Shown piece by piece: positions 1 through 63,293 of a stretch of 63,293 bases of DNA. Within the stretch, counting starts at the first letter, position 1, and each line of letters begins with the position of its first letter. The notes beneath the pieces are model-generated. The model made no database searches. It was not told the origin of the DNA and worked only from the letters and a program-made list of their open reading frames with translations. The DNA lies in the UHGV virus genome UHGV-0247968; one strand, given 5' to 3'. This DNA comes from a virus. The position numbers and the translations under genes were made by a program.

Positions 1-9185: not shown

Positions 9186-9561
9186 GCTCACCGACATCAT
9201 GGAGCAGGAAAAGGAACTCGAACGCAGTATCCTTTTGGAACTCGCTGCTGCCGGGTCGTCGTCCATGAAGATAGATGGCGTGGGCCGTCTTGTGGTCAAG
9301 GAAAAGGTCCGTTACGAAATAGCGGACAAGGAAGCGCTGGCCTATGCCGTGCTGCGCGGCATGGTTGAAAATGCTGAACAGGGCTTTGCTTTGAGTGATG
9401 GTCTGCTGTTGCAGCAGCGCGTCGCTGCCCGCAACTTCGAAGAACGCGCCGAGCGTGCCGGTCTCGAAGGCGAAGCCTTTGATAACTACATCGTGTCATG
9501 CGGCCTTCGCCGTGTGGCAGAACCCTCCCTCAATTTCACCAAGGAGAAGAACCATGAGTGA
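9133..9561 (+). CDS. coiled-coil protein, Siphovirus Gp157-like (tentative)
   Basis: N-terminal coiled coil (EIRAKKKALQDKLTDIMEQEKELE) followed by KIDGVGRLVVKEKVRYEIADKEAL. Overlaps the 3' end of the previous gene by 53 nt in another frame. Confidence 0.4.
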   Translation: MASELSEIRAKKKALQDKLTDIMEQEKELERSILLELAAAGSSSMKIDGVGRLVVKEKVRYEIADKEALAYAVLRGMVENAEQGFALSDGLLLQQRVAARNFEERAERAGLEGEAFDNYIVSCGLRRVAEPSLNFTKEKNHE

Positions 9562-10741
9562 GACCAATCTTGTTCCTGTCGTCGTCAATAACCAGCCCCC
9601 CATGCTCGCCGACGGGCAGTTCTCTGGTGTCGTCGACACCCTGATGGACAACGCTTTCTCCGGCTTCGGCGCCGGGCTGCGTATCCTCAAGCCGGGGAAG
9701 ATGAGCTTCAAGCTCATCGAGAACCGTCAGGAAGTCGACATCCCCAACGGTCAGGTCTTTGGCGTCCTTCTGGGTGTGGCGCCTTGCAACTACGCTTCGT
9801 GGTATGCCAGACAGTATGCTCCCGGGCAGGAACCGTCTCGCCCTGACCTCGTGTGGATGATGCCTACGGCTGACACGTTCCCCGACGCGCTCCCTGCCGA
9901 ATACCACCAGAAGGTGAGCGTCAACGGGCAGGAGCGCTGGGGGTTCCGTATCGCCCGCCGTACCGTGTGGGCCCTGATGACCAACCAGAATGGGCAGTTC
10001 TACCTCGACCTTGAACGCCCCGTCGTCCTGGACATCACCAGCACCAGCCTCTACGGCAACTCCGACCCGCGCAGCAACAGCTACCGCTGGGGCGGCATCA
10101 AGGGCTTCTGTGACCGTCACAGCCAGCCCGGCGTCTTCCGCTGCAACCCGGCTATGTTCGTGACCCAGATTATCCTTGACCCGCAGAGCCCCGTCTCCGG
10201 CGTCATGCTGTTCCGCCCCAACCTTGACCAGAACGGTAATCCGGCTTACCTTGACAGCCAGACTTACACGTCTGTAATCCAGACGGCCAGCACTGAGCGC
10301 ATCACTGAAATGCTGCGCGTCAACGAAATCCTGACCTATACCCCCAATGGTGTCGGTGCTATCCAGCCCGTCCCTGCGGCGGTCAATATCGGCAACAGTG
10401 CGCAGGTTATGCAGCCTATGGCCCAGCCTGTGCAGCAGCCTGCGCCTCAGCCTGTGCAGCAGCCCATGGCCAAGGTCGCGCCTTCTGGTATGAATGACAT
10501 GCTGTCCCGAGCTGCGGCTGTGCTGGATGGTGCTCCGGCCCCCGCTGCCCAGCCTGCTCCGGCCCCGGCTCCCGCTGCCCAGCCTGCTCCGGCCCCGGCC
10601 CCGGCTCCCGCTGCCCAGCCTGCTCCGGCTCCGGCTCCGGCTCCGGCCCCCGCTGCCCAGCCTGCTCCGATTCAGGCCAATGTGAGCAAGGAAGCCTCTG
10701 ATGCCCTCACTGGCATTCTGGCTGATGTTGCCGGTTACTAG
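9554..10741 (+). CDS. hypothetical replication/recombination-module protein with a Pro/Ala-repeat linker and an acidic/aromatic C-terminus
   Basis: RBS AAGGAGAAG before the ATG at 9554. C-terminal (AAQPAPAPAP)n then ...SDALTGILADVAGY. Function unknown; could be an SSB or annealing protein. Confidence 0.5.
   Translation: MSETNLVPVVVNNQPPMLADGQFSGVVDTLMDNAFSGFGAGLRILKPGKMSFKLIENRQEVDIPNGQVFGVLLGVAPCNYASWYARQYAPGQEPSRPDLVWMMPTADTFPDALPAEYHQKVSVNGQERWGFRIARRTVWALMTNQNGQFYLDLERPVVLDITSTSLYGNSDPRSNSYRWGGIKGFCDRHSQPGVFRCNPAMFVTQIILDPQSPVSGVMLFRPNLDQNGNPAYLDSQTYTSVIQTASTERITEMLRVNEILTYTPNGVGAIQPVPAAVNIGNSAQVMQPMAQPVQQPAPQPVQQPMAKVAPSGMNDMLSRAAAVLDGAPAPAAQPAPAPAPAAQPAPAPAPAPAAQPAPAPAPAPAPAAQPAPIQANVSKEASDALTGILADVAGY
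10409..10669 (+). repeat. imperfect Q/P/A-rich tandem repeats (QPVQQPAPQPVQQP; AAQPAPAPAPAP xN)
   Basis: Variable-length hexamer (ccggc[ct]) expansions read directly from the sequence. Confidence 0.8.
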
Positions 10742-10770
10742 TTGACAGACAACTTGTAGACGGCTATATA
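10742..10770 (+). promoter_or_regulatory. near-consensus sigma70 promoter TTGACA-17-TATATA
   Basis: Begins immediately after the stop of the 9554 gene. Precedes the primase-helicase leader. Confidence 0.55.
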
Positions 10771-10949
10771 GGCTCCATGAGGTGGTCGACCAACCACTTC
10801 ATGGAGCCTCAACCTGAACAAGAAGGTTTTCACGGAGGCGGGAATCGAGGGAAGTCTGGATTTATGAGGGCTTGAAGCACCCTCGTGTCCGCCCAGACTG
10901 AATGGTGGTTCTACTGAGATTCCCTCCTCCCTGAAAACCTTCTTTTCAT
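10771..10949 (+). promoter_or_regulatory. highly structured 5' leader: 15-bp hairpin (10771-10808) plus a 24-bp imperfect long-range inverted repeat (10822-10845 / 10919-10942) enclosing a hairpin and followed by TTTTC
   Basis: ggctccatgaggtgg/ccacttcatggagcc. gaaggttttcacggaggcgggaat pairs with attccctcctccctgaaaaccttc with 2 mismatches. The T-rich tract after the 3' arm suggests an attenuator or terminator-like element. Confidence 0.45.
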
Positions 10950-10961
10950 AGGACACAGCGT

Positions 10962-13900
10962 ATGCTTCAGCAAACAAGACGTTTCCTTTCGAGTCTGCTC
11001 CCCCCGCTCCCTCCCCGTGAAGACTCTTTCAGCTTCCCCACATATTTTTCTCTGGGTATCAAAGACGGTTCCCGTCGGCAGAGCCCTTGCCCCAGTATCG
11101 ACGACATAATCTCCGAAGGATTTTCCCTGTCGTCACAGGGCTACAACGCCTACTTCGCCCTCGCCTCTTTCGCTGATGGTGCGGCAGGGCGCAAGCAGGT
11201 GAATGCGCGTACCCTCAAAGCCTTCTGGGTAGACCTTGATGTAGGTAAGCAAGGTATCTCCTACCCTACCATCCAGTTCGCAGCCTTTTGCCTGAACCGT
11301 TTCGTGCGCGAGACGGGTCTCAATCCGTCGTGGATTATCCATTCCGGTAAGGGCCTGCATGTATATTGGGCCCTGTCTGAGCCTGTGCCGGTCTCCTGGT
11401 GGCGCCGCGTCGCTTTCATGCTGGAAAAGGAATGCGCCGCTTTCGACCTCTGGGCAGACCCGGCTTGCACCAAAGACCCGGCGCGTGTGTTGCGTCTTCC
11501 GGGCACCATCCATCAAGGCACCGGCAACACCGTGTCCGTGGTGCGGGAGACCGGCTGGGTATGGGAGCCGCACAAGTTCGTGGAAGTCATGCTGACTTCC
11601 ATGGCGGAGAAACATCCTGATGCCATCATCAAGCTCAAGGCGGAGCTTAAGCCTGCTGTTCCTCAGAACATCGCGCAGACGCCGCAGCTTGCGGTATTGA
11701 CCGGCAATGCGCTGTTCTCCGACGACATGGGGTTCACATCTTCCGCTCCGGTGGCGAAGTCCGAACCCATAGTGCGTGGCTGCCGTCAGATGCTCTTCTC
11801 CGGTAAGGGGCAAGAGCCGCACTGGTATGCCGCCATGTCCGTGTTCAAGCGCTGTGTGGACGGCAGGGAGTGGGCCCATGCCGTGTCGGCTCTGGACAAG
11901 GAACGCTACAATCCTGCCGACTGTGACGCGAAGTTCGACCATGCCCCCGATGACGCTCCCGCCCGGTGCGAGCGCTTCGACAGCTTGAATCCCGGGGTAT
12001 GTCCTGCATGTCCGCACTGGGGCAAAATCACTTCCCCTGTGCAGTTGTGGCGGAAGTCGCAGAATGCCGGTGAAACGTTCGTGCAGCAGCCTGTGGCCCA
12101 GCCGGTGCAGCAGCCTGTGGCCCAGCCTGCGCCCCAGCCGGTGCAACGACTCATCATCCCGGAAGTCTTCGACCACCCGCGTATCGGGTTCCGCAGCAAG
12201 CGTTACAGCGTGGATGACAGAGGATGCATCTGGCACAAGTCGGAGAAACAGGACGACGGTTCCTGGGTGACGACAGACCATATCCTCACCACATCCCAAG
12301 TCTATTACATCAAGTCGGAATGGACATACACGAATGGTGTTTCTGAGCGTTCGCATTGGTTCGAGGTGCGCCACAAGCATGGGGCTGTCGAACTGATGCG
12401 CTTGCCTGCTTCCACGCTGGCAAGCAATCAGAGCCTTATGGCCGCGCTCAATTCTTCCAACATCCTTTCGTGTAACCTTGACATGTACACCCCTAAAATA
12501 TTTGCAAGTTTTATGAACAGCTACCTTCGCAGTGTTTTGGAAAACGGGTACAGTACAGAGATTCAGACGCGGGATGTGTTCGGGTGGACGGACATTACCG
12601 ACCCCGTGACGAACCAGCCCACGTTGGGTTTTGGCGTGGGCCATGGTGTCATCACAGATACCGGCATCCACGACATGGTGTATAAAGGCTCGGCTGAAAA
12701 GCTGGCGAAGAAGGAACTGTCCATCAAGGGCGACCTCGACAAATGGAAGTACGTCCCGCAGATGTACCGCATCCTCAACCAGCCTGCTGCCCAGCTCGCT
12801 ATCTGCCTGTCCTTCGCGGCTCCGCTCATGCACTATGGCCCGGGCGTCGTGCGTTCCGCTGCCTACTCTTTGTGGAGCACCACATCCGGCAAGGGTAAGT
12901 CGCAGGTGTTGTGCTCCGCCGCCTCCATCTGGGGGCATCCTGAAGAGCAGTTCGTGCAGCGCAATTCCTCTGCCGTCATGCGGATGAGGAAAATGGCCGT
13001 GCTGAACAATCTGCCCGTCTACATGGACGAACTTTCGGACATGAAAGACGAAGACCTCTATGCCCTCGCCTACAGCCTCATGGGCAATCAGGAGAAGCAG
13101 AAGCTCAAGAGCAACGGTGCTGAGATGGTCGACACCGGTTCATGGTCTACGGTCACGTTCATCACGTCGAACAAGTGCATCAAGGAAGCCGTTGCCCGCC
13201 ATGCCGGGGATTCGGAGGCCAGTATCGTGCGCGTGATGGAGTATGAGTGTGACTTCCCCTCGTATGCCGACAAGCCGGAAGTGCAGGAATATATCCACGC
13301 GTGCATGGATGCCTGCAAGACGAACTACGGCCTCGCCGGGCCCGAATTCATCTATCAGGTCTTGAAGCACAGAGACCGGCTGGCGACGCTCACGCAGCAG
13401 GTGGAGACGTGGTGTCGTAAATACGGCTTCGACAACTCGGAACGCTTCCTGAGCTATCCCTTGGCGATGGCGATGAAGGCCGGGCGCTGGGCTGTGGAGT
13501 ATGGTCTGTTGGACTATGACATGGACGCGCTGGAGAACTGGGTCATCAATGTCTTCGTGCCGCATAACCGTCGCAGCACCGAAGCGAATACGTCTGACCC
13601 CGTGCATATGCTGACGACGTACCTCATGGAGCGCCAGCTCAATATGCTGGTGGTCAGGGCCAACCATCGTGACAAGACCATGCCCGAGCAGCCGCATGGG
13701 GTACCGGACAAGTACATCGTGAGTCTGCCCAACAATAGGGACATTACCATGCGGGCCGTGCTGGCGACGCAGGAATTGTACATCTCGCGTTCCGACCTGC
13801 ACAAATGGCTCAAGGCCCAGAAGCATTCGCCTTCCAATCTCTGGAAGCGTCTCGAAGACAGAGGCATCACAGCCAAAGATACGACCAAGAATTTTGGTGA

Positions 13901-14030
13901 GAATATCGGCTGGATGCAGCTTCCCAATACACGCTGCTACAGGCTTGATGCCACGAGCGTGAAGCGGCTTGGCTTCAACATCAAGGATGCCCCGGCCCTT
14001 GAGGCCACGGCAAACGTGAAAGTCCTGTAA
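10962..14030 (+). CDS. primase-helicase: N-terminal AEP/prim-pol domain fused to a D5-like SF3 helicase
   Basis: AEP motifs VDLDVGK (DxD), GLHVYW (sxH), RVLRLPGTIH. Walker A SGKGKSQV, Walker B VYMDELSDM. 1022 aa. Confidence 0.8.
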   Translation: MLQQTRRFLSSLLPPLPPREDSFSFPTYFSLGIKDGSRRQSPCPSIDDIISEGFSLSSQGYNAYFALASFADGAAGRKQVNARTLKAFWVDLDVGKQGISYPTIQFAAFCLNRFVRETGLNPSWIIHSGKGLHVYWALSEPVPVSWWRRVAFMLEKECAAFDLWADPACTKDPARVLRLPGTIHQGTGNTVSVVRETGWVWEPHKFVEVMLTSMAEKHPDAIIKLKAELKPAVPQNIAQTPQLAVLTGNALFSDDMGFTSSAPVAKSEPIVRGCRQMLFSGKGQEPHWYAAMSVFKRCVDGREWAHAVSALDKERYNPADCDAKFDHAPDDAPARCERFDSLNPGVCPACPHWGKITSPVQLWRKSQNAGETFVQQPVAQPVQQPVAQPAPQPVQRLIIPEVFDHPRIGFRSKRYSVDDRGCIWHKSEKQDDGSWVTTDHILTTSQVYYIKSEWTYTNGVSERSHWFEVRHKHGAVELMRLPASTLASNQSLMAALNSSNILSCNLDMYTPKIFASFMNSYLRSVLENGYSTEIQTRDVFGWTDITDPVTNQPTLGFGVGHGVITDTGIHDMVYKGSAEKLAKKELSIKGDLDKWKYVPQMYRILNQPAAQLAICLSFAAPLMHYGPGVVRSAAYSLWSTTSGKGKSQVLCSAASIWGHPEEQFVQRNSSAVMRMRKMAVLNNLPVYMDELSDMKDEDLYALAYSLMGNQEKQKLKSNGAEMVDTGSWSTVTFITSNKCIKEAVARHAGDSEASIVRVMEYECDFPSYADKPEVQEYIHACMDACKTNYGLAGPEFIYQVLKHRDRLATLTQQVETWCRKYGFDNSERFLSYPLAMAMKAGRWAVEYGLLDYDMDALENWVINVFVPHNRRSTEANTSDPVHMLTTYLMERQLNMLVVRANHRDKTMPEQPHGVPDKYIVSLPNNRDITMRAVLATQELYISRSDLHKWLKAQKHSPSNLWKRLEDRGITAKDTTKNFGENIGWMQLPNTRCYRLDATSVKRLGFNIKDAPALEATANVKVL
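12078..12143 (+). repeat. QQPVAQPV tandem repeat inside the primase-helicase
   Basis: cagcagcctgtggcccagccggtg x2.5 read directly. Confidence 0.7.
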
Positions 14031-14065
14031 ATACAGAAGAAAACAGCGGGCATAGATAGAAACAA

Positions 14066-14122
14066 GAAGCCCCCTTATGTCGACCAATGCGGGCGGAGTG
14101 TCGACATAAGGGGGCTTTTTTT
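14066..14122. terminator. bidirectional intrinsic terminator between the convergent + and - blocks
   Basis: gaagcccccttatgtcgac ... gtcgacataagggggctt followed by TTTTTTT on the + strand. T-rich (cttcttgtttc) on the - strand. Confidence 0.75.
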
Positions 14123-14174
14123 GTATCCGGCATCCTGGAGGGAACGGGAGGTAAAACCAGGACGACGGAAATAT

Positions 14175-14777
14175 TTATTCGGCGATGTCGATGGTGATGG
14201 GGATACTGTTCACAGCCGTACCATTGCAGTTCGTGGCGCACACGCTCATGGAGAACTGTCCCGATACGTTCGGTGTGCCGGACAGCGTGACCGTGTTGGC
14301 TTTGGTCTCGACCTGCATCCAGTCAGGAGCACCGTTCACCCCCAGGGTCATAGGCATCGAACCATAGAACGCTACATGCCCCATCCACGGCTGACCCTTC
14401 GTACAATCAGGGAATCCATAACCACCGACTTCTACCGGTTCGCATTCACAGGGACCTTCGCAGCAGGTGTAATTGCACACAAGGTCTTTGATGGCGGCGA
14501 TGATAGTGGGAGAAACGGTGCGGACACAGGCGCCATACGCGAACGTCTGGGGTTTGGTGCCCCCGATACCGCGTTCCAGCAACAGTGTGCCGTGGTCGTT
14601 CCGCACCTTCACGGTCTCCATATCGGTGTCGCCGACGATGGACAGGTAGGTGTAGTCGTCTTCACCACTGAGCAGGTCAAGCAAGTCGGCCTGCGCCTTG
14701 CTGACGATAGGAAGGTCGAGGTCGCTGGCTTCGAGTTTGCGTATCAGGAATGTGGTGAAATACTTGTTTTTGAACAC
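14175..14777 (-). CDS. hypothetical Cys-rich protein (last gene of the - strand structural block)
   Basis: ORF. Contains CNYTCCEGPCECEP. Confidence 0.45.
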   Translation of the reverse strand: MFKNKYFTTFLIRKLEASDLDLPIVSKAQADLLDLLSGEDDYTYLSIVGDTDMETVKVRNDHGTLLLERGIGGTKPQTFAYGACVRTVSPTIIAAIKDLVCNYTCCEGPCECEPVEVGGYGFPDCTKGQPWMGHVAFYGSMPMTLGVNGAPDWMQVETKANTVTLSGTPNVSGQFSMSVCATNCNGTAVNSIPITIDIAE

Positions 14778-14792
14778 GACTGTGTCTCCTGT

Positions 14793-15347
14793 CTACTTGC
14801 TCGCAGCAAGTCTGTGTTCAAGTTCTACTACACGCTTTTCGAGTTTGGCAAGGGCTTCTTCAGAAGCGAATCCGATATGCCCGCTGTTGACGTAGTCGAG
14901 GTTGGACAATGCGCGGTGGTCACTCGTTCCGGGAGGGCCGGGAGGACCTTGCTTGCCCGGGGAGCCGGTTTTTCCGGTAGCTCCAGGGCGTCCTTCCGGG
15001 CCAGGGTCGCCCTTCGGGCCAGGGTCGCCTTTCGGGCCAGGTACCCCGCGCAGACCACGCTTCCCAGGGATACCTTGTCTGCCGGTTTCACCGGGAGGGC
15101 CGGGAGGGCCGGGAGGGCCGGTGAGACCCTGTTTGCCGGGGGAACCCGGTTCCCCTTTGGGCCCCGTCTTACCGGTGTTGCCGGTGTTACCCTTGTCGCC
15201 CTTTAGCGGTTCGCCCCACCGCAGGAGACAAGGCGAAGAACTGTCAAAGATGAGAGCTTGTCCATCCTTGCCACCGGGCGGGATACCGATGACGGGATTG
15301 ACAGGGTAGCCTTCATCGCAACCGTAAGGGATGTCGTGCCGTGCCAT
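14793..15347 (-). CDS. collagen-like (G-X-Y)n repeat protein, probable tail fiber component
   Basis: About 32 consecutive Gly-X-Y triplets ([25 protein letters not shown]...) at 14925-15215, followed by a coiled coil. Confidence 0.7.
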
Positions 15348-15938
15348 TTATACCTCTTCGTCACACGTCCCAAGCACGAATTGTACCTGGGCCATGTCGA
15401 TAATGTGTTCACTGCATCGAGGACCGTAGTCTATATCGAACCGCGCCAAAACGCAAAACAACGGCTTGGGGGGCAGGTGCACCGGAGAATGGATACTCAG
15501 GTCAGGAACACACGGAGAATCAACAGGATGCGGTGTATCACGGATGGTGCGGAGCATTCGGAAATCGAGTGGCTTGTTGAGTGCCGGGTGATACTGCAAC
15601 ACACCGGTGTAGCGTCCCCAAGGCAGTGTGCGGAACACGTCGGGGATACGGAACTCCACAGTGCCATCTTCTCCCCAGGAGAATGCTCTGCATACGATAG
15701 GGGCGAAGTCAGGCGGTGCAGGATTCGCCACATCGACATCGACGCGATGCCCGGGCCAGCAGCCGTGCAGATACCACGGACTTCCGCCGACGTGACACCC
15801 GCAGGCGCAATCATTGTCGACTTGCCCGGGCACGATGGTCAGTACGACGTTGCGCCAGTCCTGCAAGATACGATTGTTACGCCAGTCTTTGATACGGATA
15901 CCGATGCGGGTGACATCTTCGGTGAGCGACAGAATCAT
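15348..15938 (-). CDS. hypothetical protein
   Basis: ORF between the large virion proteins and the collagen-like protein. Confidence 0.4.
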   Translation of the reverse strand: MILSLTEDVTRIGIRIKDWRNNRILQDWRNVVLTIVPGQVDNDCACGCHVGGSPWYLHGCWPGHRVDVDVANPAPPDFAPIVCRAFSWGEDGTVEFRIPDVFRTLPWGRYTGVLQYHPALNKPLDFRMLRTIRDTPHPVDSPCVPDLSIHSPVHLPPKPLFCVLARFDIDYGPRCSEHIIDMAQVQFVLGTCDEEV

Positions 15939-15939
15939 C

Positions 15940-18900
15940 CTAACCCCTCGTCTGGTAATAGTTCAACGCGCTTACGGCTGCATCGTATAGGTTCCCGGAC
16001 GAAAGCTCAAGGTTGGCGAATGCGGTACGCAGTTCTTCCGAGTCTTCCATCGCGAGCCACCTGTCCTTGTATTCCTTGTTGAAGTCCGTGCCGTTCTTCC
16101 GAAGCGCTTTGTCGGTTTCCCAGATGAGCATGTAGTCGGAAATCTCTTCCGGGGTGAAACCGATTTTTTCGAGCTGGGCCTGACGATAGGCTCCGGCGTC
16201 GACGCTGCGGTCAGGTGACGTTATCTTCACACCGGAACGCCGGATGCGGGATTCATATTCCTCTTTGGCGTTGTAGTACAAAAGCTGGCTCGACTTCCCG
16301 GCATTCCCGAACCATGTGGACGTACCAAGTCCACGCAGCAGCGGGTGCATGTCACGAAATTCGGACATGCTCTGCGACCCTTTGTAGAGGGCTTCGTTCT
16401 CGACAGCACCCATGACCATGCGCAGAGGACCGGTGAGGATGCTCTTCGCCATGTAGCGCAGTTGTTCAGGAGCGAAGTCGATGCCGGTCTCGCTGTTGAG
16501 GCGTTTCGCCATGTTGTGCCAGATGACCGGGGTATTCGTTCGGCCCGTAGACGACAGCGCCGTCGTACCCTGGGACGACTCACGGGTTATCTCTTGCCCG
16601 AAATACGACCGGTTGATGGCGACATCGACAAAGGGGCGCAGGGGCGGCGGGCAGAGAAACGCTGCCAGATAATCGGCAGGATGTTCCGTGAAGCGATAGT
16701 CGGGCCAGTTGCCCGGCATGGTGTTCTTGACCGTGAGGAACAGCGTATCGAAGGCCAGGTCTTGCGGAGACATGAGACCGCTCGCCACACGTTCCTGACC
16801 GACGGACAGCATGGCCGCTATCTGCGGCAGACCAAAACCGACAGGGAAGCGGACGAAGTCTCCCTCAGACCCCATGCCGATGGGTATACCGCGCACCAGC
16901 TCGGACAGCGACATGGCATCCATACGATACTTGCCATTATCATCCCGGCCAAGGGATTCCCGGGCCAGCGGGTACAACATGGAATACGCCCCGTAGGCAG
17001 CCAGCAGCCCCATGTAGCCTCGCATCCCCTGTTTGATGATGTCACCTGGAGTACGCGCACCGAGACCCAAGGTGCGGGCCAGGGCCACACCAGATTCCAC
17101 AGTGGGTACGACATAGGGGAACAGGACGCGAAGGTACGGCGTCAGTTCACCACGATGGCTCAGGTTCATCATTTCCAGCACGCCACGGGCTGCACGGCTT
17201 GCCGGTACTCCGGCTTCGCGCAGGGTGACGAACTGGGAAAAAGCACCCGCATTCTGGAAGAAGTCGTTCCAGCCATCCAGTACACGCATGACTTGGTTCT
17301 TCGACGTGCCGAGACTTCGCAGCCAGCGCGCTACGCTGGGGCCCCCGTAGTTGACGATGGCCTTCTCCAGCCGGGAAGAAGCATCCGGCAGTCCAGAAAT
17401 GGTCCCGGATTCTTCGACCGGAGACCGCTGTCCCTGGATGTATTTCTGGAACAGACCGCCACGACGATATTCTTCCAGATATTGGTACATGGGATTCGAT
17501 TCGTCGAGCCTGCCCTGCATGATGTCCAGCAAGGCTTTGGATGCCCTCGGCGTGTTTGCCAGCACTTTCGCTGCCAGAGAGCTGCCTTTGATGCGAGTAC
17601 CGTCTTCAGCGTAGTAGTCACGATTCACCATGTTGGATGCACGTTCCATCACATCACGAGAACCGGACAACGGAGCGAACAGAGGCGAGAACCGCGTGTT
17701 GAGCTGGCTGACAAGACTGGTGAAACGCCCGGCAGCTTCGACCGGTAACCCGGCGCTGCCCAGCTTGTAATCGCTGGACATGGCATTGTTGAGCATTTCA
17801 CCGGTGAGACCGGATTCCACATGGGACCACTTGGGGTCGAAGCGAAGGTAACGCCTTTTGATGACAGTCTCACCGTCAGCAGTAGGCGTAGGTACATCTG
17901 CCACGATACCACCCCCGGTAAGGAGCTGGTCAGCGATGGCGCGCTGCTTGGGATTCGTGCTGTGAGACATCCGCATGAGGGAGGCGTAATCGTAGGTCTT
18001 GATACCAGAAGCGTCGATGGCGCCGGTCTCCAGCAGATGGTCAGCAACGGCGAACATGTTCACAGCAAATTCACGAGAACCGACTTCGGTCGCCGCCCTG
18101 TTGATGTAGAAGAACAACGTGTCATACGCGCTGTCAGGACGGGACGACCGCCCCTGGATGGCGTAGTACGACCCGGGATTGTATGCCGTGCTGTCGTTCG
18201 ATACACCGAGCAGGTTGCTTTCACGGGTTCTGATAGCGACGTAATGCTCGAACCCGGGGAAGCTGTCCAACACTTCTCGTGAGACGACACCGGCATTGAC
18301 GCGTTCTTCAAGCACCATGTCGAAAAGACCGGAGATACCATCAGCGATGGTGTCGGCTTCTTCTTTGGAAAGACCGGTCTCTCGCAGGATGCGTTCCATC
18401 TCGAACTGCGCTTCCCCGTTGGTGTAGCCTGCGGACACGAGGTCTTCGGGGAGGTCGGTAGTTTCGTCGATGAAGTCTTCGAGCTGTTCGATGTTGCGTT
18501 CCAGCTCCCGCAGACGCTTCTTGTCCCTGCCGTCCATATCAGGGCCCTTGCTCACAATGTCTTCAGCTTCATCCATCCAGCGCCCGAGCAGCAAATCGTT
18601 GGTCTCCGGGATGTGCCTGCACACAGCATAGTGGCCCATAACACGCGCAAGGTCTTCCAGGCTTCCCGTCCAGCCTATACGACGGGCAACAGGTTCGAGC
18701 GATTGTGTGAAGCTCGCGACACGGTCGCGCATGAGCAGATTCAGTGCGCGGACCTTCTGGGGTGTCTGGTCGAAGATGCGCCAGAGAGTGTTTTCGTTCG
18801 TCGGGCGGTCGGCCTGGTCGGCAAAGAGTCGGGCCCACTTGGCGAAGCCGCCGCGAACATTAACGAACTTCGTGTATATGCCGTTCTGGAAGTTCAACCA

Positions 18901-19263
18901 CCACGAGGCGGCACCGAGGCTGGTGTTCGTCGCCATGCGAACGGCTTCATCAAATTCTTCGTTACGCCTGGACACGGCTTCATCAGCCAGCTCTTTCATG
19001 CGCGCCATGCGGGCGGCTGCTTTGCGGGCAGCCGCCTGGTCGGAAGCGCTGGGTTCTTCCGCCGTGTATTGGGTACTGCGAGAAAGCTCATCGAAAGACG
19101 CATAGATGGTCTCACGTTCGCGCTGTTCCCGTGCCGTGCGGAGAGCTTCATCGCCAGCAGGGTTCCCTGCACTATCCATACGGGAAGCCTGCTGCGGGCC
19201 GAAACCCGTGGGGTTATCAAGTCCGGCCCGCAGGAACTCGGTATCGTTGGGACATTCAGCCAT
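15940..19263 (-). CDS. large virion-associated (internal/ejection-type) protein, ~1107 aa
   Basis: ATG at 19263 with GAGGA RBS, 11 nt after the stop of the upstream gene. Sits in the structural block. Confidence 0.45.
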   Translation of the reverse strand: MAECPNDTEFLRAGLDNPTGFGPQQASRMDSAGNPAGDEALRTAREQRERETIYASFDELSRSTQYTAEEPSASDQAAARKAAARMARMKELADEAVSRRNEEFDEAVRMATNTSLGAASWWLNFQNGIYTKFVNVRGGFAKWARLFADQADRPTNENTLWRIFDQTPQKVRALNLLMRDRVASFTQSLEPVARRIGWTGSLEDLARVMGHYAVCRHIPETNDLLLGRWMDEAEDIVSKGPDMDGRDKKRLRELERNIEQLEDFIDETTDLPEDLVSAGYTNGEAQFEMERILRETGLSKEEADTIADGISGLFDMVLEERVNAGVVSREVLDSFPGFEHYVAIRTRESNLLGVSNDSTAYNPGSYYAIQGRSSRPDSAYDTLFFYINRAATEVGSREFAVNMFAVADHLLETGAIDASGIKTYDYASLMRMSHSTNPKQRAIADQLLTGGGIVADVPTPTADGETVIKRRYLRFDPKWSHVESGLTGEMLNNAMSSDYKLGSAGLPVEAAGRFTSLVSQLNTRFSPLFAPLSGSRDVMERASNMVNRDYYAEDGTRIKGSSLAAKVLANTPRASKALLDIMQGRLDESNPMYQYLEEYRRGGLFQKYIQGQRSPVEESGTISGLPDASSRLEKAIVNYGGPSVARWLRSLGTSKNQVMRVLDGWNDFFQNAGAFSQFVTLREAGVPASRAARGVLEMMNLSHRGELTPYLRVLFPYVVPTVESGVALARTLGLGARTPGDIIKQGMRGYMGLLAAYGAYSMLYPLARESLGRDDNGKYRMDAMSLSELVRGIPIGMGSEGDFVRFPVGFGLPQIAAMLSVGQERVASGLMSPQDLAFDTLFLTVKNTMPGNWPDYRFTEHPADYLAAFLCPPPLRPFVDVAINRSYFGQEITRESSQGTTALSSTGRTNTPVIWHNMAKRLNSETGIDFAPEQLRYMAKSILTGPLRMVMGAVENEALYKGSQSMSEFRDMHPLLRGLGTSTWFGNAGKSSQLLYYNAKEEYESRIRRSGVKITSPDRSVDAGAYRQAQLEKIGFTPEEISDYMLIWETDKALRKNGTDFNKEYKDRWLAMEDSEELRTAFANLELSSGNLYDAAVSALNYYQTRG

Positions 19264-19274
19264 GTCGGTTATCC

Positions 19275-22200
19275 TCAGCACTTCCGTGCGCGTTTAGTGA
19301 CTTTCTTGACGGCTTCGGCAGTGGTCAAAGAACTGTCTGTCTTGTTGACACTGAAGCCAAGGTCATGTGCCATGGACTTCCAGTTGGACTGGATGTCGGC
19401 AAAATCCTGCGTGTCGATGGACGGCAAGTCCGTATTTTTGCGCAGGTAGTTGAGCGCCTGGACTTCTTTGTTTGTCAGCTTGAGCCTGGGATTCGCTTCC
19501 TTGGTCAACAGGCGCAGGACCTTGCCGTACCCCATGTTGATGTCGAGCTTGGGAGAGTTGAAGGCATCACGCATGACCTGCTCAGGGATTTCACGGATAA
19601 AATCAGTGATGTCTCCCAGAGATACGGGGTCAGCTTCCAACGCTTCCAGATTGGCAGCTTCCTTGGCGGCCACGGCCTGAGCTTTCTCGGCCCGCTGCAT
19701 GGCGTCCAGGATACCGGCTTGTGCCGCTTCCTTCGGGTACTGCTCGATAAGCGGCTGGAGAGCATCACGGGCTTCCTTCGTCGTCGGGGAGGTCAGAGCC
19801 TTCGATGCCTGCGTGAAGTAGTCAGGCACCGGCGGCGTCTCGATGGTCCCCAATACCGCATCCAAGTCCTCATTGATGTAAGGAGATTCGCCTCCGCGCT
19901 GTCTGGCGTACCATCCTAACGTGGAGGTCCCTGTAGAATGTCTGTCACCATGACGATGTATCGGAGCAGCTTTGGATATAGCAAAGAACTTTTCCGCGTC
20001 GTCCAGAGAATCCAACAGGGCTTTGCCCAACATCAGGTCGTCGAAGAGCGCGGCACTGGAGGTCGCGTTCAAATCTACCCAGGAGAAATCCTTTTTCCCG
20101 TAAGGACTTACTCTGCCCCTGCCAGGAGCCTCAGTCCTGGAGCGTTTGTTGCTGCCAGTGTTTGCTGCATCCCCACCATCGCTCTTCCCTGCGCTTCGCG
20201 CAGTCCGACGGCTTCCTGTGCTCTCACCTGTTGTTGCAGGCTGCGCGGCTGCATCGCCAGCACTTCGTTCTCCGTCGGCTGGCGCGGCTTTTCGAGCCCT
20301 CTTGCTGACAATAACTCCCGCATCCGGCGCAGTCGTTCCGGCAGTCTGTGCCGGGGCCCCAGCATCCCCTCGTTTTGCAACCGCCGAACCGCCATCAACA
20401 GCTTGTGCAAGAGCGGCAGCGGTAGCGGTTCCAGCATCGGGCGCGGTACCGGGTTCCCCTGCAACAACAGGAGCAGCACTTTCTGCAACAGGTCGGTTCG
20501 TTGCGTCTTGTCCATCATTTCCCACGACGGCAGCTTGTTTGCTTCGGCTGCCTCTTTTACCGGGTCGTGTCGGTTTTGCACCATTGGTGGTGTCCTCCTG
20601 GGAAAGTTCTGCGGCCAGGCTGGCAGCACTGTCTCGCAGCGTATTCGGCCCAAGCTGCTGCTCGAACCAGGGAGAAAGCTCCGCATAGTTGGCGGGGTTC
20701 AGCTCATCAATACGGGCCCAGACCTGCACGCGTTCAGGTTCCGTCAGACTGTTTCCGAACCGTCCGACATAATCCCGGATAGCCTCGATGTCGGCATTGG
20801 GGAGGAAATCCCCCACGGGCTGCTGCACAGGTTCGGCTTCGGTCTGACGTACCTTCGCGGGTGCGGGTTGCTCCGTTGCATTGGGGGGTTCGGCAGCGAC
20901 ATGTTCGGGCGTGATGAGACGGTCACTGAAAAGGTCGTTGAGGTACGTTTCATCATTGAGACGCTTCGCCAATTCCTGAACGATTTGACGTTCGCGCCGC
21001 GACTTGAAAATATTGTTGAAGCCCGGCATCGAGACACGGCTGTTGATTTCGGTCCTGAGCTGTTCGACGGACATGCCGGTGAATTTCAACAGACCGTTGA
21101 TGTAGTCCCCGATGTAGAGGTCGTTGCGGAATTTTGCATTGGCCTTTGTGTCAGCCTTGTCATTGGGATGTACCGTGGCGAAGTTGTCCGCAGCCGCGCT
21201 CTTGTCGGTGAACATGGCTCGAAGCATACTTGCAACATCATCACTGATGCCGATGTAACGCTTGTTACGCCCCGCGTAAGGTTTGAACGTGGACGAACCC
21301 GCCGTCTTCACTGCGGATGCGTCTGCTACTTCGGTGGCATTGGAGACACCCGCACCATCAGAACCCGACGGACCGATGGGTTCGACAGGAGGTACGGTAG
21401 TATCTGCGGCATCAGCAGGAGGTTGCTCTACGGTCGTCGTCCGTTCGGCAGGACGCCGTGATGTAGCAACCGGAGCGGCATTGAACGGAGCGAACGGCAC
21501 GCCGGTCACAGCGCCAGCGAGAGCAGCATCCATGACATACTCGGACAAGGGCGTAGCAAGACCCGTAGTCTGGTTGAAGACTATGTTCTCACCGAATTGC
21601 TGCCCGGCATTCATCATGGCGCCTTCAAGCATGGAAGCAGGAAGGGCACGCACCGAACGCGCCAAAAGCCCCTGCGATGCGGCATCCGTACCTGCGTTAG
21701 CCAGCCGTTGCATGGTGCCGCCGCCGATACCTCGTTGGGCCAAAGCAGCCGCACCACGAGAGATAGGCGCCAAGGCGCTGCGGGCAAAGACGCCACCAGG
21801 CAGCGCATTCGCAGCAAACCCGGTCAGACCGGCACTGGCAGAGCCCGCCTCGATAGCCTGCGTCTGCTGCTGGTCACTGAGGTTCGGGTCATTCACCACA
21901 CGGCGCGTGTAGCTCCCGACACCCGAAGGCACACCGGCGAGGCCGCCAAGAACAGCACCACCCACGGCCCCGCCAAGGGCCCCGGGAAGACCGAGTGCGG
22001 CGCCCAGAGCGCTACCAGTCTTGGCACCGACGACAGCACCAGCAAGACCGGCGCCAAGGTCGCCGATGGTATCGGCCATAGTATCGAGAGGATTGGTAAC
22101 GACATGCGTGAGCGTACCGAGACGGTCTTCAGCGCGCAGACGTTCCTGCTCCTGCCAGTAGGGGTTGGCAGCGATAGCTTGCTGCCTACGTTCTTCACCG

Positions 22201-22793
22201 CGTTTGGCGATGAGCTTCTTTTCTTCAGCAGAAGCCCCCAGCATATCGAGGTTGTCACCGAAGGTGGAGATACCTTCCTTGACACGGGAGAAGAGCGAAC
22301 CCCAATCGTTATCTTCGATAGCGCGCAACTGCTGCCTTCGTGCCGCTTCGTGTTCGGCCAGACCTTCGCGTATGAGTGCAGCAGCAGGGATTTTGAATGT
22401 CTTCTCAAGGCGGGGGATGTCCTCTTTGCGGATGGATTCGAGGACTTCTGCCTGTCCTTCAGTAGACAGCTCAGGAAGATTGGCAAGTTTCTTGGATACG
22501 ACAGGGTCGTTCGACAAAGCAAACTTCGCCCTGTCATTGGTCATGGCCTCGAAGTTTCGGGTAGCCAGTTTTTCTGTGCCACCATAGACAGGTTCATAGA
22601 TGGGGTTCCCCTGTTCATCGAGACCACGGTAAATGTGATACACCTTACCGGCGCCGCGTCCCCCTCCCGCACCGCCACCACGCTGTCCGCGAGCCATTGC
22701 GGCATACAGCATAGACAAGGACCTCAAGTCCTTCGTGTAGTCGGGGGCTTCGAAAGGACGTATGTTGACAGTGGGGAGGGAAAACTGCGGCAT
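19275..22793 (-). CDS. large virion-associated (internal/ejection-type) protein, 1172 aa, with Gly-rich and Ala/Pro-rich low-complexity segments
   Basis: ATG at 22793 after a GGAG RBS. Contains GGGAGGGRGAG and long GA-rich regions. Confidence 0.45.
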   Translation of the reverse strand: MPQFSLPTVNIRPFEAPDYTKDLRSLSMLYAAMARGQRGGGAGGGRGAGKVYHIYRGLDEQGNPIYEPVYGGTEKLATRNFEAMTNDRAKFALSNDPVVSKKLANLPELSTEGQAEVLESIRKEDIPRLEKTFKIPAAALIREGLAEHEAARRQQLRAIEDNDWGSLFSRVKEGISTFGDNLDMLGASAEEKKLIAKRGEERRQQAIAANPYWQEQERLRAEDRLGTLTHVVTNPLDTMADTIGDLGAGLAGAVVGAKTGSALGAALGLPGALGGAVGGAVLGGLAGVPSGVGSYTRRVVNDPNLSDQQQTQAIEAGSASAGLTGFAANALPGGVFARSALAPISRGAAALAQRGIGGGTMQRLANAGTDAASQGLLARSVRALPASMLEGAMMNAGQQFGENIVFNQTTGLATPLSEYVMDAALAGAVTGVPFAPFNAAPVATSRRPAERTTTVEQPPADAADTTVPPVEPIGPSGSDGAGVSNATEVADASAVKTAGSSTFKPYAGRNKRYIGISDDVASMLRAMFTDKSAAADNFATVHPNDKADTKANAKFRNDLYIGDYINGLLKFTGMSVEQLRTEINSRVSMPGFNNIFKSRRERQIVQELAKRLNDETYLNDLFSDRLITPEHVAAEPPNATEQPAPAKVRQTEAEPVQQPVGDFLPNADIEAIRDYVGRFGNSLTEPERVQVWARIDELNPANYAELSPWFEQQLGPNTLRDSAASLAAELSQEDTTNGAKPTRPGKRGSRSKQAAVVGNDGQDATNRPVAESAAPVVAGEPGTAPDAGTATAAALAQAVDGGSAVAKRGDAGAPAQTAGTTAPDAGVIVSKRARKAAPADGERSAGDAAAQPATTGESTGSRRTARSAGKSDGGDAANTGSNKRSRTEAPGRGRVSPYGKKDFSWVDLNATSSAALFDDLMLGKALLDSLDDAEKFFAISKAAPIHRHGDRHSTGTSTLGWYARQRGGESPYINEDLDAVLGTIETPPVPDYFTQASKALTSPTTKEARDALQPLIEQYPKEAAQAGILDAMQRAEKAQAVAAKEAANLEALEADPVSLGDITDFIREIPEQVMRDAFNSPKLDINMGYGKVLRLLTKEANPRLKLTNKEVQALNYLRKNTDLPSIDTQDFADIQSNWKSMAHDLGFSVNKTDSSLTTAEAVKKVTKRARKC

Positions 22794-22798
22794 GATGT

Positions 22799-23023
22799 TT
22801 ACTCCAGGGTAACGGCTTCGATGATGCGACGCAAATCAGCATCATAAGGAGAGACATCACCAGAGACGACACTTTTGGATGTGCTGTCTTGACCAAGCTC
22901 ACGCAAAGCCGATTCGAGCATGTACATATTCTGGTGGTACTGTTCGTCGTCCATGAACTGCGTCTTATCAACAATAGACGCACCGGATTCAGCACCTTTG
23001 ATGGTATCCAAAAGCATACTCAT
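22799..23023 (-). CDS. small hypothetical protein
   Basis: ORF; its stop overlaps the start of the next gene. Confidence 0.4.
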   Translation of the reverse strand: MSMLLDTIKGAESGASIVDKTQFMDDEQYHQNMYMLESALRELGQDSTSKSVVSGDVSPYDADLRRIIEAVTLE

Positions 23024-23033
23024 GGTCTAGTCC

Positions 23034-24005
23034 TTACTGTGCCACCGTGGGCGTAGCCTGCTGCGGCTGCCGGATGTAGTCCTTACCGGACAGGAGAGCG
23101 GCGAGCAGGGCAGGCAACTGCATGTAGGCCGGGAGCTGGTCGATGTCAGCCGCCACACGTCCCAGGGTGGCAGCAGAGGAATTGGGGTCATAGGTGGGCC
23201 CGAGCCGCTGGCCGAGTTCCTGCGCAGAGGGGAAGCCGCCAAGCACCTGCGCCGTGCGCGGGTCTCCGGCAAGGGCCATGGCCTGCGACATGATTTCACC
23301 TTCATCATAGGACATGTCGATAGGACGGTCAGGATACACCACCGTCTCGACAGGTGCGGGCTGTGCGGCAGCCGGAGCCGTGGCGCGCACTTCCTCTTTG
23401 AGCGGGAAGGGACCTTCCCCGGAGAGTTTGAGGCCGCGACGCTGGACGGGAGCGGCAGGTGCGGCAGGGGCGGCAGGCCGGGCGGGGGCAGCGGGCACGG
23501 CACGGCGTGCCGGAACAGTCGCCTGCTGGAGAGCAGGACCGACAGGCACCTGCATGAAAGGGGCCAGACCAGGCAGTTCACGCATCATGGGGTCCACGAC
23601 GGCCCCGTTCAGCACATGGGGATACTGCGACGGGAACCCGACCAACGGCTGGACGCCGACGTTGCCGTAGGGGTCCATGGTGGTACGGAATGCCGCCGTG
23701 GCATAGGGATTGCGCTGATATACCACGGGGGGCATCCCCGCCGCCTCATATCCCGCACGGGCACCAGGGGCGGAGTAGTGTGCGCCGGACGACTGCGTGG
23801 CGACCATGCCGGGCACAGGGGCGGCAACATACCCGCCGACAGGCTGCGCGGCCTGCGCGACGCTGTTGGCGAGCTGCATGGCGGGATGGTCGGCAGGAAG
23901 GTACCATTCCTGCGCTCCCAGGACGTTGTTGAGATGTTCTTCGGAGATAGCCTGTGCGCGGGCTTCCGCCAGGGCGCGAGCGACAGCAGGGTCAACAGTA
24001 GGCAT
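23034..24005 (-). CDS. hypothetical structural protein, Pro/Ala-rich
   Basis: ORF. Contains PAAPARPAAPAAPAAPV. Confidence 0.4.
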   Translation of the reverse strand: MPTVDPAVARALAEARAQAISEEHLNNVLGAQEWYLPADHPAMQLANSVAQAAQPVGGYVAAPVPGMVATQSSGAHYSAPGARAGYEAAGMPPVVYQRNPYATAAFRTTMDPYGNVGVQPLVGFPSQYPHVLNGAVVDPMMRELPGLAPFMQVPVGPALQQATVPARRAVPAAPARPAAPAAPAAPVQRRGLKLSGEGPFPLKEEVRATAPAAAQPAPVETVVYPDRPIDMSYDEGEIMSQAMALAGDPRTAQVLGGFPSAQELGQRLGPTYDPNSSAATLGRVAADIDQLPAYMQLPALLAALLSGKDYIRQPQQATPTVAQ

Positions 24006-24016
24006 AACAGGACTCC

Positions 24017-24493
24017 TTACATGGAAGAGGGATTAGTCTGCGAGGGGACCGCACCGCCGCCGAGACCGCCGCCGAGCAGAGCGCGATACAATGCGATGTC
24101 CATAGGATTCAACCCGCCACCGGCAGCCCCGGCCAACATGCCGGGCATCTGCCGGTACATCCCGGCGAGCATCTGCTGTTCGAGCTGCGCGTTTTGCGGG
24201 GCATACAGACTGGCGTAGTAGTTGCGGGCCATGAGGGCCGGATGCAGTATCCAGTTCTGCGCCGTGGTCATGCGATTGTTCAGTACGCCAAGCCCAGAAT
24301 TGCGTGCGGCGTCATAGACGATTTGCATTCGGGGATTGAACGTCTGTTCGGTGAAGGCGTTCTCCAGTTGACCTGCCTGCACCTTGTTGTACTGGTTCAG
24401 GTCGTTCCAGTTGTCTTGCACGGCCATCCGTTCCCCTTCGACGAAACCTGGAAGAGCGCGTCCGATGGCGGCGAAAAGATTACCAAAGTCCAT
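24017..24493 (-). CDS. hypothetical structural protein
   Basis: ORF. Confidence 0.4.
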   Translation of the reverse strand: MDFGNLFAAIGRALPGFVEGERMAVQDNWNDLNQYNKVQAGQLENAFTEQTFNPRMQIVYDAARNSGLGVLNNRMTTAQNWILHPALMARNYYASLYAPQNAQLEQQMLAGMYRQMPGMLAGAAGGGLNPMDIALYRALLGGGLGGGAVPSQTNPSSM

Positions 24494-24504
24494 GTGTCAT
24501 GCTC

Positions 24505-25419
24505 CTATATAGCGAGACCGCCACCCGGGGCGGCGGGGTTCGTGGCACCGGCAGCGAGTGAGACGATGCCTCCGTTACCGGCTTGTCCGTTAGTACCCAG
24601 ATAGGTCGTAGGGTATACGGTATCGAATCTGGCACCGTAATACCCCAACGCCATGCCGATACTTCCAAACGCCTTGTTGGCGATACCTGACACATCATTC
24701 ATCAGAGAACGTGCCACATCACCATATTTCATCGCCATGGAACCAAGGTTTCGACCCAGATTGAGTACATTACCTCTACGGTTCCAGCGCTGGTCGTTCT
24801 TGAAGTCCACGAACCATGTGTCGTCACGCAGGTTGTAGTTTTCCGTATCCACCAGCATCAGACTGCGACCAAAAGACATCCGCGCCATCATGGACGGGTC
24901 GATGCACAACCGTTCGGCCTTGGCCCTGCGGGAGAGAAATGTCCCGACAGTATCGTAGGCACTGTTGACGGCATCTTCCGCCCGAGCCCGGTCATCGAGA
25001 CAATCCATCTCCGCTATGGGTGCGGTGGAGACTTCTTGCAGCAGTTTCTCTTCAAGCGGACGATACCTTTTATCGAACCTGTCCCACTTGTATTTTGCCT
25101 GCTGATAGTAGCCTTCAGCGAGGTCCTGCTGCTTGTCTGCTATCTGCCCCTGGATGGTGGCGTTCAGGGTGGCAATGGCTATCTGCGCTGCCTTGAAGAA
25201 ATTGGACCAGGCGTTTTCGCCAACAGGACCGTATTCCGGTGCGGCCCAGTGACAAAACCTGAGCGTGTCGAGGACACCAGAAGAACCACCATGGCCTGCT
25301 CCATGTAATGTCCTGTCTATCTTGTCGCCTGCGCCGTCGATGCTTTTGGAGACCTTGCTCGACGCCTGATTGATGGCATTGGCTACGGCTTGGGGATTGG
25401 CACAAGTGCATTCAGCCAT
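24505..25419 (-). CDS. hypothetical virion protein (paralog of 25426..26157)
   Basis: Shares the C-terminal motif ...VYPTTYLGTNGQ with the neighbouring gene (...YYPTTYLAGNVVTQQ). Confidence 0.4.
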   Translation of the reverse strand: MAECTCANPQAVANAINQASSKVSKSIDGAGDKIDRTLHGAGHGGSSGVLDTLRFCHWAAPEYGPVGENAWSNFFKAAQIAIATLNATIQGQIADKQQDLAEGYYQQAKYKWDRFDKRYRPLEEKLLQEVSTAPIAEMDCLDDRARAEDAVNSAYDTVGTFLSRRAKAERLCIDPSMMARMSFGRSLMLVDTENYNLRDDTWFVDFKNDQRWNRRGNVLNLGRNLGSMAMKYGDVARSLMNDVSGIANKAFGSIGMALGYYGARFDTVYPTTYLGTNGQAGNGGIVSLAAGATNPAAPGGGLAI

Positions 25420-25425
25420 AGGTTA

Positions 25426-26157
25426 CTACCCTCCTTTGGGCGCTTCGCGAGCAGGCTGCTGCGTAACGACATTACCAGCAAGATACGTCGTGGGATAGTA
25501 TGTCGGGTTGCGATTGAGCTCATAACCAAGATACTTGCCAGCGCCTACAAGGCCCTGCCATGTCTGGTCAAGGAGGTCTCCATAGATGCCCGCTGATGCG
25601 GCACCGAGAGACACCACGTCTGTGATGATGTCACGCCCACGCTTCGCCGTATTCAGCATCTTCTCGAACCGCACGTCGTTGCGCGTCTCGACATAGGCGC
25701 GCTCGTTACGATACCCCAGACCATCCGCCATAGCCACAGCATCCGCCTGAGCCATCATCACCTGTGTGAGTATGTCTCCACGCAGACCGGTGCAGTACCG
25801 GCTCAGGCAGCGCATGGGTTTACGCAGCTTGCCCTGGAACTCTATCCATGCGCTCGTTCTGGCCCTCCCCCGTGCTATATCATACAAGGGTTCCGCCACT
25901 TCCAGATGCATGGCTTCGTTTATCTCCTGGTCTTCGACAGGGGCGTAGGCATTCTGGTAGTAGTCCATCCAGTTCTGGGCTATCCGCCAGTATTTCTTTG
26001 CCATCTCCCATTCTTGGACGGCGATGTCGTATGCCTTGTAGGCACTTATGGTCGCGGCAGCCAGAGCGGCAGCGGACAAGATTTCCCCAAAAAGGCTACG
26101 CTCAGAATCGTTTACGCCTCGTTTGGGGTTACATTCGGTATCGTTTGCCATGACCAT
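25426..26157 (-). CDS. hypothetical virion protein (paralog of 24505..25419)
   Basis: See the 24505..25419 entry. Confidence 0.4.
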   Translation of the reverse strand: MVMANDTECNPKRGVNDSERSLFGEILSAAALAAATISAYKAYDIAVQEWEMAKKYWRIAQNWMDYYQNAYAPVEDQEINEAMHLEVAEPLYDIARGRARTSAWIEFQGKLRKPMRCLSRYCTGLRGDILTQVMMAQADAVAMADGLGYRNERAYVETRNDVRFEKMLNTAKRGRDIITDVVSLGAASAGIYGDLLDQTWQGLVGAGKYLGYELNRNPTYYPTTYLAGNVVTQQPAREAPKGG

Positions 26158-26172
26158 AAGTCAAACCTTCTT

Positions 26173-26643
26173 CTAGCTGTTGGTGTAGCGAATCTGCGTG
26201 GTGCGCGAAGCCTCGCGCCAACGGATGCTCAGATTGGGGGCATGTTCGTGTTCGCCCAGAGAAATCCAGACCTCATCGCAACCCATGAAACGCACGGCAT
26301 TTTCCATATAGCGGAACAGTTCCGCTTCACACAGCTTGTCTCCGCCAGCGTACCAGTCTTCGATTTGGAACACCTGCGAGTTGTACGCCAGCGGGCGGAA
26401 CGGGATACCGATGAGGTACCCGACGGGCTTGTCGTTCTCATCCCAGGCCATGAAAATCTTCAGCGCCTTGGTGAACCAGAGCTGTGCAAACGTCTGCACG
26501 TTCATGTCGAACGGCTTGCCGTAGACGTGCTGCTTTTCGTTGACCCAGGACGCCGTGTAAAGCGGAGCGAACTCTCGCGTCAAATCGTCCAGGGCGATGT
26601 TGATGTCCTTGTTGGGTTCCAGAATGTCGATACGATAGTCCAT
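26173..26643 (-). CDS. hypothetical protein
   Basis: ORF. Weak GNAT-like hydrophobic pattern but no Q/RxxGxG/A motif. Confidence 0.35.
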   Translation of the reverse strand: MDYRIDILEPNKDINIALDDLTREFAPLYTASWVNEKQHVYGKPFDMNVQTFAQLWFTKALKIFMAWDENDKPVGYLIGIPFRPLAYNSQVFQIEDWYAGGDKLCEAELFRYMENAVRFMGCDEVWISLGEHEHAPNLSIRWREASRTTQIRYTNS

Positions 26644-26658
26644 GGTGTCGTTCTCCTG

Positions 26659-28338
26659 TTAGCGCCCGTCGTTGACGGTGAAATGTGCTGTGCCGATGTC
26701 GATGAAGTCCACGGGCTCGACTCCAGACAGCGTCACGGTATACCAGAGATGCCGTCCCATACGTTGGATACGCACAGGTTTTTCTTCCCTGACCATCCTG
26801 TCCAGCATGACAGTATCATGCGGATTTTTGATGCGCACGTCTACAGGCCCGCCCCCGACTTTGCAAGATACCGGTGCCCATGCTGCACCTCGCGCCGGCC
26901 CCGCGTTGTCGAGGGAGTTCTGCCCGACGGCATCTCCGCCCGCTGTGAGCGGCCTGCTGCGCCAGATATAAGGTCGGTATTGTGCCGCGCTGTCCCAGCC
27001 CCAGACCTTGTCATTTTCCAGCAGCAGGAGCTTGCCTGTGTTCGATGTGAGACATGCGACCGGTCTGTCGGACAATGTGACAAGCTCGGCACCTTTCATA
27101 TCGCCGAAGGGGTCGCTGTCAATATCCAGCATGAACGTCACCATATCCGTAGCGAAAAAGAGGAAACCTTCCCAGTACGCCATGCGGATGGTATCTGGTT
27201 TGATGCGTTGCCAGTCTCGTTCACCAAACCATTTCTTCGTGATGACATGCCAGGCGCCGGTACCGGTGAGCAGGACAAGACCCATCGTGGATGCATAGAT
27301 GAATCCGTGACGGGTCATCACAGCAGCATTGGCATAGCGACAGCCGATGTCAGGCAACGGCGTGTCGATGCTGATGACCGGGGTGCATTTGGTATCATCA
27401 CAGCTCGATATGTCGATGATGTACGGGGAACCATCGGTGGTGATATAGAGCTTGAAATCCTGCTCCCCCATGTGGATGATGTTATGGTCCAGAGTAAGGT
27501 CGTACTTCGCGGGCCAATTGTGCGGCTGAAAAACTTCCGACAGGAAGACCTTGTTGTTTCTCCACCCGGCAAGCCGGATGCTGTCCCGGACAGAGACCAC
27601 ACCTTGCATCCTGTCAGGCGGCATACGGTCTTCCTGGGTCTCCAGTGCGGCGCCGAGATAGGCTGTCTCAGTCGTATCAATGAAGGAAGACATCCCGACA
27701 GGCAGGGCAGCGACGAACAAGAACGCTGTCAACTTCTTCTGCACCTTACCGTCTGCCGGTCTGAAACCGGTGGCGGCTCTGTAGAGGTACACCCACTTGA
27801 TGCCGTAACCTTCGGGCGGGTTGACTATCCCCGAAACCGTCACACCACTACCATCTTCGACCCGCACGATATTGCTGGCCGGGGACGGAGCGCTCTCTTC
27901 CATCCGGGCATTGACGTAGGTGTAGACATAGGACCGGGCGTCGGCTTCACGACTGCACTGCTCCGGTGCAGAGGCCACAGGCGGATACATCGGTGCCGGT
28001 ACGCCAGCATAGTAGTACACAGGCTGGCAGGAACGGTAGTTGGAGAGTTCCACGACTTCGAGCCCATGTCCTTCGCGTCCTGTGATATAGAACGACAGGT
28101 GGTCAGGATTGAGGTCGGCGGCCATGACTTTATCTGCCCATGACACCATGCAGCAGCCGTGCATATGGAACGACCGCGCATTCTCGACAGTATCATACAG
28201 GGGGAGCTTTTCACGCCACGCTTCCAGGCGACCATTACGCAGCAGTGCGTCGTGGGCCATGGTCGCCTGGGTCGGCGCCAGCGAATGGTCAGACAATCGC
28301 GGGATGATACCGCCGAAACTGGAGAGGGTGATATTCAT
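26659..28338 (-). CDS. tail structural protein
   Basis: 559-aa ORF in the tail module upstream of the internal proteins. Confidence 0.4.
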   Translation of the reverse strand: MNITLSSFGGIIPRLSDHSLAPTQATMAHDALLRNGRLEAWREKLPLYDTVENARSFHMHGCCMVSWADKVMAADLNPDHLSFYITGREGHGLEVVELSNYRSCQPVYYYAGVPAPMYPPVASAPEQCSREADARSYVYTYVNARMEESAPSPASNIVRVEDGSGVTVSGIVNPPEGYGIKWVYLYRAATGFRPADGKVQKKLTAFLFVAALPVGMSSFIDTTETAYLGAALETQEDRMPPDRMQGVVSVRDSIRLAGWRNNKVFLSEVFQPHNWPAKYDLTLDHNIIHMGEQDFKLYITTDGSPYIIDISSCDDTKCTPVISIDTPLPDIGCRYANAAVMTRHGFIYASTMGLVLLTGTGAWHVITKKWFGERDWQRIKPDTIRMAYWEGFLFFATDMVTFMLDIDSDPFGDMKGAELVTLSDRPVACLTSNTGKLLLLENDKVWGWDSAAQYRPYIWRSRPLTAGGDAVGQNSLDNAGPARGAAWAPVSCKVGGGPVDVRIKNPHDTVMLDRMVREEKPVRIQRMGRHLWYTVTLSGVEPVDFIDIGTAHFTVNDGR

Positions 28339-28341
28339 GGG

Positions 28342-29685
28342 TCAGTCCCAGAGTTCTTCAGCTTTGTACTTGTTGACAGAGTCTACGCCGCCAGCAGGGC
28401 GTATATGGAGACTCACCGGATACCCGGAAGGGAACCCGGAATCCGAATGCAGGATGAGTTCATGCTCCCCTGCCATCCACACACCGGCGGGCTGCACACG
28501 CGCAAGGACGGTGGACGAAAAGTCGAGCGTGGTCTTGGCTGTATGCGGGTCATCGGTCCCACTCACAATAGTCTCAGCCGTGGCCGTGGTGCTGCACCGC
28601 AGGATGTTGGACTGAGGCGTACCATCGAGCCGGACCTGGAGCTGCGAAATCCATTCTCTGGTCGCGACGGTCAAGATGTCGATGACGATGGGCACGGCAG
28701 TGCGCAAGGTGAAACCGATGACCTGCCGCACGATGTCTCCAGCAGGGGCAGGGAGCAGAGTATGGATGGCATCAGGGCGTTGCGTATCTTCGATAGCCAC
28801 CACAGAGCCAAGTGCGTTCAGCTCCACGTTGAAAGGTCCAAAAGCATATGTCTGCGCTTGGACGTTGATACTCCGCGTCAGGTTGAAAATACGGTTCTTG
28901 AGGTCGAGCTGGATGTCATAACCACCGAGCTGGTAGATACCTTCCAGCGCATTCGCCGGTTTGCTCAGAGAGACCGTAGCGATTCCGGTCTTGTTGTCAG
29001 TGGATACGTCTATGCCGTCACCAGGAACGAGGGCATTCACCGTGTCAGACGTAGTCGGTTCCGTGTATTCCACCAAATGACCGTATTGGTCGAAGCGCAT
29101 ACCATTCACGGTGGTGTTGAGACCACCGGTCTTGTGCGCAATGACCAGAGCATCGTCGGCAGTCCCGGCGCCGGTGACGGTCACACCGCTGTTCCCCGCC
29201 ACGACGCGCAAAGTCTCGGCAGAGATATTGGCCCTGATGCGGTAGGGGTCGGAAGTGGTGCCGCTGCCACTGACGGCGATGCCATCCTCGCCTTTGATGG
29301 TGCACCGCACCAGAGGACGCCCGGAAGCATCGCAGGTATAGAGATTACCGGCCAGCGTAGAAGCGTCACATATGGAAACATCTTCACCGGACGATGCACA
29401 ATCGACAGGAACTTCCGTACAGGACGGAGGCACATACAGCGCCACGTCAGCTTTCTCCAGACCAACGATACATCCGTCGGCTATGATGATGCGGTCGTAG
29501 ATACCATCAGGCGGCGGCGTTCCGGGCTGCATCTTCAGGCAACCGTTCTCTTGCCACAAACGTCCTCCCCAGGGGAGACACAACGAAAAATCAGGGCAAC
29601 GAGACGGAGCCTTCGATTCCTGGAGGATATTTCCATCGCAATCGAATGACATACGGGGGGAACATTTATCTTTCATCAGTGTCAC
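28342..29685 (-). CDS. tail structural protein
   Basis: 447-aa ORF. Confidence 0.4.
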   Translation of the reverse strand: MTLMKDKCSPRMSFDCDGNILQESKAPSRCPDFSLCLPWGGRLWQENGCLKMQPGTPPPDGIYDRIIIADGCIVGLEKADVALYVPPSCTEVPVDCASSGEDVSICDASTLAGNLYTCDASGRPLVRCTIKGEDGIAVSGSGTTSDPYRIRANISAETLRVVAGNSGVTVTGAGTADDALVIAHKTGGLNTTVNGMRFDQYGHLVEYTEPTTSDTVNALVPGDGIDVSTDNKTGIATVSLSKPANALEGIYQLGGYDIQLDLKNRIFNLTRSINVQAQTYAFGPFNVELNALGSVVAIEDTQRPDAIHTLLPAPAGDIVRQVIGFTLRTAVPIVIDILTVATREWISQLQVRLDGTPQSNILRCSTTATAETIVSGTDDPHTAKTTLDFSSTVLARVQPAGVWMAGEHELILHSDSGFPSGYPVSLHIRPAGGVDSVNKYKAEELWD

Positions 29686-29731
29686 CTCTGTTGAAAGTGA
29701 TACCGCATCCGTACTTAAAAGAAAAGAGCGC

Positions 29732-29760
29732 TTGACTTTACGGAGGCGCTGCGGTTAAAT
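29732..29760 (+). promoter_or_regulatory. sigma70-like promoter TTGACT-17-TTAAAT on the strand opposite to the flanking genes
   Basis: Coordinates anchored to ORF 29759. The -10 element overlaps the ATG of the 71-aa ORF 29759..29974, so that ORF would not be translated from this transcript. Confidence 0.4.
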
Positions 29761-29766
29761 GGGCTT

Positions 29767-29940
29767 CGACGACAGAGATGCCGGACGGGCTGATGAACAT
29801 GGTGCTGTTCTCCGCCGACGTGGTGAGACTCCGGTCTCACCACGTCACACATCTCTTGGTACGCTCGGCCATGTGCGCGTTATGAGCTTGCGGAAAGGCC
29901 CCCGTTTCCTGATGGGAACGGGGGCCTTCGTGTTTTTGTC
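29767..29940 (+). ncRNA. candidate small RNA (~170 nt) in the intergenic gap between two - strand tail genes
   Basis: The promoter above is followed by a perfect 13-bp hairpin gacgtggtgagac-tccg-gtctcaccacgtc (29817-29846). An intrinsic terminator ggcccccgtt...aacgggggcc + ttcgtgttttt (29897-29940) is oriented for the + strand. Confidence 0.4.
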
Positions 29941-29945
29941 TGGGG

Positions 29946-30602
29946 TTAAAGGGCTCTGCCGAACCCCATCTTGATGATTCCGCGTTGTCCTTGCAAGGCA
30001 GCGTCCTGGGCCAGTTTGCCCAGCATACGCCGGAACTCGGCATACAATTCGCTGCCGACTTTGAGATTGGTCCACGGACGACCTGTGATGAGCATGATGG
30101 AAGCACGCGTCCCCATGATGAGGGCAGGAAAAAGTTCATGCTCGAACTGGCTCGGAAGAGCGCAGCTATTGCGCCCAGGGACCACACCCATGGACACGCG
30201 AAGTTCTCCGCCACAGTCGCACATGCACGCATGGAGAACTTGTTCGTCAGGGTCATACCAGACCTTGTCCCCATGCAAACGGGGCCACTCTTCTGTGGCT
30301 ACGAGAGTTCTGCGTACATCATGGAGGCAACTGTCGCCGCTTGTCGGATGATGCGAAACGCCTGTCAGGGCCGTCATTTCCATCCCATCAGGCGATTTCA
30401 CTGCATACCGAGTGACCCCAGGCTGCAATTTGATTCGCACCGTCCGCGTCACAAGGGGCGCCTTGCGGCACATCTCGATGGCAGTACGGAGCAAGTAATA
30501 GTCGAACAGCTCCGCCGGAAGGTCTTTCCATTCGAACCGCAGTTCGGCATGGAACTCACTTAGCGGCGTTGTTGGAAACGGCTCGTACACGACCATCAGC
30601 AT
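29946..30602 (-). CDS. hypothetical structural protein
   Basis: ATG at 30602 after GGAGGAAA. Overlaps the 3' end of the upstream gene. Confidence 0.4.
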   Translation of the reverse strand: MLMVVYEPFPTTPLSEFHAELRFEWKDLPAELFDYYLLRTAIEMCRKAPLVTRTVRIKLQPGVTRYAVKSPDGMEMTALTGVSHHPTSGDSCLHDVRRTLVATEEWPRLHGDKVWYDPDEQVLHACMCDCGGELRVSMGVVPGRNSCALPSQFEHELFPALIMGTRASIMLITGRPWTNLKVGSELYAEFRRMLGKLAQDAALQGQRGIIKMGFGRAL

Positions 30603-31245
30603 TTTCCTCCAGCAGTCTGCGGGCTGTCTCAGCTTCGACCAGCTTGAAATAGGTATCTCTGTGAGATGCCGCAAGCTGCGTGATGGTGGGGTTGTTCTCA
30701 CTGTCCATGCTCAGGGCCCTGTACAGCATCCACTGCTTGACCATAGGCACGAGTGCGGCAGGGACATCGGTGTCGTCATCATACCCATCAGGGATGACAT
30801 AGCACTCCACGAGGACATAGTGGTCGACGCGGTCAGACCGCGATACTCCGGGATATACCCGAAACATATTGTCCACCGTGGCACTGATGGAATACCCGGT
30901 AAGGGCCCCGCCGCTGTGACACTTCGAAGCAGGGCCGCTCCAGGTGTTGTCTTCATCATCGGTCACACGGGACAGCTTGCGGAGAATCTGCTGCCCGTCC
31001 CGTGTGACTTCACCCAGGATACGTTCGATACGCTCGCAATCGCAGGTCTTCTGCCATACTTCTCCAGGAACCAGCTTCACGATTTTGTGTTGCATGAATC
31101 TGTCGCTGAAGCGTTCGCTCACCATGAGCAGGGCTTCGGCCAGATAAGACTGCAACTGGGGATACACCCAATGCGTGAAGGCATACCCGGGTTCCTGGTC
31201 ATTGAGGTCCCGGGATACTTCCAGGATGATGGTAGATACCTTCAT
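30556..31245 (-). CDS. hypothetical structural protein
   Basis: ORF. Confidence 0.4.
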   Translation of the reverse strand: MKVSTIILEVSRDLNDQEPGYAFTHWVYPQLQSYLAEALLMVSERFSDRFMQHKIVKLVPGEVWQKTCDCERIERILGEVTRDGQQILRKLSRVTDDEDNTWSGPASKCHSGGALTGYSISATVDNMFRVYPGVSRSDRVDHYVLVECYVIPDGYDDDTDVPAALVPMVKQWMLYRALSMDSENNPTITQLAASHRDTYFKLVEAETARRLLEENADGRVRAVSNNAAK

Positions 31246-31251
31246 GGAAGA

Positions 31252-31755
31252 TTACTCCGCAGACTGGAGCAGGGCCGCGATGTCGGCCTCGATACCGTGG
31301 TAGTAGTTGTCGAGAGGCTGGGCCGCGTAGGGCATACGGGTAGCTTCTTCGACGCTTTTCGAGGTCGTGATTTCTTCCATCGTGGGCTTATGCTCACCAG
31401 AAAACGTCTGGGCCTGTTTGATGACCGTGGCATGCGCTTCGGCCAGCAGAGCGTCACGTTCGGCAGGCGTGTATTCCGCCGGATTGACGGTGGTAAGCCA
31501 CGCCTTGGGGTCCGTGTTGCCGTTGCTATCGCAGCATTCCATGATGTCACGCTGCTCGGCCAGTGTCGCATCCCAAGGGAAGACGATACCGTTCTTCTTG
31601 CTGCGCAGGTGCGAAGAACGCGGCAACGGAGGAACCGCGTTCTTCGCACCTGCGGTGTAAAGGGCTTGCTGCCGTGCAGTGGTGTCACGGATATCGAGGA
31701 TGTTATGCAAGTCCTGGGGCGGGACAGGGGTGGCATCGGCAAGAGGCTGATACAT
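31252..31755 (-). CDS. hypothetical structural protein
   Basis: ORF. Confidence 0.4.
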   Translation of the reverse strand: MYQPLADATPVPPQDLHNILDIRDTTARQQALYTAGAKNAVPPLPRSSHLRSKKNGIVFPWDATLAEQRDIMECCDSNGNTDPKAWLTTVNPAEYTPAERDALLAEAHATVIKQAQTFSGEHKPTMEEITTSKSVEEATRMPYAAQPLDNYYHGIEADIAALLQSAE

Positions 31756-31793
31756 AGTGCTGTTCTCCTTTGTATGGGTGGAGGGTATGGAAC

Positions 31794-32015
31794 CTACGCA
31801 GACGGCTTCTTCAGGAAAGCCGAGCCGGGGTCGTTACCGAAGCCGGTACTGGCGACCCGCAGCCCCATGATGGTGCGCCTGGCATCTTCAGAACTGTTGG
31901 ACAGCTCCTTGATGGGGCCAGTCTGCGCCTTGAAACGAGGGGTAAAGGTACTGCCTCCGGAAACCGTATCCTTGGACGCGGGCCCGGTGGCCTTGGTGTT
32001 GGCGACGTTAGCCAT
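31794..32015 (-). CDS. small structural protein
   Basis: ORF. Confidence 0.35.
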   Translation of the reverse strand: MANVANTKATGPASKDTVSGGSTFTPRFKAQTGPIKELSNSSEDARRTIMGLRVASTGFGNDPGSAFLKKPSA

Positions 32016-32027
32016 GGCAATTCCTCC

Positions 32028-32849
32028 TTAGCCGACCTGCGTGGAGCCTTCGAAGGCGAACAGCTTGGCCGACATGTACACGGCGATGTTGGACTTCCAC
32101 ACGGCCTTGAGGCGTTCAGCATCACCGGCCACGAACTTGTAGCCCAGCAGCACCGCGCCGTAGTATTCGTCAAGACCTTCGGTGGCATTGCCCTGTTCGT
32201 CGTATTTCACCATGTTATGCCCGAAGGTGCAAGGCACAGAACCCAGCGCCTTGGATTCGGTGGTGGTCTCCACACCGGTCACATTGTTGGCTTCGCCCTG
32301 CACGGTAGATGTGGACGTGGAAGACACTTCAGGCATACCCAGGCGGGCAAGACCCCACAGCTTGTCGCCTTCTTCGGGGGTGCCCAGCGGGAACTGCGTG
32401 ATGCCGCTGTTGGTCAGGGCCGTGTCGAAGTCAGCGATTTCTTCGTACTTCCAGTCTTCGGTGGAGAAGTCCCACGAGACACGCATGGCGCACGGTTTGA
32501 TGTACACACCATCCAGATTTTTGTCCGTAGCAGACACTTCGTAATGGATGGCTTCGACCCAGGCCCGCAGCGGGACCCAGTTGAGCATGATGGTATCACC
32601 GACAGCGGCAACTTTCTTCAGTGCAGTGCGCATCCAGTTGTGGCCGTAGGTATCCGCCAGATTGGGCACCAGAGGGAAATGGAGGTTGAGATAACCCTGC
32701 CCATAAGCAGCATCGGCATGGGAGTCATACGGGGGAGTGAAGGCCGCATGAGGGGCGCTGAAAGGCGGCTTGAACTCGGGCCAGTCGCCCCGGCAGAACC
32801 AACCCTTGAAATCGGGCGTACCGCCTCGGAACATATTGATGTTAGCCAT
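32028..32849 (-). CDS. capsid-associated structural protein
   Basis: 273-aa ORF immediately downstream of the putative major capsid gene. Confidence 0.35.
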   Translation of the reverse strand: MANINMFRGGTPDFKGWFCRGDWPEFKPPFSAPHAAFTPPYDSHADAAYGQGYLNLHFPLVPNLADTYGHNWMRTALKKVAAVGDTIMLNWVPLRAWVEAIHYEVSATDKNLDGVYIKPCAMRVSWDFSTEDWKYEEIADFDTALTNSGITQFPLGTPEEGDKLWGLARLGMPEVSSTSTSTVQGEANNVTGVETTTESKALGSVPCTFGHNMVKYDEQGNATEGLDEYYGAVLLGYKFVAGDAERLKAVWKSNIAVYMSAKLFAFEGSTQVG

Positions 32850-32861
32850 TGTCTGGTTCTC

Positions 32862-33815
32862 CTAGTTGATAGGGTCGAAAGTCCAGTAGCCCATCGCAAG
32901 GGCATCGGGGTAGATGACTTCGGCGCCCCAGGCCACGAGGTACTGGTACCGCACACCGAAGCTGTTGGGGTCGCTGGTGTTGAGTCGGGCCTCGATGATG
33001 TTGGAAGCATACGCGGTGGCTTCCTTATGCCCCGCGAGGATGAAGAAACAGAGGCTACCGGACTGGTCGCGCACCACAGGCACATGGATGGATTCGATGA
33101 CCGTGAAGCCCATGAGCGGATGGTCCCACATACCGGACACGATGCCGCCACAGTTACAACTGTACAGGCTGTTGCTGTAGTTGGACATGGCGAGATAGGT
33201 ACGGAGCTGCGGCGGCACGATGATGAACATTTCATTGTCGACCCAGCGCTTGGACTCGATGAGGACGCGCTGGAGGTCGGCCAGAACCTTGGGGAGATTC
33301 TGCGGCGTCACATGCACAGGTTGGCCGGGCTTGCCCAGATTCACGTCCTGGTTCATACCAGCGAGGTCGAGACTCGTGCGCGGAGAAACTTCGGCCATCA
33401 TGCGGCCCAGGACGAAAGTGCGCATGGTGCCCACATACGACTGGTACATGGATTCCAGAAGTTTTTCTTCGTAGCTGGGCCAGCGCTCGCAGGCCATCTT
33501 GATGTCGGTGGAGTCGAACTTGATGTCCTGATAGCCCATGTAGCAAATGCTCAGACAACGCGCCTGCGTGCTGACAGTGTTGGGCACGAGCTGCTGGTTC
33601 TTCTGGTACGAACGCAGCGGGCCCACTTCAGGGGCATACATGAGCTGGATGGTCTGGTTGCATCTGGTCACAGGTTCCAGAAGTTCAGACGCCGTGATAC
33701 GCGGCAGCCAGTCTTTTTCGTACACGCGGGACAGAATGTAGTCGCTGTAGTCGACACGGGCGAGAGGTGTGGCCTCAATGCCGGTGTACCCGCTTGCGCT
33801 GGGGAAAATAGGCAT
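32862..33815 (-). CDS. major capsid protein (candidate)
   Basis: 317-aa ORF directly downstream of the scaffolding-like gene. Confidence 0.45.
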   Translation of the reverse strand: MPIFPSASGYTGIEATPLARVDYSDYILSRVYEKDWLPRITASELLEPVTRCNQTIQLMYAPEVGPLRSYQKNQQLVPNTVSTQARCLSICYMGYQDIKFDSTDIKMACERWPSYEEKLLESMYQSYVGTMRTFVLGRMMAEVSPRTSLDLAGMNQDVNLGKPGQPVHVTPQNLPKVLADLQRVLIESKRWVDNEMFIIVPPQLRTYLAMSNYSNSLYSCNCGGIVSGMWDHPLMGFTVIESIHVPVVRDQSGSLCFFILAGHKEATAYASNIIEARLNTSDPNSFGVRYQYLVAWGAEVIYPDALAMGYWTFDPIN

Positions 33816-33833
33816 GGAAAAGCTCCTTGAAGG

Positions 33834-34820
33834 TTATCCGGCGGCTCGCAGCTCTTTCAGCCGCGTGCGGTATTCATCCGGGGAAATCCGCCGCATTTGG
33901 TACAGGCTGTTGAGTTCAGCCAAGGTAAGAGTGGGTTTGTCGGCAGAAGAAGTCGCCGGAGTAGCGGCCCCACCCGCAACCTGCACAGGCGGCACAGTAG
34001 TGACCTTGCCATTGTCAGGACGGTTCTGTTTGAACTTGTCCACGATGTCGATGACATAGCGCGTGTTACCGGCGTAGAACTCCTGCGTAGCCGCCTGGTC
34101 ACGACTCCGGCTGCTCAGACCGTCAGGTTCCTGGAGATATTGCAGGAAAGCCGGGTCATTGAACAGGCTGTAGAAATCAGGATGCACTTGCAGGATTTCA
34201 CCAGCGTAACGCGCTATCTGCGCCTGCTGCGTAGCGTTGAGCGCTTCGACACGATTGCGTTCGATGGCCTCACGCTGGGCCTTGACTTCAGCCGCGACGC
34301 CGTCAATGGGCTGCTTCAGCATACGCGCCGTCATGGCAGCAATACGACGGGCGTCGGCAGGGTCAACCGTCTCCAGAGCGTTCAACTCATCCGCACCGTC
34401 AAGACTGGCAAGCATGGCCTGCTGCTGTTGGGCGGCTTCGAACTCAGCATTGCGCTTCTGCATCTCGGCCAACTGATTGGCGAGAATATCACGTTCGTGC
34501 GCAAGCTGCTGCATCTGTTGCGTCTGCTGCGTCATAAGCGCAGCCTGGCGCTGCTGCTGGGCCATGAGCGTATAAGGGTCGAGAGGCGGCTGCTGGACCG
34601 GCTGCTGGACCGGCTGCTGGACCGGCTGCTGGACCGGCTGCTGGACCGGCTGCTGGACCGGCTGCTGGACCGGCTGCTGGACCGGCGGCTGCGACTCGGA
34701 CTGGGCCGCTTCCGCTCTGGCGTATTGGTCACGAAAAACCTGTGCCATACCGGGAGTACGCGTAAAGGCAGAAGAGACGGAAGTATTGCCGCCACCAGGT
34801 GCCGCAGGGTTGTTGGACAT
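33834..34820 (-). CDS. scaffolding protein (candidate), coiled-coil, with a (QQPV)x8 repeat
   Basis: ATG at 34820 after AGGAGA. Gln-rich coiled coil. Sits between the portal/unknown genes and the capsid gene. Confidence 0.5.
   Translation of the reverse strand: MSNNPAAPGGGNTSVSSAFTRTPGMAQVFRDQYARAEAAQSESQPPVQQPVQQPVQQPVQQPVQQPVQQPVQQPVQQPPLDPYTLMAQQQRQAALMTQQTQQMQQLAHERDILANQLAEMQKRNAEFEAAQQQQAMLASLDGADELNALETVDPADARRIAAMTARMLKQPIDGVAAEVKAQREAIERNRVEALNATQQAQIARYAGEILQVHPDFYSLFNDPAFLQYLQEPDGLSSRSRDQAATQEFYAGNTRYVIDIVDKFKQNRPDNGKVTTVPPVQVAGGAATPATSSADKPTLTLAELNSLYQMRRISPDEYRTRLKELRAAG
34584..34691 (-). repeat. 12-bp tandem repeat x8 (cagcagccggtc on the coding strand) encoding QQPV
   Basis: ctgctggaccgg x8 on the + strand. 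Confidence 0.9.
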
Positions 34821-34831
34821 AGTGCTTTCTC

Positions 34832-35089
34832 CTACTTGATATATTGTTTCAGGGTGGCGACAATATCCTGAAGCATCAGAACACGCCCCAGAGCCATACA
34901 CCCCGAACCTTTTTTCTGCTCATCGAGCAGAGCCGCATGTGCAAGGGCGTTGCACTCCTTGGATTCTTTTTCCAGCGCGGTTTCGAACAACCCCACCAGA
35001 GAAAGAAGCGCACCCTGATTCGCAGCGAGCGTAGCCAAAAGGTTATCGCCTGCGGATTTGTCGCCCTTAATTGCCAGAAGACGGGACAT
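34832..35089 (-). CDS. small hypothetical protein
   Basis: ORF starts on GTG at 35113; internal ATG at 35089. No clear RBS. Confidence 0.3.
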   Translation of the reverse strand: MSRLLAIKGDKSAGDNLLATLAANQGALLSLVGLFETALEKESKECNALAHAALLDEQKKGSGCMALGRVLMLQDIVATLKQYIK

Positions 35090-35252
35090 AACGCAGTCCG
35101 TTGATAGTGTCACGAACAGACTTGTTGTCGTCAGACGGTCGACGCTGAGGATTCATAACCGTGCCCGGACGACCGGCATTGATACCGACATTGGACGGGG
35201 GAACAGCAGGCTTGCGCGGGGAGTTACCACCGCAACGAGAACATCCCATCAT
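35067..35252 (-). CDS. small basic protein
   Basis: ATGATG preceded by GGAGGTAA. Overlaps the stop of the upstream gene. Confidence 0.45.
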   Translation of the reverse strand: MMGCSRCGGNSPRKPAVPPSNVGINAGRPGTVMNPQRRPSDDNKSVRDTINGLRYVPSSGN

Positions 35253-35497
35253 TTACCTCCATAACGCATGTTATCCATGATACCAGCATACACATGCCCA
35301 TTGTAAGGGCATTCACGCATATGCTGGTCATCACGCAAACGTTGCATGTTGCGCCGCACATACGGCGGCATGTCAGCAGAAGATTCAGCCAAAAACGGAT
35401 TATCCTTAACCAACATGGCAGGATTTTGGGCTTTCTTCTGTGCCTTATCCCATACGCTTTCAGAAGGTAATGCTGCGCAAGAAAACACAGTCGCCAT
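35249..35497 (-). CDS. small hypothetical protein
   Basis: ORF. Confidence 0.4.
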   Translation of the reverse strand: MATVFSCAALPSESVWDKAQKKAQNPAMLVKDNPFLAESSADMPPYVRRNMQRLRDDQHMRECPYNGHVYAGIMDNMRYGGK

Positions 35498-35509
35498 AAC
35501 GTACCCCCT

Positions 35510-35887
35510 TTAGGCGTCGTAGGCAGGAAGCGATTTGCCCCCGAGCTTCACCCAGGAAGACGGTTTACCCAGCAGAGTAGCGCGGTCGCCGATGACCACA
35601 GTGCCAAGGGTGGCACCATCCTGTTCAGTAGGCGCATTGGCAGCTTCGATGGAAGCAGCACGATTCAGCGCATCGGCCAGAGGACGCAGCTCATCAGCAG
35701 ACAGTTTGGTCATAGCGTTGATGATGGTACGCAGACTGGCTTCGTCAATAGACACCAGATTGGTCAGCGTACACCCGCTGAGAACAGAACCGGAGATAGT
35801 GCTGTTCTGGATGTTGGAGGATGTGATAGTGGCATCAATGATGGTGCCACCCTGCATAAGTTCGATAGGACCACAACCAGGAGCCAT
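35510..35887 (-). CDS. hypothetical protein with a beta-helix-like repeat segment
   Basis: IIDATITSSNIQNSTISGSVLSGCTLTNL. Confidence 0.4.
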   Translation of the reverse strand: MAPGCGPIELMQGGTIIDATITSSNIQNSTISGSVLSGCTLTNLVSIDEASLRTIINAMTKLSADELRPLADALNRAASIEAANAPTEQDGATLGTVVIGDRATLLGKPSSWVKLGGKSLPAYDA

Positions 35888-35888
35888 A

Positions 35889-36350
35889 TTAGCCTCCTAT
35901 GAAAATTTCCGGTGCATACACCTGTCCGATGTCGTACAGGTCAGCATAGACATTGGCCTTTCCGACCATGGTGGCATCGTTGAGTTCGAGCTGGTAGGAA
36001 CCAGGAATACCGACAGCCATGACACTGTTACAGAGAGACAGGCTCCACATGCAATTCAGCGTGCTGACAGTAATGTCAGCCACGAGTTCGCTCGAAATGT
36101 TGGCGACATCGACTACCCATCCACTGCAACTCTGCGTCTTGTCCTTGACAGCAGGCAACTTGGAACCCGCAAAATCGTGGATGAGGCGGTGCAGGCAGGC
36201 TTGCATGGGCGTAGCCGCTTCATTCTCGACGCGGAATTTGTACGCATTGAATCCAGATGCCCACAAGACGACCACTTTACCCGGGTGGACAGTAAAGACC
36301 GAGGACAAGACGGTCGTATTTTCAGGTGTCCAAAGAGGTACGACAGCCAT
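35889..36350 (-). CDS. hypothetical structural protein
   Basis: Internal ATG (MAVVPLW) gives a 1-nt TGATG overlap with the upstream gene. The table ORF starts further upstream. Confidence 0.4.
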   Translation of the reverse strand: MAVVPLWTPENTTVLSSVFTVHPGKVVVLWASGFNAYKFRVENEAATPMQACLHRLIHDFAGSKLPAVKDKTQSCSGWVVDVANISSELVADITVSTLNCMWSLSLCNSVMAVGIPGSYQLELNDATMVGKANVYADLYDIGQVYAPEIFIGG

Positions 36351-36604
36351 CAGAAACTCCCCATCATGTAACCGAGGATAGCCCCGTATATGAGCCCGCG
36401 AACAGTATTGCAGCAGATGCAGTCGTTCTGTTTGAACGGGAACAACCACATCCTATAGATAGCGTTGTAAATCTTATTGTCCGGTTTTTCAATATCCGTG
36501 TCGTACAGATACCCGTGACAAAAATTCACGTTGTTACAAAACCAGGCCACAAACTTGTACGCCCAGGTCCCTTTCTTGGGGGAGGGCGTATTCAGCAATT
36601 CCAT
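36350..36604 (-). CDS. small AT-rich moron-like gene: Cys-rich protein with a C-terminal transmembrane helix
   Basis: Local GC well below the flanks. Contains CNNVNFCH...CICCN and GLIYGAILGYMMG. Confidence 0.4.
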   Translation of the reverse strand: MELLNTPSPKKGTWAYKFVAWFCNNVNFCHGYLYDTDIEKPDNKIYNAIYRMWLFPFKQNDCICCNTVRGLIYGAILGYMMGSF

Positions 36605-38580
36605 CAGGCTTCACCTCCTGTGATGTCAGCCGTAACACCGGCACCGGTGGGCGAAGGCGGCGCCGGATTGGGAGCAGACCCAGCTCCCGGCATGACCCCC
36701 ATCGGTGACATCTGCTCCATCTGGCCCAGAACATTGTCGGGAACACCCATAGTACCAAGCAGTGTCTTGAGGCTCCAGGAGATTACAGGGGCCAGATTGA
36801 CCGCCTGACCGAGCGCACCGGCTGCGGCACCGACAGTCTGAAGAATCTCCATGGCCGACTGCTTTTCCATCTCCTTCTTGAGCAGCCCTTCAGCTCCCTT
36901 CGTGATGATATGGCTGTCGCCTTTGACCTCCATGTCTTTGGCAAACAACATGTTGGTATTATACAGCAATTCCCCCAGAGGCTTGAAGACGCCGTAGGCG
37001 ATGTTGTCTGCTGCCGCATGGAGGGCCTTAGTGGCATTGCCTTGCAGCATGGACATGCCACGGAACGTGCGCATGGCCCCGGAACCAACAGCCTCACCAT
37101 GGAGTGCCGCAGGGATATTGGTGACACGGTCAGCAAGCTGCATGAACATTTCCATGAGCTGTGCATACGCCGGGATATTGGAAGGGATATTCGTAAAGCG
37201 GAACGCGGGCATGTTGTTGTTGCCCAGGTCAGAGTCGGACAGGTAAAGACTCCCGGGCACTATCTGCCCGAGCTCACCCTTGCCGATATACGACGCGATG
37301 CGCCTGTAGTCTGCTTCACAGATAGGCGCCGAAGCATTGGCCGCATTGCGCATGAGGTACATAAGACTCGCCATGTAAGCACGTTCGATGTCGCGCAAAC
37401 GCTGGGCGATACCATCACCGGCAATACGGTCTCCGCCAGTACGATAAAAACTCGCGGTATAGACCGGGCGCGTCTGTATCTTGGGGTCGGAGAAGACCCT
37501 CACCTCGATGACGCGCCCCTGTACCAACGAAATCTGGCAGTTATAGAAGTCGCCATCATCAAGGCCCTGGATGTCATATTTTTGCAGTTCCCGGCCAGAC
37601 ATGAGCCCGTAGTGTGTCAGGACCTCGATAGGGCTCACGTTAGAAGACCACAACGCCATATTGCGCTGTCCTTCATCCGGGGCCCGAGACAACCAGCTCA
37701 GGTTGAAGTCTACATTGGGGTCGTCAGCCTGCTTCAAAATGTCCTTGATGTTGGCCGCGATGTAACCGTCGAGCTTGGACGCATTCAACAGCTCGCGCCG
37801 TGTCCAACGGGTACGAGTAAAAATACATGTCCCACGCTGCGTATCAGGACTGTCAGGACTGTAGGCAAAGTCGAAGGGACTTATGGCGCGGAATGTCGGA
37901 AAGACTTCAGTGTCGATACGCGGCTTGTTCTTTCCCCACACGAGACGCGGGGCCCGCGTGATATAGGGGCCAGCGAAAACCGCAAAAGGATAGATGGGGA
38001 ACCATTGCAGGAAGTCGGTGAGAGCTCGATTGAAGCCGCCTTCAGCACACTGGTCGGCCAGCAGCAACATCATGGCGTCGGCAGATTTCTTTGCCTTTTC
38101 CGTTTCTTTGAAATGCATCTCACGCTTCTGCTGCCGGATAGCCTCGATGAGCTGAGAAGCATCTTCGAAACTACCACTCTGGAGTTGCGCTTTTATCTCG
38201 TTGAAAATCTCATCCTGGGCTACAGGAGAAATATCGGGACGCGGCGTGGGCACCACAGTCCAGGGAAGCGAGGCATCCCCGGAACTTGTCATGGCGTCAT
38301 TGAGGTACGAGTTGGCGATGTCGGCTTTCAGAGCAGTCAGGTTGATGTAGGCATCGACACCCAGAGCTTTGGCGCGTTCCTGCGTATCACACGACATGAT
38401 GCCGTTCTGCTGATTCCAGCAGTTCTCAAGCACAGTGCGAAGAGGCTTGCCATTCACAAGCTCAGTAGACTGCCACGACACAGCGCCATTGAACCTGTCC
38501 ATGACGGCATCAGCAAGCGGGTCGTGGGATTTCTCCTTCACGTCCTCGATTTCCAGCATCCAGTTGATAGCGTCGCTCAT
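36604..38580 (-). CDS. portal protein (candidate)
   Basis: 658-aa ORF immediately downstream of the terminase large subunit. Confidence 0.5.
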   Translation of the reverse strand: MSDAINWMLEIEDVKEKSHDPLADAVMDRFNGAVSWQSTELVNGKPLRTVLENCWNQQNGIMSCDTQERAKALGVDAYINLTALKADIANSYLNDAMTSSGDASLPWTVVPTPRPDISPVAQDEIFNEIKAQLQSGSFEDASQLIEAIRQQKREMHFKETEKAKKSADAMMLLLADQCAEGGFNRALTDFLQWFPIYPFAVFAGPYITRAPRLVWGKNKPRIDTEVFPTFRAISPFDFAYSPDSPDTQRGTCIFTRTRWTRRELLNASKLDGYIAANIKDILKQADDPNVDFNLSWLSRAPDEGQRNMALWSSNVSPIEVLTHYGLMSGRELQKYDIQGLDDGDFYNCQISLVQGRVIEVRVFSDPKIQTRPVYTASFYRTGGDRIAGDGIAQRLRDIERAYMASLMYLMRNAANASAPICEADYRRIASYIGKGELGQIVPGSLYLSDSDLGNNNMPAFRFTNIPSNIPAYAQLMEMFMQLADRVTNIPAALHGEAVGSGAMRTFRGMSMLQGNATKALHAAADNIAYGVFKPLGELLYNTNMLFAKDMEVKGDSHIITKGAEGLLKKEMEKQSAMEILQTVGAAAGALGQAVNLAPVISWSLKTLLGTMGVPDNVLGQMEQMSPMGVMPGAGSAPNPAPPSPTGAGVTADITGGEA

Positions 38581-38619
38581 AACTTTCTCCCTATCAAATC
38601 ACACACCTGGGCGTCAATC

Positions 38620-40128
38620 TTACACGACGCTAGACAAAGAACTGCGCCTGCGTATGAGTTCGTCCCTGACGTTCTGCATCGTCGTGTCTTTGTCCATGTT
38701 GTCACCGCGCTGGATGAGAAGTGCTGCGTACTGGAGCGCATCATGCACATGACTCGCATCGTTCTTTTCCGGGCTCGGCGTGTATACGGAGCCCATCGTC
38801 CCGGAAGCCCGCAACTTGCGATAACGGTATTCATGCGAGAACCCGCGAATGAGCATCCGACAGGCAGGGTCAATGAGCAACCCGCCAGCGCGCTGGTTGA
38901 GCATATGCTCAACAGTCTGGATGCGTACCTTGGGATTGTTCGTCAACTCCGTCACAGCCTTGATACCGGCATCAGCAAAACGCTGTTTGGGAGTGACAGC
39001 CTGCCATGAATCCCGTGTGTTGCTCGGGTCGATGGCAGCGACCAGCGGATTCGTGCTGTATCTTCCACGCAACAGCGGTATCAGCATACCATGCAGGAAA
39101 TTCTCGAACCCCTCGTTATCAGCATACAATTCGTCCAGCACACACCATGTCCCGTTGATGTTTTGCAGGATGACCGCAGCAGGATGGATACCAGACTGGT
39201 CGACACCGATGATGATGGGCTGGAAAGGACGCGGTTCTATCGCTTCAGTCGCCACATGGATGTTGATGTTGAAATTCGAGTAGACCGGCTTGCCGTCAAC
39301 GATAGGCACGTCCATCATGCAATACTGGTTGTCGATGATGTCCGTGCGCCCGGTCTTGAGCAAGGCATCTATCTGGTTACGGTAGTACCGCATACCCTGC
39401 TGTTCGGGCGTGAAATCGTCCGGGTCCCCTTCTTCTCTGGCACCCAGATTACGCAGATTTTCCGCGTTCGGGTTCACCTCGTAGGTCACAGCACCCGTGA
39501 CTTCATCGACGTGCTTGAAGGCAGCAGGAGGTTGTCTGAATACCGCCCAGTTAGGCTGCGGGTTACGGATGTACTCATCGAGCCAGGAACCGGGTTCCGG
39601 CTGGTTGAAATCCATGATGGTGCCGCCCCATGAAATACCGCCAAGGTCCTGGGACGGGTAACGTCCGATACGTCCCGTGACAGCGTTATACACCTCCGGC
39701 GAGCAACCCGTGGCTTCATTGAGCCAGGCAAACGTCCAGTTGGCAGACCTCAGCTTGGGGGCATCATCAGCCGTCTTGAGTGCCCACAACTCCAGTTCGA
39801 GAGAGACCTTGGTGCCGTCAGGCAGAGGGATGAAGTAGAACCCGCGCACAGGGGAACCGGAACTGGCGATGGTACCGTATTCGGCGGGCAGCAGTTCAAG
39901 CAGAGATTTGCGCGTGGTGGCGATGAGTTCGGGATACGACGAACGCACGACCCCGACACGGACATACCGTACACCGTCCGGGGCGGGATTCTGGGCACAT
40001 GCACACGTCAGCACATCCGCGACACAGGCACAAGATTTTCCCGACCCGTAAGGACCAATAATCATCTTGAGGTACTTGTCGCAGTTATGCAGGAGCATAC
40101 CGGTAGGCGAAGGAACATAGTTGAACAT
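38620..40128 (-). CDS. terL: terminase large subunit
   Basis: Walker A IIGPYGSGKSCA, Walker B WLNEA. RNase H-like nuclease domain with IIIGVDQSG and SHVHDALQYA. Confidence 0.85.
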   Translation of the reverse strand: MFNYVPSPTGMLLHNCDKYLKMIIGPYGSGKSCACVADVLTCACAQNPAPDGVRYVRVGVVRSSYPELIATTRKSLLELLPAEYGTIASSGSPVRGFYFIPLPDGTKVSLELELWALKTADDAPKLRSANWTFAWLNEATGCSPEVYNAVTGRIGRYPSQDLGGISWGGTIMDFNQPEPGSWLDEYIRNPQPNWAVFRQPPAAFKHVDEVTGAVTYEVNPNAENLRNLGAREEGDPDDFTPEQQGMRYYRNQIDALLKTGRTDIIDNQYCMMDVPIVDGKPVYSNFNINIHVATEAIEPRPFQPIIIGVDQSGIHPAAVILQNINGTWCVLDELYADNEGFENFLHGMLIPLLRGRYSTNPLVAAIDPSNTRDSWQAVTPKQRFADAGIKAVTELTNNPKVRIQTVEHMLNQRAGGLLIDPACRMLIRGFSHEYRYRKLRASGTMGSVYTPSPEKNDASHVHDALQYAALLIQRGDNMDKDTTMQNVRDELIRRRSSLSSVV

Positions 40129-40131
40129 GGT

Positions 40132-40584
40132 CTACTCCACAGGCAGCGCATGGGCTACTTTGGCTACACCCTTCGGCAACGGAAGGGGTACAGCGACATT
40201 GACCTGGGTATTCACCTGTGTGGTCTCCTTCGCATCCGCGAGACCCGCCACCTTGACCAGCATGTCGAGCAGTTTCAGCGCATCACGGGAGTCCATATCT
40301 CCGCTGTAAGCATCCCGGAACAACTTTTCCCAAAGCGCTTGAGAAAGCGTCAGGGCCCTGTATCTTGCCCCAGCTTTGCTGCCCTGGTTTTTGACCTCTT
40401 CCAGACTCCCCTGAAAAAGCCGCTGGAAATAGGGATTATGCAGGATGTCCATAAGTTCCTGCTTCGTGAGACCATATTCAGACATGATGGACTTGATGTC
40501 CGTAGGACTGTCAGGAACCTGCAAAATAGCGAGGTCGCGAGCCAGCGACGGCCAACGTACCTGATTCTTCAAAGGTTCATTCAT
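40132..40584 (-). CDS. terminase small subunit (candidate)
   Basis: 150-aa ORF directly upstream of terL with an HTH-like N-terminus. Confidence 0.4.
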   Translation of the reverse strand: MNEPLKNQVRWPSLARDLAILQVPDSPTDIKSIMSEYGLTKQELMDILHNPYFQRLFQGSLEEVKNQGSKAGARYRALTLSQALWEKLFRDAYSGDMDSRDALKLLDMLVKVAGLADAKETTQVNTQVNVAVPLPLPKGVAKVAHALPVE

Positions 40585-40670
40585 GGTGCTGAGTCTCCAA
40601 GATAAAAAGGGGAGGCATACGCCTCCCCTTTCGGTATTCGATTGTTATATCGAGAACAGCGCATCTGCGC

Positions 40671-40913
40671 CTATTTAACGTCGGCAGCCGGGGGGCTGTC
40701 AACCTGGCTCGCAGCCACAATGGCAATGAGCTGAGTAGCAAGCCGTTCCAACTGCGCAAGGCTAGGGAGCCTCTTCTGCATAGCCAAAGCCATGGCCCAA
40801 GGCATAGCCTCTTTCATAGCGTCTTCCAGCAGCCGTGCCGCCGTAGGGTATGTTTCCATAAGCTGGTCAGCATTCAGCCGAATCCGCTCGTAGACCTTGT
40901 CGGCAGAGGCCAT
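40671..40913 (-). CDS. small hypothetical protein
   Basis: ORF. Confidence 0.4.
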   Translation of the reverse strand: MASADKVYERIRLNADQLMETYPTAARLLEDAMKEAMPWAMALAMQKRLPSLAQLERLATQLIAIVAASQVDSPPAADVK

Positions 40914-40916
40914 ATG

Positions 40917-41483
40917 TTACGCCTTCGTATCCGAACCGGGCTGGCCCGCAGGCTGCGGGGTCGGCGTCGGCTTCTTCTGCTGGGCCTCAGTCGCATCCTG
41001 CGGCTCAGAAGCGCGTGTCAGAGGTTCGAGCAAAGTACGACTCCACTCCCTGTCAGTCGCCTGCTGACGTTCCGCATCGGCGATGATACCGCCCAGCGCA
41101 CAGTTCAGGAAGTCCTGCGCAGACTGCTGATTGGAGACGACAGCAGGTTCCTTGAGGTAGTAAGCCATTTCCTGGAGGCGCAGGGAATGGATATTGGTCG
41201 GGTCCGGCGGCATATAGTCGTACAGACGGAAGCCTTTGAGCATACGCTCCGGGCGAACCTCGTTGCCATACATGGTTGCAGGAAATTCCACATCCACGAC
41301 AGCCAGATAGAAGTGCTTGTCCTCACTCTGCCCCGGGAGCTTCACCTCGGAGCAGCCCACGTTAAGAATACGCGCACCAGTGAGGTCCGGCATCACGCTC
41401 ATATTATCCGCCGGGTCATACTGCAAATACCATCTGGAACCATTCCATTCGATGACTTGCGCAAACAGGGATTTGCTCGCCAT
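40917..41483 (-). CDS. hypothetical protein
   Basis: ORF. Confidence 0.4.
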   Translation of the reverse strand: MASKSLFAQVIEWNGSRWYLQYDPADNMSVMPDLTGARILNVGCSEVKLPGQSEDKHFYLAVVDVEFPATMYGNEVRPERMLKGFRLYDYMPPDPTNIHSLRLQEMAYYLKEPAVVSNQQSAQDFLNCALGGIIADAERQQATDREWSRTLLEPLTRASEPQDATEAQQKKPTPTPQPAGQPGSDTKA

Positions 41484-41510
41484 GGATACATCTCTCCTTA
41501 AAGGTTGTTG

Positions 41511-42065
41511 CTACAGGCTTGCCCGAAGCATGGCAGCCAACGTGTGGACCATCTCACGATGGATGTCCGCAGCAGGCGCATGTTTTTTGAGCACGCCCAC
41601 GAGTTCCTTGGATTCCATCTCGACAAGACCCACCATGTCTTTCCCTTCCAGATAAGGCTTCCAGGTATCCGGCGGATTCATGCTCACGGAGATGGCGGAT
41701 TCCATCATCCCTTCCAGCTTCTCTTCGAGCTTTCGGCTCGGGCGCATCCGATTGGGGGCTGCGTACCCCATATGCTGCTGCGCCTCCATACGCTCCAACT
41801 CGGCGAGCTCCTGAGAAAGCATGACCTTCCGCATATGGATGTCCTGGGGGTTGAACAGAGGCATACGCATCCCCCCGTACCCGCCGTTATATGTCCGGTA
41901 GGCCGGGAACTCAAGGGGAGGCCAATCCCGGCTTTCCGGCATAGGGTAGTGTTCCTCGTGAGTTCCGTCAGTACCACCACCGACGAAACCAATCATACGC
42001 CCCATAGGCTCAGTGTCACTCTCGGGGGGCGGCGTGGGTACACCACGGAATCGAATAGTACCCAT
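41511..42065 (-). CDS. hypothetical protein
   Basis: ATG at 42065 after AAGGAG. Confidence 0.4.
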   Translation of the reverse strand: MGTIRFRGVPTPPPESDTEPMGRMIGFVGGGTDGTHEEHYPMPESRDWPPLEFPAYRTYNGGYGGMRMPLFNPQDIHMRKVMLSQELAELERMEAQQHMGYAAPNRMRPSRKLEEKLEGMMESAISVSMNPPDTWKPYLEGKDMVGLVEMESKELVGVLKKHAPAADIHREMVHTLAAMLRASL

Positions 42066-42136
42066 ATCACTTCTCCTTCGCATTTGAAAGGGCGGTGCGC
42101 TCGGAAAACGCACCGCCTCACCCATTTTGTTTCAGC

Positions 42137-42946
42137 TTAACGAGAAGCGGTACCACCCGAACTGGTGGTCGGGAGATGGGCCAGGATGGTATTCAGCATG
42201 GACTGCATGTCGTTGCGGTTCTGCTGGGCCGTGCTGTTAGCCAGGTTGGTGTTGAAGTTCTGGGCTTCGAGCTGGGCGATACGGGCATCCTTGGCGCCCA
42301 TTTCACGCAGCAGGCGTTCGCGGTCAATCTGGGCGATGAGGGCACGGGTGGCTTCGCCTTCCGCATGGATGGCGTTACGGGTCTCGCAGCCCTGGCGTTC
42401 GATGTTACGGTTGGTTTCGCAGCAGCAGTCGGAGATGAGCTGCTTGGTGGTGCAGCAACAGTCCTTCTGGGAGGACACGATGTCGAACGTGTTGCGCATA
42501 CCCTGCACTTCGTTGGCATGGGTAGCCGTGAGCTGGGCGATGGTGTTGTCTTTCTGCTGGAGCTGACCCTGGAGACCGGTGGTCAGAACGGCAGCTTCGG
42601 TACGGCTCTGGCCCTGGGCGAGCTGGGCGGCCACATTCTGGACAGACGCGATGGTACGACCGAAACCTTCGCAGAGCTGACCGCCCAGATTGGCGACCTG
42701 CATGAGCTGGTCACGACCGATGGAATCCACGTCGGAACGCATGGTGGTCAGGGACTCCATCACATACTGGTTGCCATTGGTGCCGCAGCAACCACCACCG
42801 CAGCAGTTGCCATTGTTCCAATTGCCACCACGACCCCAGGCGGAACCCACGGCACCACCGATGGCGCCACCGATGAGGGCACCGCCCCAGTTGCCCATGC
42901 CGTTGTTATTACCGCCGATGTCGATAGTAGGCTGGAGACCTTCCAT
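42137..42946 (-). CDS. Gly-rich / Cys-cluster protein (CC, CCC motifs) with a central coiled coil
   Basis: N-terminal GGNNNGMGNWGG...NCCGGGCCGTNGN; DCCCTTKQLISDCCCETN. Confidence 0.4.
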   Translation of the reverse strand: MEGLQPTIDIGGNNNGMGNWGGALIGGAIGGAVGSAWGRGGNWNNGNCCGGGCCGTNGNQYVMESLTTMRSDVDSIGRDQLMQVANLGGQLCEGFGRTIASVQNVAAQLAQGQSRTEAAVLTTGLQGQLQQKDNTIAQLTATHANEVQGMRNTFDIVSSQKDCCCTTKQLISDCCCETNRNIERQGCETRNAIHAEGEATRALIAQIDRERLLREMGAKDARIAQLEAQNFNTNLANSTAQQNRNDMQSMLNTILAHLPTTSSGGTASR

Positions 42947-43028
42947 GAGAAAACTCCTTGTAAAATGTGACGATAACCCGGGAACAATGCTCGGGCAGGT
43001 TTATATAGTCAGCGGGAAATCCGCTGAT

Positions 43029-43682
43029 TTACGCAGTAAAACGAACGAGGGCCGACACATAGGACTGATTCGTCATACCAGCGACAGCCAATTTCACAGC
43101 TTTGCCTTTGAGTGCTCCAAGTGCCTGCGAAGAGTCATTCAGCGTGATGGTATCACTACCAGATTCAGAACTCAGCGTAACCGTAATGCCTCCGGTCCCA
43201 GAACCGTCAGCCTCGATGTAGCTGAGAGTGACGTTGTTCCATTCACTTGCGAGGACAGTGTGAATGGCCTCATCCATACCAATGAAATACAGCGGGAGGT
43301 CGGCAAAATTCGTAGGAATTTTTCCGCCCAACCACTCCTGGTCGACCTGAATCACACCCTCTTCGGTAATGGTAATACCTTCCCCAGCAGTCAGCGACCC
43401 GCCGAGGGCTTCTTCAAGAGCCGTAAGGTCGATTTCCACCGCAATGGACTCACCCTGCAAAGGGGCCTCTACTCCGGTATTGAACGTGAGAATACCCCCC
43501 GCGCTCTTGAGCAGAAACTTATCGGGGACCAGGGGGTGTCCGCCAGCAGTCGAACCGTCATGAACGACCACGACATGCTTGTCGGTGTCGACGGTGAGCT
43601 CACCGGGGAGGCCCTTGTATGTTTTGTGCTGGGCAGTCGTCCCCCTGAACTGCTGGATAGGACTGGAGTTGTTTCTCGCCAT
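43029..43682 (-). CDS. short tail fiber protein with an Mtd-type N-terminal domain
   Basis: IQQFRGTTAQHKTYKGLPGELTVDTDKHVVVVHDGSTAGGHPLV matches the conserved N-terminus of major-tropism-determinant-type fibers. Confidence 0.6.
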   Translation of the reverse strand: MARNNSSPIQQFRGTTAQHKTYKGLPGELTVDTDKHVVVVHDGSTAGGHPLVPDKFLLKSAGGILTFNTGVEAPLQGESIAVEIDLTALEEALGGSLTAGEGITITEEGVIQVDQEWLGGKIPTNFADLPLYFIGMDEAIHTVLASEWNNVTLSYIEADGSGTGGITVTLSSESGSDTITLNDSSQALGALKGKAVKLAVAGMTNQSYVSALVRFTA

Positions 43683-43798
43683 ATGTGTATACCTACCTCT
43701 TTACATACTGCGTTAGGAGGGGACGTATAGAAAACTACCCTCTCGAACAAGAGGGTGCAGCCGGGGAACTTTCCTCGGCTGCACCCATGGCGAAACGC

Positions 43799-45157
43799 TT
43801 AGGCGTCCATGGTGCCGTAGTCGGAATAGACCATCAGCTTGCCATTGTCGCACTGAATCTGGTTGCCGGCAGTTTCGGAAATCATGGAACAGCCCAGAGA
43901 GCCTTCCGGGTTGTCGACCATGCCGTTGACGATGTTCGTCACCGAGTTCGTGATGTCGGCTTCCGTGAGCAGGGCGCCCTTGTCAGTACCGGGCTTGATG
44001 AGGTTGCCGCCATCGGCGGACACGACCTTCACAGACAGTTTGCCGTCGGCACCGGCCTTGATAGCGTTGTCGGCGTCGGAAGAAATCGTGTTGGTGAAGT
44101 CCACCACGATGTTGCCGCTTTCATCGAACTTGATACCGGTTCCCAGCTTGGCGGAGATGGTATGGCCGTCGATGGTGATACCCTGACCGGCGGTGTACAC
44201 ATCCACGAGGTCGGTCACATCCACATAGGTGTCAGCCACGGAACCGTCGGACAGTGCCCAGATGAAGTGCAGGTACACACCGGATTTCAGGCCCACCCCG
44301 GGCGTGAAGCTGACAGTGCCGCTGACCGTGGTACCGCTGACCGCGAACGGGACAGAGGCGGACGACGTGTCATCAAACGTCACCGTGGCCGGGCTGGAGC
44401 CACCTTCCACAGTCTTGTCGTCGCCGTTGAACACAGCACGCACAGCAGCGACCGAGGTACCACCTTCGGCCAGCTCGGTGGAGTATTCGGCGGTACCGGC
44501 GGAACCCTTGGTGGTCGTCACCTGGACACCCACGGCATCAGACCAGGCGCCGTTCTGGTCGCGGAAAATCAGGGTCAGGTGGTAGTCGCCTTCGACAGTT
44601 TCACCACCGGCATCGGGCTTACCATCCGTCAGTTCCACACCCTTGAGCACGGAAGTGCTGGACGGGATGGTCACGTTGGCGACTTCGGTGGAACCGTCAT
44701 GGCCGACGAGTTTCAGTTTACCGGAGGGCTGGTCGTAGGTCATGCTGAGGTCAGCGGCGACCTTGCCGTCGGCATCATGCAAAATCTTGTCACCGGCACG
44801 GATGATGAGATTGGCGTCAGGGGCCTTGGCATACAGCTTACTGTCGGAACCGACGGACAGACCGTTGTTCGCGTCGCCGGACACCAGGTCGGTAGCCAGG
44901 GAAGTCATGTCCACAGTGAGCGTCACATCGCCAGCGAGCGTGCCCTCAGTGGAGCCGTTCACTTTCAGGTGGGTGTCGCCAGTGACCTTGCGGTCTTCGC
45001 GGGCCATAGGAATACCACCGGCAGTGGAACCGTCGTGGACGACCACGACCTTCTTATCGGTATCGACAGTCAGTTCGCCGACTTTGCCGGTGTACGAGGC
45101 ATGCTGCGCAGTCGTACCACGATATTGCTGGATAGCGTCGGGAGTTTTACGAGCCAT
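43799..45157 (-). CDS. tail fiber protein with an Mtd-type N-terminal domain
   Basis: IQQYRGTTAQHASYTGKVGELTVDTDKKVVVVHDGSTAGGIPMA, followed by a repetitive beta-rich shaft. Confidence 0.65.
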   Translation of the reverse strand: MARKTPDAIQQYRGTTAQHASYTGKVGELTVDTDKKVVVVHDGSTAGGIPMAREDRKVTGDTHLKVNGSTEGTLAGDVTLTVDMTSLATDLVSGDANNGLSVGSDSKLYAKAPDANLIIRAGDKILHDADGKVAADLSMTYDQPSGKLKLVGHDGSTEVANVTIPSSTSVLKGVELTDGKPDAGGETVEGDYHLTLIFRDQNGAWSDAVGVQVTTTKGSAGTAEYSTELAEGGTSVAAVRAVFNGDDKTVEGGSSPATVTFDDTSSASVPFAVSGTTVSGTVSFTPGVGLKSGVYLHFIWALSDGSVADTYVDVTDLVDVYTAGQGITIDGHTISAKLGTGIKFDESGNIVVDFTNTISSDADNAIKAGADGKLSVKVVSADGGNLIKPGTDKGALLTEADITNSVTNIVNGMVDNPEGSLGCSMISETAGNQIQCDNGKLMVYSDYGTMDA

Positions 45158-45225
45158 AAATCACTCCATAGTTTGAAGCCCGGGCCCTATGCCCAGGCCG
45201 TATCAATGTTACTCAGGTGGCCGCA

Positions 45226-46767
45226 CTACCGAGTAGTCGGCATATCCCCACGGTCCATGGGCGTGTATGCACCATTGTCCGAGCCAGACACCAGAAGGTT
45301 GTCCTTATCCGCAGACACGACAACGACCTTGAGCTTCTTGTCCGAGCCAAGACGAAGCACGTTATCACTGTCAGTGGAAAGCAGCTTGGAACAGTCAATC
45401 CCGATGGAACCGTCGGGGTTAATCACGACAGGGCTGTCTTCGCCCGTACCCAGGTCAAGAACAAGGTTGTTGTCCTTGAGAGTCAGACCAGAACCAGGAG
45501 AGACCCCAAGACCACTCACCGGGTCGCATTTGATAGCCCCCTCGGGATGGAGCTTCACAGACACTTCCCGGCTGGCGCTGATGTCAATACCACACCCGGC
45601 CCTGTAGATGTCGACAAGAGCCGACACATCTACATAGACATCCTGCACAGTACCGACAGCCAGCGCATACACGAAGACCAGATAGGTTCCCGGAATGAGC
45701 CCGACGCCAGGCTCGAAAATGACTTCGAGCCGCGTGGCCTCCGGCGTCACGACAATACGGGTGCCGTCAGCAAACTGGAGGGCTGCGGTGCCGTCGATGA
45801 AAAACTGCTCCGCCGTCTGCCCGTTGAAAATACCGCGAACCCGGACAGCACCCATGCCCGCAACAGATTCGATACTGGTCGACACGGCTGCGCTTTTATG
45901 CGTCCGCACCGTGGCCGGGACAGGGTCGCCCCAGACGCCATCGGCCTGGGCGAACATGAGCGAAAAATGGTAGTCGCCCTCGATGTCCTCACCGCTCTCA
46001 CTGGGCATACCATCCACGAGGTAAACACCCTTGAGCGAAGAACTTGCTCCGGGGACGCGCACCGTGGAAATCACAGTCTGACCATCATGGCCCAGGATGT
46101 CGAGCTTGCCGGTGTCAGGCGAATACGCCAGCGAGAGCCCGGAGGAAATGCGACCGTCCTTGTCTTCGTACAGGATAGCGTCGCCCCGATTCAGGATGTC
46201 ATCCATGGACAGGTACACGCCCTTGTCGGAGCCGGGATGCACCAGATTCCCTTCGTCCTGCGAAATGACGGGGAGATTGTCCTGGATGTTTTTCTGGGTC
46301 AGAATGATTTTTCTGTCGACAGGGTCGATGGTCAACAGATTGGTGTGTCCATTGGACAACATGTCGTTAGGCGTGAGCTTCACCCCGCCATCACTTCCGA
46401 CCGTGACCAGGTTATCAGCATCCACAGAGACAACGGTCTGGGAAACAAACAGCCCGTTGTCGCTACCGAGCTTCAGCTTGTTTCCGTCATCTTTGGAAAT
46501 GAGCCCGTCAGCCGTAGCGGACATATCGGGGACATACATCTTGCCCCCACGCACTTCCAAAGCATTCCCCTTTTCAGAGGAAATACAATCACTGGCATAA
46601 ACAGCCAGTCCATCAGGGGCGTGTTTCAGCAGATTGGGGGCCCCGGAAGAATCCGCACCATCCAAAGGGATGGCCGATACGTCGACGAACTGCCCATCAG
46701 GAAGTTCTGTGAATTGCTTATTCGCCGCGTCGCGAACAATGGGGCGCTTCATAGGTTTCGTCGCCAT
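45226..46767 (-). CDS. tail fiber/spike-like protein
   Basis: Its shaft repeats are similar to those of the 43799 gene (GHDGQTV...LKGVYL...GEDIEGDYH) but the N-terminus differs. Confidence 0.5.
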   Translation of the reverse strand: MATKPMKRPIVRDAANKQFTELPDGQFVDVSAIPLDGADSSGAPNLLKHAPDGLAVYASDCISSEKGNALEVRGGKMYVPDMSATADGLISKDDGNKLKLGSDNGLFVSQTVVSVDADNLVTVGSDGGVKLTPNDMLSNGHTNLLTIDPVDRKIILTQKNIQDNLPVISQDEGNLVHPGSDKGVYLSMDDILNRGDAILYEDKDGRISSGLSLAYSPDTGKLDILGHDGQTVISTVRVPGASSSLKGVYLVDGMPSESGEDIEGDYHFSLMFAQADGVWGDPVPATVRTHKSAAVSTSIESVAGMGAVRVRGIFNGQTAEQFFIDGTAALQFADGTRIVVTPEATRLEVIFEPGVGLIPGTYLVFVYALAVGTVQDVYVDVSALVDIYRAGCGIDISASREVSVKLHPEGAIKCDPVSGLGVSPGSGLTLKDNNLVLDLGTGEDSPVVINPDGSIGIDCSKLLSTDSDNVLRLGSDKKLKVVVVSADKDNLLVSGSDNGAYTPMDRGDMPTTR

Positions 46768-47317
46768 TGGTGTCTCCTTTACACCCGCAACAAGTCATCA
46801 TGCATCGGGCACAGTCAGACTGGAAAGGGCATTGCTGTTTATGCTGCTCACGCTGCGCGGGCGTCATCTTTTTACGCAACTCGTTAATATCCGCTCCATC
46901 CATCATGTCGATGAATTTATACCCAGACTTCCAGCGAATGAACGCATCTACAGCTTTCATGCCGCCAGCGGAAAGAAAAATCGTCAAACCGAGGTCTGTC
47001 TCGGGCGTCCGTGTCACACCAAAAAACGGGAGGCATAATACTACGCCTACGGCCACGATAGCCATAAACGCACTGGATAAGAGGATATTGAAAAAAATAC
47101 TGCAAAAATCTCGATGCAGATAACTACGCTTCACGCCATGCCACCCCTGATACATAGCAATGACAAAAGCACCTGCGATGAGCGGCCACAACTCGACAAG
47201 CAGATTCAAATAGGTACTACTACGCCCTGTAATGGTGTCAGGAGAAACAGGAGGAATACTCATAAGTTGCGGACCGGACATAGTTTGTTTACCACGACAT
47301 GGCCATGACTTCGTCAT
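46718..47317 (-). CDS. holin-like membrane protein (3 TM helices) with a Cys-rich C-terminal tail
   Basis: Three hydrophobic helices. Immediately downstream of the endolysin. Alternative start at 47281. Confidence 0.35.
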   Translation of the reverse strand: MTKSWPCRGKQTMSGPQLMSIPPVSPDTITGRSSTYLNLLVELWPLIAGAFVIAMYQGWHGVKRSYLHRDFCSIFFNILLSSAFMAIVAVGVVLCLPFFGVTRTPETDLGLTIFLSAGGMKAVDAFIRWKSGYKFIDMMDGADINELRKKMTPAQREQHKQQCPFQSDCARCMMTCCGCKGDTNGDETYEAPHCSRRGE

Positions 47318-47786
47318 AGCTGGAACGACGGACCAGACCGCCTACACGCTTAAACTTCACAGCCCGTTCGTGTTCTCTCCCTCGAACGATGGCTACATGT
47401 ACCCACCCGGTAGGCAGGTTTTCTGCTATGAGTTCAGTGAAAGGCAGATTTTCCGCGATAAAAGCGAAGATGTCCCGCAGCGATACATCCGCCGACACCG
47501 GCTCGATGTCAGCAGCAGCCCCGGAGCGATGATGCGAAGTCTTCGAGGAACCGGGAATCGCTTTATTCAATGCGGAACTGCGATACCCGGAAGTTACCCG
47601 TATAGGACCAAACTTATCCCGAACAGGCTGCAAGATAGTCTGTGCCAAATACTCCATATTGTCCCAAACATCCGGGTCATCGGGAATATTCTGGATACCC
47701 TCGCGCACCGCAGTATCCGAGTGCAGGAGCTCTTCATAGGTGAAATTCGGGGCCCCGGGAATAGGTCCATGTCGCATAACGGGCAA
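47289..47786 (-). CDS. endolysin, peptidase M15 family (L-alanyl-D-glutamate / D-Ala-D-Ala peptidase-like)
   Basis: YEELLHS, SGYRS, HHRSGAAADI: the zinc-binding HxxxxxxD...H arrangement of M15 peptidases. Confidence 0.7.
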   Translation of the reverse strand: MPVMRHGPIPGAPNFTYEELLHSDTAVREGIQNIPDDPDVWDNMEYLAQTILQPVRDKFGPIRVTSGYRSSALNKAIPGSSKTSHHRSGAAADIEPVSADVSLRDIFAFIAENLPFTELIAENLPTGWVHVAIVRGREHERAVKFKRVGGLVRRSSYDEVMAMSW

Positions 47787-47886
47787 CCTCCTAGAAAAAA
47801 GCGGACGGCGCGCTTTCCAGGGGTATCCTACCGGAAAGACGCACTCGCCCGCTCTTTTGTCTTACTACAACCGGGTGTCCCCGGTG

Positions 47887-48054
47887 TCAATATTCGTCAG
47901 GATGCTTCAGCAGCGCTTTGAGCTGTTCGACATCTTCGATGGTCACGGAATCCTTTTTCCAGGTTTCGATGATGGCTTGCACCGCAGGGAGCCCGTAGAC
48001 GGAAACCAGCTCAAGAATTTGCAGCACCAGTTTGATGTCGATGGAGTTACTCAT
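47887..48054 (-). CDS. small hypothetical protein (55 aa)
   Basis: Not in the ORF table. GGAGGTCAGCC ATG. Overlaps the stop of the lipoprotein gene by 8 nt. Confidence 0.35.
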   Translation of the reverse strand: MSNSIDIKLVLQILELVSVYGLPAVQAIIETWKKDSVTIEDVEQLKALLKHPDEY

Positions 48055-48448
48055 GGCTGACCTCCTTCACATCGACACCGAGGTCGATGGCGGCCTTGAG
48101 AAGTTCTTGCAGGTCCTTGGTCATCTTATCGACAAGAGCCTTGAGATTGTCGCGTTCCATGGCACCCGGGGACGAAAGCCCCTCAGAAGCCCGCATATAG
48201 GTCAGAAGACCATTGACCGTCACCTGGTAAGCATCGTAATACACCAGGGCGGCATCCTTGAGTTTCTCCCAGTCATCATCCTGAAGTTTGCCCTGCGAAT
48301 GCATGTCACTGGCAGCAGTCATCACCGTATCATAGGTGATGGCACTGGTCTCCAGCGTTTTGTACGCCGTGAGCGTGATTTCGTCCTGGGCCGCGCAGCC
48401 CACCAAACTGGCCGTGAGGGCCACGACAATTAAGAAATAACGGAACAT
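48047..48448 (-). CDS. lipoprotein (o-spanin or superinfection-exclusion lipoprotein candidate)
   Basis: Signal peptide with lipobox: MFRYFLIVVALTASLVGC. Coiled-coil mature part. Next to the lysis genes. Confidence 0.55.
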   Translation of the reverse strand: MFRYFLIVVALTASLVGCAAQDEITLTAYKTLETSAITYDTVMTAASDMHSQGKLQDDDWEKLKDAALVYYDAYQVTVNGLLTYMRASEGLSSPGAMERDNLKALVDKMTKDLQELLKAAIDLGVDVKEVSHE

Positions 48449-48462
48449 ATACGAACCTCCTT

Positions 48463-48873
48463 TTACACGTTACCGCGTGTGATGACCAGCGGGCGGCCCT
48501 TAATCCACCCCTTGGCACTGAAAGCCGTGAGATGCACCTTCGTTCCGTCGTCAGTAACCAGGTCATACTGGTACGGCGCATTACCAGGGCTGGAAGCATA
48601 ATACGCCGTGTACTGCTTTCCCTTGTATGTCACACGCATACCGTGATGACAGTCTTCTTCCCTGGAACTGGCATGAAAATCGTAATCATTCTGCCGCCAT
48701 TCCTGCCCAGCAGCAAGAACAGGCGTAGTCACAGTACCCAAATCGACGAAATATTTGGGAGTGCTGCCGTTGCAATCATTTTTGGCGAGTTCGATATGCA
48801 TGGAAAGAGCCGCCGGTTCCGGCGTCATATCCCCGTAATCACTCGCGACATAAGCAAAATTTTTCATATCCAC
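48463..48873 (-). CDS. hypothetical protein
   Basis: ORF. Confidence 0.4.
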   Translation of the reverse strand: MDMKNFAYVASDYGDMTPEPAALSMHIELAKNDCNGSTPKYFVDLGTVTTPVLAAGQEWRQNDYDFHASSREEDCHHGMRVTYKGKQYTAYYASSPGNAPYQYDLVTDDGTKVHLTAFSAKGWIKGRPLVITRGNV

Positions 48874-48876
48874 CTC

Positions 48877-49383
48877 TTATTTATCGGGAATTTTCACTGT
48901 CGTAGATTCATACAGCCACCAATTATAATTTACTACTGGTCTTCCGGCAAAAATATTATATACCGTAAACTGAACACCATCGCTCGCGGCTTTGGTTTGA
49001 GGTATATATATAGACTGGTCTTGTGCATTAACATGCTCATAAGCATAACACTCTAAACCCTCAATCGGGTCAGTATAGCGAATTTTTGGGGCAGGAAATT
49101 CTATAACCTCCCCATTATATTCGACTTCACATTTATCTATATCAACCATTAAATAGGAAATAATTTTGCCTGTATTATAAGACACGATCTGTCCAGGAGA
49201 CAGATTAGAAAAAGTTTTTGTATAGGAAGAAATCACTTCCAAAGGCCAAGCACCATCATACGGAGGACATGTTGCATTATTCGGGTCCGGCTGTTTCGGA
49301 GAAAAATATTTTACCGTGAACGTCACTTCCGACGGCGGCTTCGGTTTTTGGTATGCAGAATATCCACGAATCAAAGTGTCCAT
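48877..49383 (-). CDS. AT-rich moron-like hypothetical protein
   Basis: Low local GC. Own RBS AAGGGGG. Preceded by an intrinsic terminator and a weak promoter-like sequence. Confidence 0.45.
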   Translation of the reverse strand: MDTLIRGYSAYQKPKPPSEVTFTVKYFSPKQPDPNNATCPPYDGAWPLEVISSYTKTFSNLSPGQIVSYNTGKIISYLMVDIDKCEVEYNGEVIEFPAPKIRYTDPIEGLECYAYEHVNAQDQSIYIPQTKAASDGVQFTVYNIFAGRPVVNYNWWLYESTTVKIPDK

Positions 49384-49430
49384 ATGGACCCCCTTTTTTC
49401 ATAGAGTAATTGAAAAACCCTCAGAACTCA

Positions 49431-49462
49431 AACACGAAAAGCCCCCGCTCGTGCGGGGGCTT
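49431..49462 (-). terminator. intrinsic terminator (agcccccgc-acga-gcgggggct + TTTCGTGTTT on the - strand)
   Basis: Lies downstream of the 49491 gene. Confidence 0.65.
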
Positions 49463-49490
49463 CGCTTACATCATTACTGAACAGCAGCGC

Positions 49491-49676
49491 TTAGGCGTCC
49501 ATCTCGAAGTGGTCGCAGACAGAGAATGCCTTAGTACGGAAACCGAACTTGCCGCAGGTGAGTTTTTCTCCATATTCTCCTAAGCGACGGTAGTGCTTGC
49601 ATGTCGTGCAGGCTTCAATCCTGGCATGCTTCTTCCACCCGGCAGCTTTCTTGGTCATCTTCTTTTCTTCAGGCAT
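49491..49676 (-). CDS. small zinc-ribbon protein
   Basis: CTTCKHYRRLGEYGEKLTCGKF...C. Confidence 0.45.
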   Translation of the reverse strand: MPEEKKMTKKAAGWKKHARIEACTTCKHYRRLGEYGEKLTCGKFGFRTKAFSVCDHFEMDA

Positions 49677-49731
49677 AGTCGTCTCCTTTGTTCACAGCAT
49701 GGCGCCTGTGAGGCGTTATGGCACATAACAA

Positions 49732-49947
49732 TCAATCGCTGCCGGAGCCCCAGCCGGAACCGAAGCCGTCACCGGCACCGGCACCGTTACCGGAGCCCCA
49801 GCCGGAACCGAAGCCGTCACCGGCACCGTCACCGGAGCCAGCACCGGCGCCGTTACCGAAGCCATCGCTCCAGCCGGAGCCGTCGCCGGAATCGTCAAAA
49901 TTATTCAGCAGCGGCAACTTCAGCCCCCTTGATGCTTTCCATCGCAT
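49732..49947 (-). CDS. small Gly/Asp/Trp-rich tandem-repeat protein, overlapping the 3' end of the upstream gene in another frame
   Basis: AAGGGGG RBS 5 nt before the ATG. (GDGFGSGWGSGNGAGA)x2-like repeats encoded by ~48-bp DNA tandem repeats at 49740-49900. Confidence 0.35.
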   Translation of the reverse strand: MRWKASRGLKLPLLNNFDDSGDGSGWSDGFGNGAGAGSGDGAGDGFGSGWGSGNGAGAGDGFGSGWGSGSD

Positions 49948-50302
49948 CCCCCTTGATGGGGATAATCTCGATGGCCTCCAGCCACACCCGGTCTACAGCG
50001 GCAGCGATTTTGCTTCTTCTCCGGTCAATACCGTATGCCACGACGCCGGACAGCGAGATGCTCTTCTCGCATTGCCAGGACCACATGCGGCGAGCTTCAG
50101 TGAGGATGACCTCCTTCCCCGCCTTCCTGTACAGCTTGCCGAACCAGACCCCTGCGGAATAGGTGCGGATGATGACGTACTCACCGATGGCGAAATCGTC
50201 CAGGTCGGCTATGGAAATAGCCGGAGCTGCGGCGAGGTGGCCGCCAAAAAGTTTGGAAAGTTCGTCAGCCTTACCCTCGATGCTGATTTTTTCGTCGCTC
50301 AT
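49901..50302 (-). CDS. hypothetical protein
   Basis: Internal ATG at 50302 after AAAAAGGAGAG. Confidence 0.4.
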   Translation of the reverse strand: MSDEKISIEGKADELSKLFGGHLAAAPAISIADLDDFAIGEYVIIRTYSAGVWFGKLYRKAGKEVILTEARRMWSWQCEKSISLSGVVAYGIDRRRSKIAAAVDRVWLEAIEIIPIKGDAMESIKGAEVAAAE

Positions 50303-50679
50303 TTGCTCTCCTTTTTTGAGTTTGTCCGCAGACAACCCCTTCCTGCTGCCCAGGGCCTATGCACTAGTTCCCATACATGCCTGAACGCTATTCCCCCGCA
50401 AACCGGGCATTTTCCTATAGGCCCTTCGAAGCCACAGTCAGGACACTTTCCAAGTACATCCTGCCCGCTGGCATCCTGCTTAACCTCTTGGCGAACGTCG
50501 TATACTGCGCCCGTCTTCAAATCGAGAATGCCGCCTTTCCAGTCGCCGCAGTATTCATACTCACGACAAAAACAGAGTCGGTGCCAGAACGGATGGAAGT
50601 TCCCGCACGGTTGTTTCCTGTACAGTCCGGGGATACGGACAAGGATACGCTGGAACCAGGAACCTGCTGCACTACTCAT
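50299..50679 (-). CDS. zinc-ribbon protein
   Basis: ATG at 50679 after GGGAGAGG. Contains CGNFHPFWHRLCFC...C and KCPDCGFEGPIGKCPVCG. Confidence 0.45.
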   Translation of the reverse strand: MSSAAGSWFQRILVRIPGLYRKQPCGNFHPFWHRLCFCREYEYCGDWKGGILDLKTGAVYDVRQEVKQDASGQDVLGKCPDCGFEGPIGKCPVCGGIAFRHVWELVHRPWAAGRGCLRTNSKKESK

Positions 50680-50699
50680 TTGAACCTCTCCCACATACC

Positions 50700-51287
50700 C
50701 TATTCCTCACTCGGGGAGGCCGAAGGGCCGTAAGCCTCGGCTCTCCAGGCTTCATAAATCGTGCGCTGCTCAGTCGTAAGGTCAGCCACGTCGAGTTTTT
50801 TGACGTACCGGTAAGCCGCCGGAGAGAAATCGACGATGGTCCCCGAACCGATAAAGTCTCTCCTGGCCCCGCATTCGTAGATGATATGGAACGGGTATAT
50901 GGCGTCACTATGGGAGAAATACTGCGCAATACCAAATCTCCCGCCATTCCAACCTGTCTCACCAGGAAGGAAGTCAGAGCAGAGCACCGGAGTCCCGACA
51001 ACGAACCACGGTTCGCGACTGCGAGTCCACCCCTCAACATCGGCAGCCGAGAACGTCGGCGCGAGGGCGACGGTGCCAACGAGCTCGGCAGTAAGGGACG
51101 TGTACGGGACGATTTCCTTGAACACCTCCCTGCTCCCGACCAGCAAGTAACCCACAGAGCCGTCAGGCTGCGTCACAGTCCTGGAGTAGAACCCGGGCTC
51201 CCAAAATTCCAAATTACCGTTACGAGCCAGAACACGGTCAAACGTCGTGTACTTCCAGTTCGCGTAGATGCTCACCTTCTTATCCAT
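50700..51287 (-). CDS. hypothetical protein
   Basis: ATG at 51287 after AGGGGG. Confidence 0.4.
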   Translation of the reverse strand: MDKKVSIYANWKYTTFDRVLARNGNLEFWEPGFYSRTVTQPDGSVGYLLVGSREVFKEIVPYTSLTAELVGTVALAPTFSAADVEGWTRSREPWFVVGTPVLCSDFLPGETGWNGGRFGIAQYFSHSDAIYPFHIIYECGARRDFIGSGTIVDFSPAAYRYVKKLDVADLTTEQRTIYEAWRAEAYGPSASPSEE

Positions 51288-51306
51288 TTTTCTACCCCCT
51301 ATCCAC

Positions 51307-51675
51307 TTACGCTCGCTTGTCCTTGTACCCAAGCAAAGTATCGAGCGACTCATGTACCACGATACCGTAGCCACGCAGCAAGTCCCGCATCGGAGGCCAC
51401 CAAACAGGCGTTGCGTCCGTATCAGACCGATGTATGAGAAAGACCTCATCGGCATCCGTTATACGGTTGAGCATGTCGGCCAGAAGCTCCAACTGCTTTT
51501 TGCGATTCTCGGTGCAAAGTTTTGTCGTATCTGCATTGATGAACAGTCTGTCCACCTTATGCCCGAGACTACCAAGAATAGTGGACAACAGACCGACCTT
51601 CTTTTCAAACTGCTGCCCGACAGTAGACAGCGTATAAAATTTGAAATCAAGCGGGACGATGATGAAGATTCTCAT
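51307..51675 (-). CDS. Rossmann-like protein resembling nucleoside 2-deoxyribosyltransferase / DUF4406 (paralog of 52309..52659)
   Basis: MRIFIIVPLD... LGHKV ... DADEVFLI ... YGIVVHE has the same topology as the 52309 gene product. Confidence 0.35.
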   Translation of the reverse strand: MRIFIIVPLDFKFYTLSTVGQQFEKKVGLLSTILGSLGHKVDRLFINADTTKLCTENRKKQLELLADMLNRITDADEVFLIHRSDTDATPVWWPPMRDLLRGYGIVVHESLDTLLGYKDKRA

Positions 51676-51836
51676 ATTTCTTCTACCTCGAAGTCGAAGT
51701 CCATACTGGAAGCTCTGTACTGCAAATATTTTTCGGCAGCGAAATCTTTAGCCATGTCTTCACTTTCGGCTTCAATTTCATACTCTTCTTCGTTGAGAAT
51801 AGAGTTCGGAGAAATGAGAACTTTGTACTTAGGCAT
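51672..51836 (-). CDS. small acidic protein (54 aa), paralog of 52662..52865
   Basis: Not in the ORF table. Overlaps the upstream membrane-protein gene by 8 nt (ATGCCTAA) and the downstream gene via ATGA. YEIEAESEDMAKDFAAEKY aligns with YIIEAENYEEAFAKARDM. Confidence 0.45.
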   Translation of the reverse strand: MPKYKVLISPNSILNEEEYEIEAESEDMAKDFAAEKYLQYRASSMDFDFEVEEI

Positions 51837-52308
51837 CAGTCTTTCGACTCCATCTTAAAAGATTCCCATATTTTACCGTCTCAGACACGACCATAGCGAC
51901 AACGAAAAGCGTTCCGGTCATAAGCACTGATATTACAGCAGACAAGAAAGTCTTGACGGAAAAACCAGGGTAGACGAAGAAATCATAACTGAAAGAAATA
52001 GCGAACCAAAAATTCCAAAGCATCAGCACGATGCTGAAGAAAAGCAGTCCGGTGAATGCGTCATATTCATCCACCCTGTCGAATGTCCAAGACATGACAT
52101 CATCCACCTTGTCATCAAACCTGTCACACAGGTCGAACATGACCTCAGCAATCTTGCGAAGACTGTCCGCCAAGAATTTAAGGTAAATGACGAAAATCAT
52201 GCCCAGTACACAGCACCACATCAACAGACTATGCACTACGCTGTTATTGCGTCCACAAGCAGCGAACACAGTAGAAAGCATATTTCTGATTGTAGCAGTA
52301 AATGTCAT
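51829..52308 (-). CDS. polytopic membrane protein (4-5 TM helices)
   Basis: Hydrophobic helices. GGGAGA RBS. AT-rich local composition. Confidence 0.5.
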   Translation of the reverse strand: MTFTATIRNMLSTVFAACGRNNSVVHSLLMWCCVLGMIFVIYLKFLADSLRKIAEVMFDLCDRFDDKVDDVMSWTFDRVDEYDAFTGLLFFSIVLMLWNFWFAISFSYDFFVYPGFSVKTFLSAVISVLMTGTLFVVAMVVSETVKYGNLLRWSRKTDA

Positions 52309-52659
52309 CTACATATTCTCCCGCAAACCCAGATAACAGAGACGACGCAAACCCTCTTCCCCATACAACACAGGGATACCGTAAGAACCGGCGCAATGGA
52401 TTTCCGCCTCACATCCCCTGGGCAGTTTCGTGTTCCGGTCACGCTCTCCGATATAGAGCAGTGCGTCGCAACGGGAGAGGATTTTAAGCGATTCCCCCAG
52501 GCACCACAGTGCCTCATTCACACTCTCGGGTGGAACGTCGATGTAACTGTCCTCGACCACATGCCCGACCTTTTCCAACAGCCTACAAGCAAGGGCCCGG
52601 TCCGCGTAGATTTCTTCCTTCGTCTTGCCCTTCATGGGCTGGCTGATGAACACACGCAT
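52309..52659 (-). CDS. DUF4406 / nucleoside 2-deoxyribosyltransferase-like (Rcl/DNPH1-type fold) protein
   Basis: MRVFISQPMKGK... GHVVE ... CDALLYIGERD ... RGCEAEIHCAGSYGIPVLYG fits the MKIYIAGPM...W..S.G...E...A...G.PV pattern. Confidence 0.45.
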   Translation of the reverse strand: MRVFISQPMKGKTKEEIYADRALACRLLEKVGHVVEDSYIDVPPESVNEALWCLGESLKILSRCDALLYIGERDRNTKLPRGCEAEIHCAGSYGIPVLYGEEGLRRLCYLGLRENM

Positions 52660-52661
52660 GG

Positions 52662-52865
52662 CTAGTACCTCTCCTGATATTCTCCATCGACAAAGTCAGC
52701 TTCACTGACACTACGCGCTTCCATGTCGATGTCATCGTCATCAAGACGCTTCCATTCGTCAGGCAGCATATCACGAGCCTTGGCGAATGCTTCCTCATAA
52801 TTTTCGGCCTCGATGATATATGTCTTCGGGCCTGCCATAACCTTGACTGCGAATTTCCAACTCAT
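52662..52865 (-). CDS. small acidic protein (67 aa)
   Basis: ATGA overlap with the upstream 2-TM protein gene. Paralogous to the 51672..51836 product. Confidence 0.45.
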   Translation of the reverse strand: MSWKFAVKVMAGPKTYIIEAENYEEAFAKARDMLPDEWKRLDDDDIDMEARSVSEADFVDGEYQERY

Positions 52866-53083
52866 CGTAACATACTCCTTACTAGCAGCAGCAACCTGTT
52901 CTCCAGGAGGTCGGAGATTATGACCACGAGCCATATCAGCATCAGGATGATGCGAACAGCGGCCCCAGCCTGGACCCACCCCGGTGCAGTGGACAGCGTA
53001 TACATCAGACCGAACACATCGGTCACGACACCGAAAACAACGAGAGCGACGGCAAAGGCCACTATCCAGTACACACGAGACAT
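52862..53083 (-). CDS. small membrane protein (2 TM helices)
   Basis: Two strongly hydrophobic segments. Confidence 0.5.
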   Translation of the reverse strand: MSRVYWIVAFAVALVVFGVVTDVFGLMYTLSTAPGWVQAGAAVRIILMLIWLVVIISDLLENRLLLLVRSMLR

Positions 53084-53086
53084 GGA

Positions 53087-53725
53087 TTAACTCTTCCCGG
53101 AAAGTGTTTCATCAGAAGAGGATTCCACCGTAGTGTCGACCCTGTTGAAAGGATACCGCCAGGGCAGCAGTTCGGGGTGGCCCAGAGCAGGGAAAATGGC
53201 GTCAAGGAAAAATTTCCACTCAGGGAGCTTGTGGTTATCGCGCTGCAAGATGATGTTCTTCAGGACAGCATAGTTCCCCGTCCAGATGCGACGCTGCAAC
53301 CAGCTCTGCGGGAGACAGGCGTTGAGCCTGCTGAAATCCCCGTCCTGCCGCAAATCTTCCAGAAAGTTGACATAGTAATCAGGAACATGCCTGGATTCGA
53401 AGCAATACTTCGTAACAGGCTTCTTCATCAGCGTGTGCATCGTGGACTCGGACTGGGCCACGGTGGACACCTTGTAGGTGTCCATCTGCTTCCACCAGTA
53501 CAGCGGCGCCGTGATGTCGAGGATGACACCAATCTGCCGCAGAAACTTGTCGTGTCCACCGGCGCCGTACAGCGCGAGCTGCGGCGCCAGTTCGCACAGC
53601 CTGGCCCATTCATCGTGCTGCTTGGCCTCTTCGGGCGTCGCATACCCGGACACCTTCCCATACGACAACCCGATACCGAACAGGGCCTCTTCGTACCCAA
53701 ACTCTTTCATCAGCCGAACACGCAT
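53087..53725 (-). CDS. ThyX-family (flavin-dependent thymidylate synthase-like) protein with non-canonical active-site motif
   Basis: GHDKFLRQIGVILDITAPLYWWKQM aligns with the ThyX [25 protein letters not shown] region. RIWTGNYAVLKNIILQRDNHKLPEW aligns with the ThyX C-terminal ...TGNYR.W..FI..R...HA..EI motif. Canonical RHR(x7)S is replaced by TYK(x7)E. Confidence 0.45.
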   Translation of the reverse strand: MRVRLMKEFGYEEALFGIGLSYGKVSGYATPEEAKQHDEWARLCELAPQLALYGAGGHDKFLRQIGVILDITAPLYWWKQMDTYKVSTVAQSESTMHTLMKKPVTKYCFESRHVPDYYVNFLEDLRQDGDFSRLNACLPQSWLQRRIWTGNYAVLKNIILQRDNHKLPEWKFFLDAIFPALGHPELLPWRYPFNRVDTTVESSSDETLSGKS

Positions 53726-53726
53726 A

Positions 53727-54023
53727 TCACATATCCTTCTTGAGCCACGCCGCCAGCGCAGCTTCTCCATCTGGTGTCAAAAGATAATATCCCCGCACAT
53801 TGCCGCGATGCCTCGGCAGCCCGATACGCATGAGGAACCCCTTGCCGCACAGCTTGTTGGCTATCCCGCAGGCACGCATGGCAATACCCTGACGATACCG
53901 CGCGGAAGGTTTCCTGGGCGGTAACGACGCGAATGCCCTGAGACCAAGCACATAGCCGAACGCATGACCCCTCGGCAGGTCGGCCACCGCCTTCAGGATG
54001 CGGTATTCCGCAAGTGTCAGCAT
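53727..54023 (-). CDS. winged-helix DNA-binding protein (MarR/PadR-like)
   Basis: YRILKAV...GYVLGL...RGYYLLTPDGEAAL. GGGAGG RBS. 1-nt TGATG coupling with the dUTPase gene. Confidence 0.45.
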   Translation of the reverse strand: MLTLAEYRILKAVADLPRGHAFGYVLGLRAFASLPPRKPSARYRQGIAMRACGIANKLCGKGFLMRIGLPRHRGNVRGYYLLTPDGEAALAAWLKKDM

Positions 54024-54538
54024 CAGTCACCTCCCGTGGACCCGAAGCCCTTCGTTTCCCTGTAGGTGTGCGACAATTCCTCGACCACGGCGAACTCGAC
54101 GTCGATGCTGAGACCCTTGTTGATGTCCGCGACCACGAGCGCCGGGGCCATGATGGTCGGCACGATGATGAGCTGCGCCACCCTCTGGCCCTCATAGTAG
54201 GCCACAGTGGGCTTGCGCAGGAGCGACGCGGCGCCTCTGGCCTGCACACTGTCCGCTTTGCGGAACAGCACCTTCACCGTGCCCCGGTAGTCAGGGTCGA
54301 TGACCTGGACACCGCTGCCCATCATCTCCAGACCTGAACACACGACAGAGCTGCGGGCCACGAGCAGACCGGCGAACCCTGCGGGCAACTCCATCTCCAC
54401 ACCGGTGTCGAAACAATAAACCCCGTTCCGCCGCGTGAGCTTCGCCCCCCAAAGGTCGAACCCCACGGCACCGCCGCTCATGCGACACGGCACCTTCGCC
54501 CCGGCGAGCGTGAGCTTACACGGGATGATGACAGCCAT
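54023..54538 (-). CDS. dut: dUTP diphosphatase (dUTPase)
   Basis: Motifs GAVGFDL, RSS, GVQVIDPDYRG and RGxxGFGSTG. ATG at 54538 after AAGGAGG. Confidence 0.85.
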   Translation of the reverse strand: MAVIIPCKLTLAGAKVPCRMSGGAVGFDLWGAKLTRRNGVYCFDTGVEMELPAGFAGLLVARSSVVCSGLEMMGSGVQVIDPDYRGTVKVLFRKADSVQARGAASLLRKPTVAYYEGQRVAQLIIVPTIMAPALVVADINKGLSIDVEFAVVEELSHTYRETKGFGSTGGD

Positions 54539-54590
54539 ATCTTCCTCCTTGTTATGATGTATAGTAAAGCATAGTAAGTCGCAAAGGTCA

Positions 54591-54626
54591 ATAAAAAACC
54601 CTCCCGCGTGTCGGAGAACGGGAGGG
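54591..54626 (-). terminator. intrinsic terminator on the - strand (ccctcccg-ttctccgacac-gcgggaggg + TTTTTTATT), at or near the IS right end
   Basis: Read directly. Separates the TnpB region from the dut promoter-like sequence TTGACC-17-TTTACT. Confidence 0.6.
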
Positions 54627-54639
54627 TTCTGAGAGGTGT

Positions 54640-54830
54640 GGCTCACCAGGAACGCATGACTGATGCTCCACAGGAATGTATCCGGTCCCTGCAACACCCC
54701 GGGCGTATCACCCTAGTTTCACCCGGGACATCGTTCAGGCAGTTTTGGTTGTACCCCAGGAGCGCGCCATAGTCAACATTGACATCCTCCCCCGCCTAAA
54801 GTCGGGGGATTCCTATCGGTAGCGGCTCTA
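54640..54830 (-). ncRNA. putative TnpB-associated omegaRNA / right-end RNA
   Basis: By analogy with IS605-family elements the guide RNA overlaps the tnpB 3' end and extends to the right end. Strong secondary structure is visible (ggaggatgtc..., cccgggtgaaactagggtga...). Not verified. Confidence 0.3.
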
Positions 54831-56030
54831 ACGAGCCGCGCCACAGGCGGGTTCCTGCTTCGACGCGGGCGCTTGAGCCCTTCCCGCTCCACAGGCTGTC
54901 ACGGCCTGCCCGGCCGCCAGAATGTTCAACGCCGCATTATGGTCAGCGTTGCATTCAAATCCGCAGGCCGTACAGCTGAATTTCGCCTGCGTTGGTCTGT
55001 TTGCCCTGTCTACGCATCCGCAATGGCTGCATGTCTGACTGGTATACTGCGGTGGAATGACAATCAGCACACCTCCCAGCCATTTCAACTTGTACTCAAG
55101 CTGTCTGCGGAACTCATACCAGCCCTGATCCAGTATGGACTTGTTTAATCCTGCCTTTGCCCGCACATTTTTCCCCGGTGCTTCAAGCGTACCGGAAGCC
55201 GAACGCGACATATTCCGCACTTTCAAATCTTCAATCACGACAAGAGCGTGGTTTTTGCTGATTATCGTGGTTGTCTTGTGCAGAAAATCGTTGCGTACAT
55301 TGGCTATTGTACGGTGCAGGCGCTGGATTTTGGCTTTGAGCTTCTGCCAGTTGGCGGAAAACTTCACTCGTTTTGCCAACTTCCGCTGCAGCTTTGCCAG
55401 CTTCTTTTCATGCTTGCGGAAACTGTGCAGTGGTCTGATAGAAGAGCCATCGGAAAACGTCGCAAAACGGGCAATGCCCATATCTATGCCGACGACACTT
55501 TGCGAAGGATGCACAGGTTCTGGAACTTCCCGTTCCGTCTGAATGGAGACGTACCACTTTCCAGCGGAAAGAGAGACTGTCACCTGTTTCGGCGTTCCCT
55601 CTATTTTGCGGCTGTTGCGGTAGCGTATCCACCCGATTTTGGGAAGGAATATGCGGTCGTTCCTCTCGTCCAGCTTGAAACCCTGCGGATAGCGGAAGGC
55701 GTCATGAACCCCCTTTCTCTTGAAACGCGGGAAATTCGCACGCTTCGCAAAAAAGTTTTTGTAGGCCCTATCGAGATCTTTCAACGCTTGTTGCAGAATT
55801 TGAGAATGGGCTTCAGCAAGAAAAGATGTGTCGTTTTCCTTCTTCCAGTCCCGAAGGGCTTCGCAGAGCAAGGAAAACCCCAGACGCTTCCCTTCCTTTT
55901 CATAGGTCTCTTTTTCCAATGCAAGCGCCTTGTTCCAAAGGAAACGACAACAGCCGGCAAAGCGCCGCATGAGGCTTTCCTGCCCGGTTTTGGGGCGGAG
56001 CTGAAACTTATAGGCTTGCAATCTTTCCAT
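54828..56030 (-). CDS. tnpB: TnpB (IS605 OrfB-type RNA-guided nuclease)
   Basis: MERLQAYKFQLRPK start. RuvC-like motifs GIDMG, VVIEDLK, NADHNAALNI. Zinc finger CSHCGC...CTACGFEC. Confidence 0.85.
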   Translation of the reverse strand: MERLQAYKFQLRPKTGQESLMRRFAGCCRFLWNKALALEKETYEKEGKRLGFSLLCEALRDWKKENDTSFLAEAHSQILQQALKDLDRAYKNFFAKRANFPRFKRKGVHDAFRYPQGFKLDERNDRIFLPKIGWIRYRNSRKIEGTPKQVTVSLSAGKWYVSIQTEREVPEPVHPSQSVVGIDMGIARFATFSDGSSIRPLHSFRKHEKKLAKLQRKLAKRVKFSANWQKLKAKIQRLHRTIANVRNDFLHKTTTIISKNHALVVIEDLKVRNMSRSASGTLEAPGKNVRAKAGLNKSILDQGWYEFRRQLEYKLKWLGGVLIVIPPQYTSQTCSHCGCVDRANRPTQAKFSCTACGFECNADHNAALNILAAGQAVTACGAGRAQAPASKQEPACGAAR

Positions 56031-56303
56031 AGGTTCCAGTCTATCGCAGCACAAACGAAAAGGCAAAAATTCCAGTTAAGGTGCGCCTTATATCCCCGCC
56101 CTGAAGGGCGAGGCTTTACGGCGCGCTGGGTAAAATCTGGTGCCCCGCCCCATCAGCTCAACCGCAGGCGGTATGGGGCGGGGACTTTCAAGTTTGGCGT
56201 TCCAGGGTTGGCGTCCGGTCGCGTACCCCAGAAACACATCGGGTGTGCAGTCACCCGACAGCAAACTGTACAAAACGTCACGTCGTCTTGCTGTTGGCTG
56301 AAC

Positions 56304-56975
56304 CTACTTGGAAGACGCTCCGGTGTCAAGAGCTTTCGGGGCCAGGGCCAAAATCTTGTGCATGGCCTGCCGCAAATACTCAGCTTCCCACTCAGCATCG
56401 TGCAGGGCGTGGTGCGCGACACCGGTATCGGGGACCTCGACGGTGATACCGAGGGACTTCGCCATGAGCTCCACGGTTCTGAGCGACTGGTTGTTCCGGT
56501 AGGTCCACACCTTCGACAAGAAATCGGAATCATCATAGCACGCAATCGCGTCACGCCAGATGACATTATCGAACTCCGGTCCCTTCCCCCAGAACTGCAC
56601 ATCGGTACCGGACCGAACAGCAGAGTACGACATGACCCAGCGCACAAAATGCCGCGCGGCAAAATACAGGGAGACGGCATCGTTGTCGTCGAACACGGCT
56701 TCCCGTGCAGCAGGACTGGTCTTCATGGCCCACCACCGCACCGTATCATAATCCATGATACGGCCCGGCTGGTTGTCACCACGAACAGTACAATAGAACC
56801 TGCCGATGACTTCATAGTGTTCGTCGAGGGCCACGGCACCGATGGCTACGATGACAGGTCTGAGACCAAGCCCGAGCGTTTCGAGGTCGATGACCACATG
56901 CAACAGGGTGCGGTCCCGCCCCTGGATGTTTTCCTGCACACGATACATTTCGGTGCCACATTCTTCTTTATCCAT
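56304..56975 (-). CDS. DEDDh-family 3'-5' exonuclease (DnaQ-like)
   Basis: Exo I VIDLETLGL; Exo III HHALHDAEWEAEYL. ATG at 56975 after GGGAGG. The table ORF extends upstream without an RBS. Confidence 0.75.
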   Translation of the reverse strand: MDKEECGTEMYRVQENIQGRDRTLLHVVIDLETLGLGLRPVIVAIGAVALDEHYEVIGRFYCTVRGDNQPGRIMDYDTVRWWAMKTSPAAREAVFDDNDAVSLYFAARHFVRWVMSYSAVRSGTDVQFWGKGPEFDNVIWRDAIACYDDSDFLSKVWTYRNNQSLRTVELMAKSLGITVEVPDTGVAHHALHDAEWEAEYLRQAMHKILALAPKALDTGASSK

Positions 56976-57002
56976 ATATACCTCCCGTATGTATAGAGCT
57001 GT

Positions 57003-57031
57003 GTATAACAACACGCACAGAAAATAGCAAC
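57003..57031 (-). promoter_or_regulatory. possible promoter for the - strand operon (TTGCTA-17-TATACA on the - strand) in an AT-rich stretch
   Basis: Divergent intergenic region 56976-57587. Confidence 0.3.
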
Positions 57032-57302
57032 ACGAAAAGTAAAATACAAAATTTTTCAGGTAAGTGAAAAGATATTCGAGTGTGGGGCCTGTCCAGATGG
57101 GGTGGGGTAGTGATGCATAGTGGGAGAATTTCGAAGGTGGAGAAGGTTGTGAGCGCAGCACAGAATGTACGTTTTCTCTACGGGTCGACGGAACCGCCGT
57201 CCAAACCCACCTGGCCCTCGCCGAACGCGCTGCCGCCCTCGCGCCCAGGTCCCCGCCTAAGTATCTGAAATCATTGAACTTTTCGATATACAAAATACGT
57301 TA

Positions 57303-57361
57303 TTGACAGCCCCCCTTACATGTGACACTATTACCTTAACAGGTTGAGATAATACCTTAAC
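57303..57361 (+). promoter_or_regulatory. TTGACA-17-CACTAT promoter-like element followed by two direct TACCTTAAC repeats spaced 21 bp apart (operator-like)
   Basis: TTGACA at 57303-57308. Repeats at 57332-57340 and 57353-57361. Upstream of the + strand 57588 gene. Confidence 0.35.
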
Positions 57362-57587
57362 GGTATTGCTTCCCCTGCCTGCTCTTTGACAATGCGGACA
57401 GCCCGCCCATCCGCTCGCGCCTCATGGCGCACAAGCGCCATCCCCGCCCCTCGCGTCTGCCATCGTGCCACGTTGAGACGGCGCGGCGCATGCCATGAGA
57501 CAACGCGAGGGACACGGATGCACCGGCACAGTGCTGGCCTGATATAGAGACATCACACGGATGGGGGAGACGGAAAGGGGATGCACC

Positions 57588-58256
57588 ATGAGCAACACCA
57601 ATACCGCCACCACCAACAACACCACCACCACCAAGCCCGCCGCCGTGCCTACGGCGAAGGTCTTCGCCGGATACGTCGATGAGCTGATGGCAGCTGGTGC
57701 CGCCGTCGAAAAGGTAGCGGCCAAGATCGCACTGGCCGCCACCAGACAGGCCGCCCATCGGTCAAGCCTGTCCTACCTCAACGCAGCCTATGCCGCGTTC
57801 AAGCGGTGCCACCTCACATGCCTGCCGCAGCTCACTCGCTACGCGCTGGGCGCGCTGGGCGGCATGGCCGCCGATGACAAAGGCAATCCTGTGATTTCCC
57901 GGTCAAAGTCTCTCCTGCGCGTCACAGACGCGCGGGAGAGGAAGCAGAACGGTGGAGATGCTTTCGACTGGGCAGTCGAACCGAAGGACGCACGAGCCAA
58001 GGAAGAGCTGGCAAGAGCCCGCAGGGCTCTTGCTCACAGTGACTTCGCCGACTTCCTGACCGCGCCCACGGCTTCGGCCAAGCCCCTGAAGGAAGACGGC
58101 ATGACGCAATCTGAACGCGAATTGCGGGCGTTACTCAACTGGGCACGTCGGAATAACAAGGCCGCCACCAGCAAGCGTGCTGGTGAGCGCGGCTACACGG
58201 AACTTCAAGACGCGCTCCGCGCCGTCAAGGCACTGTTCAAGGAATTTGACGATTAA
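57588..58256 (+). CDS. hypothetical Ala-rich protein (first gene of the + strand block)
   Basis: GGAAAGGGGA RBS before the ATG at 57588. N-terminal T/N-rich tract. Confidence 0.5.
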   Translation: MSNTNTATTNNTTTTKPAAVPTAKVFAGYVDELMAAGAAVEKVAAKIALAATRQAAHRSSLSYLNAAYAAFKRCHLTCLPQLTRYALGALGGMAADDKGNPVISRSKSLLRVTDARERKQNGGDAFDWAVEPKDARAKEELARARRALAHSDFADFLTAPTASAKPLKEDGMTQSERELRALLNWARRNNKAATSKRAGERGYTELQDALRAVKALFKEFDD

Positions 58257-58259
58257 CAA

Positions 58260-59205
58260 CAAAACAACCTCTCCCCCTTCCATGTGGTGCCTCTATGTCT
58301 GGGATACCCGCCTGAGTGATAGGTTAACGACGGAACCGCACATGGTGGTGCGCTCCAGTAATCTGGTGCGTCCAGTGTGAACATGTGCGGATAGTGTCGT
58401 GTGGTGTGAAGGCACGACACAAAGGGCCGATGTATGATTAGCACACTGCGTGTGCGAGTTATACAGAGCGGCCCATGTATGACTGGCACGCGACGTGAAA
58501 CTATTACGCTGCGTGCCAGTCATACAATGAAGCTGTTTCACCAGCGAAAGTAAAAACAACTTACGTCAAATGTGATAATGTTTCTCAAAAGTCTTTGAAG
58601 GCTTTTTCGAGTGTTGTTTTTACTGAATTTTACATGATTTTAACACTCGCGAAAGTTTAGCACTCGCGAAAGATGAAGTGTGAAACTTTTGCGCGTAGGC
58701 AAAACTTATGCGAGTGTGTAGCAAGAAAATGCAACAATACAGGAAAAAAGTTGCGAGAAAACGACGAACACTCGCGAAAGTTCTGCCTACGCGCAAAAGT
58801 TTCACAGTTTGACTTATGCGAGAGAGTAAACTTTCATTTTGCTGTGAAGATTCCTGCAAAAGCTGCATGGCACCAAACAGCAAGGGAGAAGAAAAGAAAA
58901 AATACAATAATAATAATATATTATATATTATATATATTATATATATATTCTTCCTTCTCACAGAAGAAATTTCTTTTTCATTTTTCTGCCGATTTTTACC
59001 CCTTGCTGGAGATTTTTCGCGGGTTGAGAATGTTGCGTGTTTTTTGCGCTGTTCTCCCCCTTCTCCACATTCTTGGCTGTTCTTTCCAAATCGGCAAAAA
59101 ACTTTCAATCTTTTATGAGTAGCCTTCCTCACCTTCTCTACCTTCTTACTCACACAAGGCTACTCACTTTGTTTTTCAACCCCAAAAAGTGTCGAGGGAG
59201 GACAC
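58260..59205. repeat. ~950-bp AT-rich non-coding region with iterons and inverted repeats (candidate replication origin / regulatory hub)
   Basis: CACTCGCGAAAG x3 (58644, 58661, 58769). 22-bp inverted repeat gtgaaacttttgcgcgtaggca (58680-58701) / tgcctacgcgcaaaagtttcac (58784-58805). Direct repeats ACTTATGCGAG (58703, 58811). TGTATGA(C/T)T iterons direct at 58431 and 58476, inverted at 58511-58526 (16-bp perfect IR with 19-nt spacer). (TA)n/ATATT microsatellite 58900-58950. Confidence 0.6.
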
Positions 59206-59210
59206 GCAAA

Positions 59211-59498
59211 ATGGCAGTGAAATTGTATCGTATCATCAACGCCAGCAAGACCTGCAAAGGTCGTGCGGCATGGCGGCTTGACGAGGTTCTGTATCCGGCG
59301 AGCCTCCCCTGCAATCCGGTAACGCCGGATGAATTGCAGGCGGCCATCTGGAAACAGCTCGACGAAGAATCTTGGTTCCCGCCCATCGTGGCGTTCGAAT
59401 GGCACGACGGCAACCTTTACCTCGTGCAGCATCCGCGCCTCAATGTGGTCGTGCGGCATGTGCTGACGGCATGGCGCAAGACGCATGCTGCCGAATAA
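59211..59498 (+). CDS. hypothetical protein
   Basis: GAGGGAGG RBS. 95 aa. Confidence 0.5.
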   Translation: MAVKLYRIINASKTCKGRAAWRLDEVLYPASLPCNPVTPDELQAAIWKQLDEESWFPPIVAFEWHDGNLYLVQHPRLNVVVRHVLTAWRKTHAAE

Positions 59499-59545
59499 CC
59501 TTTACCCCGGCCCGTCTTCGGGCCGGGCTTTCAGGAAAAAGCACT

Positions 59546-59965
59546 ATGAAGAAGCCTGAACTGCAATTGTCTAATATCCGTGCGCTGATGGAAAAAACTT
59601 ACCGGGGCATTGCCAAGGTAACGGGGCATGAAGACGTCGACCTCGTGAAAGAACAACACCATTCCCGTGTCGTCCCCACGCCGAAGCGTGAAGTCACCAA
59701 CGAAGAAGTGTTGGTGTGCTGGGGAGCTGTCTCGGCTGCTTCCAGTGCGGACGTTATGACGCAGGACGACTTCGACGCTGGCCTGCTGCTGACGGGACAT
59801 GCCGAGCCTGAAGTCACTGGCGCCATCATTCTGGCTATGTGTGACAGGCTGCTCAAGGTCGGCGTCGAGGCCGGGGCCTTCCCCAATGTCCGCGTGCCGC
59901 TGGCTATGCTGGCGTCGAGCATCATCCCGGACATGTCCGATGATGACAGGTGCGGCCATGCCTAG
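59546..59965 (+). CDS. hypothetical protein
   Basis: ORF with AGGAAAAAG upstream. Confidence 0.45.
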   Translation: MKKPELQLSNIRALMEKTYRGIAKVTGHEDVDLVKEQHHSRVVPTPKREVTNEEVLVCWGAVSAASSADVMTQDDFDAGLLLTGHAEPEVTGAIILAMCDRLLKVGVEAGAFPNVRVPLAMLASSIIPDMSDDDRCGHA

Positions 59966-60140
59966 CGGTACTCCCCGCTTGTATATCGACCTCAACAGCG
60001 GCGAGGTCTTCCTCGGCCTCGCCGCTGTGCGTCTGGCGCGGCCCGGAGCGTTCATCGTCCCCGTTTCGTGGGACGACCCTGACCTCAACCCTGCTGACCC
60101 TGCCACTTGGGCAGGCTATATGGAGAAGCACCATGTGTAG
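59958..60140 (+). CDS. small hypothetical protein
   Basis: Overlaps the previous stop. Confidence 0.35.
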   Translation: MPSGTPRLYIDLNSGEVFLGLAAVRLARPGAFIVPVSWDDPDLNPADPATWAGYMEKHHV

Positions 60141-60462
60141 ATACAACAACAAGATTTCCAAGGCCGCCGCGCAGGCGTTCATCGAGCGCCGTCCCTTCCG
60201 CCGGGACAACACGGAAGTCGTCGTCACTTCCCCCTCCTGCGCCGTGTTGAAGTTGCACGGCAACATCATCGGCGAGAACTCTGCGTCCCGTGGGATGCAT
60301 CTGACGATGGCTGGGTGGGGCACCATGACCACGGCGGCCCGGCTCAACGCCGTCATGCTGGCCCTGGGGCTGGGCGTCAGATGGTTCCGCAAGAACTGGG
60401 AATGGCACTACGGCGACAGGGTGCTGGAGAGCACGAACGAAGTGGTGGAAGTGGAGGTGTAA
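60133..60462 (+). CDS. hypothetical protein
   Basis: 8-nt overlap with the previous gene. Confidence 0.4.
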   Translation: MCRYNNKISKAAAQAFIERRPFRRDNTEVVVTSPSCAVLKLHGNIIGENSASRGMHLTMAGWGTMTTAARLNAVMLALGLGVRWFRKNWEWHYGDRVLESTNEVVEVEV

Positions 60463-60463
60463 C

Positions 60464-61423
60464 ATGGAATATTGTCTCTACGACTTCGGTGAGATTTTCA
60501 CCGGCAAGAAGTCGGGCAAGCTGGTTCCCGGTTTCACCGGTGACCCTGTGCATCCGCTGGCTCCGGCCTGCGTGGCCGACTATGAGTACCCTGCGTGGAG
60601 CCGTGACGTGTTCCTGTGGTGGTGCGGCGAGAAGCCCGAGCCGCTGTATATCGGCGGCCCGACCGGCTGCGGCAAGTCAAGCCTTATCCGTCAGCTCGCT
60701 TCCAGACTGCTCTACCCTGTCTATGAGGTGACTGGCCATTCCCGGCTGGAGACGCCGGAGCTTATCGGTCACCACGCCCTGAAGGACGGCGCCACTGTCT
60801 GGGTGGACGGCCCGCTGACTTCGGCTATGCGGCACGGAGGCATATTCTTAATTGACGAAGTGGACTTGCTCGACCCGGGCACGGCCACTGGTCTGAACAC
60901 TGTCCTCGATGGCGCTCCCCTGTGCATCCCTGACACGGGCGAGACTGTCATGCCCCATCCCGGGTTCCGGTTCGTCGCCACTGCCAACACCTTCGGCGAC
61001 GGCGACATGTCGGGCAGGTATCAGGGCACGCTGCGGCTGAACGCCGCCTTCATGGACAGGTTCGTGGTGCTTGAGGCCACGTTCCTGCCCGAAGTCGCGG
61101 AGCTGCGCCTGCTCGCCCGTCGCGCCCCGTCGCTGCCGGAAGAACTGCGCAAGGGCATGGTGCGGCTGGCGGGCATGGTGCGCGACCAGTCGAAGCTGCC
61201 CAGCGATGTGCCCCGGGCCCAGGCCCTCGAAGGCATGACCTTCTCGACCCGCACGCTGCTCAGGTGGGCGACGTGGACGGAGGCGTGCAGGCCGCAGGCC
61301 ATGCGTGCCGGTGAACCCCCCGTCGCCTATGCGCTCACGAGAGCGCTGGGCAACAGGTGCGGAGAAGGTGGAAGACGTGTGCTGGATGAGCTTGTCCAGC
61401 GTGTGTTCGACATCAGCAAGTAG
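60464..61423 (+). CDS. AAA+ ATPase of the MoxR/CobS (AAA_5) type
   Basis: Walker A GGPTGCGKSS, Walker B IFLIDEVDLL, sensor-1 VATANT. Typical partner of VWA proteins. Confidence 0.75.
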   Translation: MEYCLYDFGEIFTGKKSGKLVPGFTGDPVHPLAPACVADYEYPAWSRDVFLWWCGEKPEPLYIGGPTGCGKSSLIRQLASRLLYPVYEVTGHSRLETPELIGHHALKDGATVWVDGPLTSAMRHGGIFLIDEVDLLDPGTATGLNTVLDGAPLCIPDTGETVMPHPGFRFVATANTFGDGDMSGRYQGTLRLNAAFMDRFVVLEATFLPEVAELRLLARRAPSLPEELRKGMVRLAGMVRDQSKLPSDVPRAQALEGMTFSTRTLLRWATWTEACRPQAMRAGEPPVAYALTRALGNRCGEGGRRVLDELVQRVFDISK

Positions 61424-61435
61424 GAGGATTGACCT

Positions 61436-61969
61436 ATGGGTATCTACAGTGATGTTGCCCTGGTGCTGAACAGCAAGGGTATGGAATGTCTCAACGCGCA
61501 GCTTGAAAAGCTGGACAGGGACATGCGTGATGACGTGCTGGAGTTCCTCGGCTGGGCCGACGAAGAGGCCGAGAGCGCGAGCGAATGGTTGCTGTGCTGG
61601 CGTGACATCAAGTGGTATGGAGACGACACTATCGACGTGCTCGTGAGTATCCTGGATGCGATGCCCGAGGCGTACTACAGGTTCCGGCGCGTCGAAGAGA
61701 CGGGCGATTCCGAATACTATGGGGAGCTGTGTGGCGAGTTCAACGTCATCGCCGTGCACAGGCTGCAGTGGAGGGACACGACGGTCGTGCCCGCGCCGAC
61801 GCTGTACTCTCTGCGACCGCCCGTCATCACGGCTGAGGATGTGGCCGATATGCTGGGCATGACCGTGGCCCAGGCCGAAGATTTCCTGCTCGATAACAGC
61901 ACCCGCATCATCCAGCGCATGATGGCCTCGGCCTGGTCGGCCATCGCAGACATCAAGCGCAGCATGTGA
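61436..61969 (+). CDS. hypothetical protein
   Basis: ORF with AGGAGGATTGACCT upstream. Confidence 0.45.
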   Translation: MGIYSDVALVLNSKGMECLNAQLEKLDRDMRDDVLEFLGWADEEAESASEWLLCWRDIKWYGDDTIDVLVSILDAMPEAYYRFRRVEETGDSEYYGELCGEFNVIAVHRLQWRDTTVVPAPTLYSLRPPVITAEDVADMLGMTVAQAEDFLLDNSTRIIQRMMASAWSAIADIKRSM

Positions 61970-61979
61970 GGATACGACG

Positions 61980-62300
61980 ATGACGCGCAAAGAATACCTC
62001 GACCTTTCCCGTCTCGGCAATGGCATCGAAGCCTTCCACCAGTATTACAGCCAGTTCGTGACGCCGTATGTGACGGAAGTCGTGCGGACGTACATCGGTG
62101 AAGACATCATCCGGGCGTCGAAAGACGTTCACTTCAACGACATCCCCATCAAGCTGTGGGACAAACTCATTCCGCTTGTCCGTCACGGCATCGCCAGCAA
62201 GAACGAAAAGCTCAACGGTACGCGGGCCGTGTCCGAGTGCGAGTGCGTGTGCACGCTGAAGACTGCGGCCCATATCATCAGGGACAGTTTCAACAACTAG
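61980..62300 (+). CDS. hypothetical protein
   Basis: ORF. Confidence 0.45.
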   Translation: MTRKEYLDLSRLGNGIEAFHQYYSQFVTPYVTEVVRTYIGEDIIRASKDVHFNDIPIKLWDKLIPLVRHGIASKNEKLNGTRAVSECECVCTLKTAAHIIRDSFNN

Positions 62301-62312
62301 GAGGAAAGCACC

Positions 62313-63278
62313 ATGTCCGAAAACAACGTGAGCTACATGAACAACTGCGTGTATCTGAAGCTGGACATCTCCATCTGGACGGGCAAGGCCCGCCTCACCC
62401 CCGAAGACATCCCCGATGCCGTGGTCGACATGCCGCCCGAGGCGCTGGCTACGCTCGGTTCCAAGCGCATCTTCGACCCCCAGGCGTTGCGCCCCTTCAA
62501 CGCCGCGAAGACCAAGGCGTTCCGCACCTGCGACCAGTACGGTGTGCGCTGCATGGGCGGCTGGCTGGTGGATAACGGCGTCCTCAACATTCTGACTGCC
62601 GAGCTCGACAAGCTGCGCGGAGAGTTCGACCGCAGCGTCGGTACGTTCATCTCCACCTATGAGGACGGGGCGTCGAACTGGCTCCAGCAGTTTCCCGAAT
62701 GGGAGGGCATCATCCGTGCCGCCTTGCCCGACAGCACGGACATCGGGAAGAAGTTCGCGTTCAGGTACTACGTCCTCAAGGTGCAGACCGAGAACCACGA
62801 CGCCCAGGATGCGACTTCCGAGGCCCCGTCAACGGCTGCTGCTACCATCGCCGCTGAGATTGCCCGCATCAGGGAGCAGGTGTTCAACGACGACCGCACG
62901 TCGCCCGTGACCAGCAAGACCTTCTGCTGCCTCGACACCCTCGCCGACCGGTGTGACAACATGTCCTTCGTGCATCCCGGCTTTGCCCATCTGGCCCATC
63001 TGCTCCGCAGTATCGTGGTCAACAGCACCGACGTGAATGTCGTGCGCGCCTTCCTGACCGGGCTCTCCACGCCCGAGGCCGTGGCCGCCGTGACACAGGA
63101 GACTCGCATCTATGACTTCGAGAAGGACAGCCTCGATATGCCCGAGCCTGCTGCGCCCGTGGATATGCCTGAGCCTGCTGCTCCCGTGGAGATGCCCGAG
63201 CCTGTGGCCCCCGTCGTCACCAGCCAGCCCACCACTGCCGACGACAGCCTCGCTGCCCTTCTCTCTGACTTCATCTAA
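62313..63278 (+). CDS. hypothetical protein (possibly the DUF3150-type protein that accompanies phage CobS/CobT-like pairs) with a C-terminal (DMPEPAAPV)x3 repeat
   Basis: AGGAGGAAAGCACC ATG. Assignment to DUF3150 is from memory of gene neighbourhoods only. Confidence 0.45.
   Translation: MSENNVSYMNNCVYLKLDISIWTGKARLTPEDIPDAVVDMPPEALATLGSKRIFDPQALRPFNAAKTKAFRTCDQYGVRCMGGWLVDNGVLNILTAELDKLRGEFDRSVGTFISTYEDGASNWLQQFPEWEGIIRAALPDSTDIGKKFAFRYYVLKVQTENHDAQDATSEAPSTAAATIAAEIARIREQVFNDDRTSPVTSKTFCCLDTLADRCDNMSFVHPGFAHLAHLLRSIVVNSTDVNVVRAFLTGLSTPEAVAAVTQETRIYDFEKDSLDMPEPAAPVDMPEPAAPVEMPEPVAPVVTSQPTTADDSLAALLSDFI
63135..63212 (+). repeat. 27-bp tandem repeat x3 encoding (D/E)MPEP(A/V)APV
   Basis: gatatgcccgagcctgctgcgcccgtg x3 read directly. 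Confidence 0.85.
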
Positions 63279-63293
63279 AATCCTTTTCCGCGC

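Follow-up and report, generated by a model that had tools for sequence, protein, structure and literature searches.

Why does a phage place 220 nt of densely folded sequence directly upstream of the gene for its primase-helicase, and on what does that structure act? The question is raised by the viral genome UHGV-0247968, whose 63,293-nt sequence was analyzed over its whole length and is referred to here as the window. The window is a phage-like genome of 63 kb with a replication module on the plus strand (Table 1), in which a 220-nt gap separates the gene of a ~395-aa protein (end 10741) from the primase-helicase gene (start 10962). An earlier reading made from the sequence alone (the sequence-only reading) described the gap as a consensus promoter followed by a structured leader, and interpreted the latter as an attenuator or a protein/RNA-responsive leader controlling the replication gene. 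Just 3′ of the primase gene lies a canonical terminator (14064-14120). No tRNA, tmRNA, or tRNA-like element was found in the window. A scan of 29 of its ORFs, of which 9 were compared to both Pfam and PHROGs, 10 to Pfam alone, and 10 to PHROGs alone, revealed no lysogeny genes (integrase, repressor, or partition).

Table 1. Features of the replication module and of the gap in the window, followed by loop/target pairs in the primase lineages. Target positions are counted from the A of the start codon as 0.
Feature	Position	Strand	Details
Family A DNA polymerase	3009-5141	+	
PD-(D/E)XK nuclease	5153-5839	+	
SNF2 helicase	6880-8841	+	
DUF7307 protein	8956-9561	+	
~395-aa protein, Pro/Ala/Gln-rich tail	ends 10741	+	stop TAG 10739-10741
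Sigma-70-like promoter	10742-10770	+	TTGACA 10742-10747, 17-nt spacer, TATATA 10765-10770
Hairpin 1	10770-10809	+	arms 10770-10786 / 10793-10809; 17-bp stem, one G·U, 6-nt loop
Element	10820-10944		one variable site, 10862
Long stem P1, 5′ arm	10820-10846	+	pairs with 10918-10944
Enclosed hairpin	10853-10899	+	7 bp, internal loop, 8 bp; MFE = centroid structure; carries the apical loop
Anti-TIR segment UUGAAGCA	10872-10879	+	in 9-nt apical loop 10871-10879
Second hairpin, weak, 4 bp	10900-10911	+	MFE only; inside three-way junction
Long stem P1, 3′ arm	10918-10944	+	pairs with 10820-10846
SD linker	10945-10961		invariant
Primase-helicase translation initiation region (TIR)	10950-10970	+	SD AGGA 10950-10953; ATG 10962-10964
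DUF927 primase-helicase, 1022 aa	10962-14030	+	Pfam PF06048 at 1e-15; PHROG matches DNA primase/helicase families
Loop/target, window	+1..+8		loop UUGAAGCA 10872-10879; target UGCUUCAG 10963-10970
Loop/target, L110	+1..+7		loop UGAACCA; target UGGUUCA
Loop/target, L067	-4..+5		loop UUUCAUGUUC; target GAACAUGAAA
Loop/target, L027/L028	SD		loop C(G/A)CCUCUU; target AAGGGGUG
Loop/target, L026	SD		loop GCUCC; target GGAGC
Loop/target, L063	SD		loop AGUUCC; target GGAACU
Loop/target, L057	-5..0		loop UGGAUG; target CAUCCA
Loop/target, L115 (replication set)	-5..+5		loop-TIR helix 11 nt
Loop/target, L116 (replication set)	-12..-2		loop-TIR helix 11 nt
Loop/target, L121 (replication set)	+1..+9		loop-TIR helix 9 nt
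Loop/target, L124 (replication set)	-4..+3		loop-TIR helix 8 nt

The gap opens with a promoter. As the sequence-only reading stated, TTGACA-17-TATATA lies directly after the stop codon, with TAG ending at 10741 and TTGACA beginning at 10742. The term “consensus” does not extend to the -10 hexamer, which is without the usual final T and for this reason was not listed by the consensus scanner. This is nevertheless the sole intergenic TTGACA-17-TAnAnn site in the 63-kb window, and its position is conserved in relatives: 15/18 primase lineages have TTGAC(A/G)-17/18-TAnnnn at the equivalent place, ending 5-93 nt ahead of the long stem described below (5-9 nt in four of the 15). The position of the promoter predicts a transcription start near 10777. 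Because the promoter is upstream of the structure, transcripts of the primase gene must traverse it.

Hairpin 1 overlaps the start of the leader, as had been claimed, with a stem of 17 bp (one G·U pair) rather than 15. In the window, no U-tract follows this stem. Hairpin 1 varies within the window lineage, where three different and independent G·U/U·G wobble substitutions occur, all wobbles on the plus strand, and it carries compensatory changes in the L027 lineage. Depending on the lineage, it lies before, around, or behind the -35/-10 elements; it has a U-tract in L119 and L120 and is missing from L026 and L110. A role as an operator is disfavored by its 12-17-bp arms, by wobbles on the plus strand only, and by its variable position relative to the promoter. 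Hairpin 1 probably belongs to the upstream transcript as its 3′ hairpin, the overlap with the promoter being fortuitous.

The dominant structure of the gap is a long stem, P1. The underlying inverted repeat had been described as 24 bp with two mismatches; the mismatches (C·C and C·U) are confirmed, and the repeat spans 27 nt with 93% complementarity and 71 nt between its arms. In the window, P1 comprises 13+5+7 bp split by 1x1 mismatches, and MFE folding lengthens it to 10813-10952, with 33 quasi-continuous pairs. It is the second-longest inverted repeat of the 63-kb window for arms up to 250 nt apart. The further hairpin that the sequence-only reading placed inside the repeat is present, and a weaker one that accompanies it has no comparative support. 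As an RNA, the leader (10742-10975) folds with -103.5 kcal/mol compared to -66.9 ± 4.4 kcal/mol for 200 dinucleotide shuffles (z = -8.3), none of which folds as well (0/200). The window element alone attains z = -6.1 against shuffles. A 3-codon mini-ORF, ATG AGG GCT TGA (10863-10874), also lies inside the element but was given no weight.

A nucleotide search of a phage collection gave no match to the window, and a protein search returned only relatives with ≤26% identity, the best one among cultured phages being 24% identical. Scans of IMG/VR, metagenomes, and GTDB, on the other hand, returned many related uncultured contigs of ~40-66 kb. Where the contig name states a source, it is the human gut and, in one case, a rodent caecum, and one related contig is binned with a Clostridia MAG. 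The primase-helicases of these relatives are 36-98% identical to that of the window. Seven discovery lineages were defined: the window, L057 (71%), L063 (44%), L067 (42%), L110 (42%), L026 (39%), and L027 (36%). A replication set was drawn from a protein search that gave ~22 further clusters with <62% mutual identity; 12 contigs were examined and 11 were usable, L118 being left out since its contig ends 56 nt upstream of the primase gene.

The seven discovery lineages share a common layout. The promoter lies at the upstream stop codon or shortly behind it, a G+C-rich hairpin is present in many cases, and the RBS is preceded by a long stem with 32-71 nt between its arms. All 11 replication lineages have the same synteny, with a gap of 110-270 nt. 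A single automated rule recovers a quasi-continuous stem of 22-35 bp in 18/18 lineages, and the elements of the seven discovery lineages fold with z values of -3.9 to -8.9 relative to shuffles. The element sequences themselves are unrelated and unalignable between lineages, and a cross-lineage MAFFT alignment of the element (A4) was mis-registered and discarded. The analysis thus relies on per-lineage folding with a uniform rule and uses neither a covariance model nor cross-lineage pair counts. Between the window and L057, the elements are 53% identical, compared to 48 ± 2% for shuffles and 62-77% for the primase DNA. The sequence-only reading had proposed conservation or compensation of the arms in relatives as its check, and this came out in its favor: every lineage has different, still complementary arms. 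More distant primase relatives (23-32%) and L034/L068/L069 have nothing more at the site than a short gap or a simple intrinsic terminator, which marks the elaborate leader as a lineage-specific acquisition.

The predicted pairs also reveal the strand on which the structure is selected. The 18 elements contain 76 G·U pairs versus 7 A·C 1x1 mismatches in 670 predicted bp. An A·C mismatch would be a G·U pair on the opposite strand, so this imbalance indicates that pairing is selected on one strand and points to a plus-strand RNA. The plus-strand fold is more stable than that of the other strand in 6/7 lineages. These observations bear on the idea that the gap acts as DNA, that is, as a replication origin, a primosome-assembly site, or a cruciform, which its large inverted repeats and its location next to a replication initiator/helicase gene would suit. 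One-strand selection is at odds with such an element, the gap contains no iterons, AT-rich tract, or notable direct repeats, and the window offers a much better origin candidate at 58260-59100, where CACTCGCGAAAG repeats are accompanied by 55-nt inverted repeats and by a (TA)n tract. Complementarity to the RBS, discussed below, would be meaningless at the DNA level. We consider a DNA-level function extremely improbable, a plus-strand ssDNA structure being a formal possibility.

Within a lineage, the element is under strong constraint. Across 11 haplotypes of the window lineage, nucleotide diversity (pi) is 0.105 in the upstream gene, 0.079 in the promoter, 0.097 in hairpin 1, and 0.046-0.063 in the primase gene; it falls to 0.0015 in the element and to 0 in the SD linker. 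The element has a single variable site, compared to 35 and 45 in two successive 300-nt blocks at the start of the primase gene. In L027, the arms of the long stem are invariant, and the stem of the inner hairpin differs by 3 compensatory pairs around an unchanged anti-SD loop, CCUCUU. A sequence that is invariant inside each type and saturated with differences between types may be likened to immunity regions and plasmid incompatibility RNAs. Overall, the evidence supports a genuine, selected, strand-specific, and structured leader that is tied to the primase-helicase gene.

Such invariance could indicate a protein partner of the stem arms. Translational autoregulators of the protein-operator type are exemplified by T4 gp32, gp43, and RegA, and by analogy the primase-helicase itself or another phage protein might bind the leader and autoregulate translation. 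The within-lineage invariance of arms, mismatches, and junction exceeds the constraint expected from pairing alone, and pyrimidine-pyrimidine or C·A mismatches recur ~12-15 bp from the base of the stem. Between lineages, however, not a single nucleotide is conserved, although the primase is, and a protein operator leaves the complementarity described next unexplained. It is therefore an improbable account of the element.

The enclosed hairpin ends in an apical loop whose sequence is complementary to the SD/start codon region of the primase gene, and loop and target co-vary between lineages. In the window, UUGAAGCA pairs with UGCUUCAG through 8 bp, including one U·G, with a duplex energy of -10.7 kcal/mol. 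Between the window and L110, a G-C pair of the loop/target duplex is replaced by C-G, a compensatory change, and other lineages pair with different parts of the TIR (Table 1). In most lineages, loop-TIR pairing involves 7-11 bp and -7 to -20 kcal/mol, and all loop targets fall within -17..+9 of the start codon. A YUNR U-turn motif occurs in some loops (window and L067) but not generally. The sequence TGCTTCA has 11 sites on both strands of the window, of which only the primase start was seen behind an obvious SD+ATG. The only candidate for a second target site, of the kind represented by P4 seqA/seqC, is a 5-nt match in hairpin 1, which was rejected.

The match was assessed by an automated pipeline applied to 18 lineages, in which (i) the gap is folded, (ii) the longest quasi-continuous stem is selected, (iii) the enclosed region is refolded, and (iv) the apical loops are scored against the TIR. 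The longest-stem rule replaced a most-pairs domain picker that erred in L115 and took whole-gap domains elsewhere. Loops are the MFE apical hairpin loops ± 1 nt, their definition hence depending on MFE predictions; the score is the best contiguous helix with positions -20..+10 of the start codon, and the null is built from every 30-nt stretch of that locus. The seven discovery lineages give empirical P values of 0.011 (the window), 0.20, 0.029, 0.045, 0.006, <0.001, and 0.011; overall, P is ≤0.05 in 13/18 lineages. The match is not significant in the remaining 5/18 (L057 0.20, L119 0.18, L120 0.20, L122 0.12, and L125 0.54), and in L119 and L125 the best TIR complement lies in another hairpin or in an unpaired strand. 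Comparison of the whole inner region with the TIR by RNAduplex was marginal per lineage (shuffle P 0.011-0.24 and sliding-window P 0.013-0.49) and is not relied on.

The restriction to loops was adopted after the first seven lineages had been seen, and the replication in 11 further lineages and the permutation test matter for this reason. The two sets give Fisher P values of 1.2e-7 (7 discovery lineages) and 2.6e-9 (11 replication lineages). When the 18 loops are scored against the 18 TIRs, the cognate pairs sum to 153.5 compared to 97.6 ± 5.8 for permuted pairs, and 0/200,000 permutations reach 153.5. Since this null uses real TIRs, composition and SD-richness are removed as explanations. The cognate TIR is the top partner for 9/18 loops, and in the seven discovery lineages the cognate assignment is the best of all 5,040 permutations. 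The complementarity, a conserved feature that the sequence-only reading missed, points to translational rather than transcriptional control.

Transcriptional control had been suggested by a terminator-like sequence, TTCTTTTC, after the 3′ arm of P1. According to that proposal, the long hairpin and TTCTTTTC would end some transcripts ahead of the primase gene. The sequence is indeed present (10940-10947), but the 3′ arm already includes its first 5 nt, and most of its U's are paired within the stem. The window tail is TTCATAGG, with 3 T in 8, when counted after the 27-nt repeat and ACACAGCG, with 0 T in 8, when counted after the MFE-extended stem. U-rich stretches at or after the 3′ arm occur in the window (CCUUCUUUUC), L063 (GGUUUUUU), L110, L121, and L122; a U-tract, defined as T at ≥5 of the 8 positions that follow the stem, is found in only 2/18 lineages. 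The terminator scanner makes no call at the site, the stems are branched and far longer than canonical terminator stems, and the phage uses canonical terminators elsewhere, such as the one that follows its primase gene. An attenuator would also call for an alternative, antiterminator pairing. None appears in MFE or centroid structures and no conserved one is seen; a 9-bp alternative that flanks the 3′ arm in L027 (GUUGGAGAC/GUCUCCAAC) is weakened and not compensated in sister sequences. The attenuator mechanism is therefore not supported and is very doubtful as an explanation of the leader. What endures of the broader idea of a protein/RNA-responsive leader for the replication gene is its RNA-responsive part, which comes close to the loop-TIR evidence.

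Searches of Rfam gave no relevant match for the window at the gathering threshold, for 10600-11100 at E ≤ 10, or for 17 related loci; the relaxed threshold used for 10600-11100 yielded a single match, to the rpsB sRNA, which is attributed to chance. A riboswitch or other ligand-binding leader was rejected on the basis of the missing Rfam match, the lack of an aptamer core conserved across lineages, and sequences that are unalignable. A cis-acting antitermination RNA of the HK022 put type would be compatible with a stable, promoter-proximal structure and with the strong terminator that precedes further plus-strand ORFs in the window, where it would allow read-through of 14064-14120 into 14121-16082. 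The leader shows neither similarity to put nor a match in Rfam, and antitermination would leave its loop-TIR complementarity without an explanation, which makes this role highly improbable.

The reading that we favor, with a probability of roughly one half, is that an antisense hairpin embedded in the leader represses translation of the primase-helicase. The 220-nt gap would form the 5′ leader of the primase-helicase mRNA, transcribed from the sigma-70-type promoter. A very stable stem of ~30 bp, which in the window would close a three-way junction, would be topped by a hairpin displaying a loop complementary to the SD/start region, 9-45 nt downstream of the stem. Pairing of the loop with the TIR would block 30S binding and thereby repress translation of the primase-helicase. 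The presentation of a loop would not in itself call for so long a stem.

The pairing proposed in this antisense model would be mostly intermolecular, taking place either between two intact leaders or once the stem-loop has been set free. Intermolecular pairing is thought likely since, in several lineages, the loop would be held 85-125 Å from the base of the stem with its target only ~10-20 nt after the base. The stem-to-start gap is 9-18 nt in the window, L110, L115, L117, L121, L123, L124, and L125, and in such short-gap lineages intramolecular pairing with an intact stem would be strained. With the anti-TIR in a loop on a rigid stem, MFE folding does not predict a simple intramolecular TIR hairpin. 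A cis pseudoknot may be an alternative to intermolecular pairing. Intermolecular action would cause repression to rise with transcript and genome dosage. RNase III may release the stem-loop, the length of the stem making it a plausible substrate.

The stem could also be explained by processing alone. The leader would then be an RNase III processing or mRNA-stability element that sets the half-life of the primase mRNA or separates this mRNA from the upstream operon, and the loop-TIR match would be functionless. Double-stranded RNA of at least 20 bp is an established class of RNase III substrates, and ~20+ bp of largely uninterrupted dsRNA is predicted in 18/18 lineages, in each as a 22-35-bp stem with 1x1 mismatches. 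In some lineages, moreover, the predicted transcript opens with the stem. Processing alone fails to account for the lineage-specific co-variation of loop and TIR, which none of the 200,000 permutations reproduced, or for the near-invariance within a lineage of loops and junction and not just of the stem. As the sole function, it is unlikely; as a component, RNase III processing is compatible with the antisense model.

A more far-reaching form of the antisense model is possible, if tentative. Here, the leader would be a “sense-encoded antisense” RNA by which each transcript carries its own type-specific inhibitor on a nuclease-resistant stem of ~30 bp and which would act between molecules or once freed by RNase III, resulting in repression that increases with the copy number of phage genomes and transcripts and in cross-repression of co-infecting phages of the same type. 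If so, it would represent an RNA determinant of incompatibility or exclusion that spares other phage types, and such a determinant would account for both the invariance within types and the saturated divergence between them.

The window element looks like a new built-in brake on a replication protein, its novelty being judged against Rfam; large metagenomic RNA-motif catalogues also exist (e.g., PMC8040213). If loop-TIR pairing operates as proposed, widespread uncultured phages of ~60 kb control a core replication enzyme by a compact, RNA-only device. The 18 natural and orthogonal loop/target pairs provide a test set for the rules of RNA-RNA recognition and could serve as synthetic parts for translational control, and the element offers a route into the timing and limits of replication and into interference between related phages. 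For long intergenic palindromes in phages, terminator should not be the default label.

Several known systems share parts of this design. RNase III sites in phage mRNAs include those of the T7 early region and the lambda N leader and sib. Like the window element, the T7/lambda sites are long imperfect duplexes in leaders or intergenic regions that are sometimes coupled to translation of the next gene; unlike it, the T7 sites are simple hairpins interrupted by an internal loop, and they are not known to carry a loop complementary to a downstream start. Masking of the SD/start by upstream pairing is known from the T4 e, soc, and I-TevI early transcripts and from the MS2 maturation-gene interaction. 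There, as in the window, the start region pairs with an upstream segment of the same RNA, but by an ordinary local or long-range helix, whereas the window carries its anti-TIR in the apical loop that crowns a rigid ~30-bp stem.

Plasmid copy control provides a closer counterpart of the pairing itself. R1 CopA/CopT and the I-complex/IncB RNAI resemble the model proposed for the window in that translation of a replication protein is under loop-mediated (“kissing”) leader pairing, and in I-complex plasmids a leader hairpin loop pairs long-range with a sequence beside the rep RBS (PMC10724649). The loops of plasmid copy-control RNAs are determinants of specificity and incompatibility that diverge between types, and window-type loops are likewise lineage-specific. 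The plasmid regulators are opposite-strand countertranscripts, whereas the window antisense sits in the sense leader: a consensus scan showed no minus-strand promoter-like site near 10.7-11.0 kb, and the G·U asymmetry favors the plus strand. The window element is hence not a countertranscript. The repZ/repA pseudoknot of I-complex plasmids forms beside the RBS and activates, whereas pairing in the window covers the SD/AUG and should repress.

The c4 RNA of P1/P7 and the CI RNA of P4 share the orientation of the window element, being sense-orientation RNAs in the untranslated leader of the operon that they control. Both are tRNA-like, measure roughly 70-80 nt, and depend on RNase P for their maturation; window-type elements instead have a stem of 22-35 bp. 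The P4 CI RNA keeps the P4 replication genes, the primase included, off (PMC4825925), and the P1 c4 RNA is a leader-derived antisense RNA (PMC8201110). As proposed for the window, c4/CI form a stable stem-loop whose loop pairs with a target further along the same transcript in a type-specific manner, and the C4-type feature of a leader RNA loop complementary to a downstream target in the same operon has its counterpart in the loop-TIR complementarity that co-varies across the 18 lineages. P4 CI acts mainly by premature termination at two sites (seqA and seqC), in contrast to the single SD/start-codon target here. Lysogenic immunity is the function of c4/CI, and an immunity role is unsupported for the window, given that the ORFs scanned contain no lysogeny genes. 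The C4 covariance model has no match at the gathering threshold, so the window element is not a member of the C4 family; it appears to match C4/CI in logic, not in homology. The device is absent from Rfam, and the closest parallels found are the copy-control RNAs of plasmids and the immunity RNAs of P1 and P4.

Among the related uncultured phage lineages that carry an equivalent leader before the primase gene, the elements of L116 and L119 belong to different lineages and differ in their stems, although the apical-loop motif CUUUGGUCAGGCAA is common to both. The best anti-start-codon loop of L119, AAGGAACAU, pairs with AUGUUCCU; it belongs to a small hairpin of its own, which immediately precedes the long stem.

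In the L027 lineage (L027-L041 and L072), a further promoter-like site follows hairpin 1 and precedes the long stem (e.g., L027 2820-2865). This second site reads TTGCCA-17-TATATC or TTGCTT-17-TAGGTT, and an additional small hairpin (GUGUGA...UCACAC) encloses it. Farther out, where the upstream gene ends, CUCUUCUU is also able to pair with the Shine-Dalgarno sequence in this lineage.

In the window, the imperfect tandem repeats with which the upstream gene ends are translated into QP(V/M)(A)QP and (PA)nAAQ repeats. All related lineages keep this low-complexity tail, which is followed by a short amphipathic C-terminus. At the other end of the primase-helicase gene, two plus-strand ORFs continue downstream despite the strong terminator (see the table below).

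Features of the window outside the leader, with their positions
Feature	Position	Strand	Details
AAA_5 (MoxR/CbbQ-like) ATPase, DUF3150 protein, and CobT/VWA-like protein	60464-63278 and 55-2007		both window ends
Imperfect tandem DNA repeats	10411-10669		periods 12/24 and 30/42; 3' end of the gene upstream of the leader
Canonical intrinsic terminator, strong	14064-14120		21-bp stem, GGGGGCTTTTT; directly 3' of the primase-helicase gene
ORF	14121-15206	+	downstream of the terminator
ORF	15258-16082	+	downstream of the terminator
Perfect inverted repeat	31604-31654		20 bp, 11-nt spacer; lies where minus-strand ORFs run contiguously (about 15.9-57 kb)
TnpB, full length	54828-56066	-	domains HTH_OrfB_IS605, OrfB_IS605, and Cas12f1-like TNB; encoded inside the phage genome
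Protein with Rv2179c-like 3'-5' exoribonuclease domain	56304-57293	-	Pfam 8e-31
Non-coding region	58260-59100		~800 nt
Hairpin	58476-58526		21 bp; within the non-coding region
Inverted-repeat arms	58663-58717 / 58768-58822		55 nt, 84% complementary; within the non-coding region
(TA)n/(TAA)n tract, extreme	58891-58958		within the non-coding region

An Rfam search of the window called no family. The phage-encoded protein with the Rv2179c-like exoribonuclease domain may have a bearing on how RNA is processed in the course of infection. We suspect that the genome is circularly permuted and that the AAA_5, DUF3150, and CobT/VWA genes sit together in a single cluster that precedes the replication module. 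The long non-coding region, in which CACTCGCGAAAG(T/A)T is present three times alongside the tabulated structures, has the look of the replication origin or else of a major hub of regulation.

What the first reader, a model, noticed from the sequence alone, without database searches (positions are those of the whole stretch)
29732..29940. Candidate antisense-strand small RNA with its own promoter and terminator inside the tail-gene block
The 260-bp gap between two minus-strand tail genes contains a + strand TTGACT-17-TTAAAT promoter, a perfect 13-bp stem hairpin 50 nt downstream, and a GC-rich stem plus TTTTT terminator correctly oriented for the + strand. The flanking genes are all on the - strand. 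The only + ORF (71 aa) begins upstream of the predicted transcription start. This is a self-contained transcription unit of ~170 nt with no coding function.
Basis: seen in the sequence. Interest (0 to 1): 0.6.

Follow-up and report, generated by a model that had tools for sequence, protein, structure and literature searches.

The report
Candidate phage antisense small RNA cassette
A conserved 270-base gap between the head and tail genes of an uncultured gut Desulfovibrio-type phage most likely makes a ~170-base non-coding RNA from the opposite strand, one that lies over a ribosome-binding site and a 20-codon reading frame on the late-gene strand; this is a plausible new example of a known kind of phage antisense regulator, and no transcript has been shown.

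Summary
These are TTGACT-17-TTAAAT (29732-29760, +), a perfect 13-bp hairpin (29817-29846), and the strongest terminator-like hairpin in the 63-kb window (29895-29928, then CGTGTTTTTG, +). They lie in a 269-nt gap between minus-strand virion genes.

In 19 related gut-metagenome contigs the unit is syntenic. Both hairpins show compensatory changes, and the T-rich tail stays on the + side. The two promoter hexamers never vary, while their spacer does. Four substitutions keep pairing only on the + strand, through G.U pairs. More distant relatives carry opposite-strand protein genes in this same slot, with a TTGACA box at the same place beside the tail-gene promoter and a bidirectional terminator after the head-side gene.

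The invariant core carries a perfect copy of this phage's recurrent ribosome-binding motif (GGAGAACAGCACCATG), followed by a conserved 20-codon ORF.

Best reading (about 0.5): a + strand antisense sRNA covers that minus-strand RBS and micro-ORF. Main rival (about 0.25): only the minus strand is functional. The -10 box lacks the consensus A, there is no Rfam match, and there is no expression evidence. I class it as a new member of a known kind, of moderate interest.

The parts
29732..29737 (+). -35 box TTGACT of the candidate + strand promoter
   Evidence: Read directly. It is invariant in 17 distinct relatives. It sits 6 bp from the T-rich box of the tail-gene promoter. An opposite-strand TTGACA box occupies the equivalent position in L028, L030 (the tool calls TTGACA-17-TATTAT, 11 of 12) and L036.
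29755..29760 (+). -10-like box TTAAAT, 17 nt after the -35 box
   Evidence: Read directly. It is invariant in relatives, while 6 of the 17 spacer positions vary. It lacks the consensus A at position 2, so the scan tool does not call it.
29768..29937 (+). Predicted non-coding transcript of about 170 nt (5' end inferred, 3' end in the U-tract)
   Evidence: The fold has a z-score of -6.2 against shuffles. There is no Rfam family match. The + ORFs are not conserved: indels in the linker, and a 7-nt insertion in the L008-type hairpin.
29774..29856 (+). Conserved 5' domain: closing helix AGAGAUG (29774-80) with CAUCUCU (29850-56), enclosing hairpins H1 and H2
   Evidence: Minimum-free-energy and centroid structures. 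Substitutions in the 3' strand in relatives give G.U and U.G pairs on the + strand but A.C mismatches on the minus strand. This is one of the most conserved stretches in a 9.3-kb neighbourhood: 97-98% identity, in the top 0.3-1.5% of 96-nt windows where the mean is 83%.
29788..29816 (+). Hairpin H1. Its apical part (29798-29813, CAUGGUGCUGUUCUCC) is the exact complement of the phage's recurrent ribosome-binding motif
   Evidence: H1 is invariant in all relatives except one bulged base (U/C).
29817..29846 (.). Perfect 13-bp hairpin H2 (loop TCCG)
   Evidence: Read directly. Five contigs carry a compensatory T-A to C-G change plus an enlarged loop that keeps pairing by G.U on the + strand only.
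29861..29894 (+). Variable linker between the conserved domain and the terminator
   Evidence: Three unrelated sequence versions occur among relatives. Homology of the rearranged contig L067 to the window stops at 29860.
29895..29938 (+). Intrinsic terminator: 15-bp GC-rich stem-loop (29895-29928) plus CGUGUUUUUG. It probably also serves as the end of the head-gene transcript
   Evidence: Strongest terminator-like site in the window. Three pairs show compensatory changes. The T-rich tail is kept on the + side in three sequence versions, whereas the minus side has only UUUCC. In the window clade, the U.G pair exists on the + strand only.
29738..29813 (-). Minus-strand translation start and 20-codon ORF: SD GGAG 29813-29810, ATG 29800-29798, stop TAA 29740-29738 (MFISPSGISVVEAHLTAAPP)
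   Evidence: It matches GGAGAACAGCACCATG at 16 of 16 positions. That motif recurs at real gene starts: 8 hits with up to 3 mismatches against 0.85 expected (gene starts). Its position-weight score ranks 43rd of 2551 ATGs. The frame and stop codon are kept in all relatives. Codons 18, 19 and 20 vary synonymously; codons 3, 17 and 19 vary non-synonymously.
29697..29725 (-). Candidate promoter of the tail-side gene (TTTTCT-17-TATCAC), back to back with the + promoter
   Evidence: Both boxes and their spacing are kept in L028 over a different spacer. Relatives with a short gap have TTGAC[AG]-17-TAT[AG]G[AG] at the equivalent place. This is a weak consensus match and the assignment is inferred.
28342..29676 (-). 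Flanking gene, 444 aa, with no family hit (context)
   Evidence: The ATG at 29676 has a GAGGTG Shine-Dalgarno sequence and is conserved in relatives.
29946..30596 (-). Flanking gene, about 216-aa virion structural protein (phrog_437), next to the SU10-type adaptor gene (context)

Best explanation
The gap holds a small opposite-strand transcription unit that sits in a variable accessory-gene slot between the head-side and tail-side virion genes.

Host RNA polymerase would start at TTGACT-17-TTAAAT, around position 29768. It would transcribe a structured non-coding RNA of about 170 nt and stop at the GC-rich hairpin and U-tract at 29895-29938. The convergent head-gene transcript would share that hairpin as its own end.

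The invariant 5' domain of the RNA has a closing helix, hairpin H1 and the 13-bp hairpin H2. It is fully complementary to a hairpin, a consensus Shine-Dalgarno sequence with start codon, and the first codons of a 20-codon ORF on the late (minus) strand.

The RNA would therefore pair with late transcripts that read through the hairpin. Pairing would mask that translation start and create a long duplex that can be cleaved. This would tune what passes from the head module into the tail module.

Shown here: the sequence elements, their conservation, the covariation of two helices, and the synteny of the slot. Inferred: transcription on the + strand, the 5' end, the pairing, and its consequence.
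For: 1. Terminator. It is the strongest terminator-like site in 63 kb and is oriented for the + strand. Three of its pairs covary, and the T-rich tail persists on the + side in three different sequence versions. The only comparable terminator in the window (49463-49438, minus strand) has the same GGGGGC..TTCGTGTTT design in its own direction of transcription. So orientation is meaningful in this phage.

2. Promoter. The -35 and -10 hexamers are invariant in 17 distinct sequences, while 6 of the 17 spacer bases vary. Read as codons, third positions vary at 0 of 16 codons inside the hexamers and transcript but at 3 of 4 codons inside the spacer (my count).

3. Strand test. Four separate substitutions keep a pair only on the + strand, through G.U, and none does so only on the minus strand.

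4. Synteny. The slot is empty or about 55 nt in L029, L033, L034 and L037. It holds opposite-strand genes in L030 (PAPS reductase plus a 78-aa gene) and in L036 (Bro-N plus three genes). It holds a 512-nt gap with no called gene in L028, whose opposite strand folds with z = -5.3. Wherever there is cargo, a terminator follows the head-side gene, and a TTGACA box on the opposite strand sits 4-8 bp from the tail-promoter box.

5. Conservation. The core is 97-98% identical between clades whose neighbourhood averages 83%. It contains the longest perfect run (97 nt) in 9.3 kb.

6. Coding potential on the + strand. The + ORFs are not conserved and have no Shine-Dalgarno sequence.

7. Precedent. Small antisense RNAs of 176 +/- 30 nt in the structural region of phage PAK_P3 were found by RNA-seq (PMC4933390).
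Against: - TTAAAT has T where sigma-70-type -10 boxes almost always have A. The promoter scan does not call it, and the promoter match alone is at chance level.
- The minus strand carries a 16-of-16 copy of the phage's ribosome-binding motif and an in-frame, stop-conserved 20-codon ORF with some synonymous variation. This could make the minus strand the functional one.
- Helices H1 and P1 are invariant, so they have no covariation support.
- The G.U strand test rests on only four events (one-sided p about 0.06).
- High-identity patches also occur in nearby coding DNA, and recombination within this gap is visible (L059). So part of the conservation may be mosaicism rather than selection.
- The hairpin has three U residues on the minus side too, so it may end transcripts in both directions.
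- There is no expression data, no Rfam match, and the element is confined to one narrow clade.
Confidence: 0.5

Rival explanations
1. Only the minus strand is functional. The gap is part of the late polycistronic mRNA. The GC-rich hairpin after the head-side gene would be a partial terminator or a 3' stabiliser, in the manner of T7's terminator after the capsid gene. The 13-bp hairpin would be a processing or stabilising stem. It is followed 4 nt later by a strong ribosome-binding site and a translated 20-codon ORF. That ORF would be a small protein, or a leader peptide ending in Pro-stop, lying ahead of the tail-gene promoter.
For: - There is a perfect match to the recurrent motif GGAGAACAGCACCATG, which marks real gene starts at 7192, 26643, 31755, 40584 and 62313.
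- Its position-weight score is in the top 2% of all ATGs.
- The ORF frame, the final Pro codon and the TAA stop are kept in all 17 variants, with synonymous changes at codons 18, 19 and 20.
- All neighbouring genes are on this strand.
- Relatives L028, L030 and L036 have a terminator for the structural strand at this place.
Against: - No third-position change occurs in codons 1-16, so coding constraint alone cannot explain the invariance.
- The U-tract is on the wrong side for a minus-strand terminator in all three versions.
- All four G.U-type substitutions would be A.C mismatches in the minus-strand RNA.
- I found no minus-strand promoter between the hairpin and the ORF.
- In contig L067 the core is intact although the upstream head genes are replaced by opposite-strand DNA. 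That contig is a single unverified observation.
- A 20-aa product with no hydrophobic helix has no obvious role.
Confidence: 0.25
2. The unit is the vestige of an accessory-gene slot. On this view a promoter and a terminator were left behind when an opposite-strand cargo gene was lost. The unit has no function of its own, and its conservation reflects recent recombinational spread among closely related phages.
For: - The slot gains and loses cargo across relatives.
- Mosaic high-identity patches and a recombinant inside the gap (L059) are visible.
- The -10 box is degenerate.
Against: - The core holds the longest perfect run in the neighbourhood, while the linker next to it has three unrelated versions.
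- Compensatory changes maintain both hairpins.
- No similarity was found to cargo proteins of relatives.
- The PHROG hit of the 71-aa + ORF is marginal (E = 0.0024), and the frame is not conserved.
Confidence: 0.1
3. The element acts at the DNA level. It would be a control region for the back-to-back promoters, or a boundary sequence that promotes exchange of head and tail modules. The palindrome would be a protein-binding site.
For: - The core adjoins two divergent promoter candidates.
- Homology breakpoints in L059 and L067 fall at the edges of the core.
- One contig assembly (169709) breaks next to the terminator hairpin.
Against: - The L008-type variant adds 7 nt between the two half-sites and carries a compensatory stem change. 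That fits a folded nucleic-acid hairpin, not a dimer-binding palindrome.
- The constrained stretch (about 100 nt) is much longer than an operator.
Confidence: 0.1

Closest known systems
P22 Sar RNA and lambda OOP RNA (phage cis-antisense small RNAs with their own promoter and terminator)
   Same: All are short, about 70-170 nt, and are transcribed opposite to an operon from their own promoter. Each is complementary to an intercistronic or ribosome-binding region of the sense mRNA. They act by pairing and by RNase cleavage or translation block (review PMC5415839; details of Sar are from my own knowledge).
   Different: Sar and OOP belong to the lysis-lysogeny circuitry of temperate phages. This unit sits between the head and tail modules of an apparently virulent podovirus-like phage. 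It covers the start of a 20-codon ORF rather than of a known regulator. There is no sequence or Rfam similarity, and expression has not been shown.
Early antisense RNAs in the structural region of Pseudomonas phage PAK_P3
   Same: These are small antisense RNAs (mean 176 +/- 30 nt) located in the structural-gene region of a virulent phage. They were proposed to damp late-gene expression (PMC4933390).
   Different: All but one of the PAK_P3 antisense RNAs lie within genes, and they were found by RNA-seq. This one is intergenic, has a canonical terminator, and rests on sequence evidence only.
Type I toxin-antitoxin pairs such as ibs/Sib and hok/Sok
   Same: Both have a very short ORF with a strong ribosome-binding site, overlapped by a structured antisense RNA of about 140-170 nt from the opposite strand (my own knowledge).
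   Different: The 20-aa product (MFISPSGISVVEAHLTAAPP) has no hydrophobic membrane helix, which is the defining property of these toxins. No toxicity is known. I do not file it in this family.
Phage morons (accessory cassettes with their own promoter and terminator inserted between late genes)
   Same: It is a self-contained promoter-cargo-terminator unit in a slot that is empty in some relatives and filled with different cargo in others.
   Different: Here the cargo is a non-coding RNA of about 170 nt rather than a protein gene.

Membership tests
Intrinsic (Rho-independent) terminator | GC-rich stem-loop immediately followed by a U-rich tract on the transcribed strand | tested here: met
   There are 15 pairs (10 GC) and a 4-nt loop, followed by CGUGUUUUUG on the + strand. 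The minus side has only UUUCC. T-richness on the + side is kept in three sequence versions.
Intrinsic (Rho-independent) terminator | Helix maintained by compensatory changes in relatives | tested here: met
   Three pairs change on both sides: GC to AU, CG to UA, CG to UA.
Sigma-70-type promoter | -35 box close to TTGACA, with a 16-18 nt spacer | tested here: met
   TTGACT with a 17-nt spacer. It is invariant in relatives. It is positionally homologous to the TTGACA boxes of the cargo promoters in L030, L036 and L028.
Sigma-70-type promoter | -10 box with A at position 2 and T at position 6 | tested here: not met
   TTAAAT has T at position 2. The scan tool does not list the site.
Cis-antisense small RNA (OOP / Sar type) | Complementarity to a functional region (RBS, start or end) of an mRNA from the opposite strand | tested here: met
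   The + strand at 29798-29813 is the exact complement of a consensus SD-ATG on the minus strand.
Cis-antisense small RNA (OOP / Sar type) | A discrete transcript of the predicted size and strand is made | not testable with these tools
   No expression data are available. The phage is uncultured, with no match among 50,697 phage records.
Any described RNA family (Rfam 15) | Score at or above the family's gathering threshold | tested here: not met
   There are no matches at gathering thresholds in the whole window. The best sub-threshold hit is the PyrG leader at 28 bits against a threshold of 65, and it reflects only the terminator.
Type I toxin-antitoxin | Small toxin with a hydrophobic transmembrane segment | tested here: not met
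   The translation MFISPSGISVVEAHLTAAPP has no run of about 18 hydrophobic residues (read).
Small protein-coding gene on the minus strand | Shine-Dalgarno sequence at correct spacing, a start codon, and a frame and stop conserved in relatives | tested here: met
   GGAG, 9 nt, then ATG. The TAA stop and frame are kept in 17 variants. The position-weight score ranks 43rd of 2551 ATGs.
Small protein-coding gene on the minus strand | Substitution pattern of a coding sequence (synonymous changes spread along the ORF) | tested here: inconclusive
   Three of the four last codons vary synonymously, but none of the first 16 third positions varies. There are too few events to decide.

The most novel reading that the evidence does not exclude
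The RNA could be a trans-acting 'anti-ribosome-binding-site' regulator. Its invariant hairpin H1 presents the exact complement of the phage's consensus translation start. That gives 16 contiguous bases plus the SD against the SNF2-helicase gene start at 7178-7198, and 17 bp with one G.U pair against the 167-aa head-module gene start at 31752-31768. One small RNA would then switch off translation of a set of phage genes at a defined time. It would act as an RNA counterpart of protein translational repressors such as T4 RegA.
Probability: 0.1. Interest if true: 0.7.

Novelty: new member of a known kind. Interest (0 to 1): 0.45.

Why it matters
Phage-encoded regulatory RNAs are known from only a few model phages. 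None has been described for phages of gut Desulfovibrionaceae, a group with no cultured relative of this phage.

If the RNA is real, it would show that the accessory-gene slot between head and tail modules can carry an RNA regulator instead of a protein gene. It would also give a compact, testable case of antisense control at the junction between head and tail gene expression.

The comparative evidence also supplies a host assignment and a ready-made alignment for building a covariance model.

Tried and rejected
1. Known RNA families: none found in the window, in L028 or in L067.

2. Cultured relatives: no DNA or protein match for the flanking gene in 50,697 phage records. The helicase matches at no more than about 30% identity.

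3. Specific targeting of the helicase mRNA. A 16-nt perfect complement to the helicase translation start (blastn E = 0.003) looked like a target. The sequence then proved to be the phage's general ribosome-binding motif. The helicase site is invariant in close relatives, so covariation cannot be tested.

4. Ranking of targets by duplex energy: uninformative, because background windows score as well.

5. Coding potential of the + strand. The 71-aa and 35-aa ORFs are not conserved. The PHROG hit is marginal. There is no similarity to cargo proteins of relatives.

6. Host-derived sequence or prophage. A 22-mer of the core is absent from 185,579 species genomes.

7. More distant copies of the core. 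Two core patterns found only the same 9 viral contigs. One pattern found 10 metagenome contigs. There was no similarity in the slots of distant relatives.

8. CRISPR-repeat reading of window 30-61: rejected. It is a dispersed single-copy element in host genomes.

9. Rearranged contig L067. Its junction was not found in IMG/VR, so the arrangement stays unverified.

10. Sigma-54 promoter and put- or Q-type antitermination readings: considered by eye and dropped, because neither the order of elements nor the motifs fit.

Full report
**Setting.** The window looks like a complete phage genome of about 63 kb.
- Replication genes lie on the + strand: a DNA polymerase, an SNF2-type helicase and a primase-helicase.
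- A 43-kb minus-strand arm (56975 down to 14175) carries the packaging, head, adaptor (Pfam SU10_adaptor) and tail or internal-virion genes.
- There is no cultured relative.
- Related contigs come from human gut metagenomes.
- A mobile-element copy at the window ends has more than 100 near-identical copies in Mailhella and Desulfovibrio genomes. This points to a Desulfovibrionaceae host.

**Check of the observation.**
- TTGACT lies at 29732-37, followed by a 17-nt spacer and TTAAAT at 29755-60.
- The perfect 13-bp hairpin lies at 29817-29846.
- A 15-pair GC-rich stem-loop lies at 29895-29928, followed by CGTGTTTTTG on the + strand.
- The gap measures 269 nt (29677-29945). It lies between a 444-aa gene that starts at 29676 and a virion protein gene of about 216 aa that ends at 29946.
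- The terminator is the strongest terminator-like site in the window.
- The promoter match is at chance level on its own. The scan tool does not call it because the -10 box has T instead of A at position 2.
- Both strands fold far better than shuffles, with z-scores of -6.2 and -5.1.
- Rfam has nothing at gathering thresholds.

**Relatives.** Nine IMG/VR contigs, ten metagenome contigs and one Logan contig carry the same gap. Together they give 17 distinct sequences. The flanking proteins are 82-98% and 88-100% identical to those of the window.

The gap divides into five blocks:
1. The terminator hairpin, which differs in sequence but keeps its pairing. Three pairs change on both sides. Its loop is flipped between variants.
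2. A linker that exists in three unrelated versions.
3. A core of about 100 nt (29752-29856) that is almost invariant.
4. A stretch where 6 of 17 bases vary. This is exactly the spacer between the two hexamers.
5. The -35 box and the region upstream of the tail-side gene.

The core is 97-98% identical between clades whose 9.3-kb neighbourhood averages 83%. It ranks in the top 0.3-1.5% of windows and holds the longest perfect run, 97 nt. Similar patches exist in the capsid gene. A recombinant (L059) shows exchange inside the gap. So part of this conservation could be mosaicism.

Five contigs carry a variant of the 13-bp hairpin with a compensatory T-A to C-G change and a loop 7 nt longer. That argues for a folded nucleic acid rather than a protein-binding palindrome.

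**Which strand?** Three lines favour the + strand.
- The T-rich tail follows the hairpin on the + side in all three sequence versions. The minus side has only UUUCC followed by C/A-rich sequence. The other strong terminator of the phage (49463-49438, minus strand) has the same design in its own direction of transcription.
- Four separate substitutions turn a Watson-Crick pair into G.U on the + strand, which would be A.C on the minus strand. Two are in the closing helix, one in the 13-bp hairpin and one in the terminator. None goes the other way. With four events this is suggestive only.
- The architecture of the slot in more distant relatives, found through homologues of the 216-aa protein, points the same way. 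The gap is absent or about 55 nt in L029, L033, L034 and L037, where it holds only a TTGAC[AG]-17-TAT[AG]G[AG] promoter for the tail-side gene. L030 has PAPS reductase and a 78-aa gene on the opposite strand. L036 has Bro-N and three small genes on the opposite strand. L028 has 512 nt with no called gene, and its opposite strand folds with z = -5.3. In each cargo-bearing relative a terminator, bidirectional in L030 and L036, follows the head-side gene. An opposite-strand TTGACA box also sits a few bases from the T-rich box of the tail promoter. The tool calls TTGACA-17-TATTAT (11 of 12) in L030. The window's TTGACT occupies that same position, 6 bp from TTTTCT-17-TATCAC. So the + strand promoter is supported by positional homology to promoters that drive real genes, even though its -10 box is poor.

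A search for complementarity found that the + strand at 29794-29809 is the exact complement of the helicase translation start at 7183-7198. This is not specific. GGAGAACAGCACCATG is a recurrent ribosome-binding motif of this phage, with 8 hits at up to 3 mismatches against 0.85 expected. It marks gene starts at 7192, 26643, 31755, 40584 and 62313.

The copy in the gap lies on the minus strand (29813-29798) and matches 16 of 16 positions. It is followed by a 20-codon ORF (MFISPSGISVVEAHLTAAPP, stop at 29740-29738). The frame and stop are kept in all relatives. Changes at codons 18, 19 and 20 are synonymous, and changes at codons 3, 17 and 19 are not. Its position-weight score ranks 43rd of 2551 ATGs.

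Against a purely coding explanation, none of the first 16 third-codon positions varies. The relaxed stretch coincides with the promoter spacer.

**Synthesis.** The + strand evidence and the minus-strand translation start are best reconciled by a sense-antisense cassette. A + strand RNA of about 170 nt would run from a promoter that is back to back with the tail promoter. It would end at the terminator shared with the head operon. It would cover a hairpin, a ribosome-binding site and a start codon on late transcripts that read through that terminator.
- I put this reading at about 0.5.
- A minus-strand-only reading (stabilising hairpins plus a translated micro-ORF or leader peptide) is at about 0.25.
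- A vestigial cassette and a DNA-level control or boundary element are at about 0.1 each.
- The idea that the RNA acts in trans on all genes sharing the motif is not excluded. It is no better supported than chance similarity among ribosome-binding sites. Duplex-energy ranking was uninformative, and the helicase site does not vary in close relatives.

**An unresolved contig.** L067 keeps the promoter region and core up to 29860. It then continues into a full copy of the host-type mobile element and then into DNA that maps to window 56300 down to 52894. This is as if 29861-56300 were inverted. In that arrangement every neighbouring feature is co-oriented with the + strand of the core, and no upstream minus-strand gene could feed the micro-ORF. 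That would favour the + strand reading. However, it is a single low-coverage contig, and its junction is not in IMG/VR.

**Comparison with known systems.** The unit would work like lambda OOP, P22 Sar or the PAK_P3 structural-region antisense RNAs. It is laid out like a moron cassette. It resembles type I toxin-antitoxin loci in geometry, but the peptide lacks a hydrophobic helix. It belongs to no described RNA family. I rate it a new member of a known kind, of moderate interest, pending any transcript evidence.

Noticed in passing
window 63279-63293 joined to 1-61 (+); full copy in L067 2693-2830; L068-L147: The window ends carry a partial copy of a structured mobile element of about 150 nt. 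The element has a hairpin CCCTCCC-TTCA-GGGAGGG, then a long stem, and ends in GTGGATTGAAAC. Its last 32 bases look like a type I-C CRISPR repeat, but it is not one. An 18-mer from it occurs as dispersed single copies in more than 120 contigs of Mailhella and Desulfovibrio genomes, including D. piger ATCC 29098. It looks like a gene-less derivative of an IS200/IS605-type element. It gives a host assignment to Desulfovibrionaceae.
   Followed up: partly
window 54779-56129 (-): There is a TnpB-type transposase here, carrying OrfB_IS605, Cas12f1-like TNB and HTH domains. A subterminal hairpin lies at 56094-56121. Relative L067 has 116 unrelated bases in place of this 1.35-kb element, so the insertion is recent. 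Its guide RNA region was not examined.
   Followed up: partly
L067 (ERZ779737 NODE_949), 506-9146: This contig joins window 52894-54778 and 56130-56300 to the mobile element and then to the reverse of window 29860-23540. That is consistent with an inversion of 29861-56300 whose edge lies exactly at the border of the conserved core. It is a single contig, and the junction was not found in IMG/VR.
   Followed up: partly
L028 4652-5162: The relative whose head-side protein is 66% identical has a 512-nt gap in the same slot with no called gene and no Rfam hit. Its opposite strand folds far better than shuffles (z = -5.3), and it begins with TTGACA-17-TTGGAT. It may be a second, unrelated non-coding cargo.
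   Followed up: partly
window gene starts, e.g. 7178-7194, 26641-26656, 31753-31768, 40582-40598, 62300-62315: Many genes share an extended ribosome-binding motif, GGAG-(A)AACA/AAA-GCAC[CT]-ATG. That is far more similarity than a Shine-Dalgarno sequence alone requires.
   Followed up: partly
window 29908-29915 and the same hairpin loop in L002, L003, L006, L009: The loop of the terminator hairpin is exactly reverse-complemented between otherwise near-identical relatives (GGGCA versus TGCCC, AGGCA versus TGCCT). This suggests hairpin-mediated loop inversion.
   Followed up: no
window 58257-59210: This long non-coding region has repeated ACACTCGCGAAAG motifs, a 55-nt inverted repeat (58663-58717 / 58768-58822) and an AT-only tract (about 58900-58950). 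It is probably the replication origin.
   Followed up: no
window 43799-45157 (-), with repeats at 43549, 44688, 45024 and 45405: This protein has a major-tropism-determinant N-terminal domain (Mtd_N), and nearby there are 20-25-nt direct repeats. No reverse transcriptase was seen among the proteins I scanned, so a diversity-generating system is not established.
   Followed up: no
window 49438-49463 (-): This is the second strong intrinsic terminator of the genome. It is similar in design to the one in the finding (GGGGGCTTTTCGTGTTT). It separates the small early-type genes from the late genes of the minus arm.
   Followed up: no
IMG/VR contig 3300045988_169709 (L005 / L012): This 62-kb contig begins and ends inside the gap, immediately after the terminator hairpin. 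It is probably an assembly break at the palindrome rather than a true genome end.
   Followed up: no
window 34587-34694 (-), and 2600-2720, 10400-10700, 12060-12160 (+): There is a tandem 12-nt repeat (CGGCTGCTGGAC, about 9 copies) inside the 328-aa gene upstream of the capsid gene. Pro/Ala/Gln-rich repeat tracts occur in three replication-arm genes.
   Followed up: no

Follow-up and report, generated by a model that had tools for sequence, protein, structure and literature searches.

A ThyX-fold protein with an exchanged active-site motif encoded close to a dUTPase on a phage genome

The system closest to the protein described here is the flavin-dependent thymidylate synthase ThyX (Thy1; PF02511; EC 2.1.1.148), in particular its short Helicobacter/Campylobacter type, represented by the structures 3AH5 and 3N3Y and by the ThyX of Campylobacter phage CP30A. 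In ThyX, R78 and R90 (Thermotoga maritima numbering) have been named as conserved dUMP contacts (PMC3498832), and each active site is assembled from three subunits of one tetramer (PMC3498832; PMC9931769). The family that we delineate here from metagenomes is the same as PHROG 6721, whose entry carries neither a functional annotation nor a link to ThyX, and no experimental work on any member was found in the literature. A second system is similar in its logic only: phage T4 pairs gp56, a dCTPase/dUTPase, with gp42, a dCMP hydroxymethylase, i.e. a member of the dUTPase superfamily with an altered thymidylate-synthase-like enzyme, which has the ThyA fold rather than the ThyX fold encountered here.

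The locus and its passengers

The analysed stretch of gut-phage DNA (63,293 nt of UHGV virus genome UHGV-0247968; "the window") carries the open reading frames named in the original prediction on its minus strand, and the genes called on its source contig (ENA scaffold_711, 63,762 bp) agree with them:

56304..56975, minus strand: Rv2179c-like DEDDh 3'-5' exonuclease, 223 aa (PF16473, E 2.9e-31; phrog_255, 3.8e-42)
54779..56129, minus strand: IS200/IS605-family element with tnpB only (CDS 54828-56030; PF12323, PF01385 and PF07282 above cutoff)
54023..54538, minus strand: dUTPase, 171 aa (PF00692, E 1.6e-13, above gathering score; phrog_135, 7e-19; TIGR00576, 4.5e-18)
53727..54023, minus strand: 98-aa protein between the dUTPase and ThyX-like genes, group-restricted
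53087..53725, minus strand: ThyX-like protein, 212 aa (AF2, Foldseek, hhalign, MAFFT, phrog_6721)
51672..53083, minus strand: small, tightly packed ORFs of the same gene string (source-contig gene calls), namely
52862-53083, minus strand: 73 aa
52662-52865, minus strand: 67 aa
51829-52308, minus strand: 159 aa
51672-51836, minus strand: 54 aa
52309..52659, minus strand: DUF4406/nucleoside 2-deoxyribosyltransferase (NDT)-like protein, 116 aa (phrog_355, 1.3e-12)
51307..51675, minus strand: 122-aa protein, flavodoxin-like alpha/beta fold (AF2 model)

The predicted exonuclease and dUTPase were recovered by these matches, and the dUTPase gene is located two genes upstream of the ThyX-like gene in the same gene string. 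The 98-aa protein in between had been taken for a winged-helix regulator, for which searches of Pfam, PHROGs, NCBIfam and the PDB gave no support; it is conserved in this phage group alone, comprising the window and seven close relatives (L011-L017). The four small ORFs likewise had no matches in Pfam, PHROG or NCBIfam.

The ~1.35-kb IS605-type TnpB element, overlooked in the first reading of the locus, separates the exonuclease from the dUTPase gene. The seven close relatives lack it, their homology to the window ending at ~56130 and restarting at 54778, and the element is a recent insertion outside the metabolic module.

Two paralogous proteins of the Rcl/DUF4406 type had also been proposed, and this holds in part for the 116-aa protein, which is NDT-like by its PHROG match and reaches 18.7 bits against DUF4406 (PF14359), under the cutoff of 22. 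The 122-aa protein had no family match in Pfam, PHROGs or NCBIfam, BLASTP showed no similarity between it and the 116-aa protein, and its 67 homologues are all at least 61% identical. Its AF2 model (pLDDT 79) retrieved LacI as top match in the PDB (E 3e-3) and the putative NDT 4mcj at E 0.016 and TM ~0.3, none of them significant. The 122-aa protein is a lineage-restricted alpha/beta orphan with no detectable paralogy to the 116-aa protein. Among the 8 genomes of the phage group, just 3 have the 116-aa gene and 6 have the 122-aa gene, and neither is found among the partners of the ThyX-like gene elsewhere in the family, so that the suggested functional module together with enzymes of the Rcl/N-glycosidase type is unsupported. 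The TnpB element and the genes of the DUF4406-like and 122-aa proteins are accessory passengers rather than partners.

Fold and active site of the ThyX-like protein

The AF2 model of the 212-aa protein (pLDDT 92.1) retrieved solely ThyX chains from the PDB in a Foldseek search (3n3y/3ah5, E 1.2e-8, TM 0.70), and alignment of the family with canonical ThyX by hhalign yielded an E-value of 2.4e-5 over residues 1-181. Fold, alignability over the full length and the size of ~200 aa are shared with ThyX. The protein itself matched phrog_6721 (E 2.3e-32) and nothing in Pfam, the Thy1 model included, and an HMM of canonical ThyX run against the whole window did not detect it at E<=1. Conversely, the HMM of the ThyX-like family found the canonical ThyX of phage CP30A at 2e-10, and 52 of 89 relatives matched PF02511 at E<=1 (best 1e-8). 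As had been predicted, the protein is a true homologue of ThyX fold whose active site is rewired, and it belongs to a sister family of ThyX that is large and carried mostly by phages.

Alignment by both hhalign and MAFFT placed T83-Y84-K85 at the RHR signature. The original prediction, in which RHR(x7)S was replaced by TYK(x7)E, was correct with regard to TYK; the claimed change of serine to glutamate is a register error, since a one-residue insertion brings S94 opposite S88, the motif serine of T. maritima, and makes the spacing x8 instead of the canonical x7. Also retained are the equivalents of R174, H53, N163, N169, H178 and E182 (R162, H58, N151, N157, H165 and E169, respectively) and of P151. 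Among 89 aligned members, S94 and R162 are invariant (89/89 each), H165 is found in 87, N151 in 73, H58 in 69 and N157 in 64. R174 is invariant in canonical ThyX as well, and we take the invariant Arg to occupy the R174 position of T. maritima and the R162 position of the window protein. S94, R162, H58, N151, N157 and H165 correspond to residues that face the uracil and flavin rings in ThyX.

In contrast, the equivalents of R78, H79, R90 and Y91 are exchanged for a motif specific to this family, DTY[RK]...QSESTMH, in which T-Y-[R/K] stands for RHR, M-H for R90-Y91 and S for E86. The substitutions R78 to T and R90 to M affect two of the four ThyX residues hydrogen-bonding dUMP. RHR occurs in 0/89 members (position 83 is R in 7 and position 84 is H in 1), position 85 is basic in 79 and the R90 equivalent is Met in 77. 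The R147 equivalent is N in the 212-aa protein and K in 50/89 relatives, and the R165 equivalent is A. D82, W78, Q144, R146, Q161 and W170 are invariant or near-invariant in this family and peculiar to it. The replacement motif is 90-100% conserved, i.e. as strongly as the canonical motif that it replaces.

These exchanges bear on the possibility that the protein is an ordinary, divergent FAD-dependent ThyX working exactly like the canonical enzymes, its motif differences being tolerated substitutions. Such a reading could draw on the retained equivalents of the serine, R174, H53 and N169, on two relatives passing the Pfam cutoff for PF02511 (P0166 and P0202), on the precomputed PF02511 match of about one fifth of the relatives and on a JGI record calling one of them "thymidylate synthase ThyX". 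However, RHR is absent throughout, the canonical HMM misses the protein, and the exchanged R78 and R90 are the conserved dUMP contacts (PMC3498832). Because the R78, H79, R90 and Y91 equivalents are gone and R147 and R165 are replaced by N and A, canonical FAD-dependent chemistry appears doubtful, and we consider this explanation distinctly improbable.

Selection and genomic company

Loss of the textbook RHR signature had also raised the alternative of an inactivated relic drifting without function. However, the family comprises 2341 clusters at 50% identity with a conserved replacement motif, the gene is under purifying selection (dN/dS 0.29-0.37) with an intact ORF in 8/8 close genomes, and member P0268 carries a LAGLIDADG intein directly before S94. 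Inteins at invariant residues are typical of catalytic sites. For these reasons a relic is hardly credible.

Genes flanking the ThyX-like gene were clustered without bias in 83-95 loci from 41 lineages. The most conserved neighbour was dUTPase: a same-strand gene of the dUTPase superfamily (dUTPase or Dcd) was present in 36/95 loci, corresponding to 11/41 lineages, and in 6 of these 11 lineages Dcd overlaps the ThyX-like gene or follows immediately downstream. This two-gene cassette is the only part common to otherwise unrelated contigs, one copy residing on a cellular-looking contig. NrdD neighbours the gene in 11/41 lineages, and NrdD/G and replication genes are further conserved partners; half of the lineages have no nucleotide-metabolism neighbour within the DNA covered. 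Genomic company of this kind is shared with ThyX and is that expected of an ordinary thymidylate-synthase slot. ThyA or canonical ThyX was found in none of the neighbourhoods, in the whole window or in the complete genomes of ProddE and phiCD211, which is weak evidence because most phages lack any thymidylate synthase.

Candidate roles of the family

The conserved yet rewired active site would also suit an enzyme that starts from dUMP (or dCMP) and makes a non-canonical pyrimidine nucleotide such as 5-hydroxymethyl-dUMP, with which the phage would modify its genome; the monophosphate would come from the dUTPase/Dcd-family enzyme, as it comes from gp56 for gp42 in the hydroxymethyl-dC logic of T4. 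Two GT4 glycosyltransferases flank the gene in L099, a phage contig of 285 kb, with a methyltransferase adjacent, L098 has a dNMP kinase (DNMK) close to the gene, and AAA_33 kinases and MazG-like pyrophosphatases adjoin in 6/41 and 7/41 lineages, respectively. However, glycosyltransferases are neighbours in 1/95 and DNMK in 2/95 loci, no dNMP kinase, MazG or glycosyltransferase is recognisable in the window, which thereby differs from T4 with its companion kinase and glycosyltransferases, and the DUF4406-like gene is no conserved partner. The invariant Arg at the R174 position would, moreover, favour a uracil-type over a cytosine-type base. The route to a modified base put forward originally has thus gained little positive evidence, and such an enzyme seems unlikely.

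Alternatively, a ThyX-shaped tetramer might act without catalysis, as a sink for a pyrimidine nucleotide or for a signalling molecule, or by co-assembling with host ThyX subunits and altering host thymidylate synthesis. Of the canonical residues that contact the substrate, half are gone while a pocket is still conserved, and several relatives have N-terminal zinc-ribbon extensions. All known cultured carriers (28 phage records) are phages of Desulfovibrio, Clostridioides, Clostridium, Fusobacterium or Enterocloster or stem from gut samples, and many anaerobes of this kind probably use ThyX. Since three subunits contribute to each ThyX active site (PMC3498832; PMC9931769), mixed host/phage tetramers are conceivable. 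However, the gene shares its strand with dUTPase, Dcd and NrdD in modules for replication and nucleotide supply and does not sit among early host-takeover genes; the Dcd-coupled cassette with its cellular-looking copy suggests metabolism, and the intein at the invariant serine points to a catalytic site. A non-catalytic binder or anti-host factor is therefore rather unlikely.

We favour, at somewhat less than even confidence, a working enzyme that acts on dUMP at the thymidylate-synthase step and binds its nucleotide or cofactor in an altered way. The adjacent dUTPase would make dUMP, in other lineages provided by a Dcd-type enzyme or by class III ribonucleotide reductase plus dUTPase, and the ThyX-like protein would then use it up; the most economical product would be dTMP, with nucleotide-phosphate or cofactor binding altered. 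A functional tie to dUMP supply, as originally proposed, is supported by the adjacent dUTPase. Fusion of dCMP deaminase to the ThyX-like protein in P0233, represented by one cluster from a contig of 4.7 kb, may count for the same role. Taken together, the first observation is partly confirmed and its interpretation partly supported, and the link to ThyX is new for PHROG 6721, a large family without prior study.

Minus-strand gene string around the ThyX-like gene

The window covers nearly all of the 63.8-kb metagenomic contig ENA scaffold_711 and derives from a podovirus-like phage. Genes for a family-A DNA polymerase, a helicase and a primase are located on the plus strand, while the minus strand encodes the portal, capsid and internal virion proteins, an M15 endolysin and Mtd_N tail proteins. 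All ORFs of the original prediction are present and coincide with the gene calls of scaffold_711. In transcription order, the minus-strand string under study comprises:

56304-56975, minus strand: Rv2179c-like DEDDh exonuclease (PF16473, 2.9e-31)
54828-56030, minus strand: TnpB gene (three IS605 domains)
54023-54538, minus strand: dUTPase (PF00692, 1.6e-13)
minus strand, between dUTPase and ThyX-like gene: 98-aa protein
53087-53725, minus strand: ThyX-like gene
minus strand, next after the ThyX-like gene: small proteins of 73 and 67 aa
minus strand, following these: 116-aa DUF4406-like protein
minus strand, following the latter: 159-aa and 54-aa proteins
minus strand, last gene: 122-aa protein

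Starting with the dUTPase gene, neighbouring genes of the string abut or overlap each other. The assignments of the exonuclease (109 bits against PF16473, gathering score 27) and of the dUTPase (51 bits against the trimeric dUTPase family PF00692, gathering score 22, profile positions 3-129 of 129) were both borne out; the dUTPase scored 65 bits against TIGR00576, which is under the equivalog-type cutoff of 102.55. The 98-aa protein had been taken for a winged-helix regulator, a call that found no support in Pfam, PHROGs, NCBIfam or the PDB. Rfam returned no match for positions 50000-58000 and no tRNA gene was detected in the whole window.

Exonuclease and dUTPase genes are separated by a TnpB-only element of the IS200/IS605 family (~54779-56129; tnpB CDS 54828-56030, minus strand). 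The tnpB product carries the HTH_OrfB_IS605, OrfB_IS605 and TNB zinc-ribbon Pfam domains, all above cutoff. The element has no Rfam match, and no TnpA gene lies beside tnpB, the gene calls giving only exonuclease and dUTPase as flanks. Since it is missing from the equivalent site in seven close relatives of the same phage group (L011-L017), we regard it as a recent insertion outside the metabolic module. Copies of its dUTPase-proximal end (54779-54892), 79-114 bp in length and 99-100% identical, occur elsewhere in L013 and L015. In three of the relatives (L011, L012 and L015), the exonuclease gene carries at its 3' end an extra insert of ~0.8 kb (equivalent to window ~56332-56340), which is absent from the window.

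Some features outside the string were also recorded. An AAA_5 (MoxR-like) ATPase and a DUF3150 protein (60464-61423 and 62313-63278, plus strand) adjoin a VWA/CobT-like protein (55-2007), and the AAA_5 ATPase is common to a subset of the other phage contigs bearing ThyX-like genes. In-frame tandem coding repeats are present at 2608-2721, 10502-10705 and 809-976; those in two replication-module proteins are Pro/Ala-rich 'APAPAAQP' linkers, and the 650-aa VWA/CobT-like protein has a Ser/Asp/Gly/Thr-rich repeat. Two minus-strand tail proteins (43029-43682, 43799-45157) contain Mtd_N (major tropism determinant) domains, which are usual companions of diversity-generating retroelements. A search for template/variable repeat pairs with a minimum length of 60 nt found none, no reverse transcriptase was seen, and a retroelement of this kind was dismissed.

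Fold, active site and selection of the ThyX-like protein

Canonical ThyX is a homotetramer with shared active sites, which uses bound FAD for NADPH- and CH2THF-dependent synthesis of dTMP. When searched alone by sequence, the ThyX-like protein of the window retrieved nothing from Pfam (E ≤ 0.1), NCBIfam or the PDB, its sole match being PHROG 6721, to which no function is assigned. An exhaustive search yielded 2341 cluster representatives at 50% identity. Pfam Thy1 (PF02511) is touched by 52 of 89 aligned members at E ≤ 1 (best 1e-8), and in a separate scan of ten members with extensions or fusions, the 24.8-bit Thy1 cutoff is passed by P0166 and P0202 alone. In a comparison of the family profile with the PDB, Helicobacter pylori ThyX ranked first with a weak E value of 0.14. 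Using hhalign, the family matched an alignment of canonical ThyX proteins, consisting of Thermotoga maritima ThyX (sequence 100% identical to 1KQ4/1O26) and seven annotated phage ThyX, with E 2.4e-5 over residues 1-181. The family HMM in turn detects the canonical ThyX of Campylobacter phage CP30A at 2e-10. The AF2 model of the window protein (pLDDT 92.1) was submitted to Foldseek, as the original prediction had proposed, and all 50 PDB matches listed, the best 50 of 156 at E ≤ 0.001, are ThyX (best match E 1.2e-8, TM 0.70). In a viral structure library, two uncharacterised phage proteins came out on top, followed by ThyX. Taken together, the Thy1, profile, hhalign, AF2/Foldseek and CP30A results establish the ThyX fold and homology to ThyX.

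Residue correspondences to T. maritima ThyX, on which hhalign and an independent MAFFT alignment agree, are compiled below.

Residues of the window protein, their T. maritima ThyX equivalents and frequencies over 89 family members
H58; H53; H in 69/89
T83; R78; T in 68/89
Y84; H79; Y in 85/89
K85; R80; R or K in 79/89
S92; E86; S in 88/89
S94; S88; S in 89/89
M96; R90; M in 77/89
H97; Y91; H in 84/89
N135; R147; K in 50/89
N151; N163; N in 73/89
N157; N169; N in 64/89
R162; R174; R in 89/89
H165; H178; H in 87/89
E169; E182; E in 56/89

The reported loss of the RHR...S signature holds for its first part only. RHR is indeed gone, being replaced by T83-Y84-K85 in the window protein and absent from all 89 members, whereas the serine, thought to be exchanged for glutamate, is kept as S94. 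The misreading arises from an additional residue that the family carries ahead of the serine, as placed by both alignments. The family motif thus reads DTY[RK]x8S within QSESTMH, as compared to ESTRY in CP30A ThyX and to the canonical RHR(X7-8)S.

In ThyX, hydrogen bonds to dUMP are formed by R78, R80, S88 and R90 (PMC3498832). Two of these four are kept in the window protein (K85 for R80, and S94), while R78 is replaced by T and R90 by M. R162 aligns with R174, which is itself invariant in the canonical alignment and which we take to be the equivalent of PBCV-1 R182, a strictly conserved arginine of the uracil pocket. Any wider division of ThyX residues into FAD- and dUMP-binding ones follows the 1O26 annotation and serves as a lead only. 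The Ser, Arg, Asn and His of the pocket are kept. The side of the pocket facing the pyrimidine ring is retained by the family, and two of the basic clamp residues are lost. In addition, D82, W78, Q144, R146, Q161 and W170 are near-invariant residues new to the family.

The original prediction had considered that the gene could be an inactivated relic. This is ruled out by three observations, which attest to strong selection. The replacement motif is 90-100% conserved among sequences that are just 35-53% identical to the window protein, and dN/dS of the gene against seven relatives is 0.29-0.37. Moreover, the metagenomic relative P0268 (521 aa) has a LAGLIDADG intein whose insertion point immediately precedes the invariant serine (…TKQSG|C…GN|STMHT…); inteins are typically placed at functionally critical sites.

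Genomic neighbourhood of the family

Neighbourhoods were collected for 80 viral loci as well as for loci from cultured phages, genomes and metagenomes, with a 12-sequence alignment as query for the locus search. All neighbouring ORFs were clustered without prior labels, and clusters were named by their Pfam labels. The commonest neighbour families are dUTPase, a T7-type 5'-3' exonuclease, NrdD, NrdG, a MazG-like pyrophosphatase, DNA polymerase, an AAA_33 kinase and primase-helicase. Grouping at 60% identity reduced the loci to 41 lineages. Of these, at least 11 encode dUTPase or Dcd on the same strand at a distance of up to ~6 kb, at least 11 have NrdD, and at least 20 have any of dUTPase/Dcd, NrdD, NrdG and MazG, all of which are lower bounds because many loci are truncated. 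The family is hence linked to dUTPase, Dcd and class III ribonucleotide reductase (RNR).

Several unrelated contigs share only a gene pair, consisting of the ThyX-like gene and a gene of Dcd type (dCTP deaminase family) that overlaps it or lies directly downstream:

L100, 10001-11108 (ENA ERZ27252236 k141_21564): two-gene cassette of ThyX-like gene and Dcd gene, also present in L050, L063-L067, L074 and L101

The cassette genes overlap or nearly abut in contigs that are otherwise unrelated. L100 looks cellular, and one cassette contig includes neighbouring genes for bacterial housekeeping functions (tRNA synthetase, NAD synthase, CoaE). One protein combines dCMP deaminase with a ThyX-like domain, forming a singleton cluster; dCMP deaminase was found in none of 83 neighbourhoods and was discarded as a recurrent neighbour. 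Genes for ThyA or canonical ThyX are missing from all neighbourhoods and from the entire window. They are likewise missing from two complete genomes, those of Desulfovibrio phage ProddE and C. difficile phage phiCD211; both of these phages encode NrdD/G, phiCD211 also dUTPase. When the species genomes of GTDB were scanned by pattern, no more than six loci were confirmed, among them three ProddE-like Desulfovibrio prophages.

Two Rcl/DUF4406-type paralogues had been proposed as partners of the ThyX-like gene. Only the 116-aa protein resembles DUF4406/nucleoside deoxyribosyltransferase (NDT)-like proteins (phrog_355, 1.3e-12); against PF14359 it reaches 18.7 bits (cutoff 22), covering profile positions 1-91 of 91. 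The 122-aa protein (51307-51675) has no profile match and the two proteins share no similarity, so they are not detectable paralogues. The model of the 122-aa protein suggests a generic three-layer alpha/beta domain with no significant structural neighbour: Foldseek returned the putative NDT 4mcj with E 0.016-0.12 and TM ~0.3, and unrelated alpha/beta folds match at least as well. The 116-aa gene is present in three of eight genomes of the window's phage group, to which the 122-aa protein is restricted. Because of this distribution, a module of ThyX-like protein and N-glycosidases is not a conserved unit, and the partnership was rejected, as these genes occur only in some members of a single phage group. 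The conserved unit is the ThyX-like gene together with a dUMP-supplying enzyme.

Proposed role and meaning of the family

ThyX-like genes occupy the position expected of a thymidylate synthase. Class III RNR would provide dUTP and dCTP, from which dUTPase or Dcd would generate dUMP, and the ThyX-like protein would bind dUMP and act at the thymidylate-synthase step. Since dUMP needs a consumer and no other one is encoded, the protein is most likely a dUMP-binding enzyme of this step. Textbook FAD-dependent chemistry is doubtful, because the equivalents of R78, H79 and R90 are lost. It is possible, alternatively, that the protein is a non-catalytic binder or modulator of host ThyX.

Sporadic observations point to a further alternative, namely that the product is a modified pyrimidine for phage DNA. 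At 8704-11722 of L099, a phage contig of 285 kb, two GT4 glycosyltransferase genes, one of the 'GT4-conflict' type, enclose the ThyX-like gene; methyltransferase and phosphoribosyltransferase genes follow further downstream, and the region is a possible DNA-modification island. Some ThyX-like lineages also contain kinases or MazG. However, the glycosyltransferase association is seen in one of 95 loci (L099 only) and a dNMP kinase in two of 95, and neither association was retained. We consider it rather unlikely that the family is a mechanistically new thymidylate-synthase-like branch in phages of strict anaerobes. Such an enzyme would use the ThyX fold without the RHR/R90 nucleotide/FAD-phosphate clamp, have dUMP as substrate and differ from ThyX in its cofactor arrangement (e.g. 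FMN or no flavin), S94, H97 and D82 would be directly catalytic, and dTMP or a 5-substituted dUMP would be the product.

Studies of ThyX have addressed its mechanism and its role as a target for antimicrobial drugs. We found no ThyX-like family lacking RHR described in the literature, and the RHR...S motif has been used as a filter defining the ThyX family (PMC2826268). About one fifth of the members are automatically labelled Thy1/ThyX in public annotation, the rest being 'hypothetical protein'. Thousands of clusters, mostly from phage contigs, retain the ThyX fold and the uracil-facing part of the pocket and carry an equally conserved motif in place of the other half. As cultured carriers exist (ProddE, phiCD211, Fnu1, phiCTP1), the role is directly testable. 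If active, the protein would show to what extent the 'essential' ThyX motif can be dispensed with, or would reveal a new dUMP reaction; either outcome would alter how nucleotide metabolism is annotated in phages of anaerobic and gut ecosystems.

Follow-up and report, generated by a model that had tools for sequence, protein, structure and literature searches.

The window, a 63,293-nt stretch of the viral genome UHGV-0247968, encodes two conserved orphan mini-proteins, ac1 and ac2, in an ordinary accessory region of highly mosaic make-up. In our assessment, there is about an even chance that the two are independent accessory mini-proteins whose overlaps with neighboring genes came from packing and deletion, with each protein acting as a stand-alone protein-binding factor. 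In this explanation, ac1 and ac2 would be two independent accessory genes, each exchangeable on its own, in a group of gut-metagenome phages of ~62 kb whose hosts are possibly Desulfovibrionaceae. Each gene would encode a single tiny acidic beta-beta-alpha-beta domain, the two being probably ancient paralogs, and they would sit downstream of nucleotide-metabolism genes, in a run of small genes that is densely packed and recombines heavily. The overlaps with membrane-protein genes would then reflect gene packing and local deletions, not a two-component system. The first-pass annotation read the same stretch as a duplicated module in which a membrane protein is coupled to a small acidic protein; this reading has already been largely refuted by comparative gene order.

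The seven small genes g227/mem1/ac1/rcl1/mem2/ac2/rcl2 formed an uninterrupted run, all on the − strand (Table 1). With the ATG at 52865 taken as the start of ac1, the gaps along the run from g227 to rcl2 were +3, −4 (ATGA), +2, 0, −8, and −4 (ATGA) nt. Because all junctions in the run were equally tight, the membrane/acidic pairs were not singled out, and other pairings were equally possible. The gene ac1 also had a ribosome-binding site of its own (AAGGAG, 9 nt upstream of the ATG). The coordinates first assigned to these − strand ORFs were confirmed in the sequence, as were the two overlaps (ATGA between mem1 and ac1, 8 nt between mem2 and ac2), the interleaving with the Rcl-like genes, and the acidity of both small proteins. 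Hydropathy analysis gave the two proposed segments for mem1, while the four to five transmembrane (TM) segments proposed for mem2 were reduced to three clear ones on the Kyte-Doolittle scale.

Table 1. Features of the small-gene run in the window.
Feature	Position	Strand	Description
g227	53087..53770	-	conserved 227-aa protein, phrog_6721 (PHROG of unknown function)
mem1	52862..53083	-	73 aa, 2 TM/hydrophobic segments (hydropathy)
deletion junction between mem1 and ac1	52881..52894	-	DNA alignment with L005, L007, and L008
ac1	52662..52865	-	67 aa, pI 4.27
rcl1	52309..52659	-	116 aa, DUF4406-like / nucleoside 2-deoxyribosyltransferase-like
mem2	51829..52308	-	159 aa, 3 hydrophobic segments and an acidic loop
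ac2	51672..51836	-	54 aa, pI 4.06
rcl2	51307..51675	-	122 aa, distantly similar to rcl1

Upstream of the run were genes for a dUTPase and an Rv2179c-like exonuclease, interrupted here by a TnpB-like gene, and downstream were genes for a DUF6948 protein and then a Peptidase_M15_3 endolysin (47289-47786). The proposed setting, an accessory region between nucleotide-metabolism and lysis genes, was therefore borne out. Promoter and terminator scans and an Rfam search of the region yielded nothing above chance, and no DNA-level repeat was found in it. Among deposited phages, the region matched only Desulfovibrio phage ProddE, weakly and at the DNA level, in g227.

Homologs of ac1 were found in 27 clusters (76-97% identity, nearly all 67 aa) and homologs of ac2 in ~60 clusters (54-93% identity, nearly all 54 aa). 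Metagenome assemblies were the source of all of these, and several carried a human-gut label. Codon-position and dN/dS tests were performed on 12-13 distinct nucleotide versions. The variable columns by codon position numbered 12/17/26 for ac1 and 22/18/44 for ac2, an excess at the third position, and the median pairwise dN/dS was 0.45 for ac1 and 0.18 for ac2. Both are real genes under purifying selection. Conservation in related phages had been set beforehand as a check on the small ORFs, and the homologs, the kept lengths, and the dN/dS values below 1 all indicated that they are conserved.

Gene order was surveyed in about 37 related loci, with the genes classed against the proteins of the window, and at least 16 gene orders were observed. 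Neither mem1 and ac1 nor mem2 and ac2 stayed adjacent across the relatives as a membrane protein and its soluble partner. In 5 of ~23 contigs, a membrane gene lay within 100 nt upstream of ac1; mem2 was missing from ~17 loci that have ac2. The gene preceding ac2 was mem2 in 12 loci, ac1 in 11, a mem2 remnant fused to rcl1 in 3, and a tRNA cluster or a soluble protein in 3 loci of a distant lineage.

The relatives placed mem1 with g227, always 3 nt downstream of it, and most of them encoded a mem1 of 63 aa versus the 73 aa of the window. Between mem1 and ac1, most relatives had a gene for a 146-aa protein, and some also had genes for a 97-aa and a Cys-rich 118-aa protein; with one to three such intervening genes, which was the usual state, mem1 and ac1 were 443-1112 bp apart. 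DNA alignment demonstrated that the window is without the intervening stretch and that the break falls exactly at the mem1 stop codon (in the relatives, …GAGAACAGG before the break and TAA after it). Since the deletion removed this stop codon, mem1 reads ten codons further, to a TGA that overlaps the ATG of ac1. The ATGA overlap of mem1 and ac1 in the window thus arose by deletion. The same junction, with a 73-aa mem1, was also present in L034 and L035 and so marks a sublineage, which is still the minority state. In the divergent phage L004, a 2-TM ORF overlaps ac1 directly upstream. We rejected this ORF as a mem1 homolog, as the two are unrelated and the DNA homology starts only at the ac1 ATG. 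Small TM ORFs are common in such regions, and we therefore took its position as a coincidence that leaves some residual support for a membrane association.

The gene mem2 never occurred without rcl1; the two form an indel cassette with ac1 on one side and ac2 on the other. In 11 loci the rcl1-mem2 insertion was absent, and there ac2 came directly after ac1, the two overlapping by TGATG. In L029, L030, and L032, mem2 had been deleted in frame, leaving its last codons fused to rcl1 and ac2 intact. No mem2 occurred without ac2 directly downstream. No similarity was detected between mem1 and mem2 (BLASTP E=5.8; shuffle p=0.65).

Taken against these data, a duplicated superinfection-exclusion, abortive-infection, or anti-defense module, in which each membrane protein acts with its coupled acidic protein, appears improbable. 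The overlaps are literally present in the window, the 73-aa mem1 junction with ac1 recurs in L034/L035, mem2 always has ac2 behind it, and even an unrelated 2-TM ORF overlaps ac1 in L004, all of which would fit such a module. The duplicated architecture itself did not hold, however, because the two membrane proteins are dissimilar, the region has no DNA repeat, and the junctions are tight throughout the run. The functional pairing failed as well: gene orders are many, mem1 follows g227 and usually lies far from ac1, its overlap with ac1 was created by deletion, and ac2 is common without mem2 and is retained where mem2 has been lost. Apart from low pI, nothing spoke for the proposed superinfection-exclusion, abortive-infection, or DNA-mimic role, and the defense models returned no matches. 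Start/stop codon overlaps in one phage genome do not count as evidence that two genes function together, which can quickly be shown by surveying relatives.

The predicted structures of the acidic proteins had the same order of elements. The AlphaFold2 model of ac1 (pLDDT 73.8) had strands at residues 3-11, 14-20, and 47-54 and a helix at 23-33, giving a predicted beta-beta-alpha-beta core with a DDDD loop and an acidic tail. The ac2 model (pLDDT 86.7, confident) had strands at 3-10, 17-22, and 47-53 and a helix at 26-39. The beta-beta-alpha-beta order was thus common to both, and a motif, Y-x-[IV]-E-A-E, was located at the end of strand 2 in each. Both models matched the same PDB folds, eL20/LX and PurS; as predicted, each is a three-stranded sheet with one helix that can be superposed on members of the eL20/LX-PurS-like fold. 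The motif, a pattern picked after the fact, occurred exactly twice when the 63-kb window was translated in all six frames, once in ac1 and once in ac2, versus 0.07 expected.

Sequence comparison of the two acidic proteins gave weaker signals. BLASTP of ac1 against ac2 yielded no match, a Smith-Waterman shuffle test gave p=0.036, and hhalign gave P=0.007 and 0.004 over only 14 columns around the motif, with a probability of 5-8%. Extending the ac2 profile with relatives of 54-63% identity made the family grow slightly, and it never reached ac1. The same fold and the same motif make a shared ancestry plausible. The two proteins had been called recognizably paralogous; the shared fold and the window-unique motif favor this, and the sequence similarity is weak. 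Distant paralogy of ac1 and ac2 is likely but unproven, as it is not significant by sequence and the beta-beta-alpha-beta fold could be convergent.

Scans of Pfam, NCBIfam, PADLOC, and PHROGs gave no informative match for ac1, ac2, mem1, or mem2, with PHROGs returning only weak matches to families of unknown function. The PADLOC anti-phage defense models had no match at E<=1 for any of the eight proteins. A search of 1.84 billion representatives with the ac1 profile returned four matches, comprising its own family and one spurious coiled-coil repeat protein, and no prophage copy of ac2 was detected in 185,579 reference genomes. Together with a PDB sequence search, which gave only a borderline match, these remote homology searches placed the acidic proteins in no known family, in line with the first-pass annotation, which had not recognized one. 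The proteins ac1 and ac2 are an orphan family restricted to gut-metagenome phages.

Several known proteins resembled the models in fold. The N-terminal domain of eL20/LX (L18ae) and the small subunits PurS and PaaB have the same beta-beta-alpha-beta fold, but identity to ac1/ac2 in the structural alignments was 9-20%, no profile matches were found, and the genomic context is unrelated. Furthermore, eL20 is a basic, rRNA-binding protein, in contrast to ac1 and ac2 with their pI of ~4. At modest scores, the models also resembled T7 Gp2 and two small anti-CRISPRs, AcrIE2 and the C-terminal domain of AcrIIA15. T7 Gp2 is a small acidic inhibitor of the host RNA polymerase; no Pfam, PHROG, or PDB sequence match placed ac1 or ac2 in the Gp2 family. 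Many matches to the fold (TM 0.6-0.8) were uncharacterized phage proteins of 50-60 aa in BFVD. The only borderline match in the PDB sequence search was 9lkj, a "Phage protein" from a Streptococcus prophage, in which the motif YKVEAKNRREAFKKAREE of chain 9lkj_A corresponded to YIIEAENYEEAFAKARDM of ac1 (E=0.057). A fragment of 9lkj matches Streptococcus phages, and our literature search found no paper that mentions this entry. Since all E-values were above 0.01 and the BFVD and 9lkj proteins are without known function, the resemblance shows only that the fold is common in phages.

The Rcl-like genes differed in how clearly they could be assigned. In the window, rcl1 matched DUF4406 (PF14359) with an E of 0.0024 and 18.7 bits, against a Pfam gathering score of 22 bits; rcl1 and its six homologs all matched PF14359, with a best E of 1.6e-6, and rcl1 matched phrog_355 (nucleoside 2-deoxyribosyltransferase) at 1.3e-12. 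The family search with rcl2 gave no match, and rcl2 is linked to DUF4406 only through rcl1. BLASTP of rcl1 against rcl2 found nothing, while hhalign aligned them over 72 columns (P=1.5e-4, probability 52%). In a literature search on DUF4406, no functional work was found.

The main rival explanation takes the duplicated unit to be an acidic beta-beta-alpha-beta protein with the DUF4406-like enzyme downstream of it, the acidic protein serving as an accessory or regulatory subunit. We regard this as possible but unlikely. In its favor, the junctions do not vary: ac1 is spaced +2 nt from rcl1 in 13 of the 13 loci that have both genes, and wherever ac2 and rcl2 occur together (~25 loci) they overlap by ATGA (−4). 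Each component is weakly similar to its counterpart in the other pair, in line with the hhalign values above; the divergent L004 retains ac1 and rcl1 as a pair, with different flanks; and, by analogy, PurS and PaaB, which share the fold, serve as adaptor subunits in larger enzyme complexes. An ancient duplication of an acidic and Rcl-like pair is conceivable. Against an obligatory link, the genes are often apart: ac1 was without rcl1 in at least 11 contigs, rcl1 without ac1 in 7, and rcl2 without ac2 in L007, and both ac1 and ac2 were kept in five loci with no intact rcl gene (L005, L006, L013, L014, and L016). The ac2-like gene of L011/L018/L033 also has no rcl neighbor. Among 13 distant DUF4406-like genes in other viral contigs, the upstream neighbors were heterogeneous and unrelated, and a small acidic upstream partner as a general feature of DUF4406-like phage genes was rejected.

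The preferred explanation, stand-alone action, would have each protein work by itself during infection, binding a protein of the host, or possibly of the phage, and modulating it, most likely by inhibition. Such a role is suggested, with low certainty, by analogy with many small acidic early/middle phage proteins. The constant junctions between acidic and Rcl-like genes, and the ac1-rcl1 pair in the divergent phage, could instead point to an enzyme link, and the 2-TM ORF that precedes ac1 in L004 leaves small support for an association with the membrane. Another reading we considered would place the acidic proteins in the virion, as minor or decoration proteins, since similar small beta-beta-alpha-beta proteins are located at the portal vertices of P74-26 and crAss001. 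This is very improbable, as the genes are found with nucleotide-metabolism and accessory genes outside the structural module, close relatives have gained and lost them, and the fold match is no better than that to many unrelated proteins. A bolder version of the stand-alone role is that ac1 and ac2 are the founding members of a new family of tiny acidic beta-beta-alpha-beta host-interference proteins (Gp2-like or anti-defense-like inhibitors) that has spread horizontally among otherwise unrelated gut phages of sulfate-reducing/Desulfovibrionaceae hosts, which we think rather doubtful. Such exchange would account for the ac genes being the best-conserved, or the only, genes that divergent phages have in common.

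The survey yielded examples of both. The best-conserved gene common to the window and the divergent phage L004 was ac1, at 76% versus 31-52% for the others, and the DNA homology between the two begins exactly at the ac1 ATG. An ac2-like gene was the only gene that the window had in common with L011/L033. Both ac1 and ac2 cross phage lineages, as mobile accessory genes typically do. For a host-takeover or counter-defense screen, the two are reasonable if unremarkable candidates, and the phage biology of Desulfovibrionaceae-like gut bacteria is little studied. In the distant lineage L011/L018/L033, the ac2-like gene (54-63% identity) came after a cluster of four tRNAs or after a gene for a soluble 73-aa protein and was followed by a gene for a zinc-ribbon protein.

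Most relatives encode a 146-aa gene between mem1, a membrane-protein gene, and ac1, the small acidic protein gene near it; this gene has been lost from the window at approximately 52881–52894. The product in the relatives contains an HEVLH motif, and a paralog of it with 30% identity is encoded further downstream. In locus L029, the Rcl-like gene rcl1 and the 3′-terminal codons (…GKTDA) of mem2, the membrane-protein gene near the second acidic protein gene, ac2, form one in-frame fusion. The fusion is a clean deletion of mem2, with the 8-nt overlap with ac2 kept. In some relatives, the 3′ end of ac1 (…EADFVDGEYQ…) was duplicated just upstream of ac1, as in locus L008 and protein P0005. This second copy points to short sequences shared between gene boundaries as mediators of the cassette shuffling.

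Features of the accessory region in the window and related loci
Feature	Location	Strand	Match
146-aa gene	L005 4555–5000; L008 4245–5051
rcl1–mem2 fusion	L029 4207–4581
Duplicated ac1 3′ end	L008 ~4990–5045
251-aa ORF	window 50700–51455	−
g227 (227 aa)	window 53087–53770	−	phrog_6721 (E 2.3e-32)
TnpB-like ORF (412 aa)	window 54828–56066	−	OrfB_IS605 (6.6e-31), Cas12f1-like TNB domain (8e-25), HTH_OrfB_IS605
tRNA-Thr/-Ser/-Pro/-Ala row	L011 4572–4933; L033 2357–2718

The TnpB-like ORF is flanked in the window by the dUTPase and Rv2179c-like exonuclease genes. Because the gene is absent at the corresponding place in relatives L001, L002, and L021, the ORF appears to have entered this phage recently as an IS200/IS605-type insertion. 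The 251-aa ORF, located between the Rcl-like gene rcl2 and the next conserved gene, yielded no family match. Of the loci surveyed, L001 alone shares it with the window; it is a further indel of the same mosaic region.

The well-conserved gene g227, upstream of mem1, adjoins the dUTPase gene. No matches of the region to deposited phages were obtained outside g227, which matched Desulfovibrio phage ProddE (71% over 144 nt). In a distant phage lineage, the four consecutive tRNA genes were located directly upstream of an ac2-like gene.

Follow-up and report, generated by a model that had tools for sequence, protein, structure and literature searches.

Between the exonuclease and dUTPase genes of a human-gut phage lies a gene for a TnpB protein. 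What kind of element carries this gene, where does that element begin and end, is its nuclease intact, and at what DNA might its guide RNA be aimed? These questions were pursued across the window, i.e., the whole 63,293-nt stretch of the virus genome UHGV-0247968. Judged by its sequence, the insertion is a guide-RNA nuclease transposon: a tnpB-only element of the IS200/IS605 family, intergenic in position, whose nuclease is intact and which is accompanied by a guide RNA. The fuller reading, which we hold with good confidence, is that of a non-autonomous IS200/IS605 element with IS608-type ends, derived from the host and carrying an intact TnpB-omegaRNA system aimed at the unoccupied allele.

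Extent, ends and insertion site of the element

The element occupies an intergenic gap in a row of phage nucleotide-metabolism genes. Domain and ORF evidence places tnpB between an Rv2179c-like 3'-5' exonuclease gene and a dUTPase gene, as the initial annotation of this DNA had proposed. Insertion took place between phage hairpin and terminator structures and thus broke no gene; no ORF is interrupted, also in agreement with that annotation. The limits assigned to the element at the time (54590-56300) have, however, had to be redrawn. A search for the empty site in related phages had been suggested, and it was successful: the element is absent at this position from all 16 sister-phage loci. In eight IMG/VR sister phages, homology stops at 56130 and picks up again at 54778, while in 65 aligned family copies the divergence of the flanks starts directly past TCAA. 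Owing to these two sets of comparisons, the boundaries of the 1351-bp element are exact (Table 1).

Table 1. Coordinates of the element, its parts and the neighbouring phage features
Feature	Position	Strand	Remarks
dUTPase gene	54023-54538		neighbour of tnpB
Phage intergenic hairpins, not element	54594-54762	-	terminator-like stem 54598-54635, then T-run
Predicted guide segment TGTTGACTATGGCGCG	54763-54778	-	possibly to 54759; phage DNA directly 3' of right end
Whole insertion sequence, tnpA-deleted, IS200/IS605 family	54779-56129	-	1351 bp; from sister-phage homology and family copies
Right-end recognition module	54779-54812	-	GAAT (54809-54812), hairpin, linker AGGATG, cleavage site TCAA (54779-54782)
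Right-end subterminal hairpin CCCCCGAC-TTT-AGGCGGGGG	54789-54808	-	from sequence and family copies
omegaRNA scaffold (predicted)	54779-54916	-	minimum extent by covariation; overlaps last 29 tnpB codons, ends at right-end boundary
tnpB CDS	54828-56030	-	400 aa + stop; D183, E267, D363; C334, C337, C353, C356
tnpA remnant	56041-56133	+	last 32 codons (residues 131-162); stop codon from flanking TTA
Left-end recognition module	56094-56117	-	AAAG (56114-56117) and subterminal hairpin; read from sequence
Left-end subterminal hairpin CCTCGCCC-TTCA-GGGCGGGG	56094-56113	-	conserved in 17 copies
Flanking TTAC	56130-56133	-	left cleavage/target tetranucleotide; phage DNA, outside element
Phage hairpin ccccgccccat...atggggcgggg, not element	56143-56183	.	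kept with its flanks in relatives without the element
Rv2179c-like 3'-5' exonuclease gene	56304-56939		neighbour of tnpB

Under the wider limits, the CCCCGCCC hairpins at 56143-56183 had served as the element's ends, and the omegaRNA had been sought in a structured region at 54640-54830 reaching to an intrinsic terminator. The hairpin and the terminator-like stem do exist in the sequence, but both, together with everything else outside 54779-56129, occur in phages without the element, and family conservation and covariation end at TCAA (54779); the unoccupied sites refute this anatomy, which is now hardly credible. The ccccgccccat/atggggcgggg hairpin accordingly belongs to the phage, and the true subterminal hairpins lie further inward. 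In siblings without the element, 54594-54778 is 76-99% identical. RNAalifold on the conserved part (54594-54750) gave long hairpins with only two covarying pairs, the sequences being too similar for covariation, and 54594-54762 had no Rfam match at E <= 1. As for the terminator, a scan did return a terminator-like site at 54598-54619, but the count of such sites was not above shuffled expectation. A promoter-like sequence for dut had been reported just past the end of the element; this sequence is found some 190 nt past the true end, and a consensus scan of 54400-56400 for sigma-70-like promoters was negative. Megablast of the locus against GenBank phages returned one 239-bp fragment only.

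Both ends carry imperfect subterminal hairpins and lack terminal inverted repeats, and the flanks TTAC/ and /TGTT (slashes mark the junctions) are unduplicated, as expected for IS200/IS605 elements. At the left end, the cleavage point lies 16 nt from the hairpin foot. At the right end, GGAGGATGTCAA is nearly invariant among the 65 copies, which range from Desulfovibrio to Burkholderia and Enterobacteria, and TCAA ends 10 nt 3' of the hairpin foot. The right-end motif occurs once in the window, where the element is single-copy. Among 17 copies, the left flank is TTAC in 4 and TTAT in 13, and TTAC is found with a left-end AAAG and TTAT with AAAA in 17/17. Thus, as in IS608-type elements, the target tetranucleotide pairs with a left-end guide tetranucleotide and the right end is cut after a fixed tetranucleotide. 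In IS608 of Helicobacter pylori, a TTAC target likewise goes with AAAG (PMC3201880). The two elements further share insertion 3' of TTAC, a right-end TCAA 10 nt past the hairpin foot, AAAG and GAAT 5' of the left-end and right-end hairpins, respectively, and subterminal hairpins without terminal inverted repeats or target duplication. They differ in that tnpA and tnpB of IS608 run in the same direction, whereas the full-length form of the present element has a divergent tnpA and the window copy has none; moreover, many members of the present family use TTAT/AAAA instead of TTAC/AAAG. Since TTAC is the left cleavage tetranucleotide, it is also the predicted target-adjacent motif (TAM); judging from the left-end flanks, the TAM of the family would be TTAC or TTAT.

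The insertion is recent, because L339, the closest sibling, lacks the element although its two flanks show 97-99.6% identity, and none of the 16 related loci carries tnpB. An old, domesticated gene with degraded ends, raised earlier as a way in which the interpretation could fail, is therefore not what is found: the locus is not conserved, and both the ends and the catalytic triad are intact. The site is occupied in one phage genome only (two contigs). The insertion is not clean: a stretch of 76-498 bp that all siblings possess between two TTAC sites is lacking here; given this loss, the present guide may not be the one with which the element arrived. An apparently greater divergence on the exonuclease side than on the dUTPase side had hinted at a mosaic boundary at the element, a notion dropped because L339 and L337 are close on both sides. 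With the right flank intact, an element at the upstream TTAC would read GGATGTCAAGGCTTGACAC; at the downstream TTAC, with the left flank intact, the reading would be GGCTTACCCAGCGCGCC. The junction pattern with either right flank, GGGGGAGGATGTCAAKGYTKRMYAYGG, had no match in metagenome contigs and viral contigs, i.e., no intermediate state was seen there.

TnpB and its predicted guide RNA

The complete tnpB gene that had been annotated is present, with a product of 400 rather than 401 residues. The protein contains the Pfam domains HTH_OrfB_IS605, OrfB_IS605 and Cas12f1-like_TNB, and it matches the NCBIfam guided_TnpB profile (2.4e-115), with NF040570 scoring 385.9 bits against a cut-off of 100. 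It aligns over its full length with ISDra2 TnpB of Deinococcus radiodurans (8bf8/8exa; E 4e-54). In this alignment, D183, E267 and D363 correspond to ISDra2 D191, E278 and D361, and C334, C337, C353 and C356 to C331, C334, C351 and C354; thus, the split RuvC D-E-D triad and the zinc finger are intact, as in OMEGA nucleases and as the initial annotation had stated. Against its relatives, TnpB shows a dN/dS of 0.10-0.16, and dS drops over the last 60 tnpB codons, where the omegaRNA overlaps; by these measures, both tnpB and the overlapping omegaRNA are under purifying selection. The gene has the same orientation as the surrounding phage genes, from which read-through transcription is plausible.

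The structure of the omegaRNA was examined with RNAalifold in 53 family copies. Across its 29 pairs, 94.5% of cells are paired, compared with 43-48% when the partners are slid, and changes on both sides occur in 21 of the 29. The covariation score (0.447 vs ~0.1) was matched by none of 500 shuffles. All helices are intact in the window copy. A conserved structured RNA hence extends over the 3' end of tnpB as far as the right-end boundary, the arrangement known from OMEGA systems, and the place to look for the omegaRNA is corrected from the downstream region, which is phage DNA, to one overlapping the tnpB 3' end. Conservation of the right-end hairpin helix could also reflect TnpA-DNA binding; helices 1, 2 and 5 lie upstream of this hairpin. 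An Rfam covariance search, suggested as a means of finding the omegaRNA, identified no family at gathering score: at E <= 1, 53500-57500 gave two sub-threshold matches only. HgcC (RF00062) and sot0042 (RF02656) are RNAs of archaea that accompany IS1341-type tnpB genes at their 3' ends (PMC4615843). The weak HgcC match (54766-54889; E 0.12) lies over the 3' end of tnpB and the right-end hairpin, just where the archaeal RNAs are located, but scores 20.4 bits, far below the gathering score of 50. The sot0042 match (21.8 bits vs 88) was rejected as an RNA: it falls on the left end and the phage DNA beside it, and stems from a GC hairpin that is similar to the one of the right end.

TnpB/omegaRNA systems take their guide from the flank 3' of the right end, and the guide position is predicted here from this layout. 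A TAM-adjacent target, which had been put forward as something to look for, exists: the predicted guide TGTTGACUAUGGCGCG adjoins TTAC in 10/16 sister loci, with 15/16 or 16/16 positions matching. Within the window, the guide matches the occupied site only, where it is preceded by TCAA instead of TTAC; because the TAM is replaced, the occupied locus should be self-protected. By sequence, then, unoccupied sister alleles appear to hold the recognition site while the element's own allele would be protected, as for homing-type elements. In the other 6/16 siblings, the guide-adjacent TAM reads TTGC, TTCC or TCAC, variants that come from non-independent lineages in a region ~10% divergent. The upstream TTAC, 103-498 bp from the guide-adjacent site, is invariant (15/15). 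When metagenome contigs were searched with the 15-nt target pattern, all 120 matches listed were chance matches, none in the context of this phage.

The domain order of TnpB, the D-E-D triad and the CxxC...CxxC motif are shared with ISDra2 (PDB 8bf8, 8exa, 8h1j), as are the structured RNA over the tnpB 3' end up to the right-end boundary and, in the full-length form, the divergent tnpA. The TAM of ISDra2 is TTGAT, whereas TTAC or TTAT is predicted for the present family, and RNA-guided cleavage by the present protein is itself a prediction.

The lost transposase and the relatives of the element

The absence of tnpA, already apparent from the initial annotation, can be stated more precisely. 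Across the whole window, nothing of the gene was found beyond a 32-codon remnant: with the TnpA of L001 (a profile match to the IS200/IS605 transposase NF033573) as tblastn query, the sole match is 56041-56130. Of the TnpA coding capacity characteristic of IS200/IS605, only codons 131-162 are left; tnpB-only subgroups are nevertheless accepted as members of this family. With tnpA so reduced, the window copy is a non-autonomous derivative. Full-length copies occur in gut Desulfovibrio and Mailhella; they are ~430 bp longer, the additional sequence falling between element nt 71 and nt 98, and a divergent tnpA was found in 64/80 genomic loci.

Collinear 1351-bp elements were detected elsewhere, with 95% identity in L347-L352, 90.6% in L163 and 86.7% in L003, and the tnpA deletion junction is common to all of them. 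The closest TnpB relatives belong to Desulfovibrio (92%) and Mailhella (84%). The protein cluster of this TnpB has 57 members and its nearest neighbour cluster 1894, and an identical protein is encoded at a similar place on a second contig. A search of viral contigs with the 15-nt right-end motif gave, among the matches listed, a TnpB homologue at 24/80 loci; the remaining loci are probably chance matches. L163, which carries the same element, came from this search. Right-end-only remnants of the element (77-114 bp) lie at another site in L084, L081 and L344.

These transposon relatives suggest that gut Desulfovibrionaceae are likely the hosts of the phage, and it is from them that the element comes. 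An internal deletion took out tnpA and left a 1351-bp unit of left end, tnpB, omegaRNA and right end. Probably, the single-stranded form was inserted 3' of TTAC by a TnpA acting in trans, encoded by a full-length copy of the element in an infected cell. The 3' guide of the omegaRNA would be copied from the adjacent phage DNA, and TnpB-omegaRNA should cut any copy of the phage locus with TTAC beside the guide sequence. Such copies would include the joint formed once the element has left and, in sister phages infecting the same cell, the allele that lacks the element; breaks repaired with the occupied genome as template would let the element be regained or passed on.

Possible roles and known counterparts

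What the element does in infection can be read in more than one way. Only tentatively do we propose that it acts in RNA-guided homing or marker exclusion when Desulfovibrionaceae phages co-infect a cell, the omegaRNA guide targeting the unoccupied exonuclease-dUTPase junction of sister phages. The 76-498 bp loss would be an adjacent deletion made by the transposase, which re-aimed the guide at the second TTAC; the TAM variants found there would represent escape from cutting; and the right-end-only remnants, which lie elsewhere at a variable module boundary, would imply that elements of this type contribute to the mosaicism of phages. Somewhat more weight, though still less than an even chance, goes to an inert passenger, structurally intact, without a part in infection, unexpressed or too slow in the lytic cycle, and bound to be lost. 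The remnants in L084, L081 and L344 illustrate what would be its usual fate, the element is on two contigs only, and its site lies between terminator-like structures with no recognisable promoter. Such inertness fits less well with the defect-free coding sequence and its low dN/dS, although that selection acted mostly in host copies, with RNA helices that are all intact in the window copy, or with a tnpB co-oriented with the phage genes so that read-through is plausible.

A weapon of benefit to the phage, or a domesticated nuclease, directed against sister phages or host DNA is improbable. It would be in keeping with a guide that fits unoccupied alleles in 10/16 siblings and a TAM that varies at the guide site (6/16) while the other TTAC is invariant, but the TAM variants belong to non-independent lineages in a ~10% divergent region. 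Moreover, the element is not fixed and is missing from the closest siblings, its two ends are fully transposon-like and common to host copies, and nothing points to a guide that has been reprogrammed or multiplied. Very improbable indeed is a metagenome assembly artefact in which a host transposon copy was misjoined into a phage contig. Repetition of the element in host genomes (protein clusters of 57 and 1894 members) and the missing 76-498 bp could point that way; against it, both junctions coincide precisely with the cleavage sites TTAC/ and TCAA/, the phage DNA to either side is collinear, the identical protein recurs on the second contig, and sister phages hold remnants of the same element.

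TnpB-only IS200/IS605 elements, ISCaje1-3, were described in 2010 in the Campylobacter phages CP220/CPt10 (PMC2853527), and a tnpB has been reported in cyanophage A-1(L) (bioRxiv 10.64898/2026.02.14.705889). These elements are likewise host-related, tnpB-only and found in some members of a phage group while absent from close relatives. The present case differs in host group (Desulfovibrionaceae) and phage type, and in that the ends, the predicted TAM and guide and the omegaRNA have been delimited and unoccupied sister alleles fitting the guide identified. A 2026 review describes TnpB-driven homing into unoccupied plasmid copies, that into co-infecting phages being theoretical only (PMC13565253). 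The free-standing homing endonucleases of T-even phages and "non-restorative transposon homing" (PMC13565253) offer a further parallel: a nuclease gene lies between conserved phage genes, the predicted target is the allele without the nuclease in co-infecting relatives, and the own allele is protected. Recognition here would, unlike in homing endonucleases, depend on an RNA guide and a TAM rather than on protein, a prediction as it is for any phage.

The statement that TnpB elements are uncommon in phages holds in relative terms only, as 338/50,697 GenBank phage records contain a TnpB homologue at E <= 1e-20. As an object, a tnpB-only IS200/IS605 derivative in a phage is thus of a known and ordinary kind. 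Its value is that of a ready-made natural test case, in which ends, predicted TAM, guide and RNA scaffold are defined and near-identical sister phages (97-99.6% on both flanks) are unoccupied, some with the TAM and a perfect target and others with TAM variants. Since most sister phages have an unoccupied site that fits the guide, gene-drive-like spread is directly testable, and the natural TAM variants allow protection against cutting to be assessed. The junctions predicted for a moving element are TTTTAC/TGTTGAC for the excision joint and TCAA/CCAGCGCG for the circle.

Boundaries and target site of the element

Eight sister phages were retrieved from IMG/VR via the exonuclease, and nine more unoccupied human-gut contigs were found by their identical dUTPase; tnpB was absent between the exonuclease and dUTPase genes in all eight sisters and all nine contigs. 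Homology between the window and the sister phages ends at 56130 and restarts at 54778; therefore, the element spans 54779-56129 (1351 bp). The initial annotation had correctly recognized a TnpB-only IS605-family element within the phage nucleotide-metabolism operon, and its anatomy has to be redrawn from the unoccupied sites: the subterminal hairpin it assigned to the element (56143-56183) lies outside, the terminator region (54594-54778) lies beyond the right end, and both are conserved in phages lacking the element.

Features of the element and its phage neighbourhood
Feature	Position	Strand	Details
Rv2179c-like 3'-5' exonuclease	56304-56939	-	upstream of tnpB, same strand
Left flank (phage)		read on -	ends ...CAGATTTTAC
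Element start		read on -	CCAGCGCGCCGTAAAG, then hairpin CCTCGCCC-TTCA-GGGCGGGG
tnpB ORF	54828-56030	-	400-aa product
Predicted omegaRNA helices	54916-54779		from covariation; cover last 29 tnpB codons, stop at right-end boundary
Element end		read on -	GAAT, hairpin CCCCCGAC-TTT-AGGCGGGGG, AGGATG, TCAA
Right flank (phage)		read on -	starts TGTTGACTATGGCGCG
Predicted guide TGTTGACTATGGCGCG	54778-54763		flank 3' of right end, known TnpB layout
dUTPase	54023-54538		downstream of tnpB

In bacterial genomes, 65 copies of the family share a nearly invariant GGAGGATGTCAA, and similarity is lost directly past it. Among the 17 copies whose left end was recognisable, left-end AAAG accompanies flanking TTAC in four and AAAA accompanies TTAT in 13, without exception. 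The element follows the cleavage-site and guide-sequence logic of IS608, in which left-end AAAG goes with TTAC and TCAA lies 10 nt past the right hairpin (PMC3201880). In full-length copies, the tnpA stop codon TAA comes from the strand opposite the flanking TTA(C/T) target (window 56131-56133 (+); bacterial copy L001:2492-2494); thus, the transposase frame is closed only by the insertion site.

Descent from a Desulfovibrionaceae transposon

Among 185,579 species genomes, the closest TnpB proteins were those of gut Desulfovibrio (92, 88, 88, and 86%) and Mailhella (84%). The bacterial copies L001, L002, and L004-L007 match the window element at nt 1-71 and 98-1351, with ~430 bp extra in between that encode a divergent IS200/IS605 Y1 transposase (NF033573), and tnpA is present, whole or partial, at 64 of 80 loci. 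Its codons 131-162 are the sole remnant in the window, where a search found no tnpA elsewhere. The window element derives from a Desulfovibrionaceae transposon by deletion of tnpA. The deletion junction, GCCTTT/TCGTTTGTGCTGCGATAGA, is shared by four sites outside the window: in a Desulfovibrio MAG (L003), in L008, in another viral contig, of temperate appearance (L163; 90.6% identical), and at a ParA-adjacent locus found in many samples (L347-L354; 95% identical). Therefore, the 1351-bp form predates entry into the window phage, and it would have to rely on TnpA acting in trans for its mobilisation.

At the ParA-adjacent locus, represented by ENA and Logan human-gut contigs (one of 166 kb), the tnpA-less 1351-bp element occupies a fixed site, with TTAT to its left and GCAATACTCC to its right, next to a ParA-like gene; the TnpB of this locus has been deposited as DAU80916.1 'endonuclease [Caudoviricetes sp.]'. 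The 90% protein cluster of the window TnpB also includes truncated members of 222 aa, on 25-26 contigs each (longest 44.6 kb), which suggests a recurrent truncated copy within another mobile element.

TnpB and the predicted omegaRNA

The window TnpB carries the Pfam domains HTH_OrfB_IS605, OrfB_IS605, and Cas12f1-like_TNB and scores 385.9 bits against guided_TnpB (NCBIfam; cut-off 100). Its alignment with ISDra2 TnpB (8bf8/8exa; E 4e-54) spans the full window protein; D183, E267, and D363 match the catalytic residues D191, E278, and D361, and the zinc-finger cysteines are matched by four cysteines. The window is a phage genome because its other products include a DNA polymerase, a primase/helicase, an internal virion protein, and a head-tail adaptor, and because it is related to IMG/VR viral contigs 38-64 kb long; ENA ERZ28656890 scaffold_711 (63,762 bp) is 100% identical to it. 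A 582-aa ORF (55248-56996 (+)) is antisense to tnpB, to the element's left end, and to the exonuclease gene; comparable ORFs, of 337 aa in L001 and 327 aa in L163, also face tnpB. A translated 'TnpB_rev' has been claimed in a cyanophage preprint; the antisense ORF may be a chance product of GC-rich DNA.

When the final 230 nt of 53 family copies were folded to a consensus, 20 of 33 pairs showed compensatory changes. For the named 29-pair structure, 94.5% of cells are paired versus 43-48% with partners slid by 1-3 columns, both sides change in 21 pairs, the covariation score is 0.447 versus ~0.1, and none of 500 shuffles equalled any of these measures. The terminal helix doubles as the TnpA-binding DNA hairpin; therefore, the upstream helices alone argue specifically for RNA. 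Synonymous divergence in tnpB is 0.39-1.04 over codons 1-340 and drops to 0.10-0.48 over codons 341-400; dN/dS for the gene as a whole is 0.10-0.16. These comparative data support a conserved structured RNA, the predicted omegaRNA, overlapping the 3' end of tnpB. The only Rfam match there was sub-threshold (HgcC, 54766-54889); a right-end-like tetraloop motif is common to HgcC and the sotRNAs at tnpB 3' ends (PMC4615843).

Predicted targets and rearrangements in sister phages

The guide sequence occurs once in the window, with TCAA directly 5'; thus, the window copy is not a target. TTAC directly precedes the guide match at 10 of 16 sister loci, of which three match at 16/16 positions and seven differ at a single TAM-distal position (15 or 16). 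The remaining six carry TTGC, TTCC, or TCAC instead, including L084 (16/16 guide match) and L337 (20/20). In L339, an unoccupied sister whose flanks are both 97-99.6% identical to the window, TTAC is followed by 17 matching bases; therefore, the insertion is recent, and alleles predicted to be cleavable by the TnpB-guide complex would circulate in the same habitat. At the upstream site, TTAC is kept in 15/15 siblings, versus changes in 6/16 at the targeted TTAC, a comparison across non-independent sibling lineages in a region ~10% diverged; as a lead only, the TAM variation fits escape from cutting.

TnpB homologues (E <= 1e-20) occur in 338 of 50,697 GenBank phage records, for example in P1-like Escherichia and Salmonella, Ralstonia, Mycobacterium, Staphylococcus, Helicobacter, and Campylobacter phages. 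Named examples of TnpB-only IS200/IS605 elements date from 2010, in Campylobacter phages (PMC2853527), and the tnpB of cyanophage A-1(L), identical to host copies, is induced in infection (bioRxiv 10.64898/2026.02.14.705889). Homing into co-infecting phages is described as a theoretical mode in a 2026 review (PMC13565253). The main gain here is a fully specified natural system for testing TnpB homing between phages.

In every sibling, the upstream TTAC (...ATTTTAC/GGCTTGACAC...) is separated from the downstream site (...ACGGCTTAC/TGTTGAC...) by 76-498 bp, which in some siblings include an extra ORF of 145-254 aa. The window lacks this segment, and the element links the upstream TTAC straight to the downstream right flank. 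This loss does not fit simple insertion. A TTAC-microhomology deletion in an ancestor could have preceded insertion; alternatively, insertion at the upstream TTAC could have been followed by a TnpA-made adjacent deletion, in which the next TTAC on that strand receives the cut right end, as in normal integration; or differently occupied genomes could have recombined. Pattern searches for intermediate junctions found none. At L085:7570-7600, equivalent to window 56130, TTTTAC runs into CCAGCGC, the 7 nt with which the left end begins, and 29 nt that come next in other siblings are absent; the element may have left this footprint while at the upstream site or through an earlier imprecise loss.

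The exonuclease-dUTPase gap (L338-L345, L083) is a variable slot. In some siblings it measures 103-131 bp; other siblings have ~500 bp there, including an ORF of 145-149 aa (254 aa in L343), and the upstream TTAC immediately precedes every variant. The region 54594-54778 (-) is a conserved phage intergenic block containing long hairpins, a terminator-like stem plus T-run (54598-54635), and a -35-like TTGACT (54776-54771). No Rfam match was found in this block, which may be a phage small RNA or leader. Part of it is duplicated in L083 and L085. The window has lost the block's upstream partner, made up of GTACCCCAGGGGC in inverted copy and a TTGACA-like box, together with the 76-498 bp. Right-end-only remnants of the element, ending exactly at TCAA, mark a second site in sister phages (L084:10431-10544, 100% identical over 114 bp; L081:10248-10326, 79 bp; L344:4996-5072, 77 bp). 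This site is the homologue of the window gap between 51601 and 49715; the remnants interrupt the counterpart of window ORF 51307-51675(-) after ~25 codons, ~1.9 kb of the window is replaced, and the slot content varies among siblings.
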